In this document: one piece after another, positions 1-64,000 of the stretch
How the letters are laid out: the number at the start of each line of letters is the position of its first letter
How positions within the stretch are numbered: the first letter of the stretch is position 1
From: Minisyncoccota bacterium
GTDB lineage: Bacteria > Patescibacteriota > Minisyncoccia > Phycocordibacterales > UBA918
Length of the DNA: 64,000 nucleotides
Direction: 5' to 3'
Assembly (NCBI GenBank): GCA_018062385.1
Contig: JAGOSI010000001.1
Location: 5,904 to 69,903 of the forward strand
Notes under the pieces: model-generated
What the model was told of the DNA's origin: nothing
Databases searched by the model: none
What the model saw: only the letters and a program-made list of their open reading frames with translations
Translations under genes and position numbers: made by a program

Positions 1-504
1 TCTGAAACAGCTAAGCCAAAAGTTGGTAATCGTTTACCACTAAAAGCGATTCCAGTTGGTACTTTTGTATACAACGTGGAATTAAAACCAGGTGCTGGTG
101 CAAAAATTGCTCGCTCTGCTGGTAATCACATTGAAGTCGTTGCCCAAGACGTGAATTACACTCTACTAAAGATGCCTTCAACCGAAATTCGTAAAGTAAT
201 TTCAACTGCTTGGGCATCAATCGGTTCAGTATCAAACGAAGAACACCGCTTGGTGGATCTCGGTAAAGCTGGTCGCGCTCGTCATATGGGACTTCGTCCA
301 AAGACTCGTGGTTCAGCTAAAAACGCTGTGGATCACCCACATGGAGGAGGTGAAGGTCGCGCTCCAAGAGGACATCGCCGTGCTCGTACAAAGCAAGGTC
401 GTCCAACTGGAAAGGGACAAAAGACTCGTTCTCCAAAGAAGCATTCAAATGTATTTATTGTCGAACGTCGGAAGCCAGGTCGGCTGATGGGCGGGAAGAG
501 ATAA
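1..504 (+). CDS. rplB: 50S ribosomal protein L2, C-terminal part (5' end lies upstream of window)
   Basis: Frame 1 from position 1 reads ...IPVGTFVYNVELKPGAGAKIARSAG...HPHGGGEGRAP... to stop at 502-504; conserved L2 C-terminal motifs. Confidence 0.9.
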   Translation, partial: SETAKPKVGNRLPLKAIPVGTFVYNVELKPGAGAKIARSAGNHIEVVAQDVNYTLLKMPSTEIRKVISTAWASIGSVSNEEHRLVDLGKAGRARHMGLRPKTRGSAKNAVDHPHGGGEGRAPRGHRRARTKQGRPTGKGQKTRSPKKHSNVFIVERRKPGRLMGGKR

Positions 505-512
505 ACAAAAAA

Positions 513-541
513 GTCACTACGCAAGTAGTGACTTTTTTGTT
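513..541 (+). terminator. Rho-independent terminator after rplB (gtcactac-gcaa-gtagtgac + T-run)
   Basis: Perfect 8-bp stem, 4-nt loop, followed by TTTTTTGTTT; unexpectedly ends the operon before rpsS. Confidence 0.7.
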
Positions 542-703
542 TAGCAAGCAACTTGAGTTGCGTGCGTATCTCTTCCCGAGTCGCAGTGATATTTTTCTTT
601 CTCAAAAAGAAAAATCACGAGACGGGGTCGCGAACACTTAGTAGATTTGGAGTCAAAAACGAACAAATATACTTAGTGATTCGTGACGAAAGCGGTAAAA
701 CAA

Positions 704-734
704 CAAAAAACCCCTTACGCAGGGGTGTTTTTTG
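704..734. terminator. Bidirectional terminator (A-run, cccct-tacgc-agggg, T-run)
   Basis: Hairpin flanked by A7 and T7 runs immediately downstream of the minus-strand gene ending at 744. Confidence 0.6.
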
Positions 735-743
735 TGACTTTTG

Positions 744-1277
744 TTACACGGTTTTCTTAATGCTGCTGGCTAACATAAAGCTAATTACTATAGGCCATAT
801 AGTGTAAATCAAAACCATTGCATAGTAATCATTATTAAGTATAAGATTGTAGATTGCAGATGGTATAAGACCTCCAACTAATAATATAAGTATTATATTA
901 AATAAAGGAATGGTTTCATTGTTTTGTTTTATAACCATTTTAAAGCCTACGGTTAATATCAGAGCGCCAATTAGACCGCCAATAAACAGGCTATGATTTT
1001 CTAATTTGGAAAATTCTCCCGAGCTATCTTGCGCGGAAATAAAAAAAGCAATCAAATAACTGATTGTACAAAATTTTAACCAAATGTATTTTGTGTTTCT
1101 TTTTGGATATTTGGCCAATATTACTTTTAGGGTAATTAGTCCATAAATAAGACCAGCTCCTAAAATTATAAGTAACATAAAACCCCCTTCAAATTCAGTT
1201 ATTAGACTTAGAATACCTGACAAAAAAGCCAAGCTAGTAAATTGTTGTCTAAAACTTAGGCTATTAAAATAACTCAT
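744..1277 (-). CDS. hypothetical integral membrane protein (multiple predicted TM helices)
   Basis: 177-aa ORF, hydrophobic segments; no recognisable family. Confidence 0.5.
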   Translation of the reverse strand: MSYFNSLSFRQQFTSLAFLSGILSLITEFEGGFMLLIILGAGLIYGLITLKVILAKYPKRNTKYIWLKFCTISYLIAFFISAQDSSGEFSKLENHSLFIGGLIGALILTVGFKMVIKQNNETIPLFNIILILLVGGLIPSAIYNLILNNDYYAMVLIYTIWPIVISFMLASSIKKTV

Positions 1278-1367
1278 TGATATTTTTGTTTAGGTGATAA
1301 AATTTTTAATTTTAGTATTGTATCATTACATTTTTTTATTAAGTATATTTAAAACTGATTTTAAATA

Positions 1368-1688
1368 TTACACCCCTGGCTTTTTCTCCCTCGTCTTAAA
1401 TTCCGTGTTGGTAAATTTCTTGTGAGTAGATAAAGCGGAGAAAATGTGCGGAGCTAAATCGGAGTTGCAATGCACGGCTACCTTTTGGATACCTTGGCCA
1501 GAAATTATCAGCTCCATGCCGGCGTTGGTAAAGCAGGCAGTAATACGGCGTTTACCACTTTGGCTTTTTCCCTGAGTGATTATTCCTGGGGAAATCATTT
1601 CTACCCCCGGAATAGTTTCCAGTATGGTGACCACGGTTTCAGCTGTTTCGGTCAAGGTGGTGTGTGTTCCACCACGTAGGTTTTTCAT
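1368..1688 (-). CDS. hypothetical protein, possibly a fragment of a Rossmann-fold (LOG/DprA-like) protein
   Basis: 106-aa ORF; motif RGGTHTTLTE weakly resembles GGxGTxxE of LOG family, but the N-terminal half is absent; alternative plus-strand ORF 1470-1679 overlaps. Confidence 0.25.
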   Translation of the reverse strand: MKNLRGGTHTTLTETAETVVTILETIPGVEMISPGIITQGKSQSGKRRITACFTNAGMELIISGQGIQKVAVHCNSDLAPHIFSALSTHKKFTNTEFKTREKKPGV

Positions 1689-1778
1689 TACTTTCAGTAT
1701 AACATTATATATAAATAGACAAATTAATTATTTTTTTTACTAATTTCATATGTTATAGTAATAAATAAGCCATATATT

Positions 1779-2303
1779 ATGCCAAATAAAGAACTTGTCG
1801 ATTACATAAATAGCTCACTTTCCGCAGGCGAATCTCCCGAAAAGATTAGAGTAAATTTGATAACTTCAGGATGGAAGGAGGAGGAAATAGATGATGTTTT
1901 AAATAAATTAGTCTCTATTTTTGATGCTAATAATCCAATAGTTGATTTTGATTTTGAGATTAAGCATGAAGTTGGTCATGAAGTTAACTCACAAAATTAT
2001 CCTAATCAAAATCAAAAAAAAGATTTGAGCCCACTTTACTATTTACTAGGGGCTCTTATTTTAGATGTTGTAGGTTTTGGAGTGTGTGCGATGGGACCAT
2101 CTGCATATATTTCACTGTTCACAATCATTTATCTTTCAGCAGCCGTGCTTGCTTTTATTAGTATTATAAAAATTAACCAAGTCGACCAAATAACAGGATT
2201 AAAAAGAAATATCTTATTAAGAATTATTATAACTATCTTAGCTCTGGCTGTAGGTGGGTGGGGTCTTTTGTGGGGTGTCTGGGGTATTGGGGGAGCGTTA
2301 TAA
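1779..2303 (+). CDS. hypothetical membrane protein with N-terminal soluble domain
   Basis: 174-aa ORF; charged N-terminus, 3-4 hydrophobic helices, Gly/Trp-rich C-terminus. Confidence 0.5.
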   Translation: MPNKELVDYINSSLSAGESPEKIRVNLITSGWKEEEIDDVLNKLVSIFDANNPIVDFDFEIKHEVGHEVNSQNYPNQNQKKDLSPLYYLLGALILDVVGFGVCAMGPSAYISLFTIIYLSAAVLAFISIIKINQVDQITGLKRNILLRIIITILALAVGGWGLLWGVWGIGGAL

Positions 2304-2312
2304 ATAGAATTC

Positions 2313-3044
2313 ATGGAAGTTATATTTCATTACGCTACTGACTTGCTGGCCACTATCATTGGTGTTCATTTATATTTACGATCTAGAAATAAGGATTTAA
2401 TTCGTGAAGAATATCGTATATATATAATCATCGGAGCTTTAATCGGAGCTTTAATTTTTAGTCGTTTGATAGCGGCTTTTGAAAATCCTGAACTTTTTCT
2501 TAATCCTCCAAATTATTTTTATTATTTTTCTGGTAAGACAATCATTGGTGGAATTGTTGGTGGTATTTTGGGTATTGAAATAGCAAAAAAAGTACTTGGA
2601 ATAAAAGTCTGGACAGGTAATCGTGCTTTGGTGCCATTAATTGTAGCAATAATAATTGGTCGGATCGGATGTTTTGTGGCTGGAGTTCAAGATGGTACAG
2701 TCGGTGGAGTTTGTAATTATTTTTGGTGTTTGGAACAGGGAGATGGATTGCTAAGGCATCCAAACTCACTTTATGAAATAACTTTTCTTTTGCTATTTCT
2801 TGTCGGCTACTATTTTGCCAAAAAATCAACTTATCCCACTATAATCTTTTTAGTTGAGACACCGGGTATAGCTTTTAGAACTTTTATTATTTTGTATTTT
2901 TCTTTGCGTTTTGGAATAGAGTTTTTAAAAGATACCAATCCAATTATTCTTGGTTTAAATAGTATTCAATTAATTTGTCTACCTTTTATTGTGTGGTACA
3001 TAAATGATTTGAGGTATAAATATTTTTCTCGCCAAGGTGTTTAA
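2313..3044 (+). CDS. lgt: prolipoprotein diacylglyceryl transferase (Lgt) family protein
   Basis: IIGRIGCFVAG(V)QDG resembles the Lgt GR(L)GNF(I)NGE signature, and LRHPNSLYE matches the Lgt HPSQLYE motif; polytopic membrane protein; 243 aa is short for Lgt. Confidence 0.6.
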   Translation: MEVIFHYATDLLATIIGVHLYLRSRNKDLIREEYRIYIIIGALIGALIFSRLIAAFENPELFLNPPNYFYYFSGKTIIGGIVGGILGIEIAKKVLGIKVWTGNRALVPLIVAIIIGRIGCFVAGVQDGTVGGVCNYFWCLEQGDGLLRHPNSLYEITFLLLFLVGYYFAKKSTYPTIIFLVETPGIAFRTFIILYFSLRFGIEFLKDTNPIILGLNSIQLICLPFIVWYINDLRYKYFSRQGV

Positions 3045-3112
3045 GTTGTGTTAGATTACCCTCGTTGTTCTTTAGTAGTTCTTTTCATAAAACTCTTTGA
3101 TAGGGGAATATA

Positions 3113-4489
3113 ATGAGTCATAATCGAGAAGTTGTAACCTCAGGGGGTGAGTGTTGTGGTAACACTTTAACCCTAGACCATTTTTGTGGTAACGGGGCAC
3201 TTTTAGTAAAAAACAAGCGTTCCAGATGTAATGAATGTTTCAGTGATGTACCAGCCGAGGTCTGGCGATCAAATGATAGTCCACCGCGTATTTATATGCG
3301 TAAGTATTGTTCAGATCATGGTGTTACCAGCTCAAGACTGTCTAGTGACGCCCAGTTCTATTTTTTACCAAAAAATGGAGAAGTTAATTGTTGTGCACCT
3401 GGTAGTGATTGTTCAACCTCTCCGCTTGGTGAAAACGCAATAACTGCTAGTCAATTACATACCTGTACTTTGGTAATTGAGATTGTGTATGATTGTAATC
3501 TGTCTTGTGAGACTTGTTATGCAAATAGTCCAAAAGCTTCTGGTGGAATAAGTAGTAATTATCTATCTTTTGATGATTTTCAGTCACAAGTATTGAGTGT
3601 TCTTGATAAGCAGGGCAAGATTGATATCCTACAACTTTCTGGAGGTGAACCAACTCTTCATCCTGAGCTAATGCGTATTTTGTCTTGGCTTAAAAATGAA
3701 CCAAGAGTTACAGATGTACTTCTAAATACCAACGGTACTCGCCTTATCGATCCGTTGTTTGTAGGTGAGCTTGCTAAAAATATCCCTCAAGGTAAATTCG
3801 GAATCTACTTGCAGTATGATGGTGATCTTGAGGCTGGACAGAATGAGTTGAGGGGAGGTGATTTTCGTTACATTAGAAGTCGAGCGATAGATAGGTGTAA
3901 AGAGGTAAATATTCCAATTGCTTTAGTAATGACAGTATCACATGATAATAAATTTGATTGCCCATCTGCACTTAATCGTGCACTTCAAGATGATCATGTG
4001 CGTTGGGTAGTATATCAACCTGAATTTATTTCCGGCAGGAACGATAAAACTAAGAAATTGGAAATCCCAATTAATGTCGCTGATGTTATTCATAGCGTGG
4101 CAAAGGGAAGTGTTATGGATTTAGGTTCATGGATGCCCTTGCCGTGTAGTCATCCGAATTGTGGCACTATAGGATTTCTTGTTCGTAAAAATGGGCAGTG
4201 GTTTCCGGTATCTGACTTTGTCGAAATGAAGCAATTTACTCCACTAATAGTAAATCGTATGAATTTTGATGTGGATGATGCGCTGGATGCTTGTGGTTGT
4301 GATAACTATAGTCTATCTGAATATCTTGAAAGGTTAGGAATTTCTAAACAGGATATAAAGATGGTTTTTATTAAGCCATTCATGGATGCAAGAACTTGGG
4401 ATACGGATCGTATCGAAGCATGTTGTACTCATGTTCTAACTCCTGAAGGCAAGGTGGATAGTTTTTGCCGTTATTACGGTAGTAAGTAG
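3113..4489 (+). CDS. radical SAM enzyme with ~120-aa Cys-rich N-terminal extension and Cys-rich C-terminal (possible auxiliary Fe-S) region
   Basis: CNLSCETCY = CxxxCxxC radical SAM motif preceded by a conserved aromatic; N-terminal region has CC, CG, CxxC and CCxxxxxC clusters; C-terminus has CSHPNC, CGC and CC....C. Confidence 0.7.
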   Translation: MSHNREVVTSGGECCGNTLTLDHFCGNGALLVKNKRSRCNECFSDVPAEVWRSNDSPPRIYMRKYCSDHGVTSSRLSSDAQFYFLPKNGEVNCCAPGSDCSTSPLGENAITASQLHTCTLVIEIVYDCNLSCETCYANSPKASGGISSNYLSFDDFQSQVLSVLDKQGKIDILQLSGGEPTLHPELMRILSWLKNEPRVTDVLLNTNGTRLIDPLFVGELAKNIPQGKFGIYLQYDGDLEAGQNELRGGDFRYIRSRAIDRCKEVNIPIALVMTVSHDNKFDCPSALNRALQDDHVRWVVYQPEFISGRNDKTKKLEIPINVADVIHSVAKGSVMDLGSWMPLPCSHPNCGTIGFLVRKNGQWFPVSDFVEMKQFTPLIVNRMNFDVDDALDACGCDNYSLSEYLERLGISKQDIKMVFIKPFMDARTWDTDRIEACCTHVLTPEGKVDSFCRYYGSK

Positions 4490-4640
4490 CGTTATTTTTA
4501 GGAAACACCAAGCATTTTTTGCTTGGTGTTTTTTGTCTCTATAAACCGCTAATTCAAAGTCTCGTGTTGGTAATTGTTTGCTAATTACTTAAAGTGGAAA
4601 TGTTATACTGGAGCATTATCTAAATTTTAATTAATTCCTT

Positions 4641-5849
4641 ATGAATGTTTTTGCCGATAATCGCTTCAGTCTAATATTTATCGTTAGTCTTTTGTCAGCT
4701 TTGTTATTTTTAGTCACCCCATCATTTTCTCAAGCCCAAGTGCCAGGAGATTGTGGCTTCACTGCTACTTTGGAGCTGGGTTCCGACAGTGAGGAGGTGC
4801 GTTGTTTGCAAAAGTATCTCAATGCCAGCGGTTTTGTAATTGCTGAGAGTGGCCCAGGTTCGGTTGGAAAGGAGACTTCTATGTTTCGAGCTCTTACTAA
4901 AGAAGCATTGATTAAATGGCAACAATCGCACAATATTACCCCGGCCACTGGCGTGTTTGGTGAAAAATCAAAAGCTACTTACTTACTTGATTTGGTTAAA
5001 AAATTAAGTAATGAACAAGGAGGTCAAAATGTGGTAGTAACAGACCCCGTACCAGATACTGAAGACACCGTCAGTGCTGATATACCCGACACTGATTCTG
5101 AGGCTAAGAATGACGCTGAGCGACAGATCACTTCTGCAATGGTAATGATCCTAGATACTTATGACGAACTAGACAATGTTCGTGATGATGATCCAGATGA
5201 GGCTGTAAATATTGAAGAAGATACACGTGAATCATTAAAGGATCTGTTAGAATCAATAAAGACTTATTTTGACGGTGACTATGACGAAGCCGGAAGTTTG
5301 GCCGAGGATGTTTTAAATGACGCTACCGATTCCTTTGAAGACGCTGGTGGAGAATCAGCTAAAAGCAAAGCTGAGGATATACTTGATGATGTTGAGGATT
5401 TCTATGATGATCTAGAAGAACTTATAGCTGATGCAGAGGATCAAAATGAAGATGTGGGCGACGCCCCAGATCTTTTAGAAGAAGCTCGAGATTTATTAGA
5501 TGAAGCTGAGGAAGCCTTTGCTGATGGTGTCTATAAGCAAGCCATCAGCGATGCTAATGACGCTGAAGATTTACTAAATGAGGCCGAAGATGAGATTGAT
5601 TTAGTGTCTGATCGTGACGCGGAGAAGTTGGTGAAGGAAGTTTGGGATCAATTTGACGAAGCGGAAGATGAATTATCTGAAGCTGAGACCAATGGTGAAG
5701 ATATTGACGAAGCGGAAGAATTACTTGATGATGCCAAGCGCAATCTAAAGAAGGCTGATATGGCGCTTGATGAAGAGGATTACTCCGAAGCCGTTGATTT
5801 GGCAGAAGAAGCCGAAGAATTGATTGAAGAAGCTTTGGATGAGCTGTAA
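4641..5849 (+). CDS. secreted protein with peptidoglycan-binding-like domain and long acidic (D/E-rich) repetitive C-terminal region
   Basis: Signal peptide ...PSFSQAQ; segment CLQKYLNASGF...GVFGEKSKATY resembles a PG_binding_1 domain; ~250 aa tail dominated by D/E with repeated EAEE/DEAE motifs. Confidence 0.6.
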   Translation: MNVFADNRFSLIFIVSLLSALLFLVTPSFSQAQVPGDCGFTATLELGSDSEEVRCLQKYLNASGFVIAESGPGSVGKETSMFRALTKEALIKWQQSHNITPATGVFGEKSKATYLLDLVKKLSNEQGGQNVVVTDPVPDTEDTVSADIPDTDSEAKNDAERQITSAMVMILDTYDELDNVRDDDPDEAVNIEEDTRESLKDLLESIKTYFDGDYDEAGSLAEDVLNDATDSFEDAGGESAKSKAEDILDDVEDFYDDLEELIADAEDQNEDVGDAPDLLEEARDLLDEAEEAFADGVYKQAISDANDAEDLLNEAEDEIDLVSDRDAEKLVKEVWDQFDEAEDELSEAETNGEDIDEAEELLDDAKRNLKKADMALDEEDYSEAVDLAEEAEELIEEALDEL

Positions 5850-5879
5850 AAAACTGAATTTAACCAAAAAATATCAGAA

Positions 5880-5916
5880 AACTGAGTTTTCCAGAGGGTA
5901 AACTCGGTTTTTTTCA
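5880..5916 (+). terminator. Rho-independent terminator after acidic-protein gene
   Basis: aactgagttt...aaactcggtt 10-bp stem (one G-U), followed by T7. Confidence 0.65.
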
Positions 5917-5937
5917 TCGGCAATATGTACGTTTTCA

Positions 5938-5966
5938 TTGACTTTTCCGTCTTTTTTCGGTACTCT
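5938..5966 (+). promoter_or_regulatory. sigma70-like promoter of rpsS sub-operon: TTGACT-N17-TACTCT
   Basis: -35 TTGACT at 5938-5943, 17-nt spacer, -10 TACTCT at 5961-5966; the module TTTTTCGGTACT(C/G)TAGC recurs upstream of rpsN at 10011-10031. Confidence 0.6.
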
Positions 5967-6154
5967 AGCCAAGTTCCAACCTCAGTGAGGAGTTAAGAAT
6001 CTATCTAAATTCTTAGTGTCACCTCACAAAAAGTTAAGAAGAAGTTGATTTATAAAGCTTTGAGAACCTCTGTTAAGGACGGCCGTTACCTTTCTTTACA
6101 AGAGGTTCTCAAAAAACGCATTATCAATGCGTTATTATTCGTATAGTTAAATGT

Positions 6155-6496
6155 ATGTCACGATCACTCTATAAAGGACCATACGTAGATGAGAAGTTGC
6201 TGAAGAAGATCGCCGGTAAAAAACCCGGAGAGAGTGTTGTCATCAAGACTTGGGCGCGCGATAGCGTAATTGCTCCGGAAATGGTTGGCTTCACGTTTGG
6301 TGTCCATAACGGTAAAGAACATATTCCAGTTTCTGTTTCTGAAGAAATGGTAGGTCACCGTTTAGGAGAATTTTCACCAACTAAGAAATTCCATCGTCAC
6401 GGAGGTAAGATGCAAAAAGAACTTGAGCAGAAGAAGAAGCAAGCTGAAATTGATGCTGCAAAAGCCGCTAAATCAGCTTCCTCTAGTAAAAAGTAG
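6155..6496 (+). CDS. rpsS: 30S ribosomal protein S19 with Lys/Ala-rich C-terminal extension
   Basis: [18 protein letters not shown]...[19 protein letters not shown] matches S19; extra C-terminal [20 protein letters not shown]. Confidence 0.95.
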
Positions 6497-6499
6497 GAT

Positions 6500-6823
6500 A
6501 TGAAAGCAATTCTAAAAAATTACCGTCAATCACCTCGTAAAGTACGTTTGGTGGCTGATGTGGTACGCGGAAAGAAAGTTACCGAAGCCCTTGCCATGCT
6601 CCGCTTTGTTGATAAGCGAGCGTCTGGTCCATTTGCTAAGGTTATCGAATCAGCTGTAGCCAATGCGGTACAAGCTGGTAAATCAACCGATCGTCTTTTT
6701 ATTAAGAAAGTAGCAGTTGATAAGGGAACGGTTTTGAAGAGATTCATGCCTCGTGCTCGCGGTTCTGCGTCACGCATTAATAAGCGAAATAGTCACATCT
6801 CAGTCGAACTCGGCGAGAAATAA
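6500..6823 (+). CDS. rplV: 50S ribosomal protein L22
   Basis: Sequence similarity to L22 (SPRKVRLVADVVRGK...); position after rpsS. Confidence 0.95.
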   Translation: MKAILKNYRQSPRKVRLVADVVRGKKVTEALAMLRFVDKRASGPFAKVIESAVANAVQAGKSTDRLFIKKVAVDKGTVLKRFMPRARGSASRINKRNSHISVELGEK

Positions 6824-6828
6824 TACCT

Positions 6829-7551
6829 ATGACACACGTAGCCCATCCATATGTTCAACGTATCGGGGTCAATCGCGATTGGAAGAGTCGTTGGTTTACT
6901 ACTGATCCAAAGAAGTTTCGTGAATATCTACGCTCTGATGCCGAAATTCGACGTCTTCTTGAGAAGAAGTTGAAAGGTATGTCAGTTGATAAGGTTGAAA
7001 TTGAACGCAACCAAAAAGATATTCGCATTATTATTAAAACTGCTCGTCCTGGACTTATTATTGGTCGTAGTGGAGAAGGAGTAATCAAGCTCAAGAAAGA
7101 GGTTGATATGTTACTTCGAACACAAAAGCTAACCAATAAACCAGAAATTAAGCTTGATATTGAAGAAGTTCGTTCTCCAGAATCAAGTGCTAACATTGTT
7201 GGACAAATGATTGCTGAAGGACTTGAGAAACGTCTCACTTTCCGTCGCGTCATGAAGCAAACGATTGAAAAAGTTATGGCCAATCGCGATGTAGAAGGAG
7301 TACGTATTATTCTTTCTGGTCGTCTTGGTGGAGCAGATATGGCACGAAAGGAGGAATTAAAGAAGGGTCGAATTCCTCTCCAAACTCTACGCGCAGATAT
7401 TGATTTTGCTCGTGTTACTGCTCGTCTACCTTATGGTGCGATTGGTATTAAGGTTTGGATTTATCGCGGACAAGTTTTTGCTGATCGTAAAAGCGGTCAA
7501 GCAGAAGCCGCTCCACGACAAAGTCAGTCTCGGGCACCTCGTAAAGGTTAA
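6829..7551 (+). CDS. rpsC: 30S ribosomal protein S3
   Basis: HPYVQRIGVNRDWKSRWF..., KH domain and conserved S3 C-terminal domain; synteny. Confidence 0.95.
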   Translation: MTHVAHPYVQRIGVNRDWKSRWFTTDPKKFREYLRSDAEIRRLLEKKLKGMSVDKVEIERNQKDIRIIIKTARPGLIIGRSGEGVIKLKKEVDMLLRTQKLTNKPEIKLDIEEVRSPESSANIVGQMIAEGLEKRLTFRRVMKQTIEKVMANRDVEGVRIILSGRLGGADMARKEELKKGRIPLQTLRADIDFARVTARLPYGAIGIKVWIYRGQVFADRKSGQAEAAPRQSQSRAPRKG

Positions 7552-7562
7552 TTAAAATACAT

Positions 7563-7997
7563 ATGTTATTTCCGAAAAAAGTAAAGCACCGTAAATGGCA
7601 AGTCGGTAGACAAAGCGAAGCTAAAAGAAACACTCCTGATACTCGAGGTATCACTGTGTCTTTTGGTACCTTTGGTCTTAAGGCGACTTCAGCATCACGT
7701 GTGCGTTCCAATCAAATTGAAGCGGCTCGTCGTGTAATCTCACGAACTATCGGCAAGACCGGAAAAATTTGGATCCGTATTTTCCCCGACAAGCCAATGA
7801 CCAAGAAAGCGGCTGAAGTACCGATGGGTAAGGGTAAAGGTGATTTGGATCATTATGTGTTTGAAGTTCATCCTGGACGTATTCTCTTTGAGGTACAAGG
7901 TGTCTCTGAAGAGGTAGCACGTGAAGCTTTTCGAAAGGCCTGCGCCAAGCTTCCATTACAAGGTAAGCTCGTTGGTCGCGAGGAAACGACAGCGTAA
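7563..7997 (+). CDS. rplP: 50S ribosomal protein L16
   Basis: [16 protein letters not shown]...; synteny. Confidence 0.95.
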
Positions 7998-8008
7998 TAT
8001 ACTTACTT

Positions 8009-8209
8009 ATGATTAAAATGTCAGACATTAGAAATAAGTCGGAAGCAGAGCTGGTTGAGTTGGTAAATACTGCTCGCGAAACAGTTCGTGCTGAACGCTT
8101 TAAAGATAAATTCAGTCGCAAGGCTGGTATCATCAATGGTGCCAAGAAGGAAATTGCTCAGGCACTAACCGAATTAACAACTCGTCGTCGTAACAATGAC
8201 GCTAAATAA
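8009..8209 (+). CDS. rpmC: 50S ribosomal protein L29 (start may be the second ATG at 8018)
   Basis: ...SEAELVELVNTARETVRAERFK...; stop TAA overlaps rpsQ start (TAATG). Confidence 0.9.
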   Translation: MIKMSDIRNKSEAELVELVNTARETVRAERFKDKFSRKAGIINGAKKEIAQALTELTTRRRNNDAK

Positions 8210-8475
8210 TGAGTATGACTACTGAAAATACAACAACTGTATCAAATCGTCGTACCTTGCGTGGAACTGTAGTTTCAACCAAAATGCAAGACACTATAAC
8301 GGTAGCTGTCGAGCGTTATGTGAAGCATCCAAAATACAAGAAGTTCATGCGACGCACGAAGAAGTTTTTGGTACATGATGCAGGTAATACTGCGAAAGAA
8401 GGAGATGTGGTCGATATTAAGGAATCACGCCCGTTGTCAAAACGAAAGCGTTTCGAACTTGTAAAGACAAAATAG
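8209..8475 (+). CDS. rpsQ: 30S ribosomal protein S17
   Basis: ...RRTLRGTVVSTKMQDTITVAVER...; synteny. Confidence 0.95.
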   Translation: MSMTTENTTTVSNRRTLRGTVVSTKMQDTITVAVERYVKHPKYKKFMRRTKKFLVHDAGNTAKEGDVVDIKESRPLSKRKRFELVKTK

Positions 8476-8476
8476 T

Positions 8477-8848
8477 ATGATCCAGCCACAAACAATTGTT
8501 AAGATCACTGATAACTCTGGCGGTAAGATCGGTCGAGTATTTAAAGTACTTGGTGGATCAAAAAAGCGCTATGCAGAATTAGGTGAAGTCGTGGTGCTTT
8601 CAGTACAAGTTGCTGAGCCACGAAAGCAGATCAAGAAGAAAGATGTTGTGTACGGAGTGATTGTGCGTCAGCGCAAGCCTTTCCGTCGAAAGGATGGTTC
8701 ATACGTAAGTTTTGATGATAACGCCGTTGTTATTATCGACAAGGTAAAGAAGGAGCCTCGCGCTAACCGCGTGTTTGGTCCGATTCCTCGTGAACTATCA
8801 GAAGCTGGTTATCAGAAAATAGTCTCTCTAGCACCAGAGGTGGTATAA
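8477..8848 (+). CDS. rplN: 50S ribosomal protein L14
   Basis: MIQPQTIVKITDNSGGK...; synteny. Confidence 0.95.
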   Translation: MIQPQTIVKITDNSGGKIGRVFKVLGGSKKRYAELGEVVVLSVQVAEPRKQIKKKDVVYGVIVRQRKPFRRKDGSYVSFDDNAVVIIDKVKKEPRANRVFGPIPRELSEAGYQKIVSLAPEVV

Positions 8849-8869
8849 AGAGTCGTTAATGATATAGCT

Positions 8870-9181
8870 ATGAAAATTAGAAAAGGAGATACCGTGCAGA
8901 TCATTGCCGGAAAAGATAAAGGTAAGACAGGATCAGTTTTGACTGCCTTGCCAAGAACCGAACAAGTAATTATCGAAGGAATGAATGTGGTGAAGAAGCA
9001 CCAAAAGAATCGTCGCACTCGTTCACAAGGTCAAATTATCGAAAAAAGTTTACCAATCCACGTATCTAATGTTGCTTTACTAGAAGGCGACAAGCCAGTA
9101 CGTGTGGGATACAGCATTGAAGGTGAGGGTGAGAAACGAAAGAAAGTGCGTGTTGCCCGCCCAAGCGGTAAGAAACTATAA
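8870..9181 (+). CDS. rplX: 50S ribosomal protein L24
   Basis: MKIRKGDTVQIIAGKDKGKTG... KOW motif; synteny. Confidence 0.95.
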   Translation: MKIRKGDTVQIIAGKDKGKTGSVLTALPRTEQVIIEGMNVVKKHQKNRRTRSQGQIIEKSLPIHVSNVALLEGDKPVRVGYSIEGEGEKRKKVRVARPSGKKL

Positions 9182-9182
9182 T

Positions 9183-9719
9183 ATGGAAACAACACAAACT
9201 CGCATCAAAAATGCCTATGGCGCTATGAAGACAGACTTTGGTTATACCAATGTCATGCAAGCTCCAAGAGTAGAAAAGGTAGTGGTATCAGTGGGTACTG
9301 GCCGTGTTCAGGACAAAGCGAAAATTGCTTTAATCCAAGATCGTCTAGCTCAAATCACTGGTCAAAAACCATCACCGCGACCAGCGAAGCAATCAATTGC
9401 TTCATTCAAGCTACGTGAGGGTGATATCATTGGTTACCAAATAACTCTACGTGGTGCTCGCATGATGCACTTCCTAGATAAGTTGATCAACCTAGCTTTG
9501 CCACAAACTCGCGACTTCCGCGGACTAAAGGTAACAGCGATTGATGAAATGGGTAACTACACTATTGGTATTAAGGAACATACGATTTTCCCAGAGTGTG
9601 GTGACGAAGAAATCAGAGACGTTTTTTCATTAGCGATTACGATTGTAACTACCGCTAGTGACAAGAAAGAGGCCGAAGCTTTCTTGCGTCATATTGGTTT
9701 ACCTTTGCAAAACAAATAA
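9183..9719 (+). CDS. rplE: 50S ribosomal protein L5 (start at METTQTRIKNAY; the listed ORF begins at an upstream in-frame ATG inside rplX)
   Basis: L5 signature sequence; ATG at 9183 directly after the rplX stop. Confidence 0.9.
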   Translation: METTQTRIKNAYGAMKTDFGYTNVMQAPRVEKVVVSVGTGRVQDKAKIALIQDRLAQITGQKPSPRPAKQSIASFKLREGDIIGYQITLRGARMMHFLDKLINLALPQTRDFRGLKVTAIDEMGNYTIGIKEHTIFPECGDEEIRDVFSLAITIVTTASDKKEAEAFLRHIGLPLQNK

Positions 9720-9743
9720 TTGATTGTAAGAGAAATAATAAAA

Positions 9744-9775
9744 CCCCCGAAAAACTTCGTTTTTCGGGGGTTTTT
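9744..9775 (+). terminator. Rho-independent terminator after rplE (cccccgaaaaac-ttc-gtttttcggggg + T5)
   Basis: 12-bp perfect stem and T-run; separates rplE from rpsN, which are normally co-transcribed. Confidence 0.75.
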
Positions 9776-9998
9776 GAAGTGTGATTAAATTTAATATTTT
9801 CTGTCAGTTTTATAAAATTTTCCGATTAATCCCATTACAAAAAATAAAAGTACTAACAGAAGTAACCAAAATGGAGCCAAAATCATATCTTTCACTATAA
9901 ATTCCTCCTAATTTAAAAATAAATCATAATCTCTACTTGTGTATCTATAATTATAATGACATTTTTTAAAGTTTTGTCCACAGACACCTATTAGTAGG

Positions 9999-10027
9999 TT
10001 GACTTTATCCTTATTTTTCGGTACTGT
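9999..10027 (+). promoter_or_regulatory. sigma70-like promoter of rpsN-secY sub-operon: TTGACT-N17-TACTGT
   Basis: -35 TTGACT 9999-10004, 17-nt spacer, -10 TACTGT 10022-10027; near-identical to the promoter at 5938-5966. Confidence 0.6.
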
Positions 10028-10156
10028 AGCGGGCAAGGCGACATTATAGGTCACCAACAAAAAACCTATAGTTCGCTGCCCAGTCTTTGACTCGGCGATT
10101 ATCAGGGGGTAAGTCACGACAAACTACGTGATACTATCCCATAAACAAACACAAAA

Positions 10157-10342
10157 GTGGCACGAAAATCAGTAAAGCTTCGCGCGATGCGCGAACCAAA
10201 GTTTGCTTGCCAAGTCGTAAGACGATGTAAGCTGTGTGGCCGAAAGCGAGGATATATGCGAGATTTTGATACTTGCCGTATCTGTTTCCGCGAGTTGGCC
10301 CACGAAGGACATATACCAGGAGTTAAGAAATCATCATGGTAG
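10157..10342 (+). CDS. rpsN: 30S ribosomal protein S14 type Z (zinc-binding, 61 aa), GTG start
   Basis: [16 protein letters not shown]...[38 protein letters not shown] with CxxC...CxxC. Confidence 0.95.
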
Positions 10343-10734
10343 GAGATATTATTGGCGACATGATCATTCGACTGAAGAACGCTGGAGTAGTAGGCAAGAA
10401 ACAAGTAGAAATGCCATATTCTAAGCTTCGTCATGCAGTCGCGAACAAGTTAGTCGCAGCCGGATATATTGAAAAGGCCGAGCAACAAGGGAAGAAAGAT
10501 AAGGTACAGAAGTTACTAGTGGTAACTCTAAAGTATGAGAACGGACGACATCGAATTGATGGCGTAAAGCGTATCTCAAAACCAGGTCGCCGCTTGTACA
10601 CAAAGGTCGCAGATATTCACAGAGTTAAGTTTGGTAAAGGGCATATGCTACTTTCTACACCAGCTGGCATCCTCACAAACGAGGAAGCTAAAGCGCAAAA
10701 TGTAGGAGGTGAACAGCTCTTCATCATTTGGTAA
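10336..10734 (+). CDS. rpsH: 30S ribosomal protein S8
   Basis: Conserved S8 sequence; 7-nt overlap with rpsN. Confidence 0.95.
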
Positions 10735-10738
10735 AAGT

Positions 10739-11269
10739 ATGAGTCGATTAGGAAAACAACCAGTAACCATTCCAACCGGAGTCACAGTCACATGTGATGG
10801 TGGATTACTAAAGGTGACGGGACCAAAAGGAACTCTAGAGAAGCCAGTCCGACCAGATGTAAATATTGCTATTGACGGCAATACTATTACTTTGACACCA
10901 AATAAGACGGTTAATGCACCAGCTTTGTGGGGAACCTACGCTGCTCACGTGCGTAATATGATCAAAGGTGTAACTGAAGGCTTTGTTAAGATCCTAGAAA
11001 TCGAAGGTGTAGGATACCGCGCTGAAGTAAAGGGAAGTGAGATTGTTCTAAATATGGGCTACTCACATCCAGTACCACTAGCAATTCCAGCTGGAATTAC
11101 TGCTTTGGTAGAAAAAAGTGTCGTCACTCTTAGTGGTATCGATAAAGAGCTTTTGGGTCAGTTTGCAGCAAATGTACGCAAGGTACGCAAGCCAGAACCA
11201 TACAAAGGTAAGGGTATTCGTTATCGTGGAGAGTTTATTATTCGCAAACAAGGTAAGAAGGCTGCGTAA
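10739..11269 (+). CDS. rplF: 50S ribosomal protein L6 (start at MSRLGKQPVTIP)
   Basis: L6 N-terminus MSRxGKxP.TIP; ORF track begins 30 nt upstream at an in-frame ATG overlapping rpsH. Confidence 0.9.
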   Translation: MSRLGKQPVTIPTGVTVTCDGGLLKVTGPKGTLEKPVRPDVNIAIDGNTITLTPNKTVNAPALWGTYAAHVRNMIKGVTEGFVKILEIEGVGYRAEVKGSEIVLNMGYSHPVPLAIPAGITALVEKSVVTLSGIDKELLGQFAANVRKVRKPEPYKGKGIRYRGEFIIRKQGKKAA

Positions 11270-11290
11270 GCCCATAATTCGATTTGATAT

Positions 11291-11641
11291 ATGGAAAAAA
11301 CACAGTATAAAACAAGTAAGCGAGTATCTCGCCATAATCGGATTAGGGCTAAGGTGTCGGGTACGGCAGAACGCCCACGCCTAGCTATCTTCCGCAGTAA
11401 CCGCTTTGTCTACGCCCAGCTAATAGACGACGTTACTGGTAAGACACTAGCAGCTTCTGATTCACGTAAGGTTGAAGGTAAGACTTTGACTGAACGCGCT
11501 CAGGCGGTTGGTACAGATATTGCTAGTAAGGCTAAAACTATCGGTGTCAATACTATTGTATTTGACCGTGGTGGTTTTCGTTACCAAGGAGCCGTGGCAG
11601 CGCTAGCTGATAGTGCTCGAACTGGAGGCTTGGTATTCTAA
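11291..11641 (+). CDS. rplR: 50S ribosomal protein L18
   Basis: ...RPRLAIFRSNRFVYAQLIDD...FDRGGFRYQGAVAALADSARTGGLVF. Confidence 0.95.
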   Translation: MEKTQYKTSKRVSRHNRIRAKVSGTAERPRLAIFRSNRFVYAQLIDDVTGKTLAASDSRKVEGKTLTERAQAVGTDIASKAKTIGVNTIVFDRGGFRYQGAVAALADSARTGGLVF

Positions 11642-11692
11642 ATTAATAAACGAAAGTATTGCTAAATTCATTACTTTCATAAGAAAAAAATA

Positions 11693-12310
11693 ATGTCAGA
11701 AACAAAACAGCAGGAAGCTACAACTGGCGCTACGCCAGAGCTTGAGGTGAAAACCTCTACCGATGCACCCGCTGTCGCTGGTTCAGAAAGAACTGAACGC
11801 GGTCGACGGGGACAAGGAGGAGCAGACAAAAGAAATCAACGTCGTCCACGACGTGGCGCTGGTCGTCCAGAACGCGCACGTCCAGAATTTGACCAAAAAA
11901 TCATTAGTATTCGTCGCGTAACTCGTGTTATGGCTGGAGGTCGTCGTTTCAGTTTCTCAGTAGCGATGGTGATTGGTGATAAGAAAGGAAAGGTGGGAGT
12001 TGGTATTGGAAAAGCTGGTGATACTCAAGCCGCAATCGAAAAAGCGATTCGTGATGCTAAGAAGAACATGATTATCGTACCAATGGACAAGGAGAGCCGT
12101 ATTCCACACGATGTACATACAAAGTATGTTTCAAGTGAGGTAATGATTATGCCGGCACCTGGTCGTGGACTAGTAGCAGGATCTTCAGTACGTACCGTTC
12201 TTGAACACGCTGGTGTGAAGGATGTGACTGCCAAAATCTTCTCACGTAGTAAGAACAAACTTAACAATGCTCGCGCCGCTGTCGAAGCGCTTAAACTTCT
12301 AAGGAAATAA
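11693..12310 (+). CDS. rpsE: 30S ribosomal protein S5 with Arg/Gly-rich N-terminal extension
   Basis: S5 dsRBD and C-terminal domain (...IISIRRVTRVMAGGRRFSF...); ~60-aa basic N-terminal extension. Confidence 0.95.
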   Translation: MSETKQQEATTGATPELEVKTSTDAPAVAGSERTERGRRGQGGADKRNQRRPRRGAGRPERARPEFDQKIISIRRVTRVMAGGRRFSFSVAMVIGDKKGKVGVGIGKAGDTQAAIEKAIRDAKKNMIIVPMDKESRIPHDVHTKYVSSEVMIMPAPGRGLVAGSSVRTVLEHAGVKDVTAKIFSRSKNKLNNARAAVEALKLLRK

Positions 12311-12315
12311 TTAGT

Positions 12316-12768
12316 ATGCAGTTACATGAACTAAAACCAACTTCTCCAAGAAAGACCGCCAAAAGAATCGGTCTTGGTGGAAAGCGTGGTAAGACTTCTG
12401 GTCGTGGAGGAAAGGGTCAGACCGCTCGTACTGGTAACAGTATGCGTCCAGAAATGCGCGACCAGATCAAGAAGCTTCCAAAGCTTCGTGGGCACGGTAA
12501 AAATCGCGCTCGCACTGTAAATAGTGAAAGAGAAGAAATCGCTGTAGTAAATCTATCTCGTTTAGAGACAGTATTTAACGCTGGTGATACAGTGTCTCCA
12601 AAGACTCTGGTGGCAAATAAGGTCATCAGTGCAGTAGGTAGACGTGTACCAAAGGTAAAGATCTTAGCTACAGGAGAAATCACTAAGAAATTAACTATTG
12701 AAAACTGTCAGATGTCAGAGACAGCTAAGGCAAAAATCGAAAAAGCTGGTGGAATTGTTACAAAATAG
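12316..12768 (+). CDS. rplO: 50S ribosomal protein L15 (directly follows rpsE; no L30 gene)
   Basis: MQLHELKPTSPRKTAKRIGLGGKRGKTSGRGGKGQ... Confidence 0.95.
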   Translation: MQLHELKPTSPRKTAKRIGLGGKRGKTSGRGGKGQTARTGNSMRPEMRDQIKKLPKLRGHGKNRARTVNSEREEIAVVNLSRLETVFNAGDTVSPKTLVANKVISAVGRRVPKVKILATGEITKKLTIENCQMSETAKAKIEKAGGIVTK

Positions 12769-12783
12769 GTACTATAGTAATGT

Positions 12784-14055
12784 ATGCAAAAATTCTTCCG
12801 CAAACTTACTCTAGTCTTCACCGAACCGGCGATTAGAAATCGAGTCTTATTTATCCTTGGAGCACTGGTCATTTTTAGAATGCTAGCGTCAATTCCGATT
12901 CCAGGAGTTGATCAAGCGGTTTTGCAACAATTTTTTGCCAACAACCAATTCCTAGGATTACTCAACATCTTCTCTGGTGGTGGATTGGCCAACTTGTCAA
13001 TCGTAATGCTTGGTGTAGGGCCGTTTATTACAGCGGCTATCATCATGCAGTTGATGACGGTGATGTCACCAAAAATCAAGAGTATGCACACTGAGGAGGG
13101 TGAAGCTGGACGTGCAAAGTTTACTCAAATCAGCCGACTTTTGACTTTACCTTTGGCTGTTCTACAAGGTTTTGGCTTCCTAACTCTTCTACAGAGTCAG
13201 GGGGTTATCTCTGGACTTTCTACCTTTGATTTCGTAGTTAATGTGATCTTGGTGGTAGCTGGTTCTATGCTCCTTATGTGGATCGGTGAATTAATCACCG
13301 AATACGGTATCGGGAACGGTGTTTCAATTATCATCTTTGCTGGTATCGTAGCAACTTTGCCATCGACCGTTAGTCAATTGGCTTTTACTTTTGATCCGTC
13401 ACAATTACCATTGTATATAGGATTCGGCTTTGTTGCCCTCTTCATTATTTATGCGGTGGTATTCATGACTGAAGCTGAGCGTCCGGTACCGATTACTTAC
13501 GCCAAACAAAGTCGAGGAGGAGCAACTTATGGAGGTAGTTCTTCATACTTACCACTTCGTCTCAATCAGGCTGGAGTGATTCCGATCATCTTCGCGCTAT
13601 CGATCTTGCTCTTCCCGCAAATGGTGCTAAACATTCTTTCAGCCTTCAATTTGTCTTGGGTGGCAGGAGCTAATGAGACAGTGACTTCTATCCTTAACAA
13701 TCAGCTGATCTACGGTGCTATCTACTTTGTCTTGGTTTTCCTATTCACTTTCTTCTATACTGCAGTAACTTTCGACCCAGAGAATGTGGCTAAGAACTTA
13801 CAAAGAAATGGTGCTTATATCCCCGGTATTCGTCCAGGTAACCATACTTCAGAATATCTTGGTGGTTTGATCACTCGTTTAACTCTTGTTGGTGCTATCT
13901 TCCTTGGCTTTGTAGCAGTGTTACCGATTGGTATGCAAATGGCAACCGGTATTGCAGCTCTAGCGATTGGGGGTACAGCGGTGTTGATTGTGGTGCAGGT
14001 AGTTCTAGACTTGATTCGTCGACTTGATGCTCAGATATCACTTCGAGAGTACTAG
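12784..14055 (+). CDS. secY: preprotein translocase subunit SecY
   Basis: 10-TM protein with SecY motifs; follows rplO. Confidence 0.95.
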   Translation: MQKFFRKLTLVFTEPAIRNRVLFILGALVIFRMLASIPIPGVDQAVLQQFFANNQFLGLLNIFSGGGLANLSIVMLGVGPFITAAIIMQLMTVMSPKIKSMHTEEGEAGRAKFTQISRLLTLPLAVLQGFGFLTLLQSQGVISGLSTFDFVVNVILVVAGSMLLMWIGELITEYGIGNGVSIIIFAGIVATLPSTVSQLAFTFDPSQLPLYIGFGFVALFIIYAVVFMTEAERPVPITYAKQSRGGATYGGSSSYLPLRLNQAGVIPIIFALSILLFPQMVLNILSAFNLSWVAGANETVTSILNNQLIYGAIYFVLVFLFTFFYTAVTFDPENVAKNLQRNGAYIPGIRPGNHTSEYLGGLITRLTLVGAIFLGFVAVLPIGMQMATGIAALAIGGTAVLIVVQVVLDLIRRLDAQISLREY

Positions 14056-14070
14056 AGGTACATTGAAAAC

Positions 14071-14120
14071 AAAAAGCCAGAAAAAACCAGTCCCTAGGGA
14101 CTGGTTTTTCTGGCTTTTTG
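14071..14120. terminator. Bidirectional terminator between secY (+) and cmk-like gene (-)
   Basis: Long perfect palindrome gccagaaaaaaccagtccc-tag-ggactggtttttctggc flanked by A- and T-runs. Confidence 0.75.
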
Positions 14121-14126
14121 TTTCCT

Positions 14127-14759
14127 CTAATATTGATTTTTAAATGAGTATCCAAGTGGAATAGAGCTTCTTACTTGTTTCCAAGTGTCAGTTTTTAGCC
14201 ATTGTCGGTAATGATCATAGACAGTCAAAGCTACAGTTTGTGGGGTGTGACGTGAGGTGTCTATAACTAAGTCAAAGTGTTCGATATTGTATGGGTCGAC
14301 ATTGTACATTTGCTTAAAGCGTCGCCTTTCGTTTTCCATGCGTTCTTGCACTTGTTTACTGACGGAATCAAGGGAACTGGCAACTTCGCCACTTTTAGTT
14401 CGCATGTTGTTGCTCACAGCATCTTTAAAGATACGTACTGTCGCTACCTGCATATCAAGATCTAAATAAACCTTAAAAGATTCTGGTAACCAATAGAAAC
14501 CGAGACGAGAATCAATAATCACATCTTTTTTGTTTCTAAGTCCGCGCAGATATTCATCGACTTTAGTATCAAGAGCGTGGTCATCGTTGGCTTTTTCATT
14601 GTATTCAGCCAAGGTCATATGTTCACGTGCTAAGATATTTCGTACCATATCGCCTGAAGAGTATCTGGTGTATCCCAATAATTCTGCCACTTTGTCGGAG
14701 GTTGAAGATTTTCCGCTTCCCGGTTTGCCTGAAATGGTAATGATATGTTTTCTTTCCAT
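14127..14759 (-). CDS. cmk: P-loop nucleoside monophosphate kinase, cytidylate kinase-like
   Basis: ITISGKPGSGKSSTSDKVAELLGY..SGDMVR resembles the CMK N-terminus (IDGPxGSGKST...G..YR); assignment within the NMP kinase family is tentative. Confidence 0.5.
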   Translation of the reverse strand: MERKHIITISGKPGSGKSSTSDKVAELLGYTRYSSGDMVRNILAREHMTLAEYNEKANDDHALDTKVDEYLRGLRNKKDVIIDSRLGFYWLPESFKVYLDLDMQVATVRIFKDAVSNNMRTKSGEVASSLDSVSKQVQERMENERRRFKQMYNVDPYNIEHFDLVIDTSRHTPQTVALTVYDHYRQWLKTDTWKQVRSSIPLGYSFKNQY

Positions 14760-14816
14760 GATAGTAGCATATCATAAAAAGCGGTTGCGAATGAGGCAAA
14801 AAACTGATACTCTCGG

Positions 14817-15395
14817 TTGACTATGGAATATAAAACTAAATATAAAAGTATTGTTTTTATGGGTAAAATCGCCTCTGGCAAGGGCACTCAAGCCAATGCT
14901 ATCAGTAGTCATTTTGGTGGAATTATTTATTCAAACGGTAATAAAGTCCGCGAGACGGCTCAATTGCCAACTGTTTTTGGCAAGAAAATCAAAGAAATTT
15001 ACGAAACTGGATTATTAATTCCAGAGTGGGTCGCTTCTTATTGGATGACGCACGCGATTGTTACTCAGTTTACTGATGAACGAGTGATTTTTGAGGGGGT
15101 AGCTAAGAAACCAAATGAAGCTGAACTTTTTCATGAAATCCATGAAATGATTGGTCGTCCATATATAGTTTTTAATTTAGATGTCAGTGATGAAGAAGTT
15201 CATGCGCGGAGTGCTATGCGTGCCCGTGATGTGGTTGATAATCCTAAAGCAGTAGATACCCGCTTGGCAGAATATCAAACCTACACCACCAAGTCTATCG
15301 AATTTTTTAGAGACAAAGGCACCTTGATTGATATTGATGGCTCTTTAGATTCAAAAACCGTTCAAGAAAAAATCTTTAAGTATTTAATAAATTAA
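14817..15395 (+). CDS. adenylate kinase family paralog with degenerate motifs
   Basis: P-loop GKIASGKGTQA present; DGFPR replaced by EGVAKK; LID arginines partly retained. Confidence 0.55.
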   Translation: MTMEYKTKYKSIVFMGKIASGKGTQANAISSHFGGIIYSNGNKVRETAQLPTVFGKKIKEIYETGLLIPEWVASYWMTHAIVTQFTDERVIFEGVAKKPNEAELFHEIHEMIGRPYIVFNLDVSDEEVHARSAMRARDVVDNPKAVDTRLAEYQTYTTKSIEFFRDKGTLIDIDGSLDSKTVQEKIFKYLIN

Positions 15396-15400
15396 ATTTT

Positions 15401-15997
15401 ATGGAAGCATTAACCGTTATTTTTATTGGTCCACAAGGTAGTGGAAAGGGAACTCAGATTGATAAAGTGAGATCAGTTATTTCACAGCTCGATAATGAAA
15501 GGAAATTATTAGAAATCCAAACTGGTCGCTTGTTTCGTGCTATGACAGCCAGAGCTGATACTTTTGCAAAAAATAAAATAACTAACACTTTGTCACAGGG
15601 TATTTTGCAACCAGATTTTCTAACTTTTGTGTTATGGGGACAGGAGATGTTAAATGAACTTGACCCAAATAGTCACTTATTAATTGACGGTTTTCCGAGA
15701 ACTGTGTCGCAAGCTCAAGTTTTAGAGGGGGCCTTTACCTTCTTTGAAAGAAATCATATTCAAGTTATTAATCTCGATACACCGGAAGAGATTGTGCGTG
15801 AGCGAATGCTTGGTCGTGCTCGAGCCGATGATACTTTAGAGGCGATTGAGAGTCGTTTGCGCTGGTATCGTGAAGATACTTTGCCAGTACTAGAATACTA
15901 TCGTCAAAAGAGCAATGCTACTGTGCACGATATCAACGGCAATAATTCTATAGAATCTGTTCATGAGCAGATTTTGGTAGCGCTTAAACTAAAATAA
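15401..15997 (+). CDS. adk: adenylate kinase (short LID, no zinc knuckle)
   Basis: IGPQGSGKGTQ, LIDGFPRTVSQAQ, GRARADDTLEAIESRL; canonical position after secY. Confidence 0.85.
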   Translation: MEALTVIFIGPQGSGKGTQIDKVRSVISQLDNERKLLEIQTGRLFRAMTARADTFAKNKITNTLSQGILQPDFLTFVLWGQEMLNELDPNSHLLIDGFPRTVSQAQVLEGAFTFFERNHIQVINLDTPEEIVRERMLGRARADDTLEAIESRLRWYREDTLPVLEYYRQKSNATVHDINGNNSIESVHEQILVALKLK

Positions 15998-15999
15998 AT

Positions 16000-16770
16000 A
16001 TGATCACCAAAAAAACACCAGAGGAAATTGAGATTCTAAAAGAAGCCGGTGCGATTTTAGCCAAATGTCTTAAAGAATTGGCAAAAGAAGCAGTAGTAGG
16101 AAATACCACGCTTGATATTGATGATCGAGCGATGGAACTGGTGGAGGAGTATGGTGTTGAGCCGGTACTTCTCGGTTATCACCCCAGCTTTGCTGATTAT
16201 CCTTACCCAGCTGCAGTTTGTGTTTCGGTCAATAATTGTGTTCAGCACGGTATTCCGAGTGAAGAGGTGATTTTGAAAGAGGGGGATGTGGTCAATATCG
16301 ACATGTCGATCGGCTACAAGGGTATGATAGTGGATTCGGGCATCACGGTTGGGGTGGGTGAAATTTCGGCTGAAGCTAAGTCACTTCTGGCTGTAACTCA
16401 AGAGGCTTTAGCGCATGGGATTAAAATGGCAAAAGCAGGAAATAGAATTGGTGACATCAGCGCCACTATTCAACAGTTTGTAGAATCACGCGGATTTTCA
16501 GTGGTGGAAGTTTTGTGTGGTCATGGTGTGGGTTACAAAGTGCACGAAGAACCAACTATTCCTAATTTTGGTAAAGCTGGTACTGGTCCAAAAATTGAAG
16601 TTGGACACGTTTATGCAATTGAACCGATTGTAAATGCTGGCAAAAAAGATGTTTACTTTGATGATGAGGGTGATGGCTATAGTGTTTACACCACCGACGG
16701 CTCAATTTCCGCTCACTTCGAGCATACGGTAGCGATTACTGAAAATGGTCCAGTGATTTTGACGAGGTAA
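16000..16770 (+). CDS. map: type I methionine aminopeptidase
   Basis: Pita-bread fold metal ligands (D...D...H...E...E context) and synteny after adk. Confidence 0.9.
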   Translation: MITKKTPEEIEILKEAGAILAKCLKELAKEAVVGNTTLDIDDRAMELVEEYGVEPVLLGYHPSFADYPYPAAVCVSVNNCVQHGIPSEEVILKEGDVVNIDMSIGYKGMIVDSGITVGVGEISAEAKSLLAVTQEALAHGIKMAKAGNRIGDISATIQQFVESRGFSVVEVLCGHGVGYKVHEEPTIPNFGKAGTGPKIEVGHVYAIEPIVNAGKKDVYFDDEGDGYSVYTTDGSISAHFEHTVAITENGPVILTR

Positions 16771-16811
16771 TTATTTTTCTTTATCAATTTTAAGCATATT
16801 GAATAATCACT

Positions 16812-17171
16812 ATGAGTGAAGATATTAAATCTGTTGTTTCAAAAGAAGATACTTTTGATAAATTAGAAATAAGAGTGGGGCGAGTAATTTCTGTAACGCT
16901 CGCACCAGACGCGCCAAAACCAGCCTATGTTATCAAAGCAGATTTTGGTAAGTTTGGTATAAAAACTTCAGTAGGGCGTTTTACTCAGCATTCAGAAGAA
17001 GAACTTAAGGGGAAACTTATTCTTGGGGTTTTGAATTTTGATACAAGACAAATTGGTTCTGTAATTTCAGAATTTCTTTGTTTAGGTGTTCAATATCCTA
17101 AAGCGGATAGCGGGGAAGCTACAATTATTACACCATTAGTTGAAGTTAAAATAGGTGGAAAATTATTTTAA
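16812..17171 (+). CDS. tRNA-binding domain protein (CsaA/Myf/EMAP-like OB fold)
   Basis: LEIRVGRVISVTLAPDAPKPAYVIKADFGKFG...RQIGSV matches the tRNA-binding domain pattern (LDLRVGKI...KLYV..VD.G). Confidence 0.65.
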   Translation: MSEDIKSVVSKEDTFDKLEIRVGRVISVTLAPDAPKPAYVIKADFGKFGIKTSVGRFTQHSEEELKGKLILGVLNFDTRQIGSVISEFLCLGVQYPKADSGEATIITPLVEVKIGGKLF

Positions 17172-17213
17172 CTAATTAGTTTATCAAATATATTATCTAC
17201 TTTTTCAAAAAAA

Positions 17214-17459
17214 TCACTTCGGATGTTTAATTATCGAAATGATTATGTAATCTGGGTCGATGATATAAAAGTAAAATCTATAGCCTTTATCGATTCTGCT
17301 TTGCCAAAGATCTTCAAAACCTTGATACTTTTTTATGTTTAGTGAGGGGTGTTGGTGGTTTTCTAACAAATAAGCAAATTGTTTGTCAGCTTTCTTTTGT
17401 ATTAATTTGGGTAAGGAAAGGTATTGCCTAATCGCTTTTTCGCTAAGCTTTATTTTCAT
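17214..17459 (-). CDS. type II toxin, RelE/ParE family
   Basis: C-terminal WQSRIDKGYRFYFYIIDPDYIIISIIKHPK resembles the RelE/YoeB motif (W..R....YR..F.I....I.I..I.HR); 17-nt overlap with upstream antitoxin gene. Confidence 0.65.
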   Translation of the reverse strand: MKIKLSEKAIRQYLSLPKLIQKKADKQFAYLLENHQHPSLNIKKYQGFEDLWQSRIDKGYRFYFYIIDPDYIIISIIKHPK

Positions 17460-17709
17460 AGCGATCTAGTTTTTTATGAAATTCATCAATTGAACCAAAC
17501 TCAATAAATCTGCCTTTTTTAATATCGTCTAGACTTTCTTTTATGTCTTTAGCCAGTTCTGTATCGAGTGAAGAAAGTTGTGGTTCCAAGATAATTTTAT
17601 TGCCAGATACTTCAATACGCAATACTTGCCCCTCTTCAATCGCTAGGAGATTGCGCAATTTTTTGGGTAGGGTAATCAATCCACGTTGTTGAAGCTTAAT
17701 CGTATTCAT
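17443..17709 (-). CDS. antitoxin, AbrB/MazE/SpoVT-type DNA-binding domain
   Basis: LITLPKKLRNLLAIEEGQVLRIEVSGNKIILEP = swapped-hairpin AbrB-like fold; upstream of and overlapping the toxin gene. Confidence 0.6.
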   Translation of the reverse strand: MNTIKLQQRGLITLPKKLRNLLAIEEGQVLRIEVSGNKIILEPQLSSLDTELAKDIKESLDDIKKGRFIEFGSIDEFHKKLDRYENKA

Positions 17710-18025
17710 ATTTTCAGTATATATGAATTTCAGTATTTTGTAAAATTAGTGTTGGTAATCTTAACGAAGTAATAAAAACTATCAGTAATTTCACAAAAAC
17801 TGTCTAACCAATAAACAATTAAATATTATTCGTGTCAATAGTGACAGTTGTGTATATACGTGATACTTTTGGCGCGGGTGATTGAGGTGACTCGTGTACG
17901 TATTTTACAGTCAAGTCAGCTTACTTCTTATGATCTTTTTGTTTTTTGAAATTGAACATTTGAAAATCACCTAAACGGAGCGTATTTTACGCTTTTTCTA
18001 AACTTTGAAAAAAGGAAGTAAGAAG

Positions 18026-18454
18026 ATGAAAAAAACTACTTTAGTGTTTGCTGCTGTAGCATTGATGGTGTCTAGTTACACCTTCGCAGGTGGTCAGTAT
18101 GGAAAAAGTGGTGTCTTTGTAAGCAGTGCAACCAATGCTGGTGCGTTTACCAGTAAGGGTACCTCCGAAGTCGGCTTTGTTGGCGTGGGAGGAGGGCAGG
18201 CACATAGTCCTACTGGAAAAGTTGCGGTTAATTCCGCAACCGAACAGTACGGTGCTGCTCAGGGAGGTCAGAGTGATATTCTTACTTCCGTGAACACAGG
18301 TGCAATAGCACTGCAAAATAAAGGCTCGTCATCGGCTTCGGCTGGGTCAGAGACTGTCACCACTTCTTCAGTGAAGAACGGTACAGCTGTCACCTCGGCT
18401 GGTGCGACGGTGAATGCAGTTGCCAATAATTGGCATAGCCACTTTCACCATTAA
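18026..18454 (+). CDS. secreted Gly/Ser/Thr/Ala-rich low-complexity protein with His-rich C-terminus (NNWHSHFHH)
   Basis: Signal peptide MKKTTLVFAAVALMVSSYTFA; RBS aaggaag 8 nt upstream of ATG 18026 (the ORF track starts at an upstream TTG). Confidence 0.55.
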   Translation: MKKTTLVFAAVALMVSSYTFAGGQYGKSGVFVSSATNAGAFTSKGTSEVGFVGVGGGQAHSPTGKVAVNSATEQYGAAQGGQSDILTSVNTGAIALQNKGSSSASAGSETVTTSSVKNGTAVTSAGATVNAVANNWHSHFHH

Positions 18455-18538
18455 AATTAAAGTGAAGTAGTGAATAGCGGAGAGTTTACTCTCCGCTATT
18501 AATTTATTATCTTTTCAATTTTTAAAGAGGGAATAGAG

Positions 18539-19573
18539 ATGAAAAATATATCAATGCAAACAGTATTGATTTCGTTTTTATGTTTATGTTTTTTTTCTAG
18601 TTCTACCTTTGCACAGTCAACGGCTGGTGCTACGGCAGGAGCAAATGCAGGAGCAAATGCAAATGCGAATGGAAATAATAGTGTGGTTGACGTTAGTGCT
18701 ACAGGTGGCAGAGCGTCTTCCGTTTCTGAGTCTTCGGCAATAACTGGGGATTCAAATGCTGAAGCTGTGTCTGGGGATTCAAATGCGGCAATTGGTGCTG
18801 TGTCACCCACTCAAAACACGATAATTCAGTCAAGAACCAGTATTCCAACTTCGCCACCTATACCAGGATTTCCTATGGTAAATCAAACACCACAAATTTT
18901 TGGTCCTTTAGGAAAAACTTTTAATGAGGCAGGAATTTATGTGACTGACGTTCTCGAGTCAGTTTGTCCATCTAGGGCGGTAGCAGGAATAAATATCGCT
19001 AAAAGGAAAATGACCAGCTGGTTTGATGATGAAAGAATCAACTTTGTACCACATATTGATTATGTTTTACAAGAGGCGGACAAACCTTTTGTTAGAAGAT
19101 CTAGTATGATAAAAGTTGGTGTTCGTGGTTATTATAAGTGTGTAGGAATGATTACTGCTACTGCAAAACCTGGAGATGCTCTTGATGTTTCATTTGCTTC
19201 ACTTCGTAATGAAGTTTTGCAAAAGATTACTCGTGACCTTAAAGGTTATGAGGAAATTAAGGTATTTATTGCTAATAATGCAAGAGTGGTGACACCAGCT
19301 GTTGGTTCCACAGGATTTAGTCTCGGTGTGGGCGGTGGCGGTAGTGCCACCCCTTCATCAGTATTTTTGGGTGGAGCGACAGGAGCTTCGATGAGCAGTA
19401 CGACTACTTTTCCTAGAGGAATGGTTGGCTTCACAGCCGTCTTGCTGTCTGAAACAACTGATGGTGATCCAGATGGAGTTTTTGTAAGTTTTGTGGATGA
19501 AAAAGATTTGTCCGAAAATGCGGTTTATACAAATGGGATTGAAGCAGGGAGGAAAAATTCCTTGATTCAATAA
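18539..19573 (+). CDS. secreted hypothetical protein with Ala/Gly/Asn repeat region
   Basis: Signal peptide ...SSTFAQS; TAGATAGANAGANANANGNN repeats; no recognisable domain. Confidence 0.55.
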   Translation: MKNISMQTVLISFLCLCFFSSSTFAQSTAGATAGANAGANANANGNNSVVDVSATGGRASSVSESSAITGDSNAEAVSGDSNAAIGAVSPTQNTIIQSRTSIPTSPPIPGFPMVNQTPQIFGPLGKTFNEAGIYVTDVLESVCPSRAVAGINIAKRKMTSWFDDERINFVPHIDYVLQEADKPFVRRSSMIKVGVRGYYKCVGMITATAKPGDALDVSFASLRNEVLQKITRDLKGYEEIKVFIANNARVVTPAVGSTGFSLGVGGGGSATPSSVFLGGATGASMSSTTTFPRGMVGFTAVLLSETTDGDPDGVFVSFVDEKDLSENAVYTNGIEAGRKNSLIQ

Positions 19574-19596
19574 TAAGTTCTAAAGATTTAGATTTA

Positions 19597-19633
19597 ATAC
19601 CACTTCGACAAAAACGGAGTGGTATTTTTTTTG
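19597..19633 (+). terminator. Rho-independent terminator (ataccact...agtggtat + T8)
   Basis: 8-bp stem, 13-nt loop, long T-run. Confidence 0.65.
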
Positions 19634-19729
19634 TATTTAAAATCTGGGTATTATTGCTTTTTGTATAACAAAAACGCTTGAATATTAAGCCTATAAAGGC
19701 TATACTGCGGGCATATTTAAGTATTTATT

Positions 19730-20335
19730 ATGAAAAAATTTCCACACCAAGAACGAACATTTATTATTTTGAAGCCTGATACGGTTCAACGAAGCCTCGT
19801 CGGCGAGGTTGTAAAGCGGATTGAACGTACTGGTCTCAAGTGTACAGCCATGAAAATGTTTGTCCCTGATGAAGAGCGTTTGATCCAACATTACAACAAA
19901 ACCGACGAATGGTTTTTGAAGAAGGGAACCAATGTGATAAACGATTTAATGGCTCAAGGTCTACCTATAGACAAAGAGCCGATTGAATATGGTCGCGATA
20001 TTATCCGTACTATTGTGAAGTATATGACCGCAGGGCCAGTAGTAGCGATGGTATTTGAAGGAAATCAAGCTGTGCAAGTGGTAATGAAGATTGTAGGTAC
20101 TACCGAACCAACCACTTCTGATGTCGGTACTATTCGTGGTGATTATACTATCGATTCATACGGACATGCTTCTTTTGAAAATCGTGCCGTGAGAAATCTA
20201 GTGCACTGTTCTGATGCTCCAGCTGAAGCCGAACGAGAAATCGCTATTTGGTTTAAGGAAGATGATATTATGAAGTACACAACTGCGCAAGAAAGAATTT
20301 TGTACGACGTGAATTTAGATGGTGTTGATGAATAG
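19730..20335 (+). CDS. ndk: nucleoside diphosphate kinase (with internal insertion)
   Basis: ERTFIILKPDTVQRSLVGEVVKRIE...NLVHCSDAPAEAEREIAIWF (NDK active-site His and C-terminal motif). Confidence 0.85.
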   Translation: MKKFPHQERTFIILKPDTVQRSLVGEVVKRIERTGLKCTAMKMFVPDEERLIQHYNKTDEWFLKKGTNVINDLMAQGLPIDKEPIEYGRDIIRTIVKYMTAGPVVAMVFEGNQAVQVVMKIVGTTEPTTSDVGTIRGDYTIDSYGHASFENRAVRNLVHCSDAPAEAEREIAIWFKEDDIMKYTTAQERILYDVNLDGVDE

Positions 20336-20349
20336 TAGAAGGTGAGCTA

Positions 20350-20401
20350 AAAAAGCCGAGTGGATGTGAAGCATCCACTCGGCTTTTTTTTAATTTTAAA
20401 T
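20350..20401 (+). terminator. Rho-independent terminator after ndk
   Basis: aaaaagccgagtggatg-tgaa-catccactcggcttttttttt. Confidence 0.8.
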
Positions 20402-20474
20402 AATTGATAATTTGGAATTTAGTTGTATAGTAAAAGATGGTAGTACATTTTCATTTACTATTTGGAGGCATATT

Positions 20475-20675
20475 ATGTCAAAAAAAGAGCATTTGATAGA
20501 AGAAGATTCTTTTGAAACAGATCAAAATTCTTATTTGAACAGTGATGAGTTGACTGGTGATTTAGGTTTTCCGGAAAATACTGATGAAGACGACAATGAG
20601 GATTTTACAGATCAGCTTATCGATGAAGAGTTAGATGGTTGTGCCCATAAACGTCCAGTTTTATATGAAGAATAA
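20475..20675 (+). CDS. small acidic hypothetical protein (66 aa)
   Basis: GGAGG RBS 5 nt before ATG 20475; followed by terminator at 20690-20735. Confidence 0.4.
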   Translation: MSKKEHLIEEDSFETDQNSYLNSDELTGDLGFPENTDEDDNEDFTDQLIDEELDGCAHKRPVLYEE

Positions 20676-20972
20676 AAAACATTTAATTGACACACTATTT
20701 AATTACTAAGTAGTGTGTTTTTCCATTTATCAATTGCCAAAATAAATACTTAGTAGTACCATACTAAAGGAACCACATTAACGTATGTTCCGATTAAACA
20801 TTTATGCAGGGTCGCCAGCAGTCTCAAGAGGCCATGAGAATTCGCAAGAAATTTCAGACACCGCTTGGAAATGGTACCCACCTAGAGATTCTAGGAGCAT
20901 ACGTGGTGGTTCCCTTGAAAGTACGCCTCTTACGAGGTGTTTTTTCATGCCTTTTGGAGTAATATAAGTAGT

Positions 20973-21356
20973 ATGAAGACTTACTTCGGCCTAATTTTAT
21001 TCACCTCTTGGTTTTTGTTGGCCGTGCTCCATACTTTCTTCACAGTGTCTTGGTTGTACTGGTATTACACTTGGCTCGATATTCCCATGCATTTGTTTGG
21101 TGGTTTTTTAGTTATGACAACTTGGTTTTATTTTCGTAGTAAAAAGCCTTGGTTGATGGAGTTGTCTAAAAAACCGATCTTTAATCCGATATTTTTATTT
21201 ATTTTAATTATTATTGGTTGGGAAATTTTTCAATTAACTCTCGGTAAGCCTATTTCCAATAATTATGTCAATGACACCAGAACTGATTTGGTGATCGGCT
21301 TGATCGGTGGACTATTAAGTTATTTTTTCTTTTCTTCACGTACAATAGGAAAATAA
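20973..21356 (+). CDS. hypothetical small membrane protein (4 predicted TM helices, Trp/Phe-rich)
   Basis: ORF 20937-21356; likely start MKTYFGL; preceded by a terminator-like hairpin. Confidence 0.5.
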   Translation: MKTYFGLILFTSWFLLAVLHTFFTVSWLYWYYTWLDIPMHLFGGFLVMTTWFYFRSKKPWLMELSKKPIFNPIFLFILIIIGWEIFQLTLGKPISNNYVNDTRTDLVIGLIGGLLSYFFFSSRTIGK

Positions 21357-21359
21357 TAT

Positions 21360-22721
21360 ATGAAATCAACTTTAGGTTTTTATGGAGGTGTCGGCTCAGT
21401 TACAGGAGCAAACTTCATGCTCGATACCGGTGAATTGGCGATTTTGGTAGATTGCGGATTGGTGCAGGGGGATAAATTTGCCATGAATAAAAACGCTGAG
21501 GCATTTGTTTATGATCCAAAAGTAATAGATGTGCTACTAGTGACACATGCTCATGCCGATCATATTGGGCGAATCCCAAAATTGGTTCGCGATGGATTCT
21601 CTGGAAAAATTTACAGCACTACTCCGACTAAAGAACTGGCGGGAGTAATGATGCGTGACGCGCTTAAGGTTATGCAATATGAAGCCAAGAGATTTGGACA
21701 GGAGGTCTTATATAAAGAGGAGGATATCGACATGGCTTTGAGATTGTGGCAGGCCGTAGAATACGAAGATAAGTTTACACTTGGTAAGGATATTGAAGCT
21801 TGGTATACCGATGCTGGGCATATTTTAGGCTCAGGTATGGTGCATTTAGTGCGCGGTGATAAAAAGATCGTTTTCACTGGAGATGTGGGTAATATCCCTC
21901 AGCCTCTTTTGCGGGCGCCTGTTATTCCTAAAGACTATGATTATTTGGTGATGGAAAGTGTGTATGGAGATAGGCTACATGAGGAAGTAGAAGAGCGAAC
22001 TGCGCTTTTGCGTCATTATATTGAAGACACTAAAGCCAAAAATGGTACTTTGATTATTCCGGCTTTTTCATTAGAGCGAACACAATCTATGTTGTTTGAA
22101 ATCAATAATATGGTGGAAGCTCACGATATTGAGCCAATACCCGTTTTCCTTGATTCACCACTTGCTATTACTGTAACTGACACTTATCGTAAATATACTA
22201 ATTATTTACGACCAGAAATTCAGAATCAAATAAAAAAGGGAGATGATATTTTTGACTTCTCTGGTCTAAAGTTCACTCACTCCATTAAAGATTCAGAAGC
22301 AATCAATCGCCAAAAGGGAGCCAAAATTATTATTGCTGGCTCGGGCATGAGTCACGGTGGGAGAATTTTACGTCACGAGAAGGAATATCTAGATAATCCA
22401 AGCACCACTCTCTTATTGGTCGGTTATCAATCAGTTGGAAGTATTGGACGTTTGCTTCAAGATGGTGCCAGAAGCCTGGTGATTGATGGTGAGAAGGTGA
22501 AAATAAAAGCTCAGATTGCAATGATCAGAGGTTTCTCTGGTCACGCTGATCGCGATCAGTTGATTGAGCTAGTGGCACATGGTGGCCACAAAGCCAAGCA
22601 GGTGTTTGTTGTTATGGGGGAGGAGCGATCAGCTTTGTTCTTGACTCAAAGATTGCATGATTATTTGGGTATTAATGCCGTGGCACCAGATTTAAATCAG
22701 GAAGTAGTAATTGATTTTTAA
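21360..22721 (+). CDS. beta-CASP family metallo-beta-lactamase fold ribonuclease (TTHA0252/RNase J-like)
   Basis: HAHADHIGRIP (HxHxDH), later D and H motifs, C-terminal RNA-metabolising MBL domain; 453 aa. Confidence 0.7.
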   Translation: MKSTLGFYGGVGSVTGANFMLDTGELAILVDCGLVQGDKFAMNKNAEAFVYDPKVIDVLLVTHAHADHIGRIPKLVRDGFSGKIYSTTPTKELAGVMMRDALKVMQYEAKRFGQEVLYKEEDIDMALRLWQAVEYEDKFTLGKDIEAWYTDAGHILGSGMVHLVRGDKKIVFTGDVGNIPQPLLRAPVIPKDYDYLVMESVYGDRLHEEVEERTALLRHYIEDTKAKNGTLIIPAFSLERTQSMLFEINNMVEAHDIEPIPVFLDSPLAITVTDTYRKYTNYLRPEIQNQIKKGDDIFDFSGLKFTHSIKDSEAINRQKGAKIIIAGSGMSHGGRILRHEKEYLDNPSTTLLLVGYQSVGSIGRLLQDGARSLVIDGEKVKIKAQIAMIRGFSGHADRDQLIELVAHGGHKAKQVFVVMGEERSALFLTQRLHDYLGINAVAPDLNQEVVIDF

Positions 22722-22733
22722 GCTAAAAATATT

Positions 22734-22793
22734 AAGACCGAAGCCGTAGGCTTCGGTCTTAATAAAACCACCCGCCGTAGGCGGGTGGTTTTT
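22734..22793. terminator. Two tandem terminator hairpins shared by the RNase gene (+) and rplT (-)
   Basis: aagaccgaagcc-gtag-ggcttcggtctt and aaaaccacccgcc-gtag-gcgggtggttttt. Confidence 0.75.
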
Positions 22794-22796
22794 AGA

Positions 22797-23141
22797 TTAC
22801 TTTACGCTCTCTACTAAGCGAGTGAAAGCTTCTGGGCGATCCTTGGCCATAGTGGCTAGAATTTTGCGATCAATCTCGATGTTCTTAGTTTTCAATTGAT
22901 TGATGAAGCGGCTGTACTTTAGACCAAATGCCATTAGGGCAGCATTGATGCGTACTGTCCAAAGACGACGGAAGTCATTCTTTTTATCCTTACGATGGGC
23001 AAAAGCGTGTAGTTGAGCGTGATAAATAGCTTCACGCGCCACTCGCTTTTTCTTTGATCGTTGTAGACGGTAACCCTTAACTTGGTCAAGGATATTGCGG
23101 CGTCTTTTTTGGGCCATTAGGCCTCCTTTTACTCTTGCCAT
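22797..23141 (-). CDS. rplT: 50S ribosomal protein L20
   Basis: MARVKGG..AQKRRRNILDQVKGYRL... Confidence 0.95.
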   Translation of the reverse strand: MARVKGGLMAQKRRRNILDQVKGYRLQRSKKKRVAREAIYHAQLHAFAHRKDKKNDFRRLWTVRINAALMAFGLKYSRFINQLKTKNIEIDRKILATMAKDRPEAFTRLVESVK

Positions 23142-23171
23142 ACTTTTTTATTAAAACTACTACTAAATGGA

Positions 23172-23363
23172 CTACGCACCGGTCTTAGGAAGAAAACGGC
23201 GAGTAATACGCTTGCTGAGGGTAAGAAGCTGTGTACGCTTGCGACGTAGGCGTTGTTGCCCAGTTTGACGAGCGTTGAAGTGGTTTTGCCCAGGCTTACG
23301 AGCTACCAATTTACCGTTCTTAGTTACTTTTATGCGTTTCGTGAATGATTTATTTGTCTTCAT
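23172..23363 (-). CDS. rpmI: 50S ribosomal protein L35
   Basis: MKTNKSFTKRIKVTKNGKLVARKPGQNHFNARQ... Confidence 0.9.
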   Translation of the reverse strand: MKTNKSFTKRIKVTKNGKLVARKPGQNHFNARQTGQQRLRRKRTQLLTLSKRITRRFLPKTGA

Positions 23364-23438
23364 AATTATTTACTTGCCGGAGCTGAAGTGTCGCAACTAT
23401 AGCGTATCTCGACTACTATGTCAAAACCCCAAGTTATG

Positions 23439-24104
23439 CTAAATCATACCGGCTTCTAGGAAGTCGTCAAGGTTCTTTTTCTTTGATTTATTGATACCGG
23501 TTTCGCTTGGAACTGAAGCTTTTTTATTTTCTACCTTAACAATCTTTGGTAGTTGAGTTTTTGGTTGTCCGGCCACACGCTCAATGGTGATGGTAAAGCC
23601 TTTTGGGCTTCTTTTCATCTCGTCAGCCACTTTATATTCGGTAGGAATGATCTTCATAAAGCGATCTAGCCTTTCTTTTAGGAAACCTTCTTCCATGAAC
23701 TTATAGCGTCCCCAGAGGAACAAGTCGATTTTTACTCGATGACCCTCTTCCAGCCATTCAGCGGTTCTTTTAGCCTTTAATTGCTGATCGTGTTCACCAG
23801 TGCCGATTTTAACCTGCACGCTCTTGGTTTCTGTGACATGAGACTTAGCCTTTACTTCTCGAGCCTTACGGCCAGTTTGATAGCGAAATTTACCAAAGTC
23901 CATGATCTTGGCTACGGGCGGGTTGGCGTTTGGGGAAATTTCAATTAGATCAAGACTGTGTGCCTCGGCGATCTTCATGGCTTCAGCCACGGTTAAAAGA
24001 CCCAGGTTTTCACCTTCTGGCCCCACGACTCGCAATTGCTCCGCTTTAATCGCATGGTTAATGCGAGTTTTAATTTGTTTTTGGACCGAAAATTGTTTTG
24101 ACAA
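23439..24104 (-). CDS. infC: translation initiation factor IF-3 with C-terminal Lys-rich extension
   Basis: IF3 N- and C-domains (…AIKAEQLRVVGPEGENLGLL…, …KSVQVKIGTGEHDQQ…); infC-rpmI-rplT order. Confidence 0.9.
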   Translation of the reverse strand: MSKQFSVQKQIKTRINHAIKAEQLRVVGPEGENLGLLTVAEAMKIAEAHSLDLIEISPNANPPVAKIMDFGKFRYQTGRKAREVKAKSHVTETKSVQVKIGTGEHDQQLKAKRTAEWLEEGHRVKIDLFLWGRYKFMEEGFLKERLDRFMKIIPTEYKVADEMKRSPKGFTITIERVAGQPKTQLPKIVKVENKKASVPSETGINKSKKKNLDDFLEAGMI

Positions 24105-24323
24105 GAAAATTTGACTTATTGGATAAAAATAATTTTTGAGATGTGCCTAGATTTTTTATGTTAACCCCCAACGTTTAGGCAACTATTGGTAACAAAAATT
24201 TACCATAAAAACACGAATAAGCAACTACTTTTAAACAGGTTTAAGTTTTTTGCTATTGGTTCTAGATAATTGTCGATTATTTGTGATAATTAAAAATTTT
24301 AATGTTATAATTTTCAGCATAAT

Positions 24324-24962
24324 ATGCCAAGAGTAAGTGCTAAAGATATAAGTGAAGAATCTAAGCGTGCCCCACGTCGTCAGGTGGTGCGAAAAGCCTC
24401 CTCACCTCGAGTTAGAAAAACCACAGCTACGGGAATACCGAAAGATCGAGTGGTAGAGGAGATTAATGCTCCTGTGCGTAGAGCGCCTACTAATGTATCT
24501 GATAATAAATCCCGTGTTCGTTTTTCTCGCAAAACTATTATCTTCAGTGGTGCTTTTGTGGCAGTGTTGGCTACTTCTGTTTGGATTGGTACTGCCGATA
24601 ATGGTCAAATAAATGTAGCGTCAAAAATTGAAGAACGTAATAATCAAATCGCTAATGGCGAATTTACTGCCGACAATTCTTCTGGGGTCAATGGTGGTCA
24701 AATGATTCCCGTACAAAATAGCGCACCTACTGTACCAAATGGTGGCCTAAAGGGGCGAGGAGTTGGTACTGCATCAGTAAGTCAGCAGGCAGCTGTTGTT
24801 GCGGCTGAAGATGCTAATGCTTCTAGTACTGAAGATATCAGTACTAGCACAGAGGAGATAAATAATAATGAGGCGAGTGAGACTAATACTGAAAGTGCAG
24901 ATGGTGTCAATTCAGATCTTGGGGGAGAAGAAGGAGAGGCTGCGGTTGGTTCGGAAATTTAG
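24324..24962 (+). CDS. hypothetical protein, basic N-terminus, one TM helix, Ser/Thr/Asn/Glu-rich low-complexity tail
   Basis: 212-aa ORF; single hydrophobic helix IIFSGAFVAVLATSVWIG. Confidence 0.45.
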   Translation: MPRVSAKDISEESKRAPRRQVVRKASSPRVRKTTATGIPKDRVVEEINAPVRRAPTNVSDNKSRVRFSRKTIIFSGAFVAVLATSVWIGTADNGQINVASKIEERNNQIANGEFTADNSSGVNGGQMIPVQNSAPTVPNGGLKGRGVGTASVSQQAAVVAAEDANASSTEDISTSTEEINNNEASETNTESADGVNSDLGGEEGEAAVGSEI

Positions 24963-24976
24963 GATTAAGTTAAACT

Positions 24977-25010
24977 AAAAGCGCCGGCACGAAGTGCCGG
25001 CGCTTTTTTG
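24977..25010. terminator. Bidirectional terminator (gcgccggcac-gaa-gtgccggcgc) between 24324 gene and SET gene
   Basis: 10-bp GC stem with A-run and T-run flanks. Confidence 0.75.
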
Positions 25011-25016
25011 TTTGAT

Positions 25017-25436
25017 TTATACTTCTTTCGTTTTTTTCTCGAGACAGGCCGTACATTTACAATTGTCTTTACCAATCAGTTCATTAAAGTAGAATTTTCC
25101 GTAATTGTAAGTTAATTCTTCACCAGATTTAATGTTTCTCTTGGCATAAATATAAATATGTTCTTCCTCGTCATCTAGTTCTGGATAGCTATTTGGTTTG
25201 CAAGAATGATTGATATAGCGAGCTAAATTATCGCGTCCTTTGCCGTCGATGGTCCATTCATTATTTAGTTCAAATAAATATTTTCCACCACGCTTATTGG
25301 CTTCCTCTTCAGTAATTTTTTCGCCAGTGTACTCAATAATCATTTCACCTTTTTTAAAGTCGCGTCGAGCAAATAATCCAAGACCACTTTGACTCTTTTT
25401 GGTTTGCACATTTTCATTTTTCATAGGTGACAACAT
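25017..25436 (-). CDS. SET domain protein (putative protein-lysine methyltransferase) with post-SET Cys cluster
   Basis: GLGLFARRDFKKGEMIIEYTGE...ARYINHSCKPN...GEELTYNY, then CKCTAC. Confidence 0.75.
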   Translation of the reverse strand: MLSPMKNENVQTKKSQSGLGLFARRDFKKGEMIIEYTGEKITEEEANKRGGKYLFELNNEWTIDGKGRDNLARYINHSCKPNSYPELDDEEEHIYIYAKRNIKSGEELTYNYGKFYFNELIGKDNCKCTACLEKKTKEV

Positions 25437-25591
25437 TATAATTGACCCAGTGGTTTTGAACAGTGTATAAAAAATAATTTAGGGGAAATTTGTTATTATG
25501 TGTCTATGAATAGAACTCTTCGGGGGAAGTTGGAAATACTAAGCTCAGTTGTGTTGAGAGAGGAAAGAGGAAATCATTTTTAAATTAATTT

Positions 25592-26779
25592 ATGTCTACT
25601 ATTCTTATTATCAACCCTGGGAGTTCTTCAAAAAAAATTACCCTCTACAAAGATGATATCAAGCTCATGGATACTTCGGTTGAGGCCGGAGCTGATGGTT
25701 ATAATGTGTGTACCACTGTTAAGGGTGTGCAACAACAGTGTCTGCCGGTCAATCGTCTACGTTTCAATGATTCCTTGGCAGATTTTCTTAAACAAGCGGT
25801 GGAATCAAAAAACCTTGATAATCTAATGGAAATAAAAACCGTAGCACTTAGAGTTATTGCGCCCGGAACTTTCTTTCAGAGTCATCGAGAATTGAATGCA
25901 GAATATTTACAAAACTTGCAAGAATCTGAAAGTTTGGCTCCTCTCCATATCTCACCCCTACTAAAGGAAATTTCTTTACTAAAAAAAATATTACCTCAGG
26001 CTAGACTATTTGGTTTGTCTGACACAGCTTTTCATCAGACGATCCCCGATTATATTCGTAATTATTCTCTACCGACTGCTGAAGCTGAAAAGTATGATCT
26101 CTACCGTTTCGGTTGTCATGGGTTGTCTGTGGCTTCGGTGGTGGAGCGATTGCATTCGGTAGTAGGGGTAGATCCGGCTAGGGTAATTGTTTGTCATATT
26201 GGGAGCGGGGTAAGTGTGACGGCAGTAAAAGGAGGAAAAAGCTTTGATACATCTGCCGGCTATGTACCTGAAACTGGTCTCATAATTGGGAGTAAGGCAG
26301 GAGATTTAGATAGTGGAGCCCTATTAGCTCTAATGAAGAAACAGCACCTAAAACCAATCGACACCGATAATTACCTTCAAACTCAAGGCGGATTATTTGG
26401 TCTTTCAGGGGAAATTGACTTGCGTCTATTGTTGGAGCGGAAGGTTAAAGGTGATTTGGTTGCAATTAAAACGCTAGATAGTTTTGTCTATCAGATCAAA
26501 AAGAAAATTGGATCTTTTATGACCGGAATGGGTGGCGTGGATCTCTTGGTTTTTACCGCCACCGCTGGCGAACGGAGTCCAGCCTTAAGGTCTATGATTA
26601 CTGCTGAATTGTCCGATCTCGGCATTGCACTTGATACTGAAAAGAATGATTTATGTATTGGTAAGAATGGGGTGATTAGTCAGGTGGGGTCTTTGGTCAA
26701 AGTTGCTGTAATCAAAAGTGATGAGACGAGTGAGATAATGAGAATTCTAAAACCAGTAAAAACCACAGTGACTTATTAG
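25592..26779 (+). CDS. ackA: acetate/propionate kinase family protein
   Basis: ILIINPGSSSKK, FGCHGLSVASV, HIGSGVSVTAVKGGKSFDTSAGYVPETGLIIGSKAGDLD match ASKHA acetate kinase motifs. Confidence 0.7.
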   Translation: MSTILIINPGSSSKKITLYKDDIKLMDTSVEAGADGYNVCTTVKGVQQQCLPVNRLRFNDSLADFLKQAVESKNLDNLMEIKTVALRVIAPGTFFQSHRELNAEYLQNLQESESLAPLHISPLLKEISLLKKILPQARLFGLSDTAFHQTIPDYIRNYSLPTAEAEKYDLYRFGCHGLSVASVVERLHSVVGVDPARVIVCHIGSGVSVTAVKGGKSFDTSAGYVPETGLIIGSKAGDLDSGALLALMKKQHLKPIDTDNYLQTQGGLFGLSGEIDLRLLLERKVKGDLVAIKTLDSFVYQIKKKIGSFMTGMGGVDLLVFTATAGERSPALRSMITAELSDLGIALDTEKNDLCIGKNGVISQVGSLVKVAVIKSDETSEIMRILKPVKTTVTY

Positions 26780-26781
26780 TT

Positions 26782-28086
26782 ATGTCCAAAAAAGAAGATA
26801 ATAAGTACAACTCAATCGCTGTTGCTCAAGCGGTTTTCGTATTTTTTATTTTATTTGGTTTATTGATAGGCCTGGTGTTCTACTATGATTTTTCTGGTAT
26901 CAATCTCGGAGCCTTGGCGTTTTTAATTGCTGTGACTTGTGCAGTGCTTTTGGCTAAAAATATTTATGATCTAGCTCGTGAAGAAGAAAAGACAGTTAAA
27001 ATTGCTAAAAGATTATCTGAGGATGTGGTTAGTAATCCTTCTCAGAAATTATTCGCTGAAGTTTTCAATAATAGTCCAATCGCTTATCTAATTCTCGATA
27101 GTGAAGGTAATATTATTACCTCAAATAAATCAGCTGTGAGACTATTGGGTCGTTCGGCGATGAGGCTCGATAAGACTCAGTTTTTTACTTGCATTGGTGC
27201 TCATTCTGAACATTTGATTTTGATTAAGGAGAAGTTCCGTAACGGTGTGATTGTCAGTGAAGAAGAAATTGAAATTAATCGTGACGGAAGCTCTGGCTGG
27301 GCGACGATGTCGATTTTTCCTTTCACAGATTATGCTAATCAACGCATGAGTTTGGTAACACTCTTGGATATTACCAGACAAAAAGAAATAGATACCGCTA
27401 AATCAGAGTTTGTTTCTTTAGCTTCGCATCAACTACGAACACCGATTGCCGGTATGCGTTGGAGTGCTGAGCTGCTCTTGATGGACGGTGCAGAATCTTT
27501 AAGTAAACAACAGCGTCGTTATGCTGATCGGTTGTTGTCTAATGTCCAGAGGATGGCAAATTTGGTAGATGATTTTCTTCAGGTCTCTAGGTTTGACCTT
27601 GGGACAAGAATTTTACAACCAGAAGTGGTGGATATTCAAAAGTTAATCAATGATGTGGTTGGTGAACAATCTCTAATGACTAGTAGTAAGCAGATCGTAG
27701 TGGAAAGACATTTTGATGACAGCGTGAGCGAGATTGTGACCGATGAAAAACTTTTAAGGATGATTGTTACCAATCTATACAATAACGCTATAAAGTATTC
27801 GCATAATGGAGGGGTGGTTGAAATTACCTATTTCCGAGAGGGGGAGGATTTGGTTATTGAAATTAAAGATTATGGTATGGGTATACCGGTAGAAGATCAG
27901 TCACGTATTTTCACTAAAGTGTTTAGGGCTAGTAATGCTCTTCGTGAAGTTCCGGACGGTACCGGACTTGGGCTTTATATTGTAAAAAAAGCCGCTCAGA
28001 CCTTGCGTGGCCGAGTGACTTTTAATTCCAGTGAAAATGTTGGTACTACCTTTACTGTAGTGATACCTCTGACTTTGTCTGTGTAG
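26782..28086 (+). CDS. sensor histidine kinase (2 TM, PAS-like, HisKA, HATPase_c)
   Basis: H-box SHQLRTPIAGMRW, N-box NLYNNAIKYS, G-boxes DYGMGIP / GTGLGLYIV. Confidence 0.85.
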   Translation: MSKKEDNKYNSIAVAQAVFVFFILFGLLIGLVFYYDFSGINLGALAFLIAVTCAVLLAKNIYDLAREEEKTVKIAKRLSEDVVSNPSQKLFAEVFNNSPIAYLILDSEGNIITSNKSAVRLLGRSAMRLDKTQFFTCIGAHSEHLILIKEKFRNGVIVSEEEIEINRDGSSGWATMSIFPFTDYANQRMSLVTLLDITRQKEIDTAKSEFVSLASHQLRTPIAGMRWSAELLLMDGAESLSKQQRRYADRLLSNVQRMANLVDDFLQVSRFDLGTRILQPEVVDIQKLINDVVGEQSLMTSSKQIVVERHFDDSVSEIVTDEKLLRMIVTNLYNNAIKYSHNGGVVEITYFREGEDLVIEIKDYGMGIPVEDQSRIFTKVFRASNALREVPDGTGLGLYIVKKAAQTLRGRVTFNSSENVGTTFTVVIPLTLSV

Positions 28087-28100
28087 CCTTAATAAACTCT

Positions 28101-28472
28101 CTAGGCCAATTCTTTCTCTACTCGCAACACGATATCGCTAATGCTGGAACGGGATTTATGAATAACATCTTCAGTCTTGATGTTGTTGTCTATCATATTT
28201 TGTTCGGATAGATCTGAAGCAGTGATAATTAAAATACGAACATCTTTACCCCAAGAATCGTTTTTTAAATGATTAATAATTTCTATACCATCCATATCTG
28301 GTAGGCGTAAGTCGAGGAGAATTAGGTCGGGTTTTTCGGTTAAGGCTAGGTCTAATCCAGTTTTACCATTGTTGGCTTTAAGGGGGCGATAACCCTTTAA
28401 TAACAATACATCTTCTAAAGAGTCAGCAAGATCAGTTGAGTCCTCAATAATCAAGATCGTTTTTTGTAACAT
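28101..28472 (-). CDS. single-domain response regulator (CheY-like receiver only)
   Basis: ILIIEDSTDLADSL...DLILLDLRLPDMDGIEI; 123 aa with no output domain. Confidence 0.8.
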   Translation of the reverse strand: MLQKTILIIEDSTDLADSLEDVLLLKGYRPLKANNGKTGLDLALTEKPDLILLDLRLPDMDGIEIINHLKNDSWGKDVRILIITASDLSEQNMIDNNIKTEDVIHKSRSSISDIVLRVEKELA

Positions 28473-28562
28473 AATGATAATTGTAGCGTATTTAATTAAT
28501 GATGGATAGATGACTGTAAGTTACAACTTACCAATTCGTCCTAATAAGTGTAAGATAAAATC

Positions 28563-29219
28563 ATGAATAATCAAAAAAACATTGTCGCAGTAATTGTTGC
28601 TGTAGTGACCGTTGTTATTTTAGGAGCAGTTTATTATTTCTTTGGTCCACCGTCTAATGATCGCATGATAGTTACAAACACTACCGAGACTATTGCTAAT
28701 GAAGAGTTAAATTTCTCTTTCTCCTACGAAAGTGGAGAAACAGCCCTTAGTTCAATGGAGACTTTGCCAGAACAATTTGGAAGTAGCACCTTACAAAAAA
28801 TGTACATGTTAATGGATACTAGAGAGTTAGAAAGTTTTAACCAAGCTAAAGAAAAAGGTGAAGTCAGAGAATCTCCACCAGCAATTAGTGTTTTGGTCTT
28901 TGAAAAAGCATCGACTACTGAAGCTATAGTAGCGTCATCAACCGCTTCCTCCTCTGATTCTTCTGTTGAAAAAGTTAAGCAGTGGGCAAAAGATAATAAT
29001 CAATTTACCAACTTCAATCTTGCAACTAGCGACATTGAAGAAACTGAAATTGATGGTGCTTCCGCTATTCACTATCAGACAGATGGACTCTATAAGCAGG
29101 ATGTTTATGTGGCGCGTTACGGCAAGAAAATGTACTTATTTGTTGGACAGTCTATGAATGAAGGTGATTATATGCAAGAATCTTTTAAGAAAGTAATTGA
29201 TTCAGTATTGTTTGAGTAG
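28563..29219 (+). CDS. hypothetical membrane-anchored protein
   Basis: N-terminal TM helix, then soluble domain; no recognisable family. Confidence 0.45.
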   Translation: MNNQKNIVAVIVAVVTVVILGAVYYFFGPPSNDRMIVTNTTETIANEELNFSFSYESGETALSSMETLPEQFGSSTLQKMYMLMDTRELESFNQAKEKGEVRESPPAISVLVFEKASTTEAIVASSTASSSDSSVEKVKQWAKDNNQFTNFNLATSDIEETEIDGASAIHYQTDGLYKQDVYVARYGKKMYLFVGQSMNEGDYMQESFKKVIDSVLFE

Positions 29220-29268
29220 AATTAATTAGGTAACATTACTCATATAGTCTTTAATTTAACATTTAATT

Positions 29269-29988
29269 ATGCAAAATTTAATCATCGCAGTAGGTTTAAT
29301 TATCGTGGTTTGGGTCGGATTCATGTTCTTCGGTAATGATCAAGAAGAAGTCTCTAATCAAATGAAAGAAGCAACGCAGGAGCAGTTAGAGGAAATTAAT
29401 TCTACGTCCAACAATGAACAAACTACTATTCAGTCGGGTTCGTACGAGATTGATGTTGCTGAGAGTGAGGTTAAGTGGGCTGGTAAGAAGCCATTGATTG
29501 ATGGTTATATTAATTCTGGTACTATCGGTTTAAATGAAGGTGGAGTGCAGATTGATGAAAATGGTATTATGTCCGGATCATTTATTATTGACATGCAGAC
29601 CTTAAGGGTTGGTTTGACCGCGAAAAAACCTGGTCAAGAAACTAAGTTGGAAGAACACTTGAAGAGCGATCGCTGGTTTGATGTAGAGACTTATCCAAAT
29701 GCTAACTTTGTTATCAATAAAGTTACCGCCAAAAGTACTGATTCAGCCAATACTTCCTACGACATTGAAGGTGATCTCACTATCAAAGGTCAGACTCACA
29801 CTATCACTTTCCCAGCTACGATTGAGCAAGGTTCTGATGGACAGGTGGTCGCTGAAGCTACTACTAAGATTGATCGCACCAAGTGGGGACTAACAGCCGG
29901 ATCTTCTTCCTTCTTCGATAATTTGGCAGACAATGTGATTGATGACATGATTGAATTATCATTCAAGCTAGTTGCTAATAAGCAATAA
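29269..29988 (+). CDS. YceI-like (polyisoprenoid-binding) domain protein, membrane-anchored
   Basis: Pattern ...W.G.K......G...G.........ID..........L.SD.WFDVETYP.A.F......GDLTIKGQTH...........IDR..WG typical of the YceI family. Confidence 0.6.
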   Translation: MQNLIIAVGLIIVVWVGFMFFGNDQEEVSNQMKEATQEQLEEINSTSNNEQTTIQSGSYEIDVAESEVKWAGKKPLIDGYINSGTIGLNEGGVQIDENGIMSGSFIIDMQTLRVGLTAKKPGQETKLEEHLKSDRWFDVETYPNANFVINKVTAKSTDSANTSYDIEGDLTIKGQTHTITFPATIEQGSDGQVVAEATTKIDRTKWGLTAGSSSFFDNLADNVIDDMIELSFKLVANKQ

Positions 29989-29994
29989 TTTTTC

Positions 29995-30270
29995 ATGGGA
30001 TTTTTTAGTGATACACCAAAGAAGATTAGTAAGGAGGAGTGGGAAAAGATTCGTATAAATCTCTATGGCAAGTTAGATGAGAGAGAGCGCATTGAATTAG
30101 AAAAGTTTTTCCGATCTGATTTAAGTGAAAAGGGTCTCGAGGATGGTATTTCGCGCGCTGAGTTTGAAGCTGGTATGGCCTGGCTCAGAGCCAATCCAAA
30201 GAAGCACTTATTTGAAGAGAATGATCTAGAACAAATCGCTAAATATTTTGAAGAGCATCTGCAGGATTAA
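29995..30270 (+). CDS. hypothetical protein (91 aa)
   Basis: ORF only. Confidence 0.35.
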   Translation: MGFFSDTPKKISKEEWEKIRINLYGKLDERERIELEKFFRSDLSEKGLEDGISRAEFEAGMAWLRANPKKHLFEENDLEQIAKYFEEHLQD

Positions 30271-30296
30271 AAATGCGGTGCAAGTCTTAGTTTAGA

Positions 30297-30758
30297 GTGC
30301 GTGATATGCTTAATGTAAAATATGACTATATGCAAACAAAAAAATCAGTCTACATAAATTTGATCGTCAAAGACTTAGCTAAAGCTACTGCTTTTTACGA
30401 AGCGATTGGTTGCACCAAAAATCCAATGTTTAGTAACGAAGTTGCTAGTTCCATGATGTGGAATGAAGAGATTGTTTTCATGCTCCTAACTGAAGAGTTT
30501 GCCCGTAACTTTAGTGATAATAAAATCATTCCCAATCAAAAAGAGTCAGTCAGTGCTTTCTACGCGTTGAACTTAGCTTCCAAGGAAGAGGTCGATGAAT
30601 TTTGCGCTAAAGCCAAAAGTGCAGGAGGAAGAGTGTACGAAAATAAGTTTAATCAGGATATGGCAGGAGACTTCATGTACGCTTTTGAAGTGGAAGACAC
30701 TGAAGGTTATATCCTTGAACCAGTCTTTATGGACATATCAAAATTTCCACAAGAGTAA
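30297..30758 (+). CDS. VOC (glyoxalase/bleomycin-resistance fold) family protein, tentative
   Basis: YINLIVKDLAKATAFYEAIG beta-alpha-beta start typical of VOC proteins; start may be 30306. Confidence 0.4.
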   Translation: MRDMLNVKYDYMQTKKSVYINLIVKDLAKATAFYEAIGCTKNPMFSNEVASSMMWNEEIVFMLLTEEFARNFSDNKIIPNQKESVSAFYALNLASKEEVDEFCAKAKSAGGRVYENKFNQDMAGDFMYAFEVEDTEGYILEPVFMDISKFPQE

Positions 30759-30763
30759 ACATT

Positions 30764-30789
30764 AAAAAACCGCCACTAGGCGGTTTTTT
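30764..30789 (+). terminator. Rho-independent terminator (aaaaaaccgcc-acta-ggcggtttttt)
   Basis: Perfect stem, A/T-run flanks; marks the chromosomal edge of the ssrA cassette array. Confidence 0.75.
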
Positions 30790-30889
30790 AATGTTACGTG
30801 TACTTCTGTGTCGGTGGGGTAGTTTGGCTTAAGTTGACCTAGTTTTTAATGACCGAAGGGAATATAAAAACGTAAATGCCCTTGTGGTG

Positions 30890-30950
30890 AAACATAGTTT
30901 GATTGAGAGGGAGTGTCCTAATTTCCTTAAGATTGTTGACCTCTGGTGAT
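30890..30950 (+). repeat. ~50-60 bp conserved direct repeat, copy 1 (aaacatagtttgattgagagggagtgtcctaatttccttaagattgttgacctctggtga)
   Basis: Shares the core TTGATTGA.A.GGA.TGTCC.AATTTC(C)TT.AAG..GTTGA..T.TGGT with copies at 31703-31762 and 32657-32708. Confidence 0.7.
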
Positions 30951-30966
30951 TTGCTATACTTTCAAA

Positions 30967-31623
30967 ATGGACAACAAAACTATAATTAATAAGACTATTG
31001 AATTTGTTAAAAATACCCTATCTGAGGCAGAGGGCGGTCATGATTGGTGGCATATTTATCGTGTTTGGAAAAATGCTCAGCATATTGCAAGTAATGAGGG
31101 AGGTGTAGATTCGTTGGTCGTTGAGCTAGGTGCTTTGTTGCATGATATTGCTGATTCCAAGTTCCACAATGGTGATGAAGAAATTGGTCCGAAGACGGCT
31201 AGAAACTACCTTACCTCACTAGAGTTACCAGACTCTGTAGTAGAACATATAGAAAATATAGTTCGTCATATTTCTTTTAAGGGTGCAATAGAAGGGCAAA
31301 AGTGGACTTCGCCAGAATTGGCGGTCGTGCAGGATGCCGACCGCTTAGATGCTATTGGAGCTATTGGTATTGCCAGAACTTTTAATTATGGAGGTCATAA
31401 AGGAAGGGGATTATACGACCCGACTATCAAGCCTAACCTACAAATGAGCAAAGAGGAGTATAAAAACAGCAACGCACCAACTTTGAATCATTTCTACGAA
31501 AAACTTCTTTTGCTTAAAGATCTAATGAATACTAAAACTGGAAAAGAAATGGCGGAGGGGCGCCATCAGTTTATGGAGCAATATCTAGAGCAGTTTTACT
31601 CTGAGTGGGAGGGTAAAAAATAA
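30967..31623 (+). CDS. HD domain metal-dependent phosphohydrolase
   Basis: HDWWHIYRVW...LLHDIADSK...DADRLDAIGAIG (H...HD...D motifs); start at ATG 30967 (MDNKT). Confidence 0.7.
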   Translation: MDNKTIINKTIEFVKNTLSEAEGGHDWWHIYRVWKNAQHIASNEGGVDSLVVELGALLHDIADSKFHNGDEEIGPKTARNYLTSLELPDSVVEHIENIVRHISFKGAIEGQKWTSPELAVVQDADRLDAIGAIGIARTFNYGGHKGRGLYDPTIKPNLQMSKEEYKNSNAPTLNHFYEKLLLLKDLMNTKTGKEMAEGRHQFMEQYLEQFYSEWEGKK

Positions 31624-31648
31624 GAAACTCACTTGAGGGTAAGTTTCT

Positions 31649-31690
31649 GTTGTTCTATGTATTTCTACACACTTCTTTATGTGGAGCAGT
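31649..31690 (+). repeat. Degenerate copy of ssrA 3'-terminus plus downstream spacer
   Basis: ctgttgttctatgtatttctacacacttctttatgtggagcag aligns with 33020-33063, with a deletion in the core. Confidence 0.5.
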
Positions 31691-31702
31691 TTTCTCCGAG
31701 TT

Positions 31703-31762
31703 AAACATAGTCTGATTGAAATGGAATGTCCAAATTTCTTGAAGGTGGTCGATTTGTGGTAG
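31703..31762 (+). repeat. ~60 bp conserved direct repeat, copy 2
   Basis: aaacatagtctgattgaaatggaatgtccaaatttcttgaaggtggtcgatttgtggtag. Confidence 0.7.
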
Positions 31763-32038
31763 CTACCGCATTGATACCTTGAGTGACAAATCAAGAGCCT
31801 TGGCAATGCGACTGAGAGTTTGCAGGGAAGGGTTACCATCTCCTCGCTCAAGGCGGGAAATAACTGGCTGACGACTACCAATTGCTTCAGCCAGTTCTGT
31901 TTGTGACCAGCCACGTTTAATGCGTTCTTTGATAATAGTTTTTACTACCTCATATTCTGGTCCGAGATCTTCGTATTCAGCTTTAACAACTGGGTTCTTG
32001 AGAGCTTTGACTTTAAATTGTTTGAATGTAGTACTCAT
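31763..32038 (-). CDS. HTH XRE-family antitoxin (HigA-like)
   Basis: RIKRGWSQTELAEAIGSRQPVISRLERGDGNPSLQTLSRIAKAL; downstream of the toxin gene as in HigBA. Confidence 0.65.
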   Translation of the reverse strand: MSTTFKQFKVKALKNPVVKAEYEDLGPEYEVVKTIIKERIKRGWSQTELAEAIGSRQPVISRLERGDGNPSLQTLSRIAKALDLSLKVSMR

Positions 32039-32064
32039 AAAATGAATATAACTTATAAGTTATA

Positions 32065-32370
32065 TTATTGCAAGTGTGATTTGGTATCCCGAGCTCTAGC
32101 TAGTTCCTTATCGAGCGTTTTTTGGCTTTTCTTAATACAAGCATGTAACAAAATAGCCTGTTTCTTATGGAAGTAGTAGAATATCCTAACTTCTCTTGTT
32201 CCTCGTATCCGTAGCTCTAGTAGTCCATCAGACATATGTCTGCTATGGGGCATTCCTAAATCGTTTCCAAATTCTTCTAGTAATTCAACGGTGCGAATTA
32301 CTTTAGCAATCTCTTTTGCGTTGAGTGACTCAAGAAATGTTTCAACTGAGTCAAGAAGAATAATTTGCAT
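32065..32370 (-). CDS. type II toxin, RelE/HigB (phage Gp49-like) family
   Basis: 101-aa protein with ...GNDLGMPHSRHMSDGLLELRIRGTREVRIFYYFHKKQAILLHACIKKSQK... typical of HigB/Gp49; the toxin-first order matches HigBA. Confidence 0.55.
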   Translation of the reverse strand: MQIILLDSVETFLESLNAKEIAKVIRTVELLEEFGNDLGMPHSRHMSDGLLELRIRGTREVRIFYYFHKKQAILLHACIKKSQKTLDKELARARDTKSHLQ

Positions 32371-32416
32371 GAAATAATTATAGCAAAATAAAAAACTTAC
32401 TCGTGGGAGTAAGTTT

Positions 32417-32473
32417 TTATGTTGTTTTATGTATTTCTACATATTTCTATGTCGGTGGAGATGGCGAATTGGT
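32417..32473 (+). repeat. Near-exact direct copy of the ssrA 3' terminus plus 30-nt downstream spacer
   Basis: tatgttgttttatgtatttctacatatttctatgtcggtggagatggcga, identical to 33020-33070 except 3 substitutions; preceded by terminator hairpin 32396-32418. Confidence 0.8.
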
Positions 32474-32565
32474 CACGAATCACTAAGTATTTTTGTTCGT
32501 CTTCGACTCCAAATCTACTAAGTGTTCTCGACCCCAGCTCGCTTGCCTCCGGCATCGCTCCGCTT

Positions 32566-32586
32566 TTCAATTCTCGCCATCTCCAC
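32566..32586 (+). repeat. Inverted-orientation copy of the ssrA 3' terminus (ttcaattctcgccatctccac)
   Basis: 21-nt identity to the sense strand of the tmRNA 3' end; forms an inverted repeat with 32451-32468. Confidence 0.65.
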
Positions 32587-32656
32587 AAATAATAATAAAA
32601 GCCCCAAAATGGGGCCGTTATTATTTGTGGAGCAGTTTAACTCAAGTAAAAACCTC

Positions 32657-32708
32657 TTTGATAGAAATGGAGTGTCCTAATTTCTTGAAGGCAGTTGATT
32701 TGTGGTAG
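32657..32708 (+). repeat. ~50 bp conserved direct repeat, copy 3
   Basis: tttgatagaaatggagtgtcctaatttcttgaaggcagttgatttgtggtag. Confidence 0.7.
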
Positions 32709-32712
32709 AAGT

Positions 32713-32994
32713 CTATTTCTGAGTGACTTTGTATTCTTTACCTTCTGCGTCGTAGGTAATCCATTCACCAACTGATACTCCTTCCTTAAAGTTACCGGAG
32801 CGTTTCAATGTTCCGTCTAGACGGTACCATTCCCAGTATCCGTTTGGATGTCCATCTTTCATCTTTCCCTTAGACCAGATAGTTTCTCCATTGGCATGAT
32901 ACTTGATAGTGTAGCCACGAATCACTTCAGATTTTTTCGGAGTAATCTTTTTTGTGGGCTTTTTATTCATTAGTAATAAGTATAACAAAAACAA
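32713..32994 (-). CDS. MORN-repeat / YwqK-like small protein
   Basis: GHPNGYWEWYRLDGTLKRSGNFKEGVSVGEWITYDAEGK = MORN variant repeats; Lys-rich N-terminus. Confidence 0.5.
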   Translation of the reverse strand: MFLLYLLLMNKKPTKKITPKKSEVIRGYTIKYHANGETIWSKGKMKDGHPNGYWEWYRLDGTLKRSGNFKEGVSVGEWITYDAEGKEYKVTQK

Positions 32995-33056
32995 AAAAGC
33001 TTACCCATACGAGTAAACTTCTATGTTGTTGTATGTATTTCTACATACTTCTATGT

Positions 33057-33453
33057 CGGTGGAGATGGCGAGAATTGAACCCGCGTCCGAATGAGGGTGT
33101 CTTTATGAGTCTACAGTGTGTAGTTTCACTTTAGGTTTAAACTATTTAGCTATAAGAGAAACCAAACACTAAATAATCGAGTTTCAAGAATTTGAGTTTA
33201 CTACTGAAACGACATAGCAAACCGTAATCTCATGGCTATTTTACCCACACTCCTTTATGAGATATAGAGGAGGTGAGCATCGCTACGGCCTGCGTAAATT
33301 TACGCTAGAGCGGGAGCGAATCCAAACGCGTTAGCGTAAGGACTTGGTATGCTTTTCTTTGCACATACAAATTGCTCGAGTTTTGAGAGAGTCTCGAGCA
33401 GCTCTCACACTGCACACAAAGAGCACGACTCACCGTCGATGCCTAGCATCCCC
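33057..33453 (-). ncRNA. ssrA: tmRNA (transfer-messenger RNA, one-piece)
   Basis: Minus strand: 5' GGGGATGCTAGGCATCGACGG... and 3' ...GGACGCGGGTTCAATTCTCGCCATCTCCACC (T-arm plus acceptor; CCA not fully encoded); candidate tag frame ...GCT AAC GCG TTT GGA TTC GCT CCC GCT CTA GCG TAA (ANAFGFAPALA*). Confidence 0.9.
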
Positions 33454-33681
33454 TAAAAGAGTCCGAAATAATGCAGACGCTTTTAGGGAATAGTGTGATT
33501 ACTTTCAAAGAACTCGATTATTTTACAATCATTTAGTTTAAATGTAAAGCTTTAGTGTGGAGGTGGTGTAAAGCCGTAAAATATTACAATGTGTGATAAA
33601 AGGTGAATTTTTATAGAATAAGAAGCGTGGTATGCTGAGTATATTGTTGATTGTAAATATTTTTCTAAACTAATTGATGAC

Positions 33682-34368
33682 ATGGATAATAATGAAAAAA
33701 TAATTTTAAAAGTAGATGAAGTTGAAAAATTTTTTGCTATTAATAGTGGAAATTTAACTATTCTCAACGGAGTGTCATTTTCTGTAAAAGCTGGAGAAAA
33801 GGTTGCTATTATTGGCCCTTCTGGTTCTGGTAAATCAACCCTACTGTCTTTGATTGGATTATTAGATGAACCCAGTGCTGGAAAAATAATTATTGATAAT
33901 CAAAATATCAATGAATTGTCAGAAGTGTCACAAGCAGATTTTAGAAATAAAAAAATTGGTTTTATTTTTCAATCCTTCGAATTAATATCTTCATTTACTG
34001 TTTGGGAAAATATTGTTGCTCCTTTAGATATTGCTGATATAAAGCCAGATAAAAATTATGTTGATGGTTTGATAAAAAAATTGGGTCTGGAAAGTAGGGT
34101 GCAAGCTTTGCCGAATACTTTGTCTGGTGGTGAGAAACAACGAGCAGCAATAGGAAGAGCTTTGGTCAATAATCCCGCTTTAATTTTAGCTGATGAACCA
34201 ACCGGTAGCTTAGATAGAATAACCGGTGAAAGAGTCCTCGATATGTTGATAGCAGCGGTGACCGACAGTGGTTCTTCATTAATTATTATTACTCACGATG
34301 AAAGTTTGGCAGATAAAATGGATAGAGTATTTGAGTTAAGAGACAAGACTATTCATGAACGCAATTAA
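33682..34368 (+). CDS. ABC transporter ATP-binding protein (YbbA/LolD/MacB-ATPase-like)
   Basis: Walker A GPSGSGKST, ABC signature LSGGEKQRAAIGRA, Walker B ILADEPTGSLD. Confidence 0.85.
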   Translation: MDNNEKIILKVDEVEKFFAINSGNLTILNGVSFSVKAGEKVAIIGPSGSGKSTLLSLIGLLDEPSAGKIIIDNQNINELSEVSQADFRNKKIGFIFQSFELISSFTVWENIVAPLDIADIKPDKNYVDGLIKKLGLESRVQALPNTLSGGEKQRAAIGRALVNNPALILADEPTGSLDRITGERVLDMLIAAVTDSGSSLIIITHDESLADKMDRVFELRDKTIHERN

Positions 34369-36847
34369 TTTAATTTTTAAATATAGCGCAAGGTTGGTAA
34401 TTAGAGAATGGCGTAAATTTATTTTACCGTTTTTTTCTTTATTAATAACTGTATCAATTTTAATTTTAATATTATTAGTCACAACCTCGGGTACATCTTT
34501 ATTAAATGATCAGGCTCGCGAGTTGCAGGGTGGAGATGTGGTTTTAAGTAGTACCAGTAAAATTGATGTCGAGTCATTTTTGCAAAGTACAGCCTTGCAA
34601 CCGGAATTGATTTCTGAACAAATGAGCTTCTCTGGTACGCTGGAAAGTGATTTTGCAACCACGCCATTTTCTGTGCAGGTAGTAGATAATAATTATCCCT
34701 TGTATGGGAACTTTACCTTGGTAGACGGTGTTTTTTCCCAAGTTGGTGAGGATGAAATTTATTTAGATGTTAATGGAGCTGAAAAGTTGCAAGTTGAGCT
34801 GGGTGACAGTATTTATTTTGGAGAGACTGAGTTAAAAGTGGCTGGCATCATTGCTTCTGAACCAACTTCAGTGTTTGGAGGTTTTCGTTTCTTACCCAGA
34901 GCTATATTTTCTTTTTCAAGTTTTTATAAATCTAAAGTAGATCCTGCTTTACTTAGAGTCGACTATATTGATGCTTTAAAATTTGAAGAAAAGCTAACTT
35001 TCGCACAAATATCAGAAACCAGGTCTTTCTTTAAGAATGCAAAAGATGTTGATGTTGATATTGCTGGACAAGATAATCGAGGTTTGCAATTTGGTTTGCA
35101 AACCGTTTCAGATTTTTTAGTAGTTTCAATATTGATTACTATGGTCTTGGCCAGTGTCAATGTTTATGCTGGCATGCTGTATTTTGTGACAATTGAGAGA
35201 AAGAGTTTGGCTATATTGCTAGCTTTAGGTTTAACTAAAAATAAATTAAGCTTAATGCTTGGCACTGCTCTGTCATACATTGTCTTATTATCAAGTCTCG
35301 GTGGCGTAATGATTGGTATATATTTATTCACCACTTTGCAGAGTTATTTAGATACTAATTATTTAATTAAAATACCTAGTCCTGATTTTATTTTCTATGG
35401 AGTTGTCAGTACTGTTATTATATTTTTCCTCGCGGTTTCCGCTTTTATACCAGCGATAAAAAATAGTTTAGCTTTTAATCCAAAGCAAATTCTTATTGAT
35501 GATACCTCTAGTAGGATTAAGACATTTTCTTTAAAGACAATTATAAAAATAACTCTTATTACCTTGCTACCACTAACCGTCATTGCTATCTGGTTGTTTG
35601 GTAGTGTCTATAGTGGTGTGGGAATATTAATAAGTATTATATTGATTTACGTTTCCGTTTCCTTAGTGTTTGTTTGGGTTTTAAATTGGTTTTATAAAAA
35701 TAGATTCAGGTATAATTTTTTCGTTAGAAGTATAATCAACCAAAAGAAATCCGATGGATTATTTGGTACTATTTCTTTTACTTCTTTGTTCATTGCCCTG
35801 ACCGCACTTAGCACTCTGGTTTTATTACAATCATCTATAAAAAATTATTTGCAAAATGATTTATCAAACACTATACCTACTACATATATTTTGGATGTTC
35901 AGCCTTCGCAAAAATCTGATTTAAAAAATAATTTTCCTCAATTAGAATTATTTTCTAATACGAGAGCTCGTTTATTGGCAATTGATAATTTGCAAATCCA
36001 AGATGAAATTACAAAAGGTAATCCTAATGTTGAAAGGGAATTAGGAAGGGAGTTTAATTTAACTTCTAGAAAAAGTTTGTTGGCAAGTGAAGTAATTGTT
36101 TCGGGTAATGAGATAATTGGTCAAGTAGGGGAAGTATCGGTCGATGAGGAGTTTGCTAAAAGAGCCAATATAAAAATCGGATCACAATTAGTTTTTTTGA
36201 TTCAAGGTTTTGAGGTTGAGGTCATGGTCACTAGTCTCAGACAAACTGATTCTCGATCTGGTCTACCATTTTTTTATTTTATTTTGTCACCAGATGATCT
36301 TGAAAGATTCCCTAGTGTTTACTTTGGTTTTTCTTATGATGACACAGAAGTTCAAAAGCAATTAGGAAAATATATTGCCCAAAATGCCCCTAATATTTCC
36401 ATGATCGAAACCCAAACGATTAGTTTGTTGGTTATTAAAATTATCAGTATTTTATCTATATTAATTTTAGCAGTCACCATACCACCCTTATTGATTGCTA
36501 CACTGCTAATAACTACATTGGTGATATTTTCCTATTCGACACGTCGACGAGAAGGAGGGAGGTTTAGAGCTTTAGGATTTTCGCAAAAAAAATTATTAAA
36601 GCAGTATTTATTAGAAACAATATCTCTTACTCTAATAGCAACTGTTTTTGCGTACTTTTTATCAATAATAATTAATTTTTTAGTTATGAATTACTTTTTT
36701 GATATCAATAATTTTGTTTGGTTTGATTTAAATTTAATAATCGGTTTAGCATTGATTTTATTTTTTATAATAAGTGTCGCTTTCTATTTATTTAAAAATG
36801 ATAATATGCCATTAAGAGAATTGCTTTCGTATGAAACAAACTTTTAA
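34355..36847 (+). CDS. ABC transporter permease with two FtsX-like domains (YbbP-like, 830 aa)
   Basis: Large polytopic membrane protein following the ATPase; duplicated 4-TM FtsX modules. Confidence 0.7.
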   Translation: MNAINLIFKYSARLVIREWRKFILPFFSLLITVSILILILLVTTSGTSLLNDQARELQGGDVVLSSTSKIDVESFLQSTALQPELISEQMSFSGTLESDFATTPFSVQVVDNNYPLYGNFTLVDGVFSQVGEDEIYLDVNGAEKLQVELGDSIYFGETELKVAGIIASEPTSVFGGFRFLPRAIFSFSSFYKSKVDPALLRVDYIDALKFEEKLTFAQISETRSFFKNAKDVDVDIAGQDNRGLQFGLQTVSDFLVVSILITMVLASVNVYAGMLYFVTIERKSLAILLALGLTKNKLSLMLGTALSYIVLLSSLGGVMIGIYLFTTLQSYLDTNYLIKIPSPDFIFYGVVSTVIIFFLAVSAFIPAIKNSLAFNPKQILIDDTSSRIKTFSLKTIIKITLITLLPLTVIAIWLFGSVYSGVGILISIILIYVSVSLVFVWVLNWFYKNRFRYNFFVRSIINQKKSDGLFGTISFTSLFIALTALSTLVLLQSSIKNYLQNDLSNTIPTTYILDVQPSQKSDLKNNFPQLELFSNTRARLLAIDNLQIQDEITKGNPNVERELGREFNLTSRKSLLASEVIVSGNEIIGQVGEVSVDEEFAKRANIKIGSQLVFLIQGFEVEVMVTSLRQTDSRSGLPFFYFILSPDDLERFPSVYFGFSYDDTEVQKQLGKYIAQNAPNISMIETQTISLLVIKIISILSILILAVTIPPLLIATLLITTLVIFSYSTRRREGGRFRALGFSQKKLLKQYLLETISLTLIATVFAYFLSIIINFLVMNYFFDINNFVWFDLNLIIGLALILFFIISVAFYLFKNDNMPLRELLSYETNF

Positions 36848-37514
36848 AGCGATGCTAATTACTTTTATACTTTTTGCGTTTTTCGGGATTTTTTGGTTGG
36901 TCACTGATAAGCAAGAAATTGTGATAGAAGAAAAAGATTTACAAGAATTAAAAACTGAAAAGATTAAAATTATTGCCTTCGGTGATAGCTTAACGGCTGG
37001 TTATGACCTAACCAATCAAGAAACTTATCCAGCCCAATTAGAGCAGAGTTTGCAAGCTCTGGGTTATTCTGTGATGGTTATCAATGCTGGGGTTAGTGGT
37101 GAAACTTCACGCGGTAATTTAGAAAGAGCAAATTTTATTAGTAACCAAAACCCCGATATTGTACTCTTGGGTATTGGTGGAAATGATGCCTTACGTTCTT
37201 TGTCTGTTTCTGAAACAAAAAATAATATTTTAAGTACTATTGCAGTCTTAAATAAGAATCCTAAACCACCAAAAATATTTTTATTGAAAATGCAGGCACC
37301 TTTAAATTCCGGTTTTAATTATAAAGAAAAGTTTGATGCTATTTATAATGATATCGCATCAGAAACAGGAGTGACATTGATACCTTTCATTACCGAAGAA
37401 ATTTATTTTGATACTAATAATAAATTATCCGATGGTATTCACTTAAACAAAATTGGTTATAAAAAAGTGGTTGATAATTATATTTTACCAGAAATGATTA
37501 AAGTTTTAGATTGA
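36831..37514 (+). CDS. SGNH/GDSL hydrolase (TesA/lysophospholipase L1-like)
   Basis: IIAFGDSLTAGY (GDSL block I), GVSGETS, GIGGNDALR, DGIHLN; follows the ybbA-ybbP-like genes as tesA does in E. coli. Confidence 0.75.
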   Translation: MKQTFKAMLITFILFAFFGIFWLVTDKQEIVIEEKDLQELKTEKIKIIAFGDSLTAGYDLTNQETYPAQLEQSLQALGYSVMVINAGVSGETSRGNLERANFISNQNPDIVLLGIGGNDALRSLSVSETKNNILSTIAVLNKNPKPPKIFLLKMQAPLNSGFNYKEKFDAIYNDIASETGVTLIPFITEEIYFDTNNKLSDGIHLNKIGYKKVVDNYILPEMIKVLD

Positions 37515-37653
37515 TTAAGTAAATATAAAAATGCATGGTGAATTGAGGGTAATGAAGCATTATACAGAAAAGTGACAGATGTCATTGCTTAAAACATATG
37601 TATTATTTACTGCACGCATCAATATTGAGTGATTGTGTTAAAAATTAATAAAT

Positions 37654-37690
37654 AAAGCCCCAGTCAAATAAAAATTGACTGGGGCTTTTG
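37654..37690. terminator. Terminator hairpin (aaagccccagtcaa...ttgactggggcttttgg)
   Basis: 14-bp stem; A- and T-rich flanks. Confidence 0.65.
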
Positions 37691-37921
37691 GATTATTATC
37701 TAAAATAGAACAAGCTAGTTTTAATCATTTCCAGAGATGATATTTTTGGTATCTACAATTTCTACAATCAAATGTCGTTGGATTTGAATATTTTGTCAGT
37801 CAGAGTGTGTCCGCATCTCGGGCATTTCATTAAAATAAATACGGTAAATTTGTAGATAAGTATAATAATTATACTTATAAATGGCAAAAGATAATCCACT
37901 AGTTTCTCCTATTGTTGTAAA

Positions 37922-38368
37922 CTACTGACTTTTCAAAATGCGTTCGATATCGCGCTTGGTGTCTCGCTCCTTTAACTTCTCGCGTTTGTCGGCTTTTTTC
38001 TTACCACGCGCTAAAGCGATTTGGAGCTTGATATGTCTTTTTTCACTGTACCACTTCACGGCGACAATAGTCAAACCTGGTTGTTCGCCGTAGCGTTTTA
38101 GTTCGGCCAGCTGTTTCTTTGTGAGGAGGAGTTTGCGAGTTCTTTCTGGGTCATATTTTTTTGGGGCGTTGGCAACTTGATAAGGACTGATCGAAGCACC
38201 TAAAAGCCAAGCTTCATCACCGCGAATCACCACGTAGGCACCGTTTAGGCTAGCTTTGCCAGCTCGTAAAGCTTTTACTTCAGTGCCAAGTAAAACCACC
38301 CCCGCTTCGAAAGTTTCAAGCAGTTCAAAATCAAAGGTGACTTTCTTGTTGCGGATAAAGTCGGTCAT
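37922..38368 (-). CDS. smpB: SsrA-binding protein SmpB
   Basis: ...FELLETFEAGVVLLGTEVKALRAGKASLNGAYVVIRGDEAWLLGASISPY...KWYSEKRHIKL... Confidence 0.95.
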   Translation of the reverse strand: MTDFIRNKKVTFDFELLETFEAGVVLLGTEVKALRAGKASLNGAYVVIRGDEAWLLGASISPYQVANAPKKYDPERTRKLLLTKKQLAELKRYGEQPGLTIVAVKWYSEKRHIKLQIALARGKKKADKREKLKERDTKRDIERILKSQ

Positions 38369-38422
38369 AATTTAATATTATCAATAATACTATAGAGGTT
38401 TGGGGGTTTGAGCAAATTAAAG

Positions 38423-38467
38423 TAGGTGGGGAGGAAGGTAAAGGGGCGCGGGCTTTGCCCGCGCCCC
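38423..38467. repeat. Perfect 20-21-bp GC-rich palindrome (ggaaggtaaaggggcgcgggc-tttg-cccgcgcccctttaccttcc) in the divergent smpB/ftsH intergenic region
   Basis: Seen directly; no adjacent T-run on the plus strand. Confidence 0.7.
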
Positions 38468-38528
38468 TTTACCTTCCTATGAAAATCTAGCTCCAAAACC
38501 TCTCGCAATACTCGTTATTTTATGTATA

Positions 38529-40631
38529 ATGCTCAATAATATGTCAAAATCAGAAAAAGATATCAATAACCCAGTTGAAAACGAGACAAAACCAACTGCC
38601 AGTCCTGAAGAAAATAAAACTGAAGACCAAAAGCCTGAGGAAAAATCAGAGATTAATAAAACTGAACCCGATAAGGACACGAAAATGTCTAAGCTCCGTG
38701 GTGTTGGTCAGCAGATGCCAATTGGTCCGGGCAACTTCTGGAACAATATGTTGTCAACAGTATTGCTTTTGATTTTCATTACTCTCGCTTTTAGCTACGT
38801 GACCGAAAACCAAACCAAGCCAGATCAGCTTTCGCTCTCGGAAGTGGTGGGGCAGGTAAAGTCCGGTGAGGTTAAGGAAATTATTGTGCGTGGTAGCAAG
38901 CTTGAGATTAAGTACAACGATGAGACTCGCAATGTGGCCGAAACTAAAAGAGAAACGGACGCTTCGGTTACAGAATCACTTAGTAATCTTGGTGTTTCGC
39001 CCGAACAACTCAGTACTATAAAAATTGATGTTCAAAGAGAAACTGGATTTGGTTATTGGCTTTCACAATTTGCGCCATTTATTTTCCCATTGTTATTTTT
39101 GATCTTGATTGTTTGGTTCTTTATGCGTTCAGTGAAAGGGGCAGGGATGCAAGCACTTAATTTTGGATCAAGTAAAGCGAGAATGATAGACCCAAATGAT
39201 ACTGCTCAAAAAGTCACTTTCAAAGATGTGGCCGGAGCCAAAGAAGCAAAACAAGAGCTAGAAGAAATTGTTGATTTCCTAAAGAATCCAAAGAAGTTTT
39301 TGGATATTGGCGCAGAGATTCCTAAAGGGGTAATGATGATGGGTGCACCGGGAACTGGTAAGACATTGCTGGCGCGAGCGGTGGCGGGGGAGGCAGGTGT
39401 GCCATTCTTTTCAATCTCAGGATCTGAGTTTGTGGAGATGTTTGTGGGAGTGGGAGCGTCTCGAGTGCGTGATTTGTTTGGTATGGCCAAGAAAGCTGCG
39501 CCAGCGATTATTTTTGTGGATGAGATTGATGCGGTTGGGCGAGTTCGTGGTACTGGAGTTGGTGGTGGCAATGATGAGCGTGAACAAACCCTCAATCAGA
39601 TTTTGGTGGAGATGGATGGTTTTGAACCAAACGCTAAAGTGATTGTGATGGCTGCAACCAACCGCCCAGATGTACTTGATCCAGCGCTACTTCGCCCCGG
39701 ACGTTTTGATCGTCGGGTGACTATCGACTTGCCAGACAGAAAAGACCGAGAAGAAATTCTTAAGGTGCATGCTCGTAAGAAGCCACTTCAAGAAGATGTT
39801 AATTTAGAAGTAATTGCAATGAGAACCCCTGGTTTCTCCGGTGCAGATCTTTATTCACTAATGAACGAGGCTGCTATTTTGACGGCTCGTGAGAAACGCA
39901 AAAAGGTTGGACAGTTTGATATTATTCGCTCAATTGAAAAAGTTATGCTGGGACCTGAGCGTAAGAGTCATGTCTTGTCGCCACGCGAAAAGCTTTTGAC
40001 TGCTTATCATGAAGTCGGACACGCTTTGGTAGCTTCGGTTTTGCCTTATGCTGATCCGGTGCAAAAGATATCGGTTATTTCACGTGGACGAGCCGCTGGG
40101 TATACTTTGAAATTACCAGACGAAGATCGTCGTATGCATACCAAGAAAGAATTTCTAGATGATATTGCTATGACTCTTGGTGGATATGTAACCGAAGAAA
40201 TGGTGTTTGGTGATCTTACTACTGGACCAAGTAACGACTTGCAGGTGGTGGCAAATTTGGCGCGCGATATGGTCACAAAATACGGTATGAGTGATCTTGG
40301 TCCGATTGCATTCGAGGGTACAGGTGGACGCATGATCGGTGGCGGGATGAGTGAAGATCGTGGATATTCACCGCAAGTAGCGAAGGCGATTGATGACGAA
40401 GTACAAAAAATTATTGAAGACGGAAAAAACAAGGCTAGAGAAATTTTGACTAAGTATCGCACTGCACTTGATGTTATCTCGAAACGTTTGGCTGAGGTAG
40501 AGACCTTAGAGCGTGAAGAATATGAAGCTTTGTTAAAGCGAGAGGGGGTAGAAATTCAAGACGCATATAAGAAGCAGAGGGAAGAGGAGGAAAAGGTTGG
40601 CGATCCAACAAAAGTGTTGGAAGATAAATAG
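38529..40631 (+). CDS. ftsH: ATP-dependent zinc metalloprotease FtsH with acidic/Lys-rich N-terminal extension
   Basis: AAA Walker [27 protein letters not shown], zinc motif HEVGHAL; 2 TM. Confidence 0.95.
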
Positions 40632-40636
40632 AGAAC

Positions 40637-40668
40637 AAAAACCAAGATGAAACCATCTTGGTTTTTTG
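40637..40668 (+). terminator. Rho-independent terminator after ftsH
   Basis: ccaagatg-aaac-catcttgg + T6. Confidence 0.75.
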
Positions 40669-40763
40669 TTTGGTTAGTTGTAATTCACTTATTATAAATA
40701 AAAAGACTTAATTTAACCCCCCGTGTTAATATGTGGTGTTATTAAATTAGATTATAAATTTTT

Positions 40764-41423
40764 ATGTTTGTATCCAGTCGTTTACAGTCGCTCTCGCCTT
40801 ACTTATTTTTGCTAGTAGCAACTTTGGTTATTTTATTTATTCCAAGTTCTTTTGCTAAAGCGGAAACTGTTACCAGTTCAGTTGCTCCACAAAGCGAAAC
40901 TCTTTTAAAAATTAATGAGTTACAGAAATTAGTTGAAAAGTATCAGAATATGCAGTTGGCAATAACTCAGCCAGCAACTACTTCATCAGATACTTTGTTT
41001 GTAGCCAAGCTGGCTGGTACAGCAGCATCTCATTGGAGTAAAGATTTAATCACATATACTTTATATTATGATATTACAGCCAAAGGAAGTGACATCTATC
41101 TTCATGACCAGCCAGAAGGTTATGAATATTTGACTATTCTTAATAGTAAAAATGAAAAAGGCCCAGGATCGTATGGTTATGGAGAAACAGTTACAAAAGC
41201 AGAAAAGATAGTTGGTGCGCAAGGAAATACAATTTACAAAGTTGCTAAAGGTACAAAGCAACGTTTTGCTGTGAAAGTTAAATACACCCCGTTTATTTCT
41301 GATGATAGTTATCGAGTTGTCCTAGGAATGTTACCATACATGACTGAGTTAGAGGGAAGGACTAATACTAAAGTGGTTAATTTCTCTACTTACCCAGTTA
41401 TGTGGCGCACTAGCGGATATTAA
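40764..41423 (+). CDS. secreted hypothetical protein
   Basis: Signal peptide ...SSFAKAE; no recognisable domain. Confidence 0.5.
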   Translation: MFVSSRLQSLSPYLFLLVATLVILFIPSSFAKAETVTSSVAPQSETLLKINELQKLVEKYQNMQLAITQPATTSSDTLFVAKLAGTAASHWSKDLITYTLYYDITAKGSDIYLHDQPEGYEYLTILNSKNEKGPGSYGYGETVTKAEKIVGAQGNTIYKVAKGTKQRFAVKVKYTPFISDDSYRVVLGMLPYMTELEGRTNTKVVNFSTYPVMWRTSGY

Positions 41424-41440
41424 GATAATTAATGATTTAT

Positions 41441-41481
41441 AAAAAAGAGGCGCGGGCGAAGCCCGTGCCTCTTTGTGTTTT
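41441..41481. terminator. Bidirectional terminator (agaggcgcgggc-gaa-gcccgtgcctct)
   Basis: Stem-loop with A6 and T-run flanks. Confidence 0.7.
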
Positions 41482-41498
41482 GGATTGTTTGTTGATTA

Positions 41499-42191
41499 TT
41501 ACAACTCCCTCAATTTTTCTTCACTTACAATCACCCCATCTTCCATGTAAATAATGCGGTGAACACCCAAGGCGTATTCACGTTCGTGGGTTACCATCAC
41601 TACGGTTTGATGTTGTTCACGATTTAGCTTGGTAAGAAGCTCAATTATTTGTTCACCAGAGATACTGTCAAGATTTGCAGTTGGTTCATCAGCGAAAATA
41701 ATTTTTGGATTACTACCAATAGCGCGGGCAATAGCTACACGTTGCTGTTCTCCGCCAGAAAGCTCAGAAGGAAGGTTTAGATATTTGCCAGCTAGTCCGA
41801 CATCGTCAAGGGCCTTGTCTGATTTTTGGGTTGCCATTTCCCAGTCTTCACCCCGCATTAAAAGTGGCATCATGATATTTTCACGAGCTGATAAATCGGG
41901 AACGAGAGCATAATCTTGAAAAACATAACCCAGGGTATTGAGTCTGAATTCAGTTTTTTCTCTTTCGGAAAGATTTACAACATCAGTACCATCGACCACT
42001 ATCTCACCCTCGGTTGGTGTGTCTAAAACTGACAGTTGATACATAAGAGTAGATTTTCCAGCACCAGATTTTCCCATAATAGCTACAAATTCTCCCTCAC
42101 GAATATCTATATCAATACCACGCAAAACATGGGTGACCAGATTGTCTTTTCCAAACGACCTTTTGATATTTTTAGCGGTGATGATGTTCAT
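41499..42191 (-). CDS. ABC transporter ATP-binding protein (MacB/FtsE-like)
   Basis: GKSGAGKSTL, LSGGEQQRVAIARA, IIFADEPTANLD. Confidence 0.85.
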   Translation of the reverse strand: MNIITAKNIKRSFGKDNLVTHVLRGIDIDIREGEFVAIMGKSGAGKSTLMYQLSVLDTPTEGEIVVDGTDVVNLSEREKTEFRLNTLGYVFQDYALVPDLSARENIMMPLLMRGEDWEMATQKSDKALDDVGLAGKYLNLPSELSGGEQQRVAIARAIGSNPKIIFADEPTANLDSISGEQIIELLTKLNREQHQTVVMVTHEREYALGVHRIIYMEDGVIVSEEKLREL

Positions 42192-42192
42192 A

Positions 42193-43440
42193 TTATTTTC
42201 TACCTAAAATAGCATTGAGAGTATTTTGTTTGGCTATTAGCCAAGCGGGAATAAAACCAGCGATGAGGGTAATAATAAACAAAACAATAAATTTATAAAA
42301 TGTTGTTTCGGGATCAGCCGAAAGAATGCCATCACTGAAAGGGAATTGAATGGGATTTTTTTCAAAATAAGGAACCAAGAATCCGTAAGTTAAAAGTGCA
42401 CCAAGAGCTGAGCCAGACAAGGCGTAAAATGCAGCTTGAATTACATAGGCAATTTCAATCGCTTTTCGGTCGATACCGATTCCTTTCAAAATACCTATGT
42501 GTCTGCGTCTTGAAAGGGCGTTGATGAAAATAATAATAAAGATAGTAATTGAGGCCACGATAATACCAATTGAACCAATAAAAGTACCTAGAACATTAAA
42601 AGTGTTTTTTATATCGATTAAGAATTTAGGTAGATTTTCTTCATAAGTTAAAATCTTAGCGTAGGCATCAAGTCCGCTAGCTTTCATAGAAGCTACCACC
42701 GAAGCATTATCAGAAGGTTCTACGGTGCGGATCACAATTTGGTCGGCGTTCCGGTCTAGGCGATTAAAGAGGCGTCTAAATTCACGTTCAGGGATATAAG
42801 TAGCGAGATTGACTTCATCGACCTTTGATTCGATTATTCCTTTCACGATAAATTCTTTGGTAGTGTCGCCAACACTGAGACGTACAGTGTCGCCAGGGGA
42901 GATGTCAGACACAGTATCAAATACGTCACCAAATTGCTGGGCATATTCTTCGATGTAATAAATACCAATTAAAATATAACCCTCCTCATTGGGATTTAAA
43001 TATTCACCTTCGACTAATAAGTCGCCAAGGCCGGTCATGGCGTGTTCTTGAATTGGGTCAATACCAGTCACGGTTACAGCTGCAGTGTCTCGTTCACCAC
43101 TCAAGTCCCTCCGTTCTTTATAGTTGGCTTCTAGTGTCCCGCCACTTTTATAACGCACCGAATAAGTAGAGATCTCGGGATAGGTAGCAATCTCTCTAAT
43201 AAAGGAGTTGGTTTCTAAAATGTGATCTTGATCATCTAAGGTGGTGATAACAACATCACCGAGTGCGCTCTTTCGAACCGCTTGTTCAGCACCTTCAATC
43301 AGTCCGACTAAAATACCAGACACTGCAATTAAATTAAGAAAGGTCAGCATCATTACAAAGATGATTAGAGAGGTAGTCCACAGACTAGCTCGCTGAATTT
43401 GTCTAAGTCCTAGGAGTAAGCCGATGCGAAGACTGCGCAT
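42193..43440 (-). CDS. ABC transporter permease, FtsX/MacB-type (N-terminal TM, large extracytoplasmic domain, 3 C-terminal TM)
   Basis: Topology and position between the ATPase and adaptor genes. Confidence 0.7.
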   Translation of the reverse strand: MRSLRIGLLLGLRQIQRASLWTTSLIIFVMMLTFLNLIAVSGILVGLIEGAEQAVRKSALGDVVITTLDDQDHILETNSFIREIATYPEISTYSVRYKSGGTLEANYKERRDLSGERDTAAVTVTGIDPIQEHAMTGLGDLLVEGEYLNPNEEGYILIGIYYIEEYAQQFGDVFDTVSDISPGDTVRLSVGDTTKEFIVKGIIESKVDEVNLATYIPEREFRRLFNRLDRNADQIVIRTVEPSDNASVVASMKASGLDAYAKILTYEENLPKFLIDIKNTFNVLGTFIGSIGIIVASITIFIIIFINALSRRRHIGILKGIGIDRKAIEIAYVIQAAFYALSGSALGALLTYGFLVPYFEKNPIQFPFSDGILSADPETTFYKFIVLFIITLIAGFIPAWLIAKQNTLNAILGRK

Positions 43441-43444
43441 AATA

Positions 43445-44947
43445 TTATGGAGCGATTACTACGTCACCTTCATTTAGTCCTCCCACTTCCATAAAGCCGT
43501 CATTGCCAGTAAATAATACTTCTACACTAGAAGTGGCGGTCTGTCCTTCGACTAGTTTTAGAACCACTTGGCTACCATCAGTCAGTGTCGTAACAAATCT
43601 TTTTGGAATTCGTAAAACATTGTCTTTAGATTTTATAATAATATCAATGTCGGCATTTAATCCAGATCGAAGCCATGATGGGGTTTCGGCAAGTTCAATT
43701 ATGGTTTCAAAATAAGCTACGCCATCAATTTGGGTGGCGACTGGTGCTATGTAAATAATTTTACCAGTTAGTGTGTCTTGGCTTTGAGCATCAAAAATTG
43801 CTTCAACTGATTGATCGGTGGTAATTTTGGTAATGTCAATTTCGGGAACGCGAGCTTTGAGGGTGAAAGTATTATTGGCTAAAACAGTAATCACCGCCAC
43901 GGTAGGAGCGGCCTCACCTTTAGTGATAGAAACATTGGTTACTGTACCAGCAAAGGGAGCAACAATTGACCGATCACTAATTCTGGCGTCTATCGTTGCC
44001 ACTCTAGCTTCTGCTTGAGCAATGGTGGCGTTGGCTTTTGAAATCTCCTCGGTTCGGGCTGGGGCGGTTGATAGACCAGCTTCTTTTCTAGCTAAGTTTA
44101 AGGAATTTTCAGCGCTAGCAATGGAATTTTTAGCTTGAGTAATGGCTAAGGTGTAAGAATTATTTAAAGCGGTATAGTTGGCGCTCCTCGTGTTTGGAAT
44201 TTTTATTTCCCAATCTGAATCACTGTATAGATCTCCGGTAGTAAATTTTAAATATAAGCCACAGTTGCCGATAGGAGTGGGTTGATCGACACTTACTAAT
44301 CCGGTGCCTTTTTCTAATCCAGTATAGGTGTATGAATATCCTGACTCGCTACTGGAGCGATAAACGTGTAAATTATAAACCCCTTCCTTATCGCAAATAT
44401 AATTTCCAGTCACTGTGGGTGGTGTACTTTCTTCGTTTGGATCTAGAGCTAGGGAAGTAAGGTTGGTGGAGAAAAGTGCTGTACGGGCGTTTTCTACTTT
44501 ACGATTTTCTTCGATGATTACTCTAGCTAAATTGGCTTCGGCGTTTTTTATATTGGTATCAGCTACGGCGATGGTTTCGCTTCTGGGGCCAGCGGTGGTT
44601 TCGCGGTAGGCGGCGCGAGCGATAGCGAGCGCCGCCATGGCTTCATTTCTTTCGGCTACCAATTCGGTATTGGCTAGAGTAGCTAGTACTTCACCAGCTT
44701 TTACTGTCGATCCTTCTTCAATAAAAACATCAGTTACTATCCCTGTGCTTGGAAAAGCTAAGTCAGCCACTTGCTTGGCTTCAATAAAACCAGAAACTGA
44801 AACCAGATCAGTAACGTCACCTTTTTCGACAGTGGCAGTGATAAGATCTGGAGGTGGAGGGTTTAGATATTTAAAAACAAAAATACTAGCACTTAGTAAT
44901 AATATGGTAATTAAAACATTGGTGAAGTTAAATTTTAAAAAAGACAT
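43445..44947 (-). CDS. HlyD/MacA-family periplasmic adaptor (membrane fusion) protein
   Basis: N-terminal TM anchor, biotinyl/lipoyl-like hairpin motifs (...GEVLATLANTELVAERNEAMAALA...), long coiled coil, beta-barrel. Confidence 0.65.
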   Translation of the reverse strand: MSFLKFNFTNVLITILLLSASIFVFKYLNPPPPDLITATVEKGDVTDLVSVSGFIEAKQVADLAFPSTGIVTDVFIEEGSTVKAGEVLATLANTELVAERNEAMAALAIARAAYRETTAGPRSETIAVADTNIKNAEANLARVIIEENRKVENARTALFSTNLTSLALDPNEESTPPTVTGNYICDKEGVYNLHVYRSSSESGYSYTYTGLEKGTGLVSVDQPTPIGNCGLYLKFTTGDLYSDSDWEIKIPNTRSANYTALNNSYTLAITQAKNSIASAENSLNLARKEAGLSTAPARTEEISKANATIAQAEARVATIDARISDRSIVAPFAGTVTNVSITKGEAAPTVAVITVLANNTFTLKARVPEIDITKITTDQSVEAIFDAQSQDTLTGKIIYIAPVATQIDGVAYFETIIELAETPSWLRSGLNADIDIIIKSKDNVLRIPKRFVTTLTDGSQVVLKLVEGQTATSSVEVLFTGNDGFMEVGGLNEGDVVIAP

Positions 44948-44968
44948 TGCTCACATTGTAGCATTTTG

Positions 44969-45041
44969 TCCGCCAACTTGGACTCGAACCAAGGACCACA
45001 GAGGTATAAGCTCTGCGCTCTACCAACTGAGCTATTGGCGG
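44969..45041 (-). tRNA. tRNA with anticodon UAU (Ile-type, AUA-reading), C1-G72, A73, no encoded CCA
   Basis: Minus strand CCGCCAA-TA-GCTCAGTTGGTAGAGC-G-CAGAG-CTTATAC-CTCTG-TGGTC-CTTGG-TTCGAGT-CCAAG-TTGGCGG-A; cloverleaf parsed by eye. Confidence 0.65.
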
Positions 45042-45157
45042 AACACTCTTTATTTAGAGTGTTCAAACTATACCGCGATTTTGCGACTAACTCAATATAC
45101 AATAGGTCTTGCAATTTTTTTAAAATAAGATTAAATGTAAACAGTTTCAACCAGGAA

Positions 45158-45180
45158 AGGAGGTGATCCGCGTCCCCTGC
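45158..45180 (-). other. 16S rRNA 3'-terminus-like fragment (GGATCACCTCCTTTC, anti-SD region) on the same strand ~120 nt upstream of the tRNA; no rRNA gene attached
   Basis: Minus strand reads ...aaggtacaacaggcaggggacgcGGATCACCTCCTTTCctgg, resembling the 16S end ...AAGGTAGCCGTAGGGGAACCTGCGGCTGGATCACCTCCTTTCT. Confidence 0.4.
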
Positions 45181-45360
45181 CTGTTGTACCTTATCAGGCC
45201 ACTAAGCGACTCAAATTTTTTGAGTCGCTTTTCTTATTCCAAATTAGGCTAAACCTTATCAACATAAACGACTGTTTTACCAGTCGTTTTGTGTTTTTTA
45301 CCGATATAATACCGTCAGATGTACCCAGTCTTTAAAAACCCAAGAAATTTAATAATTGAT

Positions 45361-47454
45361 ATGATAAAAAAACTCACCCTCGGCCTCTTAGTTTTGGTCG
45401 TTGGTTTTACCGGTACGAATTTTACAAATCTTGCAGAAGCGCAAACTGCTGACAGTAATTGTCTACTTCCTGTAAGTAGCGTGAATATTGTTACTTGCAA
45501 CTCTAGTCAAAACCCTGTTCCTGCTACTATTGATAGCAATGGTTATAAATATAATCCTGGACACTATGTATTAGTAGCAGCTTATAATGCAAAGCTATTA
45601 GATGATAACCCAAACATTGCAACTGATGGTGATGCATTCATGCGTTCTATAAAAGATTCCGGCGTGAAGGGGATTATGGTACGCTATAATTGGTATGATT
45701 TAGAGAAGGCTAAAAATGATTATTCACCATTAAATAGAGTGAAAAAACATATTGATTTAGCACATAAATTTGGACTCAAATTTATAATCTTGATTGAAGA
45801 CAAGGCCTTTCAAGGTTTAGAGTCACCTCTACCAGATTATCTTAAGTCTAATCCAGATTATTCCTATAAAAATGTTACAAACAGTTACAATGCCACTAGA
45901 TGGAATGCTTTTGTACACGAAAGAACCAAAGCCCTAGTTAACAAGCTCGGTGAAACTTTCGATGCACATCCAGCTTTAGAAGGTATTGGTTTTAATGAAA
46001 CTGCAACCAATCTACCAGCTGGCACAGTTACTACACCACCATACGACCCTGTGCTTTATCGTGACTATATAATTGATTTATTAAAGACTAGTTCCGTTGC
46101 TTTTCCAAATTCAAGGATATTTTGGTACATGAATTACCTGCAACCAGGTTATTCAAAGGGGGTGTATCTTGATAATAAAAAGACGCAAGCTTTCTTGGGT
46201 GATATAGGTGAAATTATGGTTGATTATCCAAATGTCACCATTGGAAGTCCAGATATACTGCCTGAGGACAATTCGATTGTAACTAGAGTAGAACCTCTAT
46301 TTGATAAATTCCACGGACTTGGTATAAAACTCTTCGGTTCAATGCAAAATGCTAGTTATCGAGAGATTCATGCGACTGCTACTCGATCAATGTATCAAAC
46401 CCTGTATTGGACACCTCTAGAAATGTTCCAGTATGGTCGCGACAACTTCCATGCACAATATATGTTTTGGAATTATAAAACATGGTTAACTGAAGGTATG
46501 CCAGCAGGAGAGTATCGTTGGGAAGATGCTATTCCAGTGATTAAGGCTAATCCAGTATTTAATCCAACCGCACCGCAAAGATTTGCTAAAAATCAAAGAG
46601 TACAAACTAATGACAGTGGTGTAAATGTAAGATCTACTTCAACTTTAGCGGTTCTTGGTACTCAAGCACTAAGTCGACCAGGTACTATCCTTCTTGATTC
46701 TTATCGTCACAATCTCAATGGTACTGCTATGACTAACAATCAGTGGTGGAAAGTTAACTTTGACACCGGAGTAGACGGTTTGGTAAATGATGCTTTACTT
46801 AGTCCTTTAGGTACACCACCAAGCACCTCATTACCTGATGTCATTGTCACTGCCTTAAACTACAACCAAACCACCCACACCTTCACTGTCGTGGTAAAAA
46901 ACCAAGGTACTGCAGCGACCCCAGCTGACACTGTTATTGGTGTCGGCTACCTCGTCAATGGAGTACAAAGAACTTGGGGTAAATCAATCCTGCCACTAGC
47001 TCCTGGCGCTTCAGTCACTATCGGTACTAGCCTTACTGGAGATGGGGCTGGCCCATACACTATCCCAAATGGTACTCACAACATCCGAGCTTGGGTCGAT
47101 GATGTAAACCGCTTTGCAGAATCTAATGAACAAAATAATGATCTAATAAAATCAATCACTGTTGGTGGAGGTACTTCAGTAAATGTTCCTCCAACTATCT
47201 CTGGAACATCATCTACAAGAGTTGTTAGAAATACACTTTACAGCTTTACACCAAGAGCTACTGATTCTAATGGTGACGTTTTGACTTTTTCTATTCAAAA
47301 TAAACCAGCTTGGGCAACTTTCGATACTGGTACAGGTCGATTGAGAGGTACTCCAACAGGTCTAGCAACTTACAGTAATATCCGTATTTCTGTAACAGAC
47401 GGTAAATCAACCCCTGTTTCATTGCCGGCCTTTACCATTACTGTAACTAGGTAG
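45361..47454 (+). CDS. large secreted multidomain surface protein: N-terminal putative glycoside-hydrolase-like domain, SH3b-like, CARDB domain, cadherin-like/putative Ig domain
   Basis: Signal peptide MIKKLTLGLLVLVVGFTG...; CARDB-like segment VIVTALNYNQTTHTFTVVVKNQGTAATPADTVIGVGYLVNG...; PPTISGTSSTRVVRNTLYSFTPRATDSNGDVLTFS = cadherin-like domain. Confidence 0.55.
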   Translation: MIKKLTLGLLVLVVGFTGTNFTNLAEAQTADSNCLLPVSSVNIVTCNSSQNPVPATIDSNGYKYNPGHYVLVAAYNAKLLDDNPNIATDGDAFMRSIKDSGVKGIMVRYNWYDLEKAKNDYSPLNRVKKHIDLAHKFGLKFIILIEDKAFQGLESPLPDYLKSNPDYSYKNVTNSYNATRWNAFVHERTKALVNKLGETFDAHPALEGIGFNETATNLPAGTVTTPPYDPVLYRDYIIDLLKTSSVAFPNSRIFWYMNYLQPGYSKGVYLDNKKTQAFLGDIGEIMVDYPNVTIGSPDILPEDNSIVTRVEPLFDKFHGLGIKLFGSMQNASYREIHATATRSMYQTLYWTPLEMFQYGRDNFHAQYMFWNYKTWLTEGMPAGEYRWEDAIPVIKANPVFNPTAPQRFAKNQRVQTNDSGVNVRSTSTLAVLGTQALSRPGTILLDSYRHNLNGTAMTNNQWWKVNFDTGVDGLVNDALLSPLGTPPSTSLPDVIVTALNYNQTTHTFTVVVKNQGTAATPADTVIGVGYLVNGVQRTWGKSILPLAPGASVTIGTSLTGDGAGPYTIPNGTHNIRAWVDDVNRFAESNEQNNDLIKSITVGGGTSVNVPPTISGTSSTRVVRNTLYSFTPRATDSNGDVLTFSIQNKPAWATFDTGTGRLRGTPTGLATYSNIRISVTDGKSTPVSLPAFTITVTR

Positions 47455-47473
47455 TAGTATAATTTTCGTTTGA

Positions 47474-47509
47474 AAAACAAGACACCGCATAATGCGGTGT
47501 CTTGTTTTT
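47474..47509. terminator. Bidirectional terminator (aaaaacaagacaccgcat/atgcggtgtcttgttttt) shared with recG
   Basis: 15-bp perfect palindrome. Confidence 0.8.
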
Positions 47510-49682
47510 ATTCCAGATGCAGTGATTTTTCTAGTCTTTCTAATTGTTTAGTAATTAGTGGGTGTGATTTTAGGGTGGTGTCATTAGCTACCAATTTTTG
47601 TGCCTCATTTCTGGCGGCTTCTACTAATTTCAAATTCTTGATTGCCTCCATACCGAGGTCTGACAAACCTGATTGTTTTTGGCCATAGAGTTCACCAGAA
47701 CCACGAAACTGCAAATCGTACTCAGATAATTCAAAACCATTTTTAGCAGTAGTGAGAGCCTTTAATCTTTGCTTGGTTTTGTCACTTTTGCTATCAGTAA
47801 CCGCAAAGCAATAAGCTTGATGATTGCCACGAATTACGCGTCCACGGAGTTGGTGTAATTGTGCTAAACCAAATCTTTCTGCTCCCTCAATAATTATATT
47901 GGTAGCGTTTGGTACATTGACACCAACTTCTACGACTGAAGTGGCAACCAAAATATCGGTTTTGTGCTCAGAAAAATTCTTCATAATTTTATCTTTTTCT
48001 GCTGGAGTCATTTTGCTGTGTAGGATATCAATTTTGTAACCAGCAAATTCATTTTTACCAAGACGCTCAGCTTCACTGGTGACATTTTTCATGGCGATAG
48101 CATTGGCTTTGTCGGGGTCTGGTTCTTCAATGCGTGGACAGATCACATAAGCTTGTCGGCCATTTCTCAATTCTGATTTTACATGTTCGTACATTTCGCC
48201 ACTTTGTCCTGGGCCGACAACTTTAGTAATAACCGGTTTTCGCCCGCTGGGCATCTGGTCTAAGAGTGTAATATCTAAATCGCCATAGATAGTAAGTGCG
48301 AGAGTGCGAGGAATTGGAGTGGCAGTCATAGATAAAAGATGGGGAAGATAGTTGTCTTTCTTGGCTAGGAGCTTTCTTTGATTGGTACCAAAGCGATGTT
48401 GTTCATCAATAATGACATAGGCCAGATGTTTAAATTCTACACTTTTATAAATCAAGGAATGAGTACCAATAAGAATAGGTATTTCGCCATTTTTAACCCA
48501 TTTTAATAACTGAGCTTTTGAGATGGGAGTGGGTTTATTAGGGTCGGATTTTGAAGGAAATTTTTGACAACCACTACTGGTAAGAAGTCCGATTTGAATC
48601 GGTAGGTGTTTGAAATATTCAATGAAACTTAAGAAGTGTTGTTTGGCTAAAATCTCAGTAGGCGCCATGTAAGCCACTTGAAGATTGCCGTATTCAAGTT
48701 TTTTGTCTAAGCCTTCAGGAGGGCGTGAAGTAGCAACAGCAAAAGCGGTGGTGGCCGCAACTGCGGTCTTTCCACTACCAACATCACCTTCCAGTAGTCG
48801 TGACATGGCGTGCTTACCAACAAAATTTTTACTAATAGCCTCAATGGCTTTAGTTTGTGCTTCAGTCAAAGCAAAAGGAAAGCGACTAGTGAATTCTTCT
48901 AAGTGTTCTTTTTCTACTTTGATTTTGTAGGTGGTGGCAGCATTGGCTTCGGCGCGTTCTCGGGCTTTTTGAACTTGAATATAAAAAACTTCTTGAAAAG
49001 CAAAACGCTTGCGCGCACTCTCAGCGTGAGAGATTTTCTTGGGAGTATGAATCCAAACCAAGGCCGTCTTTATTTCAGGTAAGTTGTAGGGTTTGATGAT
49101 TTCTAAGGGTAATGGATCTTCTATTTTATCTAAAACTCCTTTCTCAAAACACTTCATAACCGCATGATAAAACCATTTGCTAGTTATGCCTTTGGTTTCG
49201 CGGTAAATGGGGTAGAGAGTGTCTTCCTCTACTTCACTGCCTTTGAAGATTGAGTCATGTCGGTCGATAGGAAGGTTGTTTAAGAGCTCGACTTCAGGAT
49301 TGGAAAGGTAAAGTTTACTGTCATTACCAGCTACTTTTCCGGCCAGTTTTACATAAGCTCCTTCTTGATACATTTTGGCTATGTATGGTTGATTGAACCA
49401 CATAACTTTAATCTTGGCTGATCCGTCCTCGACATAAGCTTCTCCAATCGGTACCTTGCTTTTCCAAGCCTTGCGGGTTTTTAGTCCAGTGAGCTGTCCG
49501 TAGACCACCGCTTCCTGTCCCTTGATCAGGCTACTGACGGACTGTACATCGCTGATATTTTCGTAGCGAACTGGTAAGTGAAACAAGAGATTTTCTATGG
49601 TAACAAGCCCAAGTTTTTTTAAAGCTTTTTGTTGCTCGGTACTTAAGCGAAAATAAGTAGTTAGCGGGTCGTTAAGATTCAT
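47508..49682 (-). CDS. recG: ATP-dependent DNA helicase RecG
   Basis: Wedge/OB N-domain, helicase motifs GDVGSGKT, DEQHRFG, C-terminal helicase domain; 724 aa. Confidence 0.9.
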   Translation of the reverse strand: MNLNDPLTTYFRLSTEQQKALKKLGLVTIENLLFHLPVRYENISDVQSVSSLIKGQEAVVYGQLTGLKTRKAWKSKVPIGEAYVEDGSAKIKVMWFNQPYIAKMYQEGAYVKLAGKVAGNDSKLYLSNPEVELLNNLPIDRHDSIFKGSEVEEDTLYPIYRETKGITSKWFYHAVMKCFEKGVLDKIEDPLPLEIIKPYNLPEIKTALVWIHTPKKISHAESARKRFAFQEVFYIQVQKARERAEANAATTYKIKVEKEHLEEFTSRFPFALTEAQTKAIEAISKNFVGKHAMSRLLEGDVGSGKTAVAATTAFAVATSRPPEGLDKKLEYGNLQVAYMAPTEILAKQHFLSFIEYFKHLPIQIGLLTSSGCQKFPSKSDPNKPTPISKAQLLKWVKNGEIPILIGTHSLIYKSVEFKHLAYVIIDEQHRFGTNQRKLLAKKDNYLPHLLSMTATPIPRTLALTIYGDLDITLLDQMPSGRKPVITKVVGPGQSGEMYEHVKSELRNGRQAYVICPRIEEPDPDKANAIAMKNVTSEAERLGKNEFAGYKIDILHSKMTPAEKDKIMKNFSEHKTDILVATSVVEVGVNVPNATNIIIEGAERFGLAQLHQLRGRVIRGNHQAYCFAVTDSKSDKTKQRLKALTTAKNGFELSEYDLQFRGSGELYGQKQSGLSDLGMEAIKNLKLVEAARNEAQKLVANDTTLKSHPLITKQLERLEKSLHLE

Positions 49683-49836
49683 TCCTACTATGGTAACAGA
49701 TTTATGTAAATGAAGGGCGAGGGAAGTTTGGTTTTAGTGCTTGCATTTATTTAATATCTATGATATAGTTTTCTACGGTCTGGTTTTTGCGACCAATTTT
49801 CTAAATTTTTTTTTCTAAATTTTTTGGAGGTTGTAA

Positions 49837-50522
49837 ATGAAAAAGCTCTTTTTAGCTTTAATAACAAGTCTGATGTTTGTTGGTGTAGCTCATGCTTTAC
49901 CACAATATGAATTTATAGGGGGTACAGAAACCATTTTCGACAGAAGCAACACCTTTGGAATACTGTCTGAAGGGCAGACAGCAAGTGGGGTCAATATTGA
50001 CCGCACTAGTAGTTATGCATCTTGGTGTTTTCTGAGCCAACGCAAGTATCATTTAATACCTTAGTCAACACCATACCGTTGGCAGAAGGGGTTGTTGGTA
50101 TCACTAATGATGTACATGTTCCTGGGAGGATATTTTCTAATGACGACACAGCATTGACTCTGTCGCCACTTCAAGGGGCGTACTATATGTGGGTCACAGA
50201 CTATAAAGTCTCTGACCCGAATGTGGTAGAGACATCGTGGTCTCTAAGTCGTGGAGGTCCAAGCGATCCCATGATTGCTGATCCAATGTGGTCGCTCATT
50301 GGATTGGGTGACAACTCATTTTTGAGTATCTTTCAGTTTGATCAAGGAAACTCATCAGCTGGTATGTGGGTGGCCGAGGTGAGTATGCCCGCTATTTCAC
50401 CCGTTCCCGAACCTGAGACCTATGCCATGTTGCTGATCGGACTTGGATTCATTGCTTTCGCTGTTCGTAAACAGCGGAAAGATAATGGCAATGAGTCTTT
50501 ATTTGTTCCGGTGGGGGCTTAG
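49837..50522 (+). pseudogene. PEP-CTERM sorting-domain protein, interrupted by a frameshift near 50022-50064 (pseudogene or sequencing error)
   Basis: ORF 49837-50064 has signal peptide MKKLFLALITSLMFVGVAHA; overlapping -1-frame ORF 50022-50522 ends with PVPEPETYAMLLIGLGFIAFAVRKQRK (PEP motif + TM + basic tail). Confidence 0.55.
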
Positions 50523-50639
50523 GCCACCAAGGCCAAAAATAGCCGCATTTTTAATTTATTAAAAATGCGGCTTTATTTTTTGGTTTTTTATTTAGCTAAG
50601 CAATTAGTGTTATACTATTCATCACATTAATTTTTTAGT

Positions 50640-51806
50640 ATGCCAACACCAAAGAAAACCACGATCAAGAAAAAAGACTACAATCAGCTGGCTTTAGCTG
50701 TTCATAAAAAACTTAAAGGGAAGTTGGGTGTGGTGAGTAAAGGTAGTCTAAAAACCAAAGATGATTGGAGCACTCTCTATACTCCTGGAGTTGGAGCAGT
50801 ATCAATGCATTTAGCTAAGCATCCAAAAGACGCTCGTCTATACACGATAAAAAATAATACCGTAGCGGTAATTTCGGATGGTTCAGCAGTTTTAGGATTA
50901 GGTAATATTGGAGCTATCGCGGCTTTGCCAGTAATGGAAGGTAAGTGTGCGATCTTTAAAGAAATGGCGGGTGTGGATGCTTTTCCGATTGTACTCAATA
51001 CACAAGATACAGAAGAAATTATTAAAGTAGTAAAAGCTATTGCACCAACTTTTGGTGGTATTAATCTCGAGGATATCTCAGCTCCGAAGTGTTTTATTAT
51101 TGAGGAACGTTTAAAGAAAGAATTAGATATTCCCGTGATTCACGATGATCAGCATGGTACAGCGATCGTGGTTTTAGCAGGACTAATCAATGCTTCTAAA
51201 GTGGTAGGTAAAAAGCTGGAGAACCTAAAGGTGGTAATTGTAGGTGCGGGAGCGGCTGGAAGAGCGATAGCCTTGCTTTTGAAATTAGCGGGTATAAATA
51301 ATGTAATTATAACTGATACCAAAGGGGTGATTTATAGAGGTCGGAGTGGACTTGAGGGCTACAAACGCCATTTATCTGAAGTGACAAATCCAGAGCGAAT
51401 ACAAGGTGATGTTATGAGTGCTGTGGTAGGAGCAGATGTGATTATTGGTGTGTCGGGGCCAGGTACGATCGCCAAAGCCCATATAGAAGCCATGGCCGAA
51501 AAGGCTATCGTTTTTGCGATGGCTAATCCTATACCAGAGATTATGCCTAATGATGCGCTTCAAGCGGGGGCGATGGTGGTGGCAACTGGTAGGTCCGACT
51601 ATCCAAATCAGGTTAATAACGCCCTGGCTTTCCCTGGCTTATTTAGAGGGGCATTAGATAAGAAAGTAAAAAATATCACTGATGAAATGAAAATTGTTGC
51701 GGCTAAAAAAATCGCCGCTTTAGTCAAGAAACCAACGGCTGAAAATATTATTCCCTCAGTGATGACCGAAGGTCTTGTGAAGGCGGTTGCGAGTGCAGTC
51801 AAGTAA
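50640..51806 (+). CDS. maeA: NAD(P)-dependent malic enzyme (small form)
   Basis: YTPGVGAVSMHLAKHP...VISDGSAVLGLGNIGAIAALPVMEGKCAIFKEMAGVDAFPIVLN...VVIVGAGAAGRAIA. Confidence 0.85.
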   Translation: MPTPKKTTIKKKDYNQLALAVHKKLKGKLGVVSKGSLKTKDDWSTLYTPGVGAVSMHLAKHPKDARLYTIKNNTVAVISDGSAVLGLGNIGAIAALPVMEGKCAIFKEMAGVDAFPIVLNTQDTEEIIKVVKAIAPTFGGINLEDISAPKCFIIEERLKKELDIPVIHDDQHGTAIVVLAGLINASKVVGKKLENLKVVIVGAGAAGRAIALLLKLAGINNVIITDTKGVIYRGRSGLEGYKRHLSEVTNPERIQGDVMSAVVGADVIIGVSGPGTIAKAHIEAMAEKAIVFAMANPIPEIMPNDALQAGAMVVATGRSDYPNQVNNALAFPGLFRGALDKKVKNITDEMKIVAAKKIAALVKKPTAENIIPSVMTEGLVKAVASAVK

Positions 51807-51819
51807 TTAATTTTTAAAT

Positions 51820-52146
51820 ATGAAACTAACCGAACAAAAATGTGTAGCTTGTGAAGGGGGAGTGGCACCATTTTCATCACGAGAAGTTGAAGTGTTACTT
51901 TTGCAGGTACCAGGCTGGCGGGTGTTGGCAGATCAAAAAACTATCGCCAAGAAATATGTGTTTAAGGATTTTAAGGAAGCTCTAGCTTTTGTAAATAAAG
52001 TTGGTGACATTGCCGAAGCTGAAGGTCATCATCCTGATATCCATTTGGTAAATTTCAAAGAAGTGGAAATTCATTTACGTACTCACGCTATTGATGGTGT
52101 GTCTAATAACGATTTTATTGTCGCTGCTAAAATTGACCATTCCTAA
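51820..52146 (+). CDS. phhB: pterin-4a-carbinolamine dehydratase (PCD/DCoH)
   Basis: ...FKDFKEALAFVNKVGDIAEAEGHHPDIHLVNFKEVEIHLRTH... Confidence 0.85.
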   Translation: MKLTEQKCVACEGGVAPFSSREVEVLLLQVPGWRVLADQKTIAKKYVFKDFKEALAFVNKVGDIAEAEGHHPDIHLVNFKEVEIHLRTHAIDGVSNNDFIVAAKIDHS

Positions 52147-52193
52147 TACTAAATTTTTATTTAAACAATTATCAAATTGAAGTTTTTGCCATG

Positions 52194-52226
52194 AGCGGTA
52201 ACGTAAGTTGTTACCGCTCTTTTTAT
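52194..52226 (+). terminator. Rho-independent terminator after phhB
   Basis: gagcggtaac-gtaagtt-gttaccgctc + T-run. Confidence 0.7.
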
Positions 52227-52831
52227 TTGCTTTTAGCAATAAAATTTAGATAATTTCTGGAACCCGGTTTAAAGATTTCAAAGTGTATAATTTCAAAATC
52301 GTGCGCCAACAGTATTTTTTCAATTTCTTCTTGGTTATAAAAACTAAACCAACGGGGAAGACTGACACCGGAACTTTCTCGATATGTTTCATTGTCGCCT
52401 TCAATCATACCTAAGCCCAATACACCATTGGGTCCTAAAATCCTTTTAATTTCATTTAGAGCGATATCGATATCTTTTTTTGGTACATGCAATAACGAAG
52501 TGTATACCCAAGCACCAGAGAAAGATTGATTGGCGAAGGGTAGGTTCATGAAATCACCCAATACAGAATCTAACCCTTTTTCTGACGATAATTTCACCAT
52601 CGCTTCTGAAGCATCAAGACAAGTTACTGTTAGGCCAGCTTCTTTGAGTAGTAAACCATCTCTTCCCGGACCGCTACCAATATCTAAAACCCTGCCGTTA
52701 ATACCGACAGTTTCAATAAATTTATCTAAAAACGACCGAGGAAATTTTTGCCAAAAGTCAGTGGTTTCCATATCGTATTTCTCAGACATTTGGTTGTAGG
52801 TGTTTATGGTTATTTTATCCATATTTATCAT
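52223..52831 (-). CDS. class I SAM-dependent methyltransferase
   Basis: Motif I VLDIGSGPGRDGLLL, motif post-I CLDASEAMV. Confidence 0.75.
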   Translation of the reverse strand: MINMDKITINTYNQMSEKYDMETTDFWQKFPRSFLDKFIETVGINGRVLDIGSGPGRDGLLLKEAGLTVTCLDASEAMVKLSSEKGLDSVLGDFMNLPFANQSFSGAWVYTSLLHVPKKDIDIALNEIKRILGPNGVLGLGMIEGDNETYRESSGVSLPRWFSFYNQEEIEKILLAHDFEIIHFEIFKPGSRNYLNFIAKSK

Positions 52832-52924
52832 AAAGATTCCCTAGTAATATTCTATAGATTTTGATTATAGACTTTTTATTTGGTATAGGGTAGTCTGTTC
52901 AGGTTTTATTTAAAAAGGAGTTCT

Positions 52925-53203
52925 TTGATGAATGAAATACAGCTACTTGAAGCTATTGCTAATTTACGGAGTTTTTTTGAAAGGAAAGGAATTGCTAAGT
53001 TTGATTTTCCGCATGATAAATTTCTCGATTATCCGTCATGTGGACTGGAACATTGTCATGCCATGCTCGATAAAATGGAGGTTTTTATCAATGAAGGTAG
53101 GCTTGATAAGGTATATCGCTGGCTTGGATTTATCCAAGGATGTCTATGGACACAAAAAATCTATACTTTGGATAGTTTGAAAGACATGAATCGAAAAAAA
53201 TAG
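52925..53203 (+). CDS. hypothetical protein (92 aa)
   Basis: ORF only; followed by terminator. Confidence 0.35.
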   Translation: MMNEIQLLEAIANLRSFFERKGIAKFDFPHDKFLDYPSCGLEHCHAMLDKMEVFINEGRLDKVYRWLGFIQGCLWTQKIYTLDSLKDMNRKK

Positions 53204-53220
53204 TAAAAGTGTAAAAATAA

Positions 53221-53257
53221 AAAACCTGTCAGAAATGGCAGGTTTTTCTATTTTTTT
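53221..53257. terminator. Bidirectional terminator (serves + ORF 52925 and the minus-strand tRNA pair)
   Basis: acctgtc-agaaatg-gcaggt hairpin with A- and T-runs. Confidence 0.6.
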
Positions 53258-53263
53258 GGGGTG

Positions 53264-53351
53264 CGGAGGATGTGAGATTCGAACTCACGGACCCGTTTAA
53301 AGGTCGACAGTTTAGTAAACTGTTGGTTTAAACCACTCACCCAATCCTCCT
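53264..53351 (-). tRNA. type II (long variable arm) tRNA, Ser-like (G73), apparent anticodon ACU in loop UUACUAA, non-canonical
   Basis: Minus strand GGAGGAT-TG-GGT-GAGTGGTTTAA-ACC-A-ACAGT-TTACTAA-ACTGT-CGACCTTTAAACGGGTC-CGTGAG/GTGAG-TTCGAAT-CTCAC-ATCCTCC-G. Confidence 0.5.
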
Positions 53352-53373
53352 TATTTATATTGCTCAACTCTTT

Positions 53374-53462
53374 GGCGGAGACGCAGGGATTCGAACCCTG
53401 GAGGGTTTTAACACCCTACTTCGTTAGCAGTGAAGCGCTTTCGACCACTCAGCCACGTCTCC
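53374..53462 (-). tRNA. tRNA-Ser(GCU), type II, CCA encoded
   Basis: Minus strand GGAGACG-TG-GCT-GAGTGGTCGAA-AGC-G-CTTCA-CTGCTAA-CGAAG-TAGGGTGTTAAAACCCTCC-AGGG-TTCGAAT-CCCT-GCGTCTCC-G-CCA. Confidence 0.8.
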
Positions 53463-53529
53463 ATAATATTCAATTTTCTGCAACTTTTTATTATTTGAAA
53501 ATAATCGCAGTGGCAATAAGATAACATAT

Positions 53530-54141
53530 TTAATGAGTCAACGCCAAACACACAATTTCCGTATCTTCTGGTAGATTTCCCTTTAAGACTTTGTAGGCTG
53601 AAGACATAGTGGCTCCGGTTGTGACTACGTCATCAATCAAAACTAGGCGATAGGATTGAAGATTTATATCTGTTCCTTGAAAGACGAATACATCATTCAT
53701 ATTGCCTAAGCGTTCATCTCGATTCATTTTAGTTTGTGGTCTCGTGTCTTTGATTCGGATTAATAAATTTTTTAATAAAATATTTTTTCCGTTCACAACT
53801 TTTTCCAATACCCTAGTCACTTGATTGTAACCACGATCTTTTTCTCGAGTAGACGACAGTGGAATCGGAATAAGAATGGTCGGCTTAATTGGTTGCTCTC
53901 CTAGCCATTTTGCTATGAGTATAGAAAGAAGTTTGGAAGCGTGTTGGTCATTATGAAATTTATTGGCTTTGATAGCCGTTCTCATTACTTCTTCCTTATA
54001 GTCACTTAGGACAACATAATGCAAAAAAGTTTTTGGTAAATAAAAGCGTAAAAACTTTTGTGGTGTTTCTGATCTTAAATTAAGAATGGTCGGGTGAGGT
54101 GGTAATAAAGTGTCAAAAATCTTACGCAAGATATCCAGCAT
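53530..54141 (-). CDS. comFC: ComF family protein (phosphoribosyltransferase domain, competence-associated)
   Basis: C-terminal PRTase motif RLVLIDDVVTTGATM; adjacent to pil genes. Confidence 0.6.
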   Translation of the reverse strand: MLDILRKIFDTLLPPHPTILNLRSETPQKFLRFYLPKTFLHYVVLSDYKEEVMRTAIKANKFHNDQHASKLLSILIAKWLGEQPIKPTILIPIPLSSTREKDRGYNQVTRVLEKVVNGKNILLKNLLIRIKDTRPQTKMNRDERLGNMNDVFVFQGTDINLQSYRLVLIDDVVTTGATMSSAYKVLKGNLPEDTEIVCLALTH

Positions 54142-54191
54142 GCCTGTTAGTATATAACATAAACATGTTAGAATGATCTGATATATAGACT

Positions 54192-55262
54192 ATGTTTGGA
54201 AAATTTTTTAGCGGGACATTTAAAAACGACAGGGCTAATCGCGTGGTGGGTATCGACATTGGTTCTTCTTCCATAAAGGTGGTGGAGGTGCAGGAAAATG
54301 GTGGAGCACTTAGTCTCACTACTTATGGTGAGTTGCAGTTGGGTCCTTACGCAAATCAAGATATAGGCCAGTCGGTTGTTTTGGATGCTAAACAAGAACA
54401 GCAAGCTCTCGTTGATGTGGTTAGAGAATCGGCAGTAAAAGCTAATAAGGCGGTATTTGCTATGCCTCTATCGTCTAGTTTTGTGACGATGATTGATTTT
54501 GAAGCGGATATAAAAGAAGATATTTCTTCAAGGGTTAGAGTGGAGGCGAGAAAATATATCCCAGTACCGATTAGTGAAGTTACACTTGATTGGGCTGAGA
54601 TTGAATCTGAAAACAATACAAACCAGAAACATCGCAATGTTTTAGTAGCCGCGATTCAAAATCAAGCCCTCAATCGTTTTAAGACTTTGATGCAGTTCGC
54701 TAATTTAAAAGAACCACCAACTGAAATCGAATGTTTCAGTGCGATCCGAGGAGTGTATGACGAGAAAGAAGAAAACATGGCCGTAATTGATATTGGTGCT
54801 GTTTCGACTAAGCTTTATATTGCTCACAAAGGGTTGTTGCGGCGTATGCATCGAGTGCGAGCTGGTGGAGCGATTGCTACCAAGCGTATCGCCAGTGCCC
54901 TCGAGCTCTCTTTTGAAGAGGCTGAAATCAAAAAGCGTTTAATCAAGAAAGACGATGCTGATTTTCGTGAGGTGGCCCGCTTCCATGATAGTTCTTACGA
55001 TCGTACTTGGCAGGAATTTAGACAGGTAATTAAAGAATACGAAGACAGCGCCTCAATTAAGTTAGACAAAGTATACATCACTGGCGGTGGTTCTATTTTT
55101 CCAACCACAAAAATTTTAGTTCAAGATATTTTACGGAAGGAAGTCGTAGTGGTAAATGCTTTTAGTAAAGTATCTTATCCAGCTTTCATGCAAGATATAA
55201 TTTTTGAATTGAATCCTGCTTTTCATGTTGCTCTCGGAGCAGCGCTTCGCATGTTTGAATAA
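54192..55262 (+). CDS. pilM: type IV pilus assembly protein PilM (actin-like ATPase fold)
   Basis: VVGIDIGSSSIKVVEV...; size and first position in the pil operon. Confidence 0.8.
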   Translation: MFGKFFSGTFKNDRANRVVGIDIGSSSIKVVEVQENGGALSLTTYGELQLGPYANQDIGQSVVLDAKQEQQALVDVVRESAVKANKAVFAMPLSSSFVTMIDFEADIKEDISSRVRVEARKYIPVPISEVTLDWAEIESENNTNQKHRNVLVAAIQNQALNRFKTLMQFANLKEPPTEIECFSAIRGVYDEKEENMAVIDIGAVSTKLYIAHKGLLRRMHRVRAGGAIATKRIASALELSFEEAEIKKRLIKKDDADFREVARFHDSSYDRTWQEFRQVIKEYEDSASIKLDKVYITGGGSIFPTTKILVQDILRKEVVVVNAFSKVSYPAFMQDIIFELNPAFHVALGAALRMFE

Positions 55263-55318
55263 TTTTCATCCACAGCTTTAGGTTCGCTACTAAGTTTGAA
55301 AATCGGTATAATCTTGTT

Positions 55319-56050
55319 ATGCCAGAACCCTTAAACGCATCGTTCATTCCAAAGCGCAATACTAGTCGACCAAATCGCCAAAATCACACAGAGCGAGTTT
55401 TTCTCGGTACACTATTAATTCAGATTTTATTTTTTGCGACTTTACTCGCAACTCTGGGAGTTTTTGTTTATGAAAAGAATCTAAAAGAAAAATTAGAAAG
55501 TGAGGTTATTTCTTTTAATAATGAAATCTCATCTTTTAGTGAAGAGGAGATGAAGCGAGTTATTGGTCTAGATAATCGGATGAAACAAGTAAGTGGTCGT
55601 CTAGCCCATACCGCATCTGTCGTTTCAATTTTTGAAGCTATGGAAGTAGCGACTTTGCAATCAGTTCAAATTAAGAGTCTAAAATTAGTGAGAACTGACG
55701 ATACGCAATTTTCATTAGAATCAAACATGGAAACTGATACTTTCGATTCAGTTATGTTTCAAAGAGGTGTCTTGGAGAGAGATGATAATCTGACTGTAAC
55801 CAAAATGGCCGATTTAAAACTCGTTACTCCTGTTAGACCAGATGGTAGTACAATTGAACAAGACAAAGTCTTACAATTTAAAGCTAATTTAGCTATTAAT
55901 ACCAGTGATGTGCCACATAAAGGGGGTGGTGTTCCTATCGTTAGCGAAGAAATTGTGCCAGATGAGGCAACAACCTCTGAAGCGGTAAATACTGAAGAAG
56001 AGAACAGTACTTTATCAGATGAAGAAGAGTCTAATCAAGAAAATATATGA
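55319..56050 (+). CDS. PilN-like bitopic membrane protein (tentative)
   Basis: Single TM after a basic N-terminus, coiled-coil; position after pilM. Confidence 0.4.
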   Translation: MPEPLNASFIPKRNTSRPNRQNHTERVFLGTLLIQILFFATLLATLGVFVYEKNLKEKLESEVISFNNEISSFSEEEMKRVIGLDNRMKQVSGRLAHTASVVSIFEAMEVATLQSVQIKSLKLVRTDDTQFSLESNMETDTFDSVMFQRGVLERDDNLTVTKMADLKLVTPVRPDGSTIEQDKVLQFKANLAINTSDVPHKGGGVPIVSEEIVPDEATTSEAVNTEEENSTLSDEEESNQENI

Positions 56051-56598
56051 ATGTAAATTCTCTCTTCTTTCAAGTGGTGATGGCCGGCTTAGCAATAGCG
56101 ATTGTTTTTCTCTATATTCAACCGGCTTTTCTCAGGATTGGTGAAACCCAAGATGCAATTGATCAGTATAAAAATGAACGTCAAAAAGTTACTGAAGTAA
56201 CCAATCAGCTTAATCAGCTAATTGAAAAGGTGAACAGTATTTCTGCAACCGATCAAAGAGATCTTTTGGTATATATGCCAAATAAGATTGATAATATCTC
56301 AGTTTCTCGAGATATCTACAACTTAGCTTCGGCAGCACAAGTAGATTTGACTAGTGTGAATTATATAGAAAATAAAAAGGTTGATATTGGTGAAGAAGAG
56401 GAGGTGATAAAAGAGGCATTGCCTATACCACACCGCTTTTCAGTTAATATCAATGGTTCTTATGAAGATATTAAAAAGTTTTTAGGTTTGTTAGAACAAA
56501 GTAATTATCCTTTGGAAGTTCATATTCTTGAAGTTGCTCCTTCACTCCTAAATAAACTTACAGCCAATATGGAAATTGTAACTTATTCGCATCTATAG
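56047..56598 (+). CDS. PilO-like bitopic membrane protein (tentative)
   Basis: Single N-terminal TM, coiled coil; 4-nt overlap with upstream gene. Confidence 0.4.
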   Translation: MNVNSLFFQVVMAGLAIAIVFLYIQPAFLRIGETQDAIDQYKNERQKVTEVTNQLNQLIEKVNSISATDQRDLLVYMPNKIDNISVSRDIYNLASAAQVDLTSVNYIENKKVDIGEEEEVIKEALPIPHRFSVNINGSYEDIKKFLGLLEQSNYPLEVHILEVAPSLLNKLTANMEIVTYSHL

Positions 56599-56607
56599 TT
56601 ATATTGT

Positions 56608-56937
56608 ATGAGTTCTTCATTTAAAAATGTCTTAGTAATATTGGTTCTTATCACTTTAGGCTTCGTGGCTTACTATGTAATCTTTGCTAAGGACGAAGGG
56701 GCGGTGGCATTGGGTGATAACCCTATGGTCTCACCAGAGCTTTATGCCAGTACTCAATTGTTTATTGAGTATCGCCTAGCTTTAGATAAGGTTAAGATTG
56801 ATACGGCTATATTTGAAAACCCGCTATTTACCTCTTACCAAAATTTTACTTTACCAGTAAGTAGTCAGGCAACCAGCCGTAACAATCCTTTCGCACAACC
56901 TAGCAGCTCCAATCTTGATGGTGAAGTTGATTCCTAA
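56608..56937 (+). CDS. small membrane-anchored hypothetical protein (pilus operon)
   Basis: N-terminal TM; ORF only. Confidence 0.4.
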   Translation: MSSSFKNVLVILVLITLGFVAYYVIFAKDEGAVALGDNPMVSPELYASTQLFIEYRLALDKVKIDTAIFENPLFTSYQNFTLPVSSQATSRNNPFAQPSSSNLDGEVDS

Positions 56938-56946
56938 ATCTAAGCT

Positions 56947-58782
56947 ATGAATCCGCTAGAAAGATTATTAGAAACCGGTGAAGTAACCGAATCATTTGTT
57001 CGTCAAATTGAGCAAGTTGCTGAGGAAACTAAACGCCCTTACGAATCAATCTTGATTGAAAAGGGTATTTCTAAGGATACAGTTAGAAAACTTTTTGCGG
57101 ATTATTATCAAGTGCCGTTTTTTGTTATTCCCGAAGGTTTTAATATTAGCGAAGAAATCCTTTCCTATATACCAGAGGAGTCGGCCATGCACTACCGAAT
57201 TGTTCCTCTCAAGATGGAGAGTGATATTTTGGTGGTTGGTGCTAATGATCCAGATAGTCTTCAGATTCGTGAAGTGCTAAACTTTGTAAGTACTAAATAC
57301 AACATCACCTACAAACTAATGTTCATGCTTGATGAAGATATCAAGCGGGCACATGGTTTTTATGCAAATCTTAAAGGGGAAGTAACTGATGCTCTTGAGT
57401 CACTGGAAGGGGAGTTGAATGCCGAAATTGCAGCGGAAGTAGAGGAGGCTTCCGAAGCTGATAAAAAGACCATGGAGCATATTGAAGAGGATGCTCCGGT
57501 GACCAAAATTGTGGCCACTATTTTACGATATGCAGTGGATGGCGCGGCTTCTGATATTCATGTCGAGCCAACCGACGGCAAGGTAGTGGTACGCTTTAGA
57601 GTTGACGGTATCCTTACGACTTCTTTGGAGTTGCCGAGAAACGTTCATATGGCGGTAGTGGCTAGAATCAAGATCTTGTCTTCGATGCGTTTGGATGAAA
57701 GACGAAAGCCACAAGATGGCCGTTTTTCAGCCACTTTTGATGGTCGCAAGATTGATTTTCGCGTTTCTTTGCTACCGACTAGTCATGGCGAAAAGGTGGT
57801 GATGCGTATTCTTGATAATGAGAAGGGTGTGCGATCGCTCGAGGAGGTTGGAGTTTCTCCTCATCTATTAAAGACGATTCGTCGAGCCATCCAAGAACCT
57901 TACGGAATTATTTTGATTTCAGGTCCAACCGGATCTGGTAAGTCCACGACTCTTTATGCGATGTTGTCGGAAGTTGATCGCTTAACCAAAAATGTGCTCT
58001 CGCTCGAAGATCCGGTGGAATACAACATCAGTGGTGTAAGTCAGTCGCAAGTGCGACCAGAAATTGGTTATACTTTTGCCAATGGGCTCCGATCCGCCTT
58101 GCGTCAAGACCCCGACATTATTATGGTGGGAGAAATTCGTGATAAGGAAACAGCTCAATTGGCTATTCAGGCAGCTCTAACTGGTCACTTGGTTCTCTCT
58201 ACCATCCACACCAACAGCGCTATTGGTGTAATTCCTAGACTGATTGATATGGGTGTAGATCCTTATTTGATTGCTCCAACACTTAAACTTGCTATTGCTC
58301 AGCGACTAGCGAGAAGGGTTTGTCCTGGTACTGGAAAGATTGAAACAATAAGTTCTAGTACCAAGTATATGATGGAGGAGACATTTAAAACTCTGCCAAA
58401 GAAATACCAAGAACGAATTCCTAAACAAGAGACAATGGTTTTGCCAGAGCCGGCCCCAGGCTGTACTACTGGTCTAAAGGGACGAGTGGCGGTGATGGAA
58501 GCTTTTGAAGTAAATGACGAAATACAAGAATTAATTCTCCGTAATGGTTCTGAGGATCAGATTTTCCAAGTAGCGAGACGATACGGTTTTATGACCATGA
58601 AAGAAGATGCAATTATCAAAGCTCTTGAACACACTATTCCACAAGAAGAAATGAATGCCTTTGGCACTAAAGTCGGTTTAGACATAGATATTGATGAGAT
58701 GGCCGGACCTGTCGATAACCAACTTCTCGGTGACCCTGAAGCGGATATAATGGATGTTAATGAAGATATTGCTGATCGATGA
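56947..58782 (+). CDS. pilB: type IV pilus assembly ATPase PilB (GspE family)
   Basis: N-terminal GSPII_E_N domains, Walker A SGPTGSGKSTTLYA, Asp box, His box, tetracysteine CPGTG...C-like motif. Confidence 0.9.
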   Translation: MNPLERLLETGEVTESFVRQIEQVAEETKRPYESILIEKGISKDTVRKLFADYYQVPFFVIPEGFNISEEILSYIPEESAMHYRIVPLKMESDILVVGANDPDSLQIREVLNFVSTKYNITYKLMFMLDEDIKRAHGFYANLKGEVTDALESLEGELNAEIAAEVEEASEADKKTMEHIEEDAPVTKIVATILRYAVDGAASDIHVEPTDGKVVVRFRVDGILTTSLELPRNVHMAVVARIKILSSMRLDERRKPQDGRFSATFDGRKIDFRVSLLPTSHGEKVVMRILDNEKGVRSLEEVGVSPHLLKTIRRAIQEPYGIILISGPTGSGKSTTLYAMLSEVDRLTKNVLSLEDPVEYNISGVSQSQVRPEIGYTFANGLRSALRQDPDIIMVGEIRDKETAQLAIQAALTGHLVLSTIHTNSAIGVIPRLIDMGVDPYLIAPTLKLAIAQRLARRVCPGTGKIETISSSTKYMMEETFKTLPKKYQERIPKQETMVLPEPAPGCTTGLKGRVAVMEAFEVNDEIQELILRNGSEDQIFQVARRYGFMTMKEDAIIKALEHTIPQEEMNAFGTKVGLDIDIDEMAGPVDNQLLGDPEADIMDVNEDIADR

Positions 58783-59134
58783 TGATGTTTTTTTGCGTGA
58801 CATGTATGCCACCAAATTTCTTGCATGCGGTCATGATTTAGAAACCTCTGACGGCGGGTCAACCACGCTATCTTTGTTGGGAAAAGGAAATAAGTATGAT
58901 GTGGCATTATTTGACATGATCATGCCCGGAACCAACGGAGTCGAATTGCTGACAATTATTAATCAACAATTTCCTGGTCAAATAAAATACAGTATTTTTC
59001 TAACCAATCAGGGACAAGACGCTGATATTCGTGAAGCTACCGAAGCTGGAGCCGTCGGTTACATTATTAAGGCTAATACTATTCCGAGTGAAGTGGTAAA
59101 GCAGGTAGAAGATATTGTTAGTAAGCAAAAATAA
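58763..59134 (+). CDS. CheY-like single-domain response regulator (PilH/PilG-like)
   Basis: KILLIDDDVFLRDMYATKF...DVALFDMIMPGTNGVEL; overlaps pilB 3' end; ORF track start 58754. Confidence 0.75.
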   Translation, partial: KILLIDDDVFLRDMYATKFLACGHDLETSDGGSTTLSLLGKGNKYDVALFDMIMPGTNGVELLTIINQQFPGQIKYSIFLTNQGQDADIREATEAGAVGYIIKANTIPSEVVKQVEDIVSKQK

Positions 59135-59143
59135 TTTTTTAAT

Positions 59144-60211
59144 ATGGCGGTCGATTATAAAAAAGAACTACAATTACTCATCGATTTACTTCTGGCAGAA
59201 AAAGCTTCAGACTTACATTTTTCCGTCGGTTCTCATCCTTTGATTAGAGTGTCGAGCACGCTCATTCCTTTAGTAAAAAAACCAATTCTAACCAACGCTG
59301 ATGTTGAAGCTTTTGCTCAAGTTTTGATGCGTCCCGATCAGTACGATCGTTTGATTAAGCGAGAGGAGGTAGATTTTTCTTACGAAAACGCTCAGTCTGT
59401 TCGTTTTCGTGGTAATGCCTTTATACAAAGAGGTAAGAAAGCCATTGCTCTTAGATCTATCCCGAATGTCATTAGAACTTTTGAAGATTTAAATTTACCG
59501 CCAATTCTCGATAGTTTTACCCAGCGTACTCAGGGATTCTTTCTTTGTGTAGGGCCGGTCGGTCAAGGTAAGTCGACTACTTTGGCAGCTATGGTAGACC
59601 GTATCAACAAAACTCGCGCTGAGCATATTGTTACCATCGAAGATCCGATTGAATACGTATATCAAGATGATAAATCACTAATTGATCAAAGAGAAGTTGG
59701 TATCGATACTGATAGTTTTGAAACTGCTCTCAATTCTGCTTTTCGTCAGGATGTAGATGTAATCTTGGTGGGTGAGATGCGTAATGCCGAAACTATCGCC
59801 ACTGCGGTAACCGCTGCCGAAACCGGACATTTAGTTTACTCTACTCTCCACACAAACAACGCTGCTCAAACCATTAACCGTATCATAGACACTTTTCCCG
59901 GTGATCAGCAAGACCAGATACGTGTTCAGTTATCGAGTTCACTTATTGCAATTTTTTCACAACGTTTGATCCCGCACATTGCTGGTGGTTTAGTACCAGC
60001 TTTTGAGCTGTTAATAAACACTACCGCTGTGGCCAATCTTATTCGCGAAAATCGTATTCACGAAATTCCATCTGTTATTGAGACTGGTCTCGAGCAGGGA
60101 ATGATAGACATGAATCGCTCTTTGGTAAAATTGGTACAAAATGGTGACATTACAGTCGAGAACGCCTTTACCTTTTCTACCAATCCTAAGGGCTTAGAGA
60201 GATTAATTTAA
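59144..60211 (+). CDS. pilT: twitching motility ATPase PilT
   Basis: GPVGQGKSTTLAAMVD, IVTIEDPIEYVY, GHLVYSTLHTNNAAQTINRIID. Confidence 0.9.
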   Translation: MAVDYKKELQLLIDLLLAEKASDLHFSVGSHPLIRVSSTLIPLVKKPILTNADVEAFAQVLMRPDQYDRLIKREEVDFSYENAQSVRFRGNAFIQRGKKAIALRSIPNVIRTFEDLNLPPILDSFTQRTQGFFLCVGPVGQGKSTTLAAMVDRINKTRAEHIVTIEDPIEYVYQDDKSLIDQREVGIDTDSFETALNSAFRQDVDVILVGEMRNAETIATAVTAAETGHLVYSTLHTNNAAQTINRIIDTFPGDQQDQIRVQLSSSLIAIFSQRLIPHIAGGLVPAFELLINTTAVANLIRENRIHEIPSVIETGLEQGMIDMNRSLVKLVQNGDITVENAFTFSTNPKGLERLI

Positions 60212-60221
60212 ATTTTAAAAT

Positions 60222-61439
60222 ATGCTTTTCAATTATGTAGCTGTCGACAACACAAACATCCAACGTGACGGTACGGTGGAGGCAGTTACTATTGATGCAG
60301 CTATTACAGCCATTCAAAAGCGTGGCTATACGGTAGTATCGATTGATCCGGTACAAACTGAACGTAGTTTAAAGGATCTGGTTAATGTAGATTTTCATTT
60401 TTTTAATTCAGTTTCCAATAAGGAAATTGTGATTTTGTCACGACAAATTGCTACTTTGTTTCAGGCCCATGTTTCACCCCTTCGTATCTTCCGTTTACTT
60501 TCAGCCGAAATTGAAAACCCACAGCTTAAAACTGCGATGGACAAGATTGTGGAAGATTTACAGGGTGGAAGTTCTATCTCACGCGCTTTGGCTAGTCATC
60601 CTGATATCTTCTCTTCATTTTATATAAATCTAGTGCGTTCTGGCGAAGAGTCTGGTTCTCTAGAAAAATCTTTCTCTTACCTAGCTGATTATTTAGATCG
60701 TTCTTATGAAACTGTCTCAAAAGCCCGCAATGCTTTGGTTTATCCAGCTTTCGTTATTACAATTTTCATTGGAGTAATGAGTCTAATGTTGACTATGGTG
60801 ATTCCGGCTATTGCACAAATTCTGATTGACTCTGGTCAGGAATTACCGATCTATACCAAAATTGTGATTGGGGTATCAGATTTTATGGTCAACTATATTG
60901 GCGTTATTATTCTTCTCTTGTCGGTAGGCGGAGTACTTTTCTGGCGCTTTCTTAAGACTGATACAGGAAAACGTACCTTTGATGAATTTGTTTTGTCCAT
61001 ACCTTATCTCGGCGACTTACAAAAAAAGTTACTTCTAACTAGAATCTGCGACAACCTTTCTACTATGCTAGAACGCGGTGTGTCGATGGTGCAGGCACTT
61101 GAAGTAACAGCTGATGTGGTAGACAATATGGTCTACAAGGAAATTATTCAAGAAGCACTGTTTGAAGTAAAAAGTGGTCGATCTTTTGGTGATGCGATTG
61201 CTGAGTATCCAGAGATTCCAGGAGTCTTGACTCAAATGACTAAGGTGGGTGAGGAGACAGGAAGTTTGGCGGAGATTTTGGGTACTTTGGCCAACTTTTA
61301 TCGTCGTGAGGTAAATAATGCTGTCGATACTTTGATTGGCTTGATTGAACCAATCATGATTGTTTTCCTAGGTCTTGGTGTAGGTGTACTTTTGGTTTCA
61401 GTCTTGATGCCAATTTACAATTTGACCAATGCGTTCTAG
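60222..61439 (+). CDS. pilC: type IV pilus inner-membrane platform protein PilC (GspF family)
   Basis: Two T2SSF repeats, 3 TM; 405 aa. Confidence 0.85.
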   Translation: MLFNYVAVDNTNIQRDGTVEAVTIDAAITAIQKRGYTVVSIDPVQTERSLKDLVNVDFHFFNSVSNKEIVILSRQIATLFQAHVSPLRIFRLLSAEIENPQLKTAMDKIVEDLQGGSSISRALASHPDIFSSFYINLVRSGEESGSLEKSFSYLADYLDRSYETVSKARNALVYPAFVITIFIGVMSLMLTMVIPAIAQILIDSGQELPIYTKIVIGVSDFMVNYIGVIILLLSVGGVLFWRFLKTDTGKRTFDEFVLSIPYLGDLQKKLLLTRICDNLSTMLERGVSMVQALEVTADVVDNMVYKEIIQEALFEVKSGRSFGDAIAEYPEIPGVLTQMTKVGEETGSLAEILGTLANFYRREVNNAVDTLIGLIEPIMIVFLGLGVGVLLVSVLMPIYNLTNAF

Positions 61440-61448
61440 AGGTAAAAC

Positions 61449-61505
61449 TAAAGAGGGCAAAAAGGCGCGTCTACGACGCGCCTTTTTGCCCTCTTTAGTT
61501 TTTTA
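61449..61505 (+). terminator. Rho-independent terminator after pilC
   Basis: ctaaagagggcaaaaaggcgcgtc-tac-gacgcgcctttttgccctctttag + T6. Confidence 0.8.
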
Positions 61506-61669
61506 CTATCCACACACCAAACAGCCCTGCTTTTCCTGACCGCTAGTATAATTAATGAGTCTATGTACAACGTAGACAAATCTATACATTTATCATTCAG
61601 ATACACAGCTGATATCTGAATGGTCTTTAGTGCAGATATTAATATTTAATAAACCCTTATTCTAAATTT

Positions 61670-62128
61670 ATGAATAGAAAAATGTTAACGATGTTGAAGA
61701 AAGGTTTTACCCTTATCGAACTTCTAGTCGTAATCGCCATTATTGGTATTTTGGCCGCGGTGGTATTGGCTTCATTAAATGATGCTCGAAGTAGTGGTAG
61801 TGATGCTTCGATTAAGCAATCATTGGGTAATATTCGTTCACAAGCTGAGATTGTTTACAATGCTAGTTCAACATACTCGTATGCTCTTGTTTGTGATAAC
61901 GCAAAAACAGTTCAATTAATGGATGCTGTTGTGGCTAATGGTCCTGCTACTAGTCATAGTTCAGCAGCTGTATCTGCTACAGTTGCGTCATGTAATGATA
62001 GCGACACAGCTTGGTCTGCAGCCTCCCCTCTAAATGGAGGTGGATACTGGTGTGTTGACAGTAGAGGTGTAGCTACTACAACATCAGCTGTTCCTATATC
62101 AAACAGTACTGATTATGTGTGTAGCTAA
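61670..62128 (+). CDS. pilA: type IV (major) pilin with class III signal peptide
   Basis: MNRKMLTMLKKG|FTLIELLVVIAIIGILAAV prepilin cleavage/methylation motif; C-terminal Cys pair. Confidence 0.85.
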   Translation: MNRKMLTMLKKGFTLIELLVVIAIIGILAAVVLASLNDARSSGSDASIKQSLGNIRSQAEIVYNASSTYSYALVCDNAKTVQLMDAVVANGPATSHSSAAVSATVASCNDSDTAWSAASPLNGGGYWCVDSRGVATTTSAVPISNSTDYVCS

Positions 62129-62242
62129 ATATTAAATATATTTTGTTCACAAAAAGCACCACTGGTGCTTTTTGTGTTTTTAGAGTTTCTTGTTTTGGAT
62201 TCTAAGTCAATTATCTTTTCTGTAGATGCTATAATCTAGCTC

Positions 62243-63079
62243 ATGCCAGTCATATTTACTGATCTACCAACCCTTTTTGTTTTAGGATTTACTTTTATCT
62301 TTGGAATAATTATCGGTAGTTTTTTAAATGTGTATATTTATCGTCTGCATACCGGCAAGTCTCTGTCTGGTAGCTCGCATTGTTTGTCTTGTGGTACTGG
62401 CCTGAAGGCTTATGAATTAGTGCCACTTTTTTCTTATTTATTTTTAAGAGGCAAGTGTCGCACTTGTAGGTCTTTTATACCGTCAAGGTATTTTCTGGTG
62501 GAAGGGCTCACTGGTCTGCTGTTTGTTTTTGTCATGCTTACAGCCATTGACTTGTTTACCTTATTGCTCTTTTGGTTTTTGATATCAGTCTTGGTAGTGA
62601 TTTTTGTCTATGATCTCTACCATATGATTATTCCTGATGAAATGGTTTTTACTTTAATGGTAGTGGCTTTCCTACATGAGTTTTATTGGCTGGTGTTAGG
62701 AGTGTCGGCTGTTGACTTTGCTTTTAATATTTTAGCGGCTCTAACCGGATCTTTATTTTTATTTTTGTTATGGCGAGTGTCGGAAGGAAGATGGATTGGT
62801 TTTGGTGATGTGAAGTTGGTTTTACCATTGGGGATTTTAGTAGGATATGCCGGAGTGTTTTCAATGTTGGTATTATCATTTTGGATTGGGGCGATTATCG
62901 GACTTTTGCTTTTAGCTTGGCAACATCTACAAAAGAGGGGAAAACCACACTTACGTTTCTTAACGCGAGAGCTTACAATTAAAAGTGCTGTTCCGTTTGC
63001 GCCATTTTTGATTTCCGGTTTCTTGGTAGTGTTGTTTTTGGAAATTGACGTTGTGTCTTTGATTACTTATGTACCATAG
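62243..63079 (+). CDS. pilD: prepilin peptidase (A24 family, PilD)
   Basis: N-terminal CxxC...CxxC zinc motif (HCLSCGTG...CRTCRSFIP), catalytic GFGDVKL. Confidence 0.85.
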   Translation: MPVIFTDLPTLFVLGFTFIFGIIIGSFLNVYIYRLHTGKSLSGSSHCLSCGTGLKAYELVPLFSYLFLRGKCRTCRSFIPSRYFLVEGLTGLLFVFVMLTAIDLFTLLLFWFLISVLVVIFVYDLYHMIIPDEMVFTLMVVAFLHEFYWLVLGVSAVDFAFNILAALTGSLFLFLLWRVSEGRWIGFGDVKLVLPLGILVGYAGVFSMLVLSFWIGAIIGLLLLAWQHLQKRGKPHLRFLTRELTIKSAVPFAPFLISGFLVVLFLEIDVVSLITYVP

Positions 63080-63668
63080 TGGATATAAAAAAAGTTTTAA
63101 AATTACTGGTTTTGCACTAGTAGAATTACTGGTCAGTATCAGTATTTTGGTTTTGGTTACTGGAGCAGTTATGGCAAATCATGGCGCTTTCAATAGTGCG
63201 GTTTTGCTTCGTGGTCAGGCATATGAAGTAGCTTTTCAAGCTAGAGATACTCAGCTTTTTGCGGTTAGCATCATGAGTGATGCGGGCCAGTATAGAAATA
63301 TTTACGGCTTACATTTTGATAAAAACAACAACACCGGTTACAAAATTTTCCGAGATAGCAATCGCAATTCTTATTTTGGTACTAGTGAAGAATTTGGTCG
63401 GCAAGGCAGTCTTGATTCAAGGTTTGTCATTGGTGATGTGCGGTGGGTTCATAGTAATGGATCAGAGACCAGTATTAATAATGTTTCAGTATTGTTTGAA
63501 CGACCAAATTTTGATGCAAAGTTTTTTGAAGCGGCTGCTCCTGGGGGTGAATTATCCAATGCTATGGCGGTTGAGATTGATATCCGAACCAAGGGAACAA
63601 GTGGCAATACAAACGGTGAGGTACGCACAGTTGAGATTACTCGAACTGGTCAAATCTCGGTACAATAA
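63069..63668 (+). CDS. prepilin-type N-terminal cleavage/methylation domain protein (minor pilin)
   Basis: ...KITG|FALVELLVSISILVLVTGAV. Confidence 0.7.
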   Translation: MYHSGYKKSFKITGFALVELLVSISILVLVTGAVMANHGAFNSAVLLRGQAYEVAFQARDTQLFAVSIMSDAGQYRNIYGLHFDKNNNTGYKIFRDSNRNSYFGTSEEFGRQGSLDSRFVIGDVRWVHSNGSETSINNVSVLFERPNFDAKFFEAAAPGGELSNAMAVEIDIRTKGTSGNTNGEVRTVEITRTGQISVQ

Positions 63669-63670
63669 TT

Positions 63671-64000
63671 ATGATGTCTACAAATCGACAGAGTGGCTTT
63701 AGTTTGATTGAGATGATCGTTTCTCTTGGAGTTTTTTCAATTGTGATTACTACCGCGGTAGGAGCTCTCCTTGTGGTTATTGCTACCAATCAGCAGTTAC
63801 AAGCTGAGCAAACTGTAATGACTAATCTCGCTTTTGCGATGGACAGTATGACACGAGAAATGAGAACTGGGTATGGATATGTTTGTGCATCGGTTGCCAC
63901 ACGTAACGCTAGTGCTGGTTCATTTGGTAAAATCTTTGAGGACGGAGACAGTGCGCACGACAGCATGAGTACTACCACCAATAGCGATTGTGCTACTGCC
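63671..64000 (+). CDS. prepilin-type minor pilin, 5' partial (runs off window end; not in ORF track because it has no stop)
   Basis: ATG 63671: MMSTNRQSG|FSLIEMIVSLGVFSIVITTAVGALL...; open frame to 64000. Confidence 0.65.
   Translation, partial: MMSTNRQSGFSLIEMIVSLGVFSIVITTAVGALLVVIATNQQLQAEQTVMTNLAFAMDSMTREMRTGYGYVCASVATRNASAGSFGKIFEDGDSAHDSMSTTTNSDCATA

Follow-up and report, generated by a model that had tools for sequence, protein, structure and literature searches.

The S10 operon of the E. coli type (rpsJ to rpsQ) is transcribed from one promoter and controlled through an L4-responsive S10 leader with an attenuator. In this gene series rplB and rpsS are regarded as neighbors almost everywhere, and phylogeny and binning of CPR bacteria use the 16 syntenic ribosomal proteins as standard markers. 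Almost no RNA regulators are known from the Paceibacteria, and most lipid synthesis is reportedly missing from this class. In Alphaproteobacteria, a candidate L2 r-leader has been described upstream of rplB-rpsS-rplV-rpsC (PMC7247131); none of the r-leaders listed in that survey is rpsS-proximal or from CPR bacteria. A part in making brGDGT or membrane-spanning lipids has been proposed for bacterial homologues of Tes (PMC8941075, PMC13159169).

We analyzed a 64,000-nucleotide stretch of contig JAGOSI010000001.1 (the window), in which rplB and rpsS are separated by 5650 bp containing six non-ribosomal ORFs. rplB closes the predicted upstream transcription unit (L3-L4-L23-L2 lies upstream in loci L001, L004, and L087), and rpsS opens a downstream unit with the order rpsS-rplV-rpsC-rplP-rpmC-rpsQ-rplN-rplX-rplE. 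The canonical ribosomal gene order is thus kept on either side of the gap, as judged from the ORFs of the window and from Pfam gene calls in L001 and L087; the adjacency of rplB and rpsS that marks a single S10 operon is absent, the 5650 bp between them including a predicted terminator and a predicted promoter. A preliminary description had placed the split, with its six non-ribosomal genes, between positions 504 and 6155, and the Pfam matches to L2 and S19 together with the ORFs bear this out. The features of the region are:

1..504, plus strand: 3′ part of rplB, encoding ribosomal protein L2 (Pfam Ribosomal_L2_C, E = 1.9e-45)
502..543, plus strand: predicted intrinsic terminator after rplB, a perfect 19-bp hairpin (inverted repeat) preceded by an A-run and followed by a T-run
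544..703, plus strand: highly structured spacer (fold of 486-742, z = -9.5)
704..735, both strands in the scan: second terminator-like hairpin, bidirectional, which ends the minus-strand gene at 744-1277
744..1277, minus strand: multi-TM protein of 177 aa with four hydrophobic segments, the strain-variable leftmost cassette
1368..1688, minus strand: DUF2103-family protein of 106 aa (Pfam PF09876), the ancestral gap occupant
1779..2303, plus strand: small membrane protein of 174 aa with three hydrophobic segments and an LDVVGFGVC motif, third member of the module
2313..3044, plus strand: Lgt-family membrane protein of 243 aa (Pfam LGT, 70.6 bits, cut-off 24.9)
3113..4489, plus strand: Tes/GDGT-MAS-like radical SAM enzyme of 458 aa with 22 Cys (Pfam Radical_SAM and Zn_ribbon_HMPTM)
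4641..5849, plus strand: PG_binding_1 protein, secreted or anchored, with a repetitive acidic helical tail (Pfam PG_binding_1 and DUF4398)
5882..5914, plus strand: terminator-like hairpin (8 bp, 10-nt loop) with U7 after the PG-binding gene, read from the sequence
5938..5966, plus strand: predicted dedicated rpsS promoter, TTGACT-17-TACTCT, with position and sequence conserved in relatives
5973..6154, plus strand: rpsS leader of approximately 180 nt (fold of 5973-6160, z = -5.0; alignments of relatives)
6061..6111, plus strand: P2, a conserved bipartite hairpin with an invariant apical GG-CCGUUA-CC (covariance model and covariation)
6115..6133, plus strand: P3, a short GC-rich hairpin leading into a U-rich tract, listed as terminator-like and a possible attenuator
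6155..6496, plus strand: rpsS, encoding S19 (Pfam E = 8e-34; ORFs; gene calls in locus L001)

The hairpin after rplB covers the terminator previously proposed at 513-541 and, being flanked by an A-run as well as a T-run, is potentially bidirectional. Terminator-like hairpins at this site were found in 65 of 94 related loci, as compared to 31 of 501 random windows (6%). An inverted repeat extends into the adjacent spacer, where positions 567-578 pair with the last rplB codons (492-503) and enclose the terminator; a comparison of this spacer with known RNA families returned sub-threshold chance matches and nothing else. The hairpin after the PG-binding gene was absent from the terminator scan because its 10-nt loop exceeds the limit of that scan. 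The dedicated promoter of the preliminary description recurs in relatives with its position and sequence conserved, though it fails a generic consensus scan and has a -10 element that is weak by E. coli rules; it is kept in approximately 78 of 92 distinct relatives, approximately 90-125 nt upstream of P2, and is followed by GTTCCA. The promoter pattern occurs twice in the 64 kb (before rpsS and before rpsN), as compared to 0.02 expected occurrences.

Between this promoter and rpsS, the fold supports the hairpin-rich leader of approximately 180 nt that had been described; it contains a variable hairpin P1 (5985-6027), the conserved hairpins P2 and P3, and the tract UUAUUCGUA, with no Shine-Dalgarno sequence evident anywhere in 5973-6154. 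A pattern scan of metagenomes identified 118 leader loci, and S19 was found 53-294 nt downstream of the element in 96 of the 98 metagenomic loci with room for it. A covariance model of P2 (R1) matched 98 of 100 sources with 61-81 bits. In P2, 99% of cells were paired, double changes were present in 9 of 18 pairs, and 100 compensatory cells were counted, where shuffled alignments gave 25.8 ± 7.4 and slid controls no more than 21; P3 was present in 90 of 90 sequences and presented compensatory changes in 6 of 6 pairs of the alignment, giving covariation in 15 of 24 pairs with P3 counted. Because the search pattern preset the P2 loop and left the stems unconstrained, the invariance of this loop in the metagenomic set is partly by construction. 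Applied to 80 genome loci, R1 recovered its nine seeds only; more distant relatives carry other CCGUUA-loop hairpins (16, as compared to 2.3 expected) that fall outside the model. No Rfam 15 family matched the leader at its gathering score, the best match being a plastid 3′UTR hairpin (29 bits, as compared to 48.5). The element presents the conserved, covarying structure in the 5′ UTR of a ribosomal-protein gene by which r-leaders are recognized, and P2/P3 is a previously undescribed candidate ribosomal-protein leader. In the window, attenuation may not operate, since the U-tract of P3 is interrupted (AUUAUU).

The position of the element, always on the sense strand and 53-294 nt upstream of rpsS, as well as its occurrence once per locus and nowhere else in the 64 kb, argues against P2/P3 being something other than a ribosomal-protein leader, such as a small RNA, an element for processing or stability, or a riboswitch that senses a metabolite; two simple hairpins with an invariant loop also suit protein-binding leaders better than riboswitch aptamers. 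We regard this alternative as unlikely. In its favor, the segment from the promoter to P3 and its U-tract could give a short terminated transcript of approximately 160 nt. When the loop was compared with rRNA, using E. coli rather than Paceibacteria sequences, CCGUUA occurred once, which is the chance level, and the similarity was limited to the 8-mer CGGCCGU[AU] in 23S H69 and 5S.

The distance between rplB and rpsS was at least 50 bp in 59 of 64 related Paceibacteria species and below 50 bp in five, with a median of 755 bp, at least 1 kb in 25 species, and a maximum above 9 kb; the 80 related loci were chosen as the top matches to S19 and do not represent a random sample of the class. The initial view of an unusual insertion in this genome is not borne out, as the break is lineage-wide. 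Genes found in the gap of related species include DAGK_prokar (13 species), pyrF with a PRTase (four species), and, in others, genes encoding DUF3298, PKD, and NYN proteins. Within the window's own clade every locus has the gap (924-6886 bp), and 30 of 31 contain a DUF2103 gene. Because this clade-wide gap almost always holds DUF2103, the locus largely corresponds to an ancestral arrangement, although the other gene content is not conserved. We conclude that the split of rplB and rpsS is ancestral in Paceibacteria and that only the module of Lgt-like, radical SAM, and GFGxC proteins and the leftmost cassette are recent arrivals. In the literature, within an incomplete coverage, we found nothing on the split or on an rpsS leader in Paceibacteria.

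The identities first given to the six gap genes stood for the two multi-TM proteins, the Lgt-family protein, the Cys-rich radical SAM enzyme, and the PG-binding protein with its acidic tail, but not for a possible LOG-like fragment at 1368-1688; this protein has no LOG match, and its Pfam match is DUF2103. The DUF2103 call is marginal (22.5 bits, as compared to a gathering score of 22.4); the protein has 155 homologues of approximately 106 aa, many with a precomputed PF09876 assignment. Alternatively, the gap genes, DUF2103 above all, might be tied to the ribosome (e.g., as an assembly or silencing factor) and be placed there for co-regulation rather than through tolerance of the spacer; we consider this quite improbable. 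The PG-binding protein has a signal-like N-terminus and a 263-aa tail with 39% Asp+Glu and internal repeats, and 10 of the 31 loci of the clade have a homologue of it in this gap. The protein encoded by the leftmost cassette had no Pfam, NCBIfam, or PHROG match and is 49% identical in L001, where the flanks are 97-99% identical; L001 has four extra genes at this cassette, and its 5.3-kb extra block lies between short duplicated stretches of junction sequence.

The Lgt-like and radical SAM genes are adjacent in 13 of 13 contexts across phyla, including Oligoflexia and cultured Maribacter (one context, P0060, was assessed from gene calls alone). In 7 of 7 Patescibacteria loci the pair is adjoined by a [VIL][VIL]GFGxC motif, which had 0 matches in approximately 1.95 Mb of other Paceibacteria loci; the small membrane protein that carries it in the window was not assigned to a family by Pfam. 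The Lgt-like protein scored 28.8 bits against the NCBIfam equivalog (NF000778/TIGR00544; cut-off 334), and its counterparts elsewhere scored 25-70 bits against cut-offs of 118.9 and 334. While a PDB search with the single sequence found nothing, a profile matched E. coli Lgt (5AZB) with E = 8e-14 and allowed residues to be mapped. Among the residues that we take to be important in E. coli Lgt (H103, R143, N146, G154, Y235, R239, and E243), N146 is replaced by a Cys that is invariant in 8 of 8 partners and H103 by Ile. Judged from its sequence, the protein is not an Lgt orthologue, having an invariant Cys for the catalytic Asn and lacking the head domain. The radical SAM protein matched PDB 7TOL with E = 1e-27 over a span that begins at the N-terminal CxxC ribbon and reaches the CC..FC motif at the C-terminus, and it presents the structural hallmarks of Tes (CxxxCxxC, an N-terminal Zn-ribbon, the C-terminal Cys motif, and homology to 7TOL), with scores below those of the curated equivalogs (TrsS, NF045646, 160.7 against 490; Tes, NF045702, 137.1 against 450).

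Within the rplB-rpsS gap, the two genes were found only in the window species and in its sister species (L016/L087). Their closest homologues are in other Paceibacteria, where the usual locus of the module is Peptidase_M3 ... FA_hydroxylase ... BipA; the module arrived from another locus of the same class and not from a foreign source. An early suggestion of a cell-envelope modification module is supported insofar as the two genes form a conserved module, probably one related to envelope or lipid; an incomplete coverage of the literature yielded nothing on an Lgt/Tes pairing. The target of the module may be either membrane lipid or a Cys of the small GFGxC proteins that is linked to lipid. In this scheme, holding or transferring a diacylglyceryl lipid would fall to the Lgt-like protein, and radical coupling, C-C (or C-S), to the Tes-like enzyme. 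Tentatively, and with considerable doubt, we suggest that the GFGxC, Lgt-like, and Tes-like proteins form an unrecognized, widespread three-part bacterial system that covalently joins lipid chains (giving macrocyclic or membrane-spanning lipids) or joins lipid to the conserved intramembrane Cys of the small proteins. If so, lipid-auxotrophic CPR bacteria would remodel scavenged host lipids with this system, which could also be the missing context of Tes homologues suspected of brGDGT-type chemistry in other phyla.

The low GC of 750-3250 (0.30-0.36, as compared to approximately 0.39 for the window and 0.42-0.45 for ribosomal genes), the leftmost cassette that differs between strains, and the junction duplications flanking the extra block of L001 might suggest that the 5.6-kb block is a recent genomic island or mobile element inserted into an intact S10 operon of this genome. 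However, the gap, terminator, promoter, and leader are clade-wide and predate this genome, the closest Lgt-like and radical SAM homologues are in other Paceibacteria, and the low GC is a modest dip that coincides with membrane-protein genes, the right half having average GC. For the block as a whole, this reading is largely refuted, and we rate it as very unlikely. Searches of the six gap proteins against Pfam, NCBIfam, and PHROG found no integrase, transposase, or phage family, and neither a tRNA, nor flanking repeats, nor an att site were found at the gap borders; with no such families and no border repeats, a mobile element was rejected. Although the source is a metagenome-assembled genome, a mis-assembly or chimera of the kind typical of metagenome bins has a negligible chance of explaining the arrangement, since the same order recurs with 96-100% identity in at least six independent assemblies from three pipelines, the sister species has the same architecture on a 623-kb contig, and contigs from ENA, Logan, and NCBI assemblies of different samples encode the identical radical SAM protein in the rplB-rpsS gap.

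Taken together, these observations are probably best explained by an S10-spc cluster that in Paceibacteria is cut into several transcription units, with an rpsS that has its own promoter and control leader, a spacer with changing cargo, and a putative lipid module. The first unit would end after rplB at the intrinsic terminator, and the second would start at rpsS from its own conserved σ70-type promoter. The P2/P3 leader would give the downstream unit its own autogenous control; a ribosomal protein encoded downstream would bind P2 and modulate either P3 termination or the initiation of translation that lacks a Shine-Dalgarno sequence. Because transcription is already interrupted between rplB and rpsS, the spacer would tolerate foreign DNA, and the diversity of its content suggests a hot spot of recombination or integration. 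Content turns over on every time scale: DUF2103 is ancestral to the clade and the PG-binding acidic protein a frequent occupant, the module moved in from its Peptidase_M3 ... FA_hydroxylase ... BipA locus only in the window's genus-level lineage, and within one species the leftmost cassette varies from strain to strain. For contigs carrying these marker genes, a break that is class-wide, measures up to 11 kb, and has variable cargo bears on interpretation; it also suggests that even the S10 cluster can be divided when every part is provided with a promoter and control of its own. As a new, well-supported candidate ribosomal leader, P2/P3 may provide a handle on the balance of ribosomal proteins in reduced-genome symbionts, while the pairing of Tes-like and altered Lgt-like proteins in culturable Maribacter offers a testable route to the function of bacterial Tes homologues.

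Compared to the E. coli S10 operon, the locus has the same order of L3-L4-L23-L2 and of S19-L22-S3-L16-L29-S17-L14-L24-L5, but between rplB and rpsS come a predicted terminator, unrelated genes spanning 0.9-11 kb, and then a second promoter. As in S10/L4 control, a hairpin of protein-binding type is combined with a hairpin and U-tract that form a possible attenuator; however, the Paceibacteria RNA precedes rpsS rather than rpsJ and is unrelated to the E. coli S10 leader both in sequence and by Rfam. With the L2 r-leader (PMC7247131) it shares a structured 5′ UTR within the S10 gene series that is confined to one lineage and supported by covariation, while differing in its location directly before rpsS, its lineage, and its structure. 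The Lgt-like protein shares with E. coli Lgt (5AZB) the Pfam family, the TM core, and R143, G154, RHP..YE, Y235, R239, and E243; it differs in the invariant Cys at N146 and Ile at H103, is shorter by approximately 50 residues, and has a short Cys-rich loop in place of approximately 35 residues between 158 and 193. Finally, the radical SAM enzyme presents full-length homology to Tes/GDGT-MAS (7TOL) and retains the CxxC...C..H ribbon, CxxxCxxC, and CC...FC, whereas its scores fall well short of the curated cut-offs for Tes and TrsS and, unlike Tes/GDGT-MAS, it has an Lgt-like membrane protein as a constant partner, joined in Patescibacteria by small GFGxC proteins.

The window opens inside rplB, whose L2 C-terminal domain closes with a TAA codon at 502–504, and rpsS (S19; 6155–6496) is followed by rplV, rpsC, rplP, rpmC, rpsQ, rplN, rplX, and rplE. 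The six non-ribosomal open reading frames previously placed between rplB and rpsS were confirmed, occupying 5650 bp:

744–1277, minus strand, 177-aa multi-TM protein, unassigned in family searches
1368–1688, minus strand, DUF2103-family protein of 106 aa (family searches)
1779–2303, plus strand, membrane protein of 174 aa with the motif LDVVGFGVC
2313–3044, plus strand, LGT-family protein (Pfam LGT)
3113–4489, plus strand, radical SAM enzyme with an HMPTM-type zinc ribbon and 22 Cys
4641–5849, plus strand, PG_binding_1 protein; Asp+Glu make up 39% of its 263-aa tail

The gene at 1368–1688 had been taken for a LOG-like fragment in the preliminary description; this identity was rejected, the family being DUF2103. 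Homologues place the organism in Paceibacteria (Parcubacteria, CPR). An identical copy of the radical SAM protein is found between rplB and rpsS on ENA, Logan, and NCBI contigs, the DNA of which is 96–100% identical to the window; since both recur in assemblies of different samples, the split layout is real and not an assembly artefact.

S19 loci were fetched from 80 GTDB species, all of Paceibacteria type and chosen as best S19 matches, and L2 and S19 were located in each. In the 64 loci holding both genes, the rplB-rpsS gap had a median of 755 bp and a maximum of 9.2 kb; it was <50 bp in only five loci, <150 bp in 14, and at least 1 kb in 25, and in three additional loci no rplB lies within the 10 kb upstream of rpsS. 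The break is thus lineage-wide, and the odd insertion into a single genome implied by the preliminary description is not borne out. The terminator proposed earlier at 513–541 falls within a perfect 19-bp hairpin (502–543) with A6 on its 5′ side and T6 on its 3′ side, the textbook shape of an intrinsic terminator (predicted). A terminator-like hairpin no more than 90 nt past the rplB stop was present in 65 of 94 distinct loci, as compared to 31 of 501 windows taken at random from this DNA; most of the loci without it are tight-junction ones. The S10 cluster underwent an ancestral fission in Paceibacteria, one that comes with a predicted terminator, a predicted dedicated promoter, and a new, predicted structured leader.

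The region following rplB (486–742) is extremely structured (fold z = −9.5): the last rplB codons (492–503) pair with 567–578, enclosing the predicted terminator, and more hairpins and a second predicted bidirectional terminator (704–735) lie beyond. This region, which could be a 3′-UTR element or a small RNA, is 97.6% conserved and partly duplicated in L001, another strain of the window species.

The spacer serves as a bay for cargo genes. Its contents are highly diverse among relatives, with many orphans; a DAGK_prokar gene (dgkA-like, ~130 aa, encoding a diacylglycerol or undecaprenol kinase-like protein) is found in the gap of 13 species (loci L009, L011, L017, L024, L032, L034, L035, L037, L041, L053, L062, L072, and L077), four of which also have pyrF and a phosphoribosyltransferase gene there. 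DUF3298 is present in the gap of four species, and PKD-domain and NYN-domain proteins are encoded in others. Only JAWKSP01, the sister species, shares with the window species the presence of Lgt-like and radical SAM genes in the gap, neither gene being found there in the other loci of the window's clade; the JAWKSP01 gap (10.7 kb) additionally contains a GNAT gene along with several orphans. On both flanks, the window shares 97–99% identity with L001; the two diverge between 741 and 1367, where the window has the single 177-aa gene and L001 encodes a 49%-identical counterpart along with four more genes (L001 positions 2157–8254; 549, 446, 390, and 356 aa). Among the products of these four, only the one of 390 aa could be assigned to a family (Mur ligase, M and C domains). 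Duplicated pieces of junction sequence flank the extra block: 56 nt from the 3′ end of DUF2103 and 33 nt from the sequence after rplB. These differences between loci and strains indicate that the spacer is under remodelling at the class, genus, and strain level. Family, repeat, and tRNA searches identified no integrase, transposase, att-like repeat, or tRNA at the gap, and a GC check showed only a mild dip in composition, confined to the membrane-protein genes.

The putative rpsS promoter (5938–5966; TTGACT-17-TACTCT) has a poor −10 element and was not among the calls of a generic promoter scan. Despite this, the preliminary assignment is supported by a pattern, TTGAC(T/A)-16/17-(G)TAYTNT followed by GTTCCA, kept in ~78 of 92 distinct relatives at the same distance, 90–125 nt upstream of a conserved hairpin (P2). 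The leader between this predicted promoter and rpsS, described earlier as ~180 nt long and hairpin-rich, indeed folds (5973–6154; z = −5.0) into three hairpins:

5985–6027, plus strand, P1, a variable hairpin
6061–6111, plus strand, P2, with an 11-bp outer stem, an internal loop, a 7-bp inner stem, and the invariant cap GG-CCGUUA-CC
6115–6133, plus strand, P3, a short GC-rich hairpin, with a conserved UUUAUUCGUA-like tract 3′ of it

No Shine-Dalgarno-like sequence is evident before the rpsS ATG (6134–6157); in its place, the UUUAUUCGUA tract is conserved 3′ of P3 in most relatives. S19 itself carries a Lys/Ala/Glu-rich C-terminal extension (residues 93–113; 6431–6496), which appears lineage-specific because many relatives align only over residues 1–92 or 1–99.

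P2 is common to nine genome loci, with compensatory changes at 7 of 18 pairs. A single scan of a metagenome collection with a loop-only pattern yielded 118 loci; since this pattern fixed the loop, the invariance of CCGUUA in the metagenomic set is partly by construction, the stems having been free. S19 was encoded 53–294 nt downstream in 96 of the 98 loci with at least 400 nt of downstream room. A covariance model built from the nine genome-locus seeds matched 98 of 100 sources at 61–81 bits; the two others (L099 and L151), both without S19, look like chance pattern matches. Across 62 distinct sequences, 99.0% of P2 cells were paired (91.3% in shuffles and 44–71% when slid), 9 of 18 pairs had changed on both sides, and compensatory cells numbered 100, versus 25.8 ± 7.4 in shuffles and no more than 21 in slid controls. 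When P3 was included in an independent MAFFT and RNAalifold run, 15 of 24 pairs covaried (6/6 in P3). More distant relatives present other CCGUUA-loop hairpins before rpsS (16 occurrences versus 2.3 expected). The leader matched no Rfam family, and similarities between its loop and E. coli rRNA were limited to 8-mers, in 23S H69 and 5S. A survey of r-leaders describes a leader for L2 ahead of rplB-rpsS in Alphaproteobacteria, and contains no leader before rpsS and none in CPR (PMC7247131). We read the rpsS leader as a candidate ribosomal-protein leader that may include an attenuator.

The ribosomal cluster is split in the same way a second time, between rplE and rpsN (9720–10156):

9741–9776, predicted strong terminator
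9791–9895, minus strand, hydrophobic 34-aa open reading frame with AGGAGG upstream
9999–10027, putative near-copy of the rpsS promoter, followed 3′ by a structured leader of ~125 nt (z = −5.1) ahead of rpsN
10157–10342, rpsN, encoding a Zn-type S14

The pattern TTGACT-N14-15-GGTAYTNT occurs exactly twice in the 64-kb window, before rpsS and before rpsN, versus 0.02 occurrences expected. At the rplE-rpsN junction, the sister species has a ROK-family gene (20146–20991 of its locus, L087).

Other RNA genes in the window include a tmRNA (33057–33453, minus strand; tag peptide AKKSIPSPYANAFGFAPALA) and, according to ARAGORN, a tRNA-Ile with anticodon UAU (44968–45041) and a tRNA-Ser with anticodon ACU (53263–53350) adjoining a tRNA-Ser(GCU); both ACU (Ser) and UAU (Ile) are uncommon in bacteria.

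The radical SAM enzyme of the gap aligns with GDGT-MAS (7TOL; E = 1e-27), including the N-terminal CxxC...C..H ribbon, CxxxCxxC, and C-terminal CC...FC; its score is far under the curated Tes and TrsS cut-offs. An LGT-family gene (~235–260 aa) was adjacent or at most two genes away in 13 of 13 contexts, which include the rplB-rpsS gap of the window species and JAWKSP01, four more Paceibacteria loci away from the ribosomal cluster, one 48%-identical homologue, Oligoflexia, three further metagenomic lineages, and cultured Maribacter dokdonensis, which was reached from the Lgt-like side and has a radical SAM protein only 26% identical. Three of the four other Paceibacteria loci have a common neighbourhood, Peptidase_M3 ... 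FA_hydroxylase ... BipA, which is probably the ancestral site of the module. In L088, L211, and L214, the gene order is SpoU methylase, Peptidase_M3, small GFGxC protein(s), Lgt-like, radical SAM, (DUF2238), FA_hydroxylase, and BipA; the fatty-acid-hydroxylase-family and DUF2238 genes may be part of the module's pathway. One to three small membrane proteins near the pair carry [VIL][VIL]GFGxC in 7 of 7 Patescibacteria loci, the window's 1779–2303 (LDVVGFGVC) being counted among them, and the motif occurs neither in ~1.95 Mb of other Paceibacteria loci nor elsewhere in the window. Outside CPR, the small TM proteins adjoining the pair bear a Cys near their C-terminus, in a less strict G-x-x-C context.

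Residues R143, N146, H103, G154, Y235, R239, and E243 are important in E. coli Lgt. A profile of the Lgt-like partners matches this enzyme (5AZB; E = 8e-14) and keeps R143, G154, RHP..YE, Y235, R239, and E243; however, N146 is replaced by an invariant Cys (GRIGC motif), H103 by Ile, and the region between 158 and 193 by a short Cys-rich loop. The Cys-rich loop after GRIGC (residues ~116–140; window 2660–2740) reads C120...C134...C139 in CPR and GC..GCC.G..C elsewhere, a pattern of cysteines that could bind a metal or Fe-S centre or form a disulfide cluster. Bacterial Tes homologues are candidates for brGDGT or membrane-spanning lipid synthesis, with function unproven (PMC8941075, PMC13159169); none of the papers searched on these homologues mentions an Lgt-like partner. 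In such a module, the Lgt-like membrane protein would handle the lipid, the Tes-like radical SAM enzyme would carry out radical C-C or C-S coupling, and the small Cys-bearing membrane proteins would serve as substrates or carriers. The class-wide break at rplB-rpsS, the rpsS leader, and the three-gene module, undescribed as far as could be found, are of kinds already known, namely operon fission, r-leaders, and the Lgt and Tes families.

Follow-up and report, generated by a model that had tools for sequence, protein, structure and literature searches.

A Tes/GDGT-MAS-family radical SAM enzyme encoded beside an Lgt paralog and a small membrane protein in a Minisyncoccota bacterium

Described relatives and the locus

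The archaeal Tes/GDGT-MAS, such as MJ0619 of M. jannaschii (PDB 7TOL/7TOM), abstracts hydrogen at the terminal carbon of lipid tails and forms C-C bonds via an intermediate with the sulfur of an auxiliary cluster (Lloyd et al.). Bacterial Tes homologs were proposed to be brGDGT synthases (Zeng et al., 2022). They are used as genomic indicators of possible brGDGT producers, and their function is so far a proposal (PMC8941075, PMC11868695). Mss, the membrane-spanning lipid synthase of Thermotoga, is likewise a radical SAM enzyme, and it joins lipid tails. It is a functional analog of Tes (PMC13159169, PMC13459092) and was described as only remotely related to it (PMC13159169). Another relative, TrsS, is so far listed as a selenoprotein only. 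In E. coli Lgt, Y235, R239, E243, and R246 serve in phospholipid head-group binding and gating (PMC13251419). Mycolicibacterium smegmatis possesses a second Lgt homolog, MSMEG_5408, which carries Y26H and N146C and was described with "presumed low Lgt activity"; in Leptospira, N146C is compatible with ordinary Lgt activity (PMC13251419).

In this study, a radical SAM gene and its neighbors were analyzed in a 64,000-nucleotide stretch of contig JAGOSI010000001.1 from a Minisyncoccota bacterium (hereafter the window). The features of the locus are as follows.

1779-2303, + strand: small membrane protein of 174 amino acid residues, with an N-terminal cytoplasmic "GW.EE.I" domain and three predicted transmembrane helices
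2070-2087, + strand: VGFGVC motif (residues 98-103) at the outer end of the first transmembrane helix, with KK before it and the lipobox-like Cys103
2313-3044, + strand: Lgt paralog of 243 residues (Pfam LGT), with seven transmembrane helices, a shortened head and no arm-1
2661-2672, + strand: GRIGC signature (R117-C120), aligned with R143...N146 of E. coli Lgt, Asn being replaced by Cys
2895-2930, + strand: Y195-x3-R199-x3-E203-x2-K206, aligned with Y235, R239, E243, and R246 of E. coli Lgt
3113-4489, + strand: Tes/GDGT-MAS-family radical SAM enzyme of 458 residues, with an ATG start
3152-3187, + strand: extra N-terminal Cys cluster CC-x9-C (C14, C15, C25), in a conserved stretch with DHFCGNG; CPR-specific
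3209-3340, + strand: rubredoxin-like zinc ribbon (C39, C42, C66, H69); Pfam PF23545, 38 bits vs. 27
3389-3466, + strand: N-terminal auxiliary-cluster region (C93/C94, C100, C118), at the position of the GDGT-MAS [4Fe-4S]N motif
3494-3517, + strand: radical SAM motif CxxxCxxC (C128, C132, C135); PF04055, 41.7 bits vs. 29.5; invariant in 106 of 106 sequences
4145-4468, + strand: C-terminal cluster domain with C345, C350, C394, C396, C437, C438, C452, and K421, all invariant

The open reading frame of the radical SAM protein is real and is preceded by an AGGGG ribosome-binding-like sequence. The small membrane protein gene ends 9 bp ahead of the Lgt-like gene. Scans for promoters and terminators added no information, with 19 promoter-like sites vs. 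19.4 expected and no terminator-like site on the + strand within 1779-4489.

Architecture of the radical SAM protein

The radical SAM protein contains 22 Cys residues. Ten of them lie ahead of the CxxxCxxC motif, not 13 as an earlier sequence-only reading had counted. The same reading placed this motif (CNLSCETC) about 125 residues into the protein and named several further Cys clusters, all of which were found. The N-terminal clusters are CCGN (C14, C15), FCGNG (C25), CNEC (C39, C42), YCSDHG (C66), and CCAPGSDC (C93, C94, C100), and the C-terminal ones are CSHPNC (C345, C350), CGC (C394, C396), and CC...C (C437, C438, C452). Fourteen Cys residues were invariant in 106 homologs, which were C39, C42, C66, C118, C128, C132, and C135 as well as the C-terminal C345, C350, C394, C396, C437, C438, and C452. 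Thus, the Cys pattern is not a product of chance. Neither a selenocysteine nor an in-frame UGA is present in the open reading frame. By its CxxxCxxC motif and PF04055 score, the protein is a member of the radical SAM superfamily, with a GGEP SAM-binding motif at residues 177-180.

The four-domain, multi-cluster architecture of Tes/GDGT-MAS is found in this 458-residue protein. Similar to MJ0619, its domains are arranged in the order of CxxC...CxxH ribbon, N-terminal auxiliary region, radical SAM core, and CC...C cluster domain. Different from MJ0619, its host is a bacterium (CPR), and the identity between the two proteins is only about 23%. The best match among PDB sequences was 7tol (E 1e-27). 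An AF2 model (pLDDT 88.6, pTM 0.90) had 7TOL as its sole full-length Foldseek match, with an E of 1.6e-25 and a TMq of 0.73 over 488 columns. The next match was SkfB, with a TM of 0.39 over the core only, and the matches to SkfB, SuiB, and anSME were all confined to the core, with TM values of 0.31-0.39.

Among NCBIfam families, TrsS (NF045646) was the best match (E 4e-47). The match was full-length, spanning residues 35-455 of the protein vs. positions 3-430 of the 441 in the profile. Its score of 160.7 bits was, however, below the cut-off of 490, and relatives (P0080, P0109, and others) scored 144-217 bits on the same profile. The score on the NCBIfam Tes profile (NF045702) was 137.1 bits vs. 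a cut-off of 450 and covered residues 36-346 only. The name pterin methyltransferase (HMPTM) was dropped, as this assignment of MJ0619 was not corroborated by Lloyd et al., who showed lipid chemistry instead.

The Cys clusters of the protein are predicted to be the metal sites of the Tes/GDGT-MAS architecture, in agreement with the first proposal that they form metal-binding or Fe-S domains. Residues 33-76 match Pfam Zn_ribbon_HMPTM (PF23545), and C39-x2-C42-x23-C66-x2-H69 aligns with the rubredoxin-type iron site of GDGT-MAS, C9-x2-C12-x20-C33-x2-H36. In 106 sequences, the three Cys residues of this ribbon were invariant, and position 69 was His or Cys in 102. The [4Fe-4S]N motif of GDGT-MAS consists of CxxxCxxC (C73, C77, C80) and a conserved His, whereas CC-x5-C and the invariant C118 are found in the window protein. 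C100 and C94 of this region were conserved in 103 and 87 of the 106 homologs, respectively, and the confidence of the AF2 model was low over it (pLDDT 62-69). In the C-terminal domain, C350, C437/C438, and C452 align with Cys residues of the GDGT-MAS C-terminal cluster domain. Different from GDGT-MAS, the invariant K421 takes the place of the labile ligand Met439, with which it aligns, and C345, C394, and C396 are additional invariant Cys residues. The CC-x9-C cluster was found only in close CPR relatives and was missing from a clade of about 43% identity; it is possibly an additional metal site.

Other proposals for the Cys-rich termini fared less well. The N-terminal domain had been considered as a fused substrate, but the enzymes of this family share it as a conserved structural domain. 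The C-terminus had been read as possibly SPASM/twitch-like. However, Pfam revealed no such domain, and NCBIfam families matched only the core at residues ~117-330. A suggested check for B12 binding gave no Pfam or NCBIfam match in the protein.

The identities of the protein were 26-29% to the more Tes-like bacterial homologs and 41-43% to members from Verrucomicrobiota and Oligoflexia. The CGC motif and K421 were specific to the CPR/Verrucomicrobiota/Planctomycetota clade. The protein belongs to a distinct clade (CPR, Verrucomicrobiota, Planctomycetota, and Bdellovibrionota) that has the extra CGC and a Lys for the labile Met. Similar to the bacterial Tes homologs of Zeng et al. (2022), it belongs to the same superfamily; different from them, it is more divergent and has its own CGC and K421 signature.

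The Lgt paralog and its linkage to the radical SAM gene

The Lgt-family gene that had been noted next to the radical SAM gene lies upstream of it, and its product matched Pfam LGT (PF01790) with an E of 1.7e-19 and 70.6 bits vs. a cut-off of 24.9. On the NCBIfam Lgt profile NF000778, it scored 28.8 bits vs. 334, and TIGR00544 was not among its matches. Partners from other phyla scored 41.8 and 47.3 bits vs. 118.9 on TIGR00544. Its AF2 model (pLDDT 94.9) had E. coli Lgt (5AZB) as the sole PDB structure match, with a probability of 1.00 and a TMq of 0.63. A direct PDB sequence search with the Lgt-like protein gave no match; its relation to Lgt was established through Pfam, the fold, and the alignment to E. 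coli Lgt, the sequence of which was checked with 5AZB.

Of the residues by which Lgt binds phospholipid, R143, R239, Y235, E243, and G154 (E. coli numbering) are conserved in the paralog, which has a Cys for N146 and a shortened head and lacks a His, Tyr, or Trp at position 103. Among 63 paralog sequences, the equivalent of R143 was kept in all, and N146 was Cys in 62. Tyr was found at the Y235 position in 62 of the 63, and Arg at R239, Glu/Asp at E243, and Arg/Lys at R246 in all of them. The residues kept from E. coli Lgt were G142, R143, G145, G154, P197, E202, Y235, R239, E243, and Arg/Lys at 246. In contrast, H103 was changed to an aliphatic residue, Thr, or Glu, E151 was mostly Cys, Leu, or Val, and Y26 was Tyr or His. 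Six residues (Y26, H103, R143, N146, G154, and R239) are essential in E. coli Lgt, of which the window paralog keeps R143, G154, and R239; N146 is replaced by Cys, H103 by Ile, and Y26 by His. Its H6 and C120 are the same substitutions as Y26H and N146C of MSMEG_5408. Within the Lgt superfamily and fold and outside the cut-offs of canonical Lgt, the partner is a distinct paralog class with N146C. Given that N146C works in Leptospira, the paralog could also be the only Lgt of the CPR genome, and no second Lgt was found within the 64-kb window.

A survey of homolog neighborhoods for the Lgt-like gene, suggested by the sequence-only reading, showed that this gene is a recurrent partner. It was found in the flank of 70 of 89 non-duplicate related loci. 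In 52 of these 70 linked loci, the two genes were within 150 bp of each other or overlapped, and they were on the same strand in all but one. The pair occurred in both gene orders. The loci included CPR, Verrucomicrobiota, Planctomycetota, Bdellovibrionota, Bacteroidota, Pseudomonadota, Bacillota, Cyanobacteriota, Chloroflexota, and Acidobacteriota; linkage of the radical SAM gene and an Lgt paralog thus spans at least ten phyla. The linkage extended to more Tes-like homologs, including those of Hymenobacter, Bradyrhizobium, Cohnella, Ktedonosporobacter, and Acidobacteriota. In the reverse direction, a gene encoding Zn_ribbon_HMPTM plus Radical_SAM adjoined or lay within 3 kb of the gene for each of the three Lgt-like proteins tested. 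A homology search from one locus labeled Actinomycetota (L062) led to cyanobacterial proteins only.

In each of two predicted proteins from assemblies (P0382 and P0415), LGT, Zn_ribbon_HMPTM, and Radical_SAM are joined in a single polypeptide. The predicted fusions carry the Lgt domain N-terminally, which would therefore place the radical SAM part on the cytoplasmic face, beside the cytoplasmic C-terminus of Lgt. Six other long proteins (P0361, P0437, P0483, P0493, P0501, and P0417) had no Pfam LGT match at E <= 0.001; P0361 and P0437 are of low complexity in their additional stretches, and P0483 carries DUF5714.

Neighbor clustering identified the Lgt-like gene, at 69 loci, as the only widely shared neighbor of the radical SAM gene. 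A PG-binding neighbor had been considered as a recurring partner, but it was not conserved in related loci. No recurrence was found in this clustering for the downstream PG_binding_1/acidic protein (4641-5849), the DUF2103-like protein (1368-1688), or the transmembrane open reading frame at 744-1277. Hints at lipid chemistry were found at single loci, i.e., FA_hydroxylase in L091 and LRAT in L090. Literature searches on TrsS, on Lgt with tetraether or radical SAM, and on lipo-invert found no account of this linkage. Neither Lgt nor gene neighborhood turned up in a term search of Zeng et al. (2022), and for Mss, too, linkage to Lgt is not reported. No archaeal Lgt homologs have been identified (PMC12462473), so that the linkage has no archaeal counterpart.

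Small membrane proteins and the proposed module

The sequence-only reading found no precursor-peptide open reading frame near the radical SAM gene. This is doubtful, as small membrane proteins in which a lipobox-like Cys is present recur at related loci, and 1779-2303 encodes one of them. Its product is a candidate for both a third component and an acceptor substrate. Pfam and NCBIfam gave no family match for it. A homolog adjoined the pair in L008 (1626-2021, E 8e-14), two more were found in L001 (9458-9976, E 5e-10; 9989-10894, E 2e-10), and a further one was beside the pair in L092. GFGxC was present in 10 of 10 CPR small proteins, and LLN[GAS][GAS]C was invariant in a family of small proteins from cyanobacteria, Bacillota, and Acidobacteriota. 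The small membrane proteins have two or three helices and often occurred as tandem copies beside the pair.

Statistically, the small proteins have a Cys after Gly or other small residues near the outer end of an N-in/C-out helix, which resembles the geometry of a lipoprotein signal peptide with its lipobox. The motif class, which is short and was defined after examples had been seen, was found in 71 of 87 pair-adjacent small open reading frames vs. a mean of 13.9 (maximum 22) in 200 shuffles, and in 16 of the reversed sequences. Its frequency per transmembrane helix was 0.38 in the small proteins vs. 0.098 in the other membrane proteins encoded at these loci. The density of Lys and Arg around the Cys helix was 0.135 upstream vs. 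0.060 downstream. The typical arrangement is Lys/Arg, a hydrophobic helix, and then G-x-C or [GA]-C, with Gly at position -2 in 43 of 76 proteins. In a lipobox, [LVI][ASTVI][GAS]C follows an n-region and an h-region; in the small proteins, position -1 is often Leu, Ile, or Val, and the element is internal or C-terminal and not part of an N-terminal signal peptide. About one third of the loci were without such a small open reading frame under the search criteria used. An iterative HMM search to unify the small proteins stalled at 10 proteins from 7 loci; they do not form a single detectable family of homologs, and none matched a curated family. On the NCBIfam "lipo-invert" profile (NF058595, cut-off 37 bits), the protein at 8557-8835 of L074 reached only 14 bits (E 0.048), and the other 19 small proteins scanned, including that of the window, had no match; matches to the NCBIfam "MIGRI" family were all sub-threshold.

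The earlier statement that function cannot be assigned was too cautious: the protein can be placed in a family and given a conserved set of partners, and we infer the chemistry. It is an evenly balanced judgment that the products of 1779-2303, 2313-3044, and 3113-4489 form one module acting on a membrane glycerolipid, probably as a dedicated protein-lipidation and tail-remodeling pathway. A more specific form, which we put forward tentatively, is a widespread lipidation system: the Lgt paralog would add a glycerolipid to the Cys, internal or C-terminal, of the often multi-copy small proteins, and the Tes-like radical SAM enzyme would stitch the tails. The chemistry that we infer for the two enzymes would proceed as follows. 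The Lgt paralog would transfer a diacylglyceryl or related lipid from a phospholipid to the Cys of the small protein. The radical SAM enzyme, on the cytoplasmic side, would abstract hydrogen at the end of a lipid tail and cross-link tails with each other in the anchor or with a lipid in the opposite leaflet. The two steps could take place in either order. The active site of Lgt is predicted to face outward, and radical SAM enzymes work in the cytoplasm. Therefore, the two enzymes would not act simultaneously on the same atom and would be coupled via a lipid or a membrane-spanning substrate. This separation counts against the module, as do the lack of one detectable family among the small proteins, the loci without such an open reading frame, the shortness of the motif, and, in the window protein, a Cys that lies in the first of three helices and not close to the C-terminus. 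CPR bacteria are expected to depend on the lipids of their hosts and not to make their own. In the CPR bacterium studied here, the module would remodel scavenged lipid.

The main alternative, which we regard as rather unlikely, is the published hypothesis for bacterial Tes homologs (PMC8941075) extended to this locus. The radical SAM protein would be a membrane-spanning-lipid synthase that acts on bulk phospholipid and, by joining tails end to end as Tes does, makes diabolic-acid- or brGDGT-type lipids, with the Lgt paralog presenting or transferring the lipid and the small proteins serving as anchors or regulators. The full-length Tes/GDGT-MAS architecture and fold, the presence of the module in Acidobacteriota (Bryobacterales and Chloracidobacterium), and the phosphatidylglycerol-binding residues retained by the Lgt paralog are all consistent with it, but the near-invariant lipobox-like Cys and the tandem small proteins would be left unexplained. 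The carriers also include Flavobacteriia, Bradyrhizobium, and cyanobacteria, which are not known to make membrane-spanning lipids. Moreover, Tes homologs are absent from most bacteria known to make such lipids; of 14 acidobacteria that produce iso-diabolic acid, only 3 had a detected Tes homolog (PMC13159169).

A RiPP-like system, in which the radical SAM enzyme acts directly on the Cys or tail of the small proteins as precursors (e.g., by a thioether to a lipid or a residue), is improbable. The Lgt paralog would then be a membrane scaffold or add a lipid, and cleavage might free a short lipopeptide. The tandem multi-copy open reading frames beside the radical SAM gene, a distance of 4-21 residues between Cys and C-terminus in 58 of 76 small proteins, the common GGFH/FH endings of some tails, and the carbon-sulfur intermediate of Tes chemistry fit such a system. 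However, the radical SAM protein has no SPASM/twitch or RiPP-recognition domain, the predicted topology places the Cys across the membrane from the cytoplasmic enzyme, and no protease or exporter is conserved among the neighbors. In addition, about 70 residues follow the Cys of the small protein in the window. Finally, it is most improbable that the genes are ordinary neighbors, i.e., an unrelated housekeeping or cofactor radical SAM gene (pterin dimethyltransferase-, MoaA-, or NirJ-like) beside a normal lgt: some database names ("7,8-dihydro-6-hydroxymethylpterin dimethyltransferase"), weak core-only matches to MoaA and NirJ, and the single Lgt of the window point that way, but the pterin assignment was not upheld, the partner is of the N146C class, and the linkage, which also takes the form of fusions, recurs in both gene orders and in varied contexts over at least ten phyla.

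Together, the results, from more than ten phyla, point to a lipid or protein-lipidation pathway that is as yet undescribed. brGDGTs, which are branched tetraether lipids, underpin paleoclimate proxies. With an Lgt paralog and Cys-bearing small proteins as seemingly obligate partners, the bacterial Tes homologs gain a testable alternative, namely protein-linked lipid chemistry, and carriers of the module include cultivable organisms in which it can be tested, such as Maribacter, Brevibacillus, and Crinalium. If the lipidation reading is true, the pathway would yield a macrocyclic or membrane-spanning lipid anchor linked to a protein or, following cleavage, lipopeptides of a new, ribosomally encoded class. 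The role of "bacterial Tes homologs" would be redefined and their use as brGDGT markers weakened. The unexplained "second Lgt" class with Y26H/N146C may also gain a possible role, and in CPR bacteria the module would be one of the few recognizable lipid-remodeling activities.

Tes-like architecture of the radical SAM protein

The module comprises three genes of the window, all on the forward strand:

1779-2303 (+): small Cys protein, 174 amino acid residues
2313-3044 (+): Lgt paralog, 243 amino acid residues, clear Pfam LGT match
3113-4489 (+): radical SAM gene, 458 amino acid residues, ATG start, purine-rich ribosome-binding-like sequence upstream

Translation of the radical SAM gene confirmed the CxxxCxxC motif (CNLSCETCY) and every Cys cluster named in the sequence-only reading, which had also correctly placed an Lgt-family gene next to it; the 13 cysteines reported before the motif were, when counted, 10. 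The polypeptide possesses 22 cysteines in all, and CNLSCETC is the radical SAM motif (C128/C132/C135). Pfam assigned residues 33–76 to the "HMPTM N-terminal zinc ribbon" and residues 123–275 to Radical_SAM. Among 106 homologs, C39, C42, C66, C118, C128, C132, C135, C345, C350, C394, C396, C437, C438, and C452 were invariant and C100, C94, and C262 nearly invariant; judged from this alignment, the cysteine pattern is under selection.

The best NCBIfam matches were TrsS (160.7 bits, full length) and Tes (137.1 bits), both far under the respective cut-offs of 490 and 450. The sole informative PDB sequence match was the archaeal tetraether lipid synthase Tes (GDGT-MAS, tetraether/macrocyclic archaeol synthase) of M. 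jannaschii (7TOL, E 1e-27), with three aligned stretches that included the C-terminal CC...C. The AlphaFold model (pLDDT 88.6, pTM 0.90) matched 7TOL/7TOM from end to end (E 1.6e-25, TMq 0.73, 488 columns), and the remaining structural matches (SkfB, SuiB, anSME, viperin, and MoaA) covered the radical SAM core at most (TMq ≤0.42). GDGT-MAS has four metal sites (Lloyd et al.): a rubredoxin-type iron site (C9-x2-C12-x20-C33-x2-H36); [4Fe-4S]N, with a His and C73, C77, and C80 as ligands; the radical SAM cluster; and [4Fe-4S]C, in which Met439 is labile. Similar to GDGT-MAS, the window protein possesses, by alignment, the rubredoxin-type site (C39, C42, C66, and H69) and the radical SAM cluster, and its C-terminal domain retains the aligned cysteines C350, C437, C438, and C452. 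Different from GDGT-MAS, its N-cluster region is spaced differently (C93/C94, C100, and invariant C118), C345, C394, and C396 are additional invariant cysteines, and an invariant Lys421 is found at the position aligned to Met439. Given that these cysteines align with the metal sites of GDGT-MAS, the Cys-rich extension is probably the cofactor-binding scaffold of a Tes architecture, an architecture assigned here with high confidence. Thus, of the possibilities raised earlier, the metal or Fe-S domain appears to be the right one, and neither a SPASM/twitch domain nor a fused substrate was supported. An extra CC-x9-C cluster (C14, C15, and C25, with His23; window 3152-3187, residues 14–25), found only in close CPR relatives and modeled at fair confidence (pLDDT 82–93), may be a fifth metal site. 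A homolog group at ~49% identity has WCGCG in its place.

When a profile was run against 1.84 billion representative proteins, 520 clusters were recovered at E ≤ 1e-30. The window has the look of a CPR/Paceibacteria-type genome. The closest homologs were from MAGs named Paceibacterota, Kaiserbacteria, or Saccharibacteria, and all homologs at 60–74% identity were from CPR. The ~49%-identical group was CPR-like too in the one locus inspected (L005), and the ~41–43%-identical group came from Verrucomicrobiota, Planctomycetota, Bdellovibrionota, and Oligoflexia. The more Tes-like bacterial homologs, from Hymenobacter, Flavobacteriaceae, Bradyrhizobium, Cohnella, Brevibacillus, Ktedonosporobacter, cyanobacteria, and Acidobacteriota, were just 26–29% identical. 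No member tested from these groups reached the Tes or TrsS cut-offs. The CGC motif and Lys421 were specific to the CPR/Verrucomicrobiota/Planctomycetota clade; the Lys421 position was Met, Val, Thr, or His in distant clades.

Linkage to a paralog of Lgt

Linkage was assessed in 80 genomic loci encoding relatives of the radical SAM protein, together with context look-ups, by scanning the ORFs of all six frames with an HMM of the Lgt-like neighbors. An Lgt-like gene was in the flank of 70 of 89 non-duplicate loci, and in 52 of those 70 it was ≤150 bp away or overlapping, on the same strand in all but one. Many of the loci without it were short contigs or contig ends. The Lgt gene precedes the radical SAM gene in CPR, Bacteroidota, Pseudomonadota, Bacillota, and cyanobacteria and follows it in Verrucomicrobiota and Planctomycetota. 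Genes around the pair were entirely different from locus to locus, and all-against-all clustering of neighbors found no second widely shared one. In the reverse test, all three Lgt-like proteins used as starting points (from Maribacter, Crinalium PCC 9333, and a genome of 8.9 Mb) had a gene with Zn_ribbon_HMPTM and Radical_SAM domains next to them or no more than 3 kb away. Moreover, in two representative predicted proteins from assemblies, P0382 (671 residues) and P0415 (733 residues), an LGT domain at the N-terminus is joined to zinc ribbon and radical SAM domains in one chain; this LGT-first order is required by topology, as Lgt has a cytoplasmic C-terminus. Functional coupling of the radical SAM protein to the Lgt paralog is assigned high confidence.

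Some loci had features of their own. L006 contains two Lgt-like copies near the radical SAM gene (5438-5917 and 6735-7445, -), one of them truncated (159 residues), and two small Cys proteins on the strand opposite to the radical SAM gene, the sole divergent arrangement seen. In L062 (JBLNEP010000039.1), labeled an Actinomycetota MAG, the Lgt-like protein was 70–77% identical to proteins of the filamentous cyanobacteria Kamptonema, Fischerella, and Calothrix, so the contig or bin label is probably wrong. Lipid-related neighbors of the pair, each seen at a single locus, were an FA_hydroxylase-family membrane enzyme between the radical SAM gene and three tandem small Cys proteins (L091, CPR, 5493-6248), an LRAT-domain protein upstream of the pair (L090, Crinalium, 3436-4905), and an APH/choline-kinase-like gene with NTP_transferase, also upstream (L005, 3926-6040). 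When window 2313-4489 was compared with L088, L049, L055, L090, L006, L007, and L012, identities of the Lgt paralog to the Bacteroidota/Bacillota/cyanobacterial type were 44/38/33%, versus 29–31% to the Verrucomicrobiota/Oligoflexia type, whereas the radical SAM protein was 41–43% identical to the latter and 26–29% to the former. The gene order is that of the Bacteroidota type. These incongruent affinities suggest partner swapping or very unequal rates.

The module region lies within a ribosomal protein cluster, between rplB (L2) and rpsS (S19). Other features of the window include:

505-6154: block of unrelated genes, about 5.6 kb, interrupting rplB-rpsS and including the module
1368-1688 (-): ORF of 106 residues, borderline match to DUF2103 "predicted metal-binding protein" (22.5 bits vs 22.4)
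4641-5849 (+): secreted-looking protein, one PG_binding_1 domain followed by ~280 residues of extremely acidic, D/E-rich helical repeats matching DUF4398
54192-64000: candidate type IV pilus gene cluster

In L001 (3734-14454), a relative at 74% identity, the interruption recurs with a larger, partly different block, and the ORF at 5746-6066 (-) equals that at 1368-1688 in length; other lineages had no such ORF next to the pair. In L002 the module is elsewhere, adjoining a Peptidase_M3 gene. The 4641-5849 protein was not conserved beside the module in other loci. The putative pilus cluster, judged by eye from ORF N-termini (a PilM-like start, ATPase-like ORFs, a polytopic protein, pilin-like FTLIELLVV N-termini, and a prepilin-peptidase-like ORF), has no link to the module.

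The AlphaFold model of the Lgt paralog (pLDDT 94.9) had E. coli Lgt (5AZB) as its sole match. In 63 partner proteins aligned with E. coli Lgt (sequence verified against 5AZB), G142, R143, G145, G154, P197, E202, Y235, R239, E243 (E/D), and R246 (R/K) were retained, and the periplasmic head was shorter, with arm-1 absent. N146 was replaced by Cys in 62 of the 63, the H103 position was never His, Tyr, or Trp, the E151 position was mainly Cys, Leu, or Val, and the Y26 position was Tyr or His (His in the window protein). Y26, H103, R143, N146, G154, and R239 are essential in E. coli Lgt; N146C and E151C or D occur in distant Lgts, a Leptospira Lgt with N146C complements only partially, and MSMEG_5408, a second homolog of M. 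smegmatis with Y26H and N146C, has "presumed low Lgt activity" (PMC13251419). Because of such shared substitutions (Y26H, N146C type), the window protein belongs to an unexplained class of paralogs. By the positive-inside rule, its topology would be that of Lgt, with the R117/C120/R199 site facing outside.

Small Cys-bearing membrane proteins

Small ORFs (about 60–200 residues, 2–3 predicted helices) were found before, between, or after both genes of the pair in most lineages, frequently in two to four tandem copies. The majority had a Cys following a hydrophobic helix and Gly or other small residues: GFGxC in CPR (10 of 10 small proteins) and many Bacteroidota, LGIC in Flavobacteriia, LLPGLC in Alphaproteobacteria, [GA]C in Verrucomicrobiota, and an invariant LLN[GAS][GAS]C in a family common to cyanobacteria, Bacillota, and Acidobacteriota. 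A fixed rule, framed after examples had been seen, called for a Cys after 14 residues with mean hydropathy ≥1.4, G/A/S/P at -1 or -2, and K or R 12–32 residues upstream.

Table. Matches to the motif rule.
Pair-adjacent small ORFs: 71 of 87 positive
200 composition-preserving shuffles: mean 13.9, maximum 22 positive
Reversed sequences: 16 positive
Distant small TM ORFs: 3 of 22 positive
Matches per TM helix: 0.38 in small ORFs vs 0.098 in other membrane proteins of the same loci

Without the K/R rule, K+R density per residue was 0.135 upstream and 0.060 downstream of the helix. Gly was at -2 in 43 of 76 small proteins, and 58 of the 76 ended ≤21 residues past the Cys. In sequence, this layout resembles that of a lipoprotein signal peptide and lipobox, sited internally or C-terminally.

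The sequence-only remark that no precursor-peptide ORF is evident near the radical SAM gene was not supported. The candidate small Cys protein of the window is that of 1779-2303: the ORF stops 9 bp before the Lgt-like gene, its product carries KK...VGFGVC with Cys103, and relatives adjoin the pair in L008, L001, and L092. HMM unification of the small proteins failed, as they were too short and divergent, and curated families gave no match. About a third of loci had no small Cys ORF by the criteria used, and a relaxed search added roughly ten. The small proteins are considered part of the system with moderate confidence. Arrays of three or four tandem paralogs occur in L019 (8321-10065; four copies, each beginning MLEQPPERS), L049 (8369-9032), L052 (8368-9090), and L091 (6287-7470). 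Some tails share the endings ..GGFH, ..NFH, or ..GMH; of 58 short tails, 9 have His as the last residue.

Possible role of the module

The radical SAM protein has a Tes-type multi-cluster architecture, it is tightly coupled genetically to, and occasionally fused with, an Lgt paralog retaining phospholipid-binding residues, and lipobox-like cysteines are statistically enriched in the accompanying small membrane proteins. The main rival to a lipidation system has the pair producing bulk membrane-spanning lipids, with the small proteins in an accessory role. In the literature searched, bacterial Tes homologs are treated as untested candidates for brGDGT synthesis; according to passages of Sahonero-Canavesi et al. 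(PMC13159169), most organisms known to produce bacterial membrane-spanning lipids lack Tes homologs. A RiPP-like role is less likely, being disfavored by topology and by the lack of conserved recognition, protease, or export genes nearby. Chance neighborhood of the two genes is excluded by the linkage data.

In the lipidation and cross-linking proposed here, the Lgt paralog would transfer a diacylglyceryl-type group from a phospholipid to the Cys of the small protein at the outer side of the membrane. From the cytoplasmic side, the Tes-like protein would apply 5'-deoxyadenosyl radical chemistry to the terminus of the lipid tail, and an auxiliary cluster might, by analogy with GDGT-MAS, form a C-C (or C-S) bond. 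We give this specific mechanism an even chance of being correct.

A term search of Zeng et al. (2022; PMC8941075) found no mention of Lgt or gene neighborhood, passages of further papers on Tes homologs, including Sahonero-Canavesi et al., did not report Lgt linkage, and no link of Lgt-like genes with Tes homologs or radical SAM enzymes was found in the literature searched. The NCBIfam model "lipo-invert putative C-terminal anchoring domain" matched 1 of 20 small proteins scanned at noise level (14 bits, cut-off 37); the model shows that the idea of C-terminal anchoring already has a name among curators. The enzymes of the module are of known superfamilies, and the three-component system as such appears to be undescribed; its product would be a cross-linked or membrane-spanning anchor.

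Follow-up and report, generated by a model that had tools for sequence, protein, structure and literature searches.

The window, that is, the 64-kb stretch of DNA that was analysed, derived from an ultra-small bacterium (Patescibacteria) with a genome of the Parcubacteria/Paceibacteria type. It carried the 3′ part of rplB, a nine-gene ribosomal protein (r-protein) operon from rpsS to rplE, and an operon from rpsN to secY in which rpmD was absent by Pfam scan, together with the promoters, leaders and predicted terminators given in Table 1.

Table 1 Features of the r-protein locus (positions in the window)
Feature	Position	Strand	Remarks
rplB (L2), 3′ part	76–504	+	Last gene of upstream r-protein unit; ORF end 504; L2 signature HPHGGGEG at 334
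Bidirectional intrinsic terminator (predicted)	505–540	.	Directly 3′ of rplB; ACAAAAAAGTCACTAC-GCAA-GTAGTGACTTTTTTGT; read from sequence
Unrelated gene, PG_binding_1 + DUF4398	4641–5849	+	Directly 5′ of rpsS promoter; Pfam scan
Terminator-like hairpin + U-run	5878–5914	+	Ends gene upstream of rpsS promoter; fold of 5850–5937
rpsS promoter	5938–5966	+	-35 TTGACT 5938–5943, 17-nt spacer, -10 TACTCT 5961–5966
rpsS leader, ~182 nt	5973–6154	+	Conserved 5′ block GUUCCAACCUC at 5973–5983; variable P2 hairpin 5985–6027
rpsS-leader P3, long conserved hairpin	6062–6110	+	20 bp; invariant apical CCGUUA 6083–6088
rpsS-leader P4	6115–6143	+	Short GC hairpin 6115–6133, then AUUAUUCGUA; ~12 nt before rpsS start codon
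Operon rpsS-rplV-rpsC-rplP-rpmC-rpsQ-rplN-rplX-rplE	6155–9719	+	Pfam scans
rplE	9183–9719	+	Start codon read from sequence
Strong bidirectional intrinsic terminator (predicted)	9740–9774	.	21 nt after rplE stop
Putative hydrophobic ORF, hypothetical, 34 codons	9791–9895	-	Convergent on post-rplE terminator; from translation
rpsN promoter	9999–10027	+	-35 TTGACT 9999–10004, 17-nt spacer, -10 TACTGT 10022–10027
rpsN leader, ~123 nt	10034–10156	+	P1 10037–10077, P2 10080–10094, then P3
rpsN-leader P3, S8-site mimic	10106–10140	+	Stem end 17 nt before rpsN GUG start codon
Operon rpsN (Zn type)-rpsH-rplF-rplR-rpsE-rplO-secY	10157–14055	+	Pfam scan
Bidirectional terminator (predicted)	14082–14109	.	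3′ of secY

The end of rplB was separated from rpsS by 5.65 kb holding six unrelated genes and a further two terminators. The division into rplB, rpsS-rplE and rpsN-secY units proposed in the initial annotation stood as a clade-wide layout, except that rplB is not adjacent to rpsS, the immediate upstream neighbour of which was the gene for the PG_binding_1/DUF4398 protein. Both the rplB-rpsS and the rplE-rpsN junctions were open in all of 80 related Paceibacteria/Kaiserbacteria genomes, with gaps of 250 to >2900 nt and of 101–3540 nt (median 945), respectively. These findings indicate that the S10-spc super-operon has two permanent breaks in this clade, downstream of rplB and of rplE, each with an insertion of unrelated genes.

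The four predicted intrinsic terminators would close the transcription units. The strong one between rplE and rpsN, previously placed at 9744–9775, was located at 9740–9774, where a hairpin of 16 pairs (dG -23.3 kcal/mol, z -5.1) is flanked by an A-run on its 5′ side and a U-run on its 3′ side and thus can act in both directions. A hairpin plus T-run lay no more than 130 nt 3′ of rplE in 59 of 81 loci. The small ORF convergent on this terminator was preceded by AGGAGG at a distance of 8 nt, and conservation of it was not found in relatives.

The pattern TTGACT-N17-TACTNT had exactly two matches in the window, the rpsS and rpsN promoters, against a chance expectation of 0.07 (0 of 100 shuffles gave two). 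Both promoter modules of the initial annotation, with identical TTGACT and 17-nt spacing, were thereby found, and the search for unrelated placements of this exact pattern yielded no further site in the window. Transcription, predicted to start at ~5971–5974 for rpsS and ~10033–10035 for rpsN, would be restarted by this housekeeping promoter for each downstream block. The two 32-nt modules were identical at 26 of 32 bases and shared exact copies of the 17-mer TTTTTCGGTACTNTAGC at 5953–5969 and 10014–10030, positions 2–3 nt away from those first assigned (5955–5971 and 10011–10027); the likeness stopped ~3 nt past the -10 hexamer, beyond which the flanks were unrelated.

Among relatives, a TTGACW-N16/17-TAnnnT promoter preceded rpsS in 68 of 73 loci and rpsN in 49 of 68, and these sites made up 117 of the 166 matches to the pattern in 891 kb of loci, whereas the shuffled 891 kb gave 24–40 matches in total. 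The rpsS promoter consensus was TTGACw-17-TAcTaT-AGC, TG was present at -15/-14 of the rpsN promoter in 31 of 43 cases, and both -10 hexamers of the window agreed with TATAAT at no more than 3 of 6 positions. Similar sites also lay 5′ of rpmI-rplT, a tRNA, adk and inserted genes; the promoter is therefore of a general housekeeping type, not specific to r-protein genes. Exact identity of the 17-mer was already lost in L001, the nearest relative, which has TTTTACAGTACTCT at its rpsS site with -35, spacing and -10 retained. Both sites are strong ordinary sigma-70-type promoters with no special r-protein element, and they look nearly identical because each is close to the strong-promoter consensus of the clade, which comprises TTGACTTT, a T-rich spacer, (T/C)GG and TACTNT.

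The 17-nt stretch could also serve as operator for a dedicated transcription factor co-regulating both r-protein operons; the identity reaches beyond both hexamers, and relatives again show a T-rich spacer and an AGC following -10. This reading was judged very improbable in view of the divergent site of L001, the lack of a palindrome, the presence of TTGACTTT and of TG or CG before -10 at promoters unrelated to these, both in the loci and in the window, and the count of other 17-mer matches in the window (two, each with 3 mismatches), which is at chance level. Near-identical sequences inside one genome might likewise have arisen from a promoter cassette that is mobile or was recently duplicated; however, repeat termini were absent, the flanks were unrelated, and both promoters were orthologously placed in dozens of relatives, the proteins of which have diverged to 58–93% identity. 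The constancy of this orthologous position refutes the cassette, which retains hardly any probability. The two sites are thus best regarded as ordinary housekeeping promoters.

As initially described, both leaders were long and hairpin-rich, with strong folds (5973–6160, dG -52, z -5.0; 10034–10162, dG -38.9, z -5.05), and the two hairpins quoted at that time were recovered at 6059–6113 and 6115–6133. In the rpsN leader, P2 covaries, and the internal loop of P3, AAGU/AUACU, matches the S8 site in helix 21 of 16S rRNA, with A10111 A10112 G10113 U10114 facing A10131 U10132 A10133 C10134 U10135. The hairpin, GGGGGUAAGUCACG...CGUGAUACUAUCCC, has UAAGUCA and GAUACU in common with E. coli 16S rRNA 594–600 and 639–644, the mimicry being judged against E. 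coli 16S rRNA (positions 585–655) and the published consensus. The same core nucleotides define the S8 site of helix 21 (PMC4176348), and repression by S8 through an mRNA mimic has been described in the literature.

In 14 relatives, AGU and AUAC of the P3 core were invariant and 95% of alignment cells paired (0 of 500 shuffles as good; slid controls 25–52%), and RNAalifold independently recovered the hairpin. Position 595:644 covaries (AU in 10 sequences, GC in 4), G and C replacing A and U in 4–8 relatives, and U641 is changed to A in three relatives, a variant also present in natural helix 21 sequences, e.g. that of Bacillus. A model of P3 (R1) matched the window and 31 loci among 80 relatives, all on the + strand and upstream of rpsN, and elsewhere in 945 kb nothing except one marginal match; in the 31 distinct sequences 94% of cells paired and 11 of 12 pairs had compensatory changes. 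P3 usually lies 15–22 nt before the rpsN start codon. In twelve relatives 60–170 nt are inserted between hairpin and start codon, which does not fit simple steric occlusion by S8, and the hairpin was missing from about half of the 68 rpsN-bearing relatives, those at greater distance.

The encoded S8 retains the RNA-contact motifs RPG..Y, S-T and GGE. Judged from sequence, S8 probably shuts off its own operon via the helix-21 mimic, which lends good support to the earlier proposal of the rpsN leader as an autoregulatory candidate to be folded and compared with known S8 sites. S8 is encoded by the second gene of the operon and, when in excess, would bind P3; since 15–22 nt separate the end of the hairpin from the start codon, the bound protein should keep the 30S subunit from loading at rpsN, and this block would repress rpsN and then the downstream genes through translational coupling. 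Such control would be the E. coli spc logic shifted to a 5′ UTR.

For P3 of the rpsS leader, 87.9% of cells paired in alignment A2, with compensatory change at 14 of 20 pairs and 0 of 500 shuffles as good. Its model (R2) matched only upstream of rpsS, in 35 genomes, and a metagenome scan gave 77 of 80 contigs with rpsS 39–245 nt downstream; altogether, 112 independent sequences were exclusively upstream of the r-protein operon. Such exclusive association is the criterion for calling r-leaders (PMC7247131). The P4 stems covary among close relatives and P4 looks like an attenuator; the U-tract after it is interrupted, an antiterminator was not evident in the leader, and pairing of the 5′ end in an alternative fold, which had been suspected, was weak in the window (z -0.4). 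As far as sequence comparison can tell, the leader is most likely a sensor of one of the operon's nine proteins, by default S19, whose gene lies nearest. Sensing would lower expression, through attenuation at the short hairpin or occlusion of the start region. The proposed autoregulatory role of the leader is plausible insofar as the RNA is conserved and covarying; a search of E. coli 16S, 23S and 5S rRNA for a counterpart gave only short words at chance level. Neither P3 hairpin matched any Rfam family, the rpsS motif being compared with Rfam 15.

Instead of sensing an r-protein, P3 of the rpsS leader may serve in mRNA processing, by RNase III or otherwise, or in mRNA stability, or may be an aptamer for a small molecule or other trans-acting ligand. 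A near-perfect helix of 20 bp would be a fitting substrate for RNase III, no look-alike was found in E. coli rRNA beyond chance level, and no operon protein was found to differ between genomes with and without the motif; the invariant 6–7-nt loop and conserved 5′ block, however, point to sequence-specific recognition, and restriction of the motif to the 5′ side of an r-protein operon also speaks for a sensor, so that this alternative is possible, though on balance unlikely. It is improbable that the helix-21-like hairpin of rpsN resembles the S8 site by coincidence and is in fact a generic stabiliser or bound by some factor other than S8. The inserts of some relatives would be in keeping with that, as would the 595/644 G...C variant, a triple or combination not described for rRNA. 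Against it, the core is invariant and agrees with the published S8 site at all of its seven to nine nucleotides, while the helices on either side covary freely, the S8-encoding operon is the only one that the element precedes, and the U641-to-A change has its natural rRNA parallel. The overall reading, in which split operons with housekeeping promoters and terminators carry regulatory leaders including the S8-mimic leader of rpsN, has a probability of about 0.75; the sequence motifs, their conserved positions, the covariation and a hairpin core identical with that of helix 21 were observed directly, whereas start sites, termination, S8 binding and the two modes of repression are predictions.

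Like the candidate r-leaders of Eckert and Weinberg (2020), e.g. the Alphaproteobacteria L2 leader 5′ of rplB-rpsS-rplV-rpsC, the rpsS leader is conserved and covarying, occurs only 5′ of r-protein genes in the S10 cluster, and has its ligand assigned by the closest-gene rule. It differs from the L2 leader in lineage (Patescibacteria), first gene (rpsS) and structure, and its motif is not among the r-leaders listed by these authors. The E. coli S10-operon leader, which acts by L4-mediated attenuation and translational control, is similarly long and structured, precedes a block with rpsS-rplV-rpsC-rplP-rpmC-rpsQ and has a terminator-like hairpin just 5′ of the first gene; in contrast, the operon described here begins at rpsS and is without L4, its leader shares no sequence or structure similarity with the S10 leader and no Rfam match, and attenuation is a predicted property.

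With helix 21 of 16S rRNA, P3 of the rpsN leader shares the identical UAAGUCA...GAUACU core and an internal loop with an odd number of nucleotides, in which the A642 equivalent is invariant. The upper helix of P3 is capped after 4–5 bp by a 5–8-nt loop, whereas helix 21 has a long extension; the lower helix, of 5 bp, also differs, and 595:644 covaries between AU and GC in the manner of a Watson-Crick pair, unlike in helix 21. The S8 operator of the E. coli spc operon (Cerretti 1988; Merianos 2004; survey PMC3616713) is confined to Gammaproteobacteria and overlaps the start of rplE, the third cistron, being almost wholly coding, whereas P3 lies in a true 5′ UTR, 15–22 nt 5′ of rpsN, the leading cistron of an operon with a promoter of its own, and rplE is outside the regulated unit, behind the predicted terminator. 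Homology of the two is limited to the mimicked core, and no Rfam model detects P3. Nevertheless, both copy the helix 21 internal loop, with A595/A596/G597/U598 and A640–U644 equivalents between two Watson-Crick helices, both are located near a start codon in an S8-encoding transcript, and the same outcome would be expected of both, namely translational feedback spreading by coupling.

The ribosomal protein genes of the window were separated into the three units proposed in the initial annotation, rplB, rpsS-rplE and rpsN-secY. This split was borne out by terminators, by promoters and by its recurrence throughout the clade, except that rplB did not adjoin rpsS, six unrelated genes being located between them. 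The products of the rpsS-led operon were S19, L22, S3, L16, L29, S17, L14, L24 and L5 only, and rpmD (L30) was missing from the rpsE-rplO interval of the spc-side unit in a Pfam scan. S19 possessed a Lys/Ala-rich C-terminal tail of about 20 residues that was kept clade-wide. The spacer between rplE and rpsN was 437 nt long and contained a possible 34-codon ORF on the minus strand with AGGAGG upstream; this small ORF was not conserved in relatives and was dropped as the cause of the rplE/rpsN split.

Coordinates of the features discussed (window positions unless a relative or E. coli rRNA is named)
Feature	Position	Strand	Basis or remark
rplB 3' end	76-504		L2 signature HPHGGGEG
Perfect bidirectional terminator 3' of rplB	505-540
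PG_binding_1/DUF4398 protein, immediate 5' neighbour of rpsS	4641-5849		Pfam scan
Terminator-like hairpin with U-run, closing the last gene before the rpsS promoter	5878-5914		24 nt 5' of promoter
rpsS promoter module	5938-5966	+	TTGACT-N17-TACTNT
17-mer at rpsS	5953-5969
Predicted transcription start, rpsS	near 5972
rpsS-leader 5' end with its complement	5973-5983 with 6052-6067
rpsS-leader long hairpin P3	6062-6110		CCGUUA loop 6083-6088
rpsS-leader hairpin P4 and following sequence	6115-6143		about 12 nt before start codon
rpsS-rplV-rpsC-rplP-rpmC-rpsQ-rplN-rplX-rplE	rpsS from 6155; rplE 9183-9719	+	Pfam scans
S19	6155-6496
Predicted terminator 3' of rplE	9740-9774
rpsN promoter module	9999-10027	+	TTGACT-N17-TACTNT
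17-mer at rpsN	10014-10030
Predicted transcription start, rpsN	near 10033
rpsN-leader S8-like hairpin	10106-10140		internal loop 10111-10114 opposite 10131-10135
rpsN (short zinc type)-rpsH-rplF-rplR-rpsE-rplO-secY	10157 to 14055	+	Pfam scans
rpsE-rplO interval	11693-12768		Pfam scan
Terminator 3' of secY	14082-14109
Promoter-like site and annotated TTG start of adk	14771-14819	+	TTG at 14817
Promoter-like site and apparently non-coding stretch	20687-20936	+
ORF after that stretch	20937-21356
tRNA-Ile(TAT)	44968-45041	-
Copy of 16S rRNA 3' terminus	45155-45169	-
tRNA-Ser genes	53263-53350; 53373-53462	-	ARAGORN
~90-nt module in relatives, examples	L003 ~2745-2830; L005 ~2880-2967, ~9960-10046; L016 ~8645-8731; L047 ~8800-8884; others
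Chance-level matches of rpsS-leader words in E. coli rRNA	23S 96, 1906, 1954; 16S 480, 976, 1206; 5S 9

The strong terminator claimed between rplE and rpsN was confirmed as a hairpin of 16 pairs, 7 of them GC (dG -23.3 kcal/mol; z, the fold energy relative to shuffled sequence, -5.1), starting 21 nt past the rplE stop codon and flanked by an A-run on the 5' side and UUUUU on the 3' side. It thus possessed the GC stem-loop and U-run after a stop codon typical of intrinsic (Rho-independent) terminators, from which termination at this position is predicted. A GC hairpin followed by a T-run within 130 nt 3' of rplE was observed in 59 of 81 loci. The relatives comprised 80 loci obtained by a genome scan with L5 (58-93% L5 identity), all from Patescibacteria MAGs (Parcubacteria, Paceibacteria, Kaiserbacteria and Nomurabacteria), and in all 80 both the rplB-rpsS and the rplE-rpsN junctions were open. 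The former gap was 250-2680 nt where rplB was visible and exceeded about 2.9 kb in most other loci; the latter was 101-3540 nt (median 945), often with ORFs on either strand inside. Since open junctions, placed promoters and post-rplE hairpins recur in relatives, the rplB / rpsS-rplE / rpsN-secY architecture is a clade trait and not a peculiarity of one genome.

In the more distant relatives (L046, L050, L057, L061, L063, L066, L075-L078 and L080), the leaders of rpsS and rpsN measured only 30-40 nt, running from a GC-rich hairpin at the 5' end through a U-run to the start codon; such a leader might stabilise the 5' end or act as an attenuator. That distant relatives have such short leaders at both genes suggests a gain of the long regulatory leaders within the clade. 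An inserted module of some 90 nt, comprising a hairpin (GTTCCAGGA…TCGGAAC) and then TAAATTCTAAATAGTCGTTACACTCCTTTTATCATTT, immediately preceded the coding sequence of rpsS in at least 11 relatives and that of rpsN in at least 3; the window lacked it.

The pattern TTGACT-N17-TACTNT matched exactly twice in the 64-kb window, with 0.07 matches expected by chance, in agreement with the two near-identical promoter modules described previously; the extended 17-mer TTTTTCGGTACTNTAGC was present at both sites, with coordinates corrected by 2-3 nt. The -35 hexamer TTGACT matched TTGACA at 5 of 6 positions, and the -10 hexamers, TACTCT and TACTGT, matched TATAAT at 3 of 6 with A2 and T6 kept; both sites possessed the sigma-70-type combination of a -35 near TTGACA, a spacer within 16-18 nt (17 nt in each) and a TAnnnT -10. 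In 891 kb of relatives' loci, TTGAC[AT]-N16/17-TAnnnT occurred 166 times (24-40 in total in shuffled sequence), including 68 matches no more than 450 nt 5' of rpsS, where 73 loci had sufficient sequence, and 49 ahead of rpsN, among 68 loci, giving 117 orthologous sites in all. The consensus of the rpsS promoters was TTGACw-17-TAcTaT-AGC (n=68), and 31 of 43 rpsN promoters had TG at -15/-14, before the -10.

The initial annotation had left it to a wider search whether this motif is general or specific to ribosomal proteins, and the former was found. Similar sites preceded rpmI-rplT (TTGACA-17-TATAGT), tRNA-Ile (TTGAGT-17-TATAGT) and adk (TTGCGA-17-TACTCT) in the window as well as inserted genes in relatives, and the rpsS promoter of L001, the closest relative, had a different spacer (…TTTTACAGTACTCT) with the same hexamers and spacing. 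Because of these similar sites and the different L001 spacer, both modules appear to be strong versions of the ordinary housekeeping (sigma-70-type) promoter. A dedicated operator and a duplicated promoter cassette, either of which could be read from the extra identity of the modules, were rejected, this identity reflecting shared consensus features.

Several other observations concern such sites and the tRNA regions. The annotated TTG start of adk was located 3 nt past its promoter-like site; either adk mRNA lacks a leader or this start codon was assigned wrongly, both being possible readings. Elsewhere, a promoter-like TTGACA-18-TAGTGT was followed by about 220 nt that were apparently non-coding, with no match in Rfam, and then by an ORF with no match in Pfam. 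About 110 nt before tRNA-Ile(TAT), GGATCACCTCCTTTC was an exact copy of the bacterial 16S rRNA 3' terminus (chance expectation 0.01); no 16S gene was present in the window, and the copy may be left over from an rRNA operon or may act as an element like the anti-Shine-Dalgarno of the 16S 3' end. One of two adjacent tRNA-Ser genes had the unusual anticodon ACT, beside the normal GCT.

Both leaders folded much better than shuffled sequence (z about -5 each), consistent with their earlier description as long and hairpin-rich. Three hairpins of the rpsN leader were common to close relatives, the last reading GGGGGU-AAGU-CACG-(loop)-CGUG-AUACU-AUCCC in the window. Positions 585-655 of E. coli 16S rRNA read …GUUAAGUCAGAUG…CAUCUGAUACUGGC…, and UAAGUCA and GAUACU were common to the leader and 16S 594-600 and 639-644, respectively. 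The primary S8 site is a helix broken by seven conserved nucleotides, with the triples A595-(A596-U644) and (G597-C643)-U641 and an invariant A642, and S8 uses the same surface for rRNA binding and for repression of spc mRNA (PMC4176348; PMC3616713). The window hairpin contained an internal loop of this type as defined in PMC4176348, the equivalents of 595-598 being A-A-G-U opposite A-U-A-C-U for 640-644, with a G597-C643 pair and the invariant A642.

In an alignment of 14 leaders, A596, G597, U598, A640, U641, A642 and C643 were invariant (nearly so in 31), and both flanking helices varied, pairing being kept with sequence free: 95% of cells paired, 7 of 12 pairs showed compensatory change, none of 500 shuffles reached this pairing level and slid controls gave 25-52%. 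With 31 distinct sequences, 94% of cells paired and compensatory change was observed in 11 of the 12 pairs. RNAalifold independently predicted the hairpin, with 595:644 covarying (AU in 10 sequences, GC in 4). The covariance model built from it, R1, found the hairpin in 31 of 80 loci and the window, always on the plus strand and upstream of rpsN, and nothing elsewhere in 945 kb but one marginal match; a hand-written descriptor of the S8 core found about the same loci plus L036. In about 20 genomes, 15-22 nt separated the end of the stem from the start codon, and in about 12 an insert of 60-170 nt was located between the two. S8 of the window, encoded at 10336-10734, retained the RPG..Y, S-T and GGE motifs in comparison with E. 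coli S8. The core match to helix 21, the covariation and the confinement upstream of rpsN support the proposal of an autoregulatory rpsN leader. From these sequence features, we conclude that the hairpin mimics the S8 site, a well-supported reading that places such a mimic in a new phylum and at a new location, and that it is a putative S8 operator working like that of E. coli spc, with S8 binding and repression predicted.

The rpsS leader possessed a different RNA. CCGUUA was present in all 47 relatives with a long rpsS leader and capped a hairpin of about 20 bp in 34 of them; in the other 13, CCGUUA(A) either capped a short hairpin or was located between A-runs. In this long hairpin, P3, 87.9% of cells were paired and 14 of 20 pairs showed compensatory change, a level reached by none of 500 shuffles (slid controls 45-66%). 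Matches of the corresponding model, R2, occurred only upstream of rpsS, with scores of 58-79 bits for the plus strand against 17-32 bits for the reverse. When metagenomes were scanned with a pattern of 21 bases, 85 stretches were obtained, and 77 of the 80 fetched had rpsS 39-245 nt downstream, the contig ending before that position in the remaining 3. A 5' block, (C)CGUUCCAACCUC, was conserved at the predicted transcript start, the second hairpin was variable, and in close relatives P3 was followed by a short GC hairpin, P4, with covarying stems, and then AUUUAUUCGU. In the leaders of L016, L102, L104, L148 and others, as in the window, the conserved 5' end (GGGUUCCAACC) could pair with GGUUGGGAAC, a complementary segment that extends into the base of the long hairpin; this could indicate two alternative folds that exclude each other. 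The signal was strong in some relatives (z down to -4) and weak in the window (z -0.4). Support was absent for pairing of the 5' end with either arm of P3 (mean z about 0 and -0.5) and moderate, in some relatives, for pairing with the segment immediately 5' of P3 (mean z -1.0).

Regarding its ligand, gene association in the metagenome gave no discriminating case, rpsS being first in every informative contig, and protein lengths and tails showed no difference between genomes with and without the motif. The words CCGUUAC, GGCCGUUACC and CGUUCCAACCUC had only short chance-level matches in E. coli 16S, 23S and 5S rRNA, and R2 had no match there, a result of little weight since R1 likewise failed to detect the true helix 21 in these sequences. 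Readings of the leader as boxA-like, tRNA-like or 5S-like were dropped because neither conservation nor structure was consistent enough. S19 is the default candidate ligand by the closest-gene rule used for r-leaders, and the output would be attenuation at P4 or translational occlusion; the RNA may be a protein-dependent transcription attenuator, or instead a sensor of a signal other than a ribosomal protein. The autoregulatory role proposed for this leader is plausible, the RNA being conserved, covarying and found upstream of rpsS only.

Overall, the observation and interpretation in the initial annotation stand, with corrections to the 17-mer coordinates, the position of rplB and the generality of the promoter. 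The promoters and terminators are ordinary, and what gives the region its value is the operon split across the clade, together with the two conserved leader RNAs. We tentatively propose, with a probability of about 0.4, that the break-up of the super-operon in Paceibacteria came with new unit-specific feedback RNAs, a relocated S8 mimic and a new rpsS RNA class with a CCGUUA loop. If so, the latter would be a previously undescribed class controlling nine ribosomal protein genes and not an obvious rRNA mimic; it is in any case a well-supported orphan motif with at least 112 examples, always upstream of rpsS. To our knowledge, almost no regulation has been characterised in this lineage. Binning and phylogenomic work on these genomes makes wide use of the syntenic ribosomal protein block, and with fixed breaks after rplB and rplE, inserted genes and terminators alter the meaning of "one operon" there.

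Comparison with known leader structures likened the rpsN leader to the S8 operator, but assigned neither leader to an Rfam family: no match reached the gathering level, and those with E ≤10 amounted to no more than resemblance to generic hairpins or terminators. Regulation of spc outside Gammaproteobacteria was given as unknown in a 2024 review; the S8 mimic in the rpsN 5' UTR, a testable candidate operator in a distant phylum, would, if true, be the first S8 operator outside that class, and rRNA mimicry by S8 would have been re-invented or relocated as operon structure changed. The E. coli spc operator overlaps the rplE start (PMC3616713), whereas all 32 model matches here were upstream of rpsN and none at rplE, which belongs to the preceding, terminated operon; the two are thus not homologous in position. 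Similarly, the E. coli S10 leader with its L4 attenuator is located 5' of rpsJ in an operon with L4, whereas the operon here begins at rpsS, without L4.
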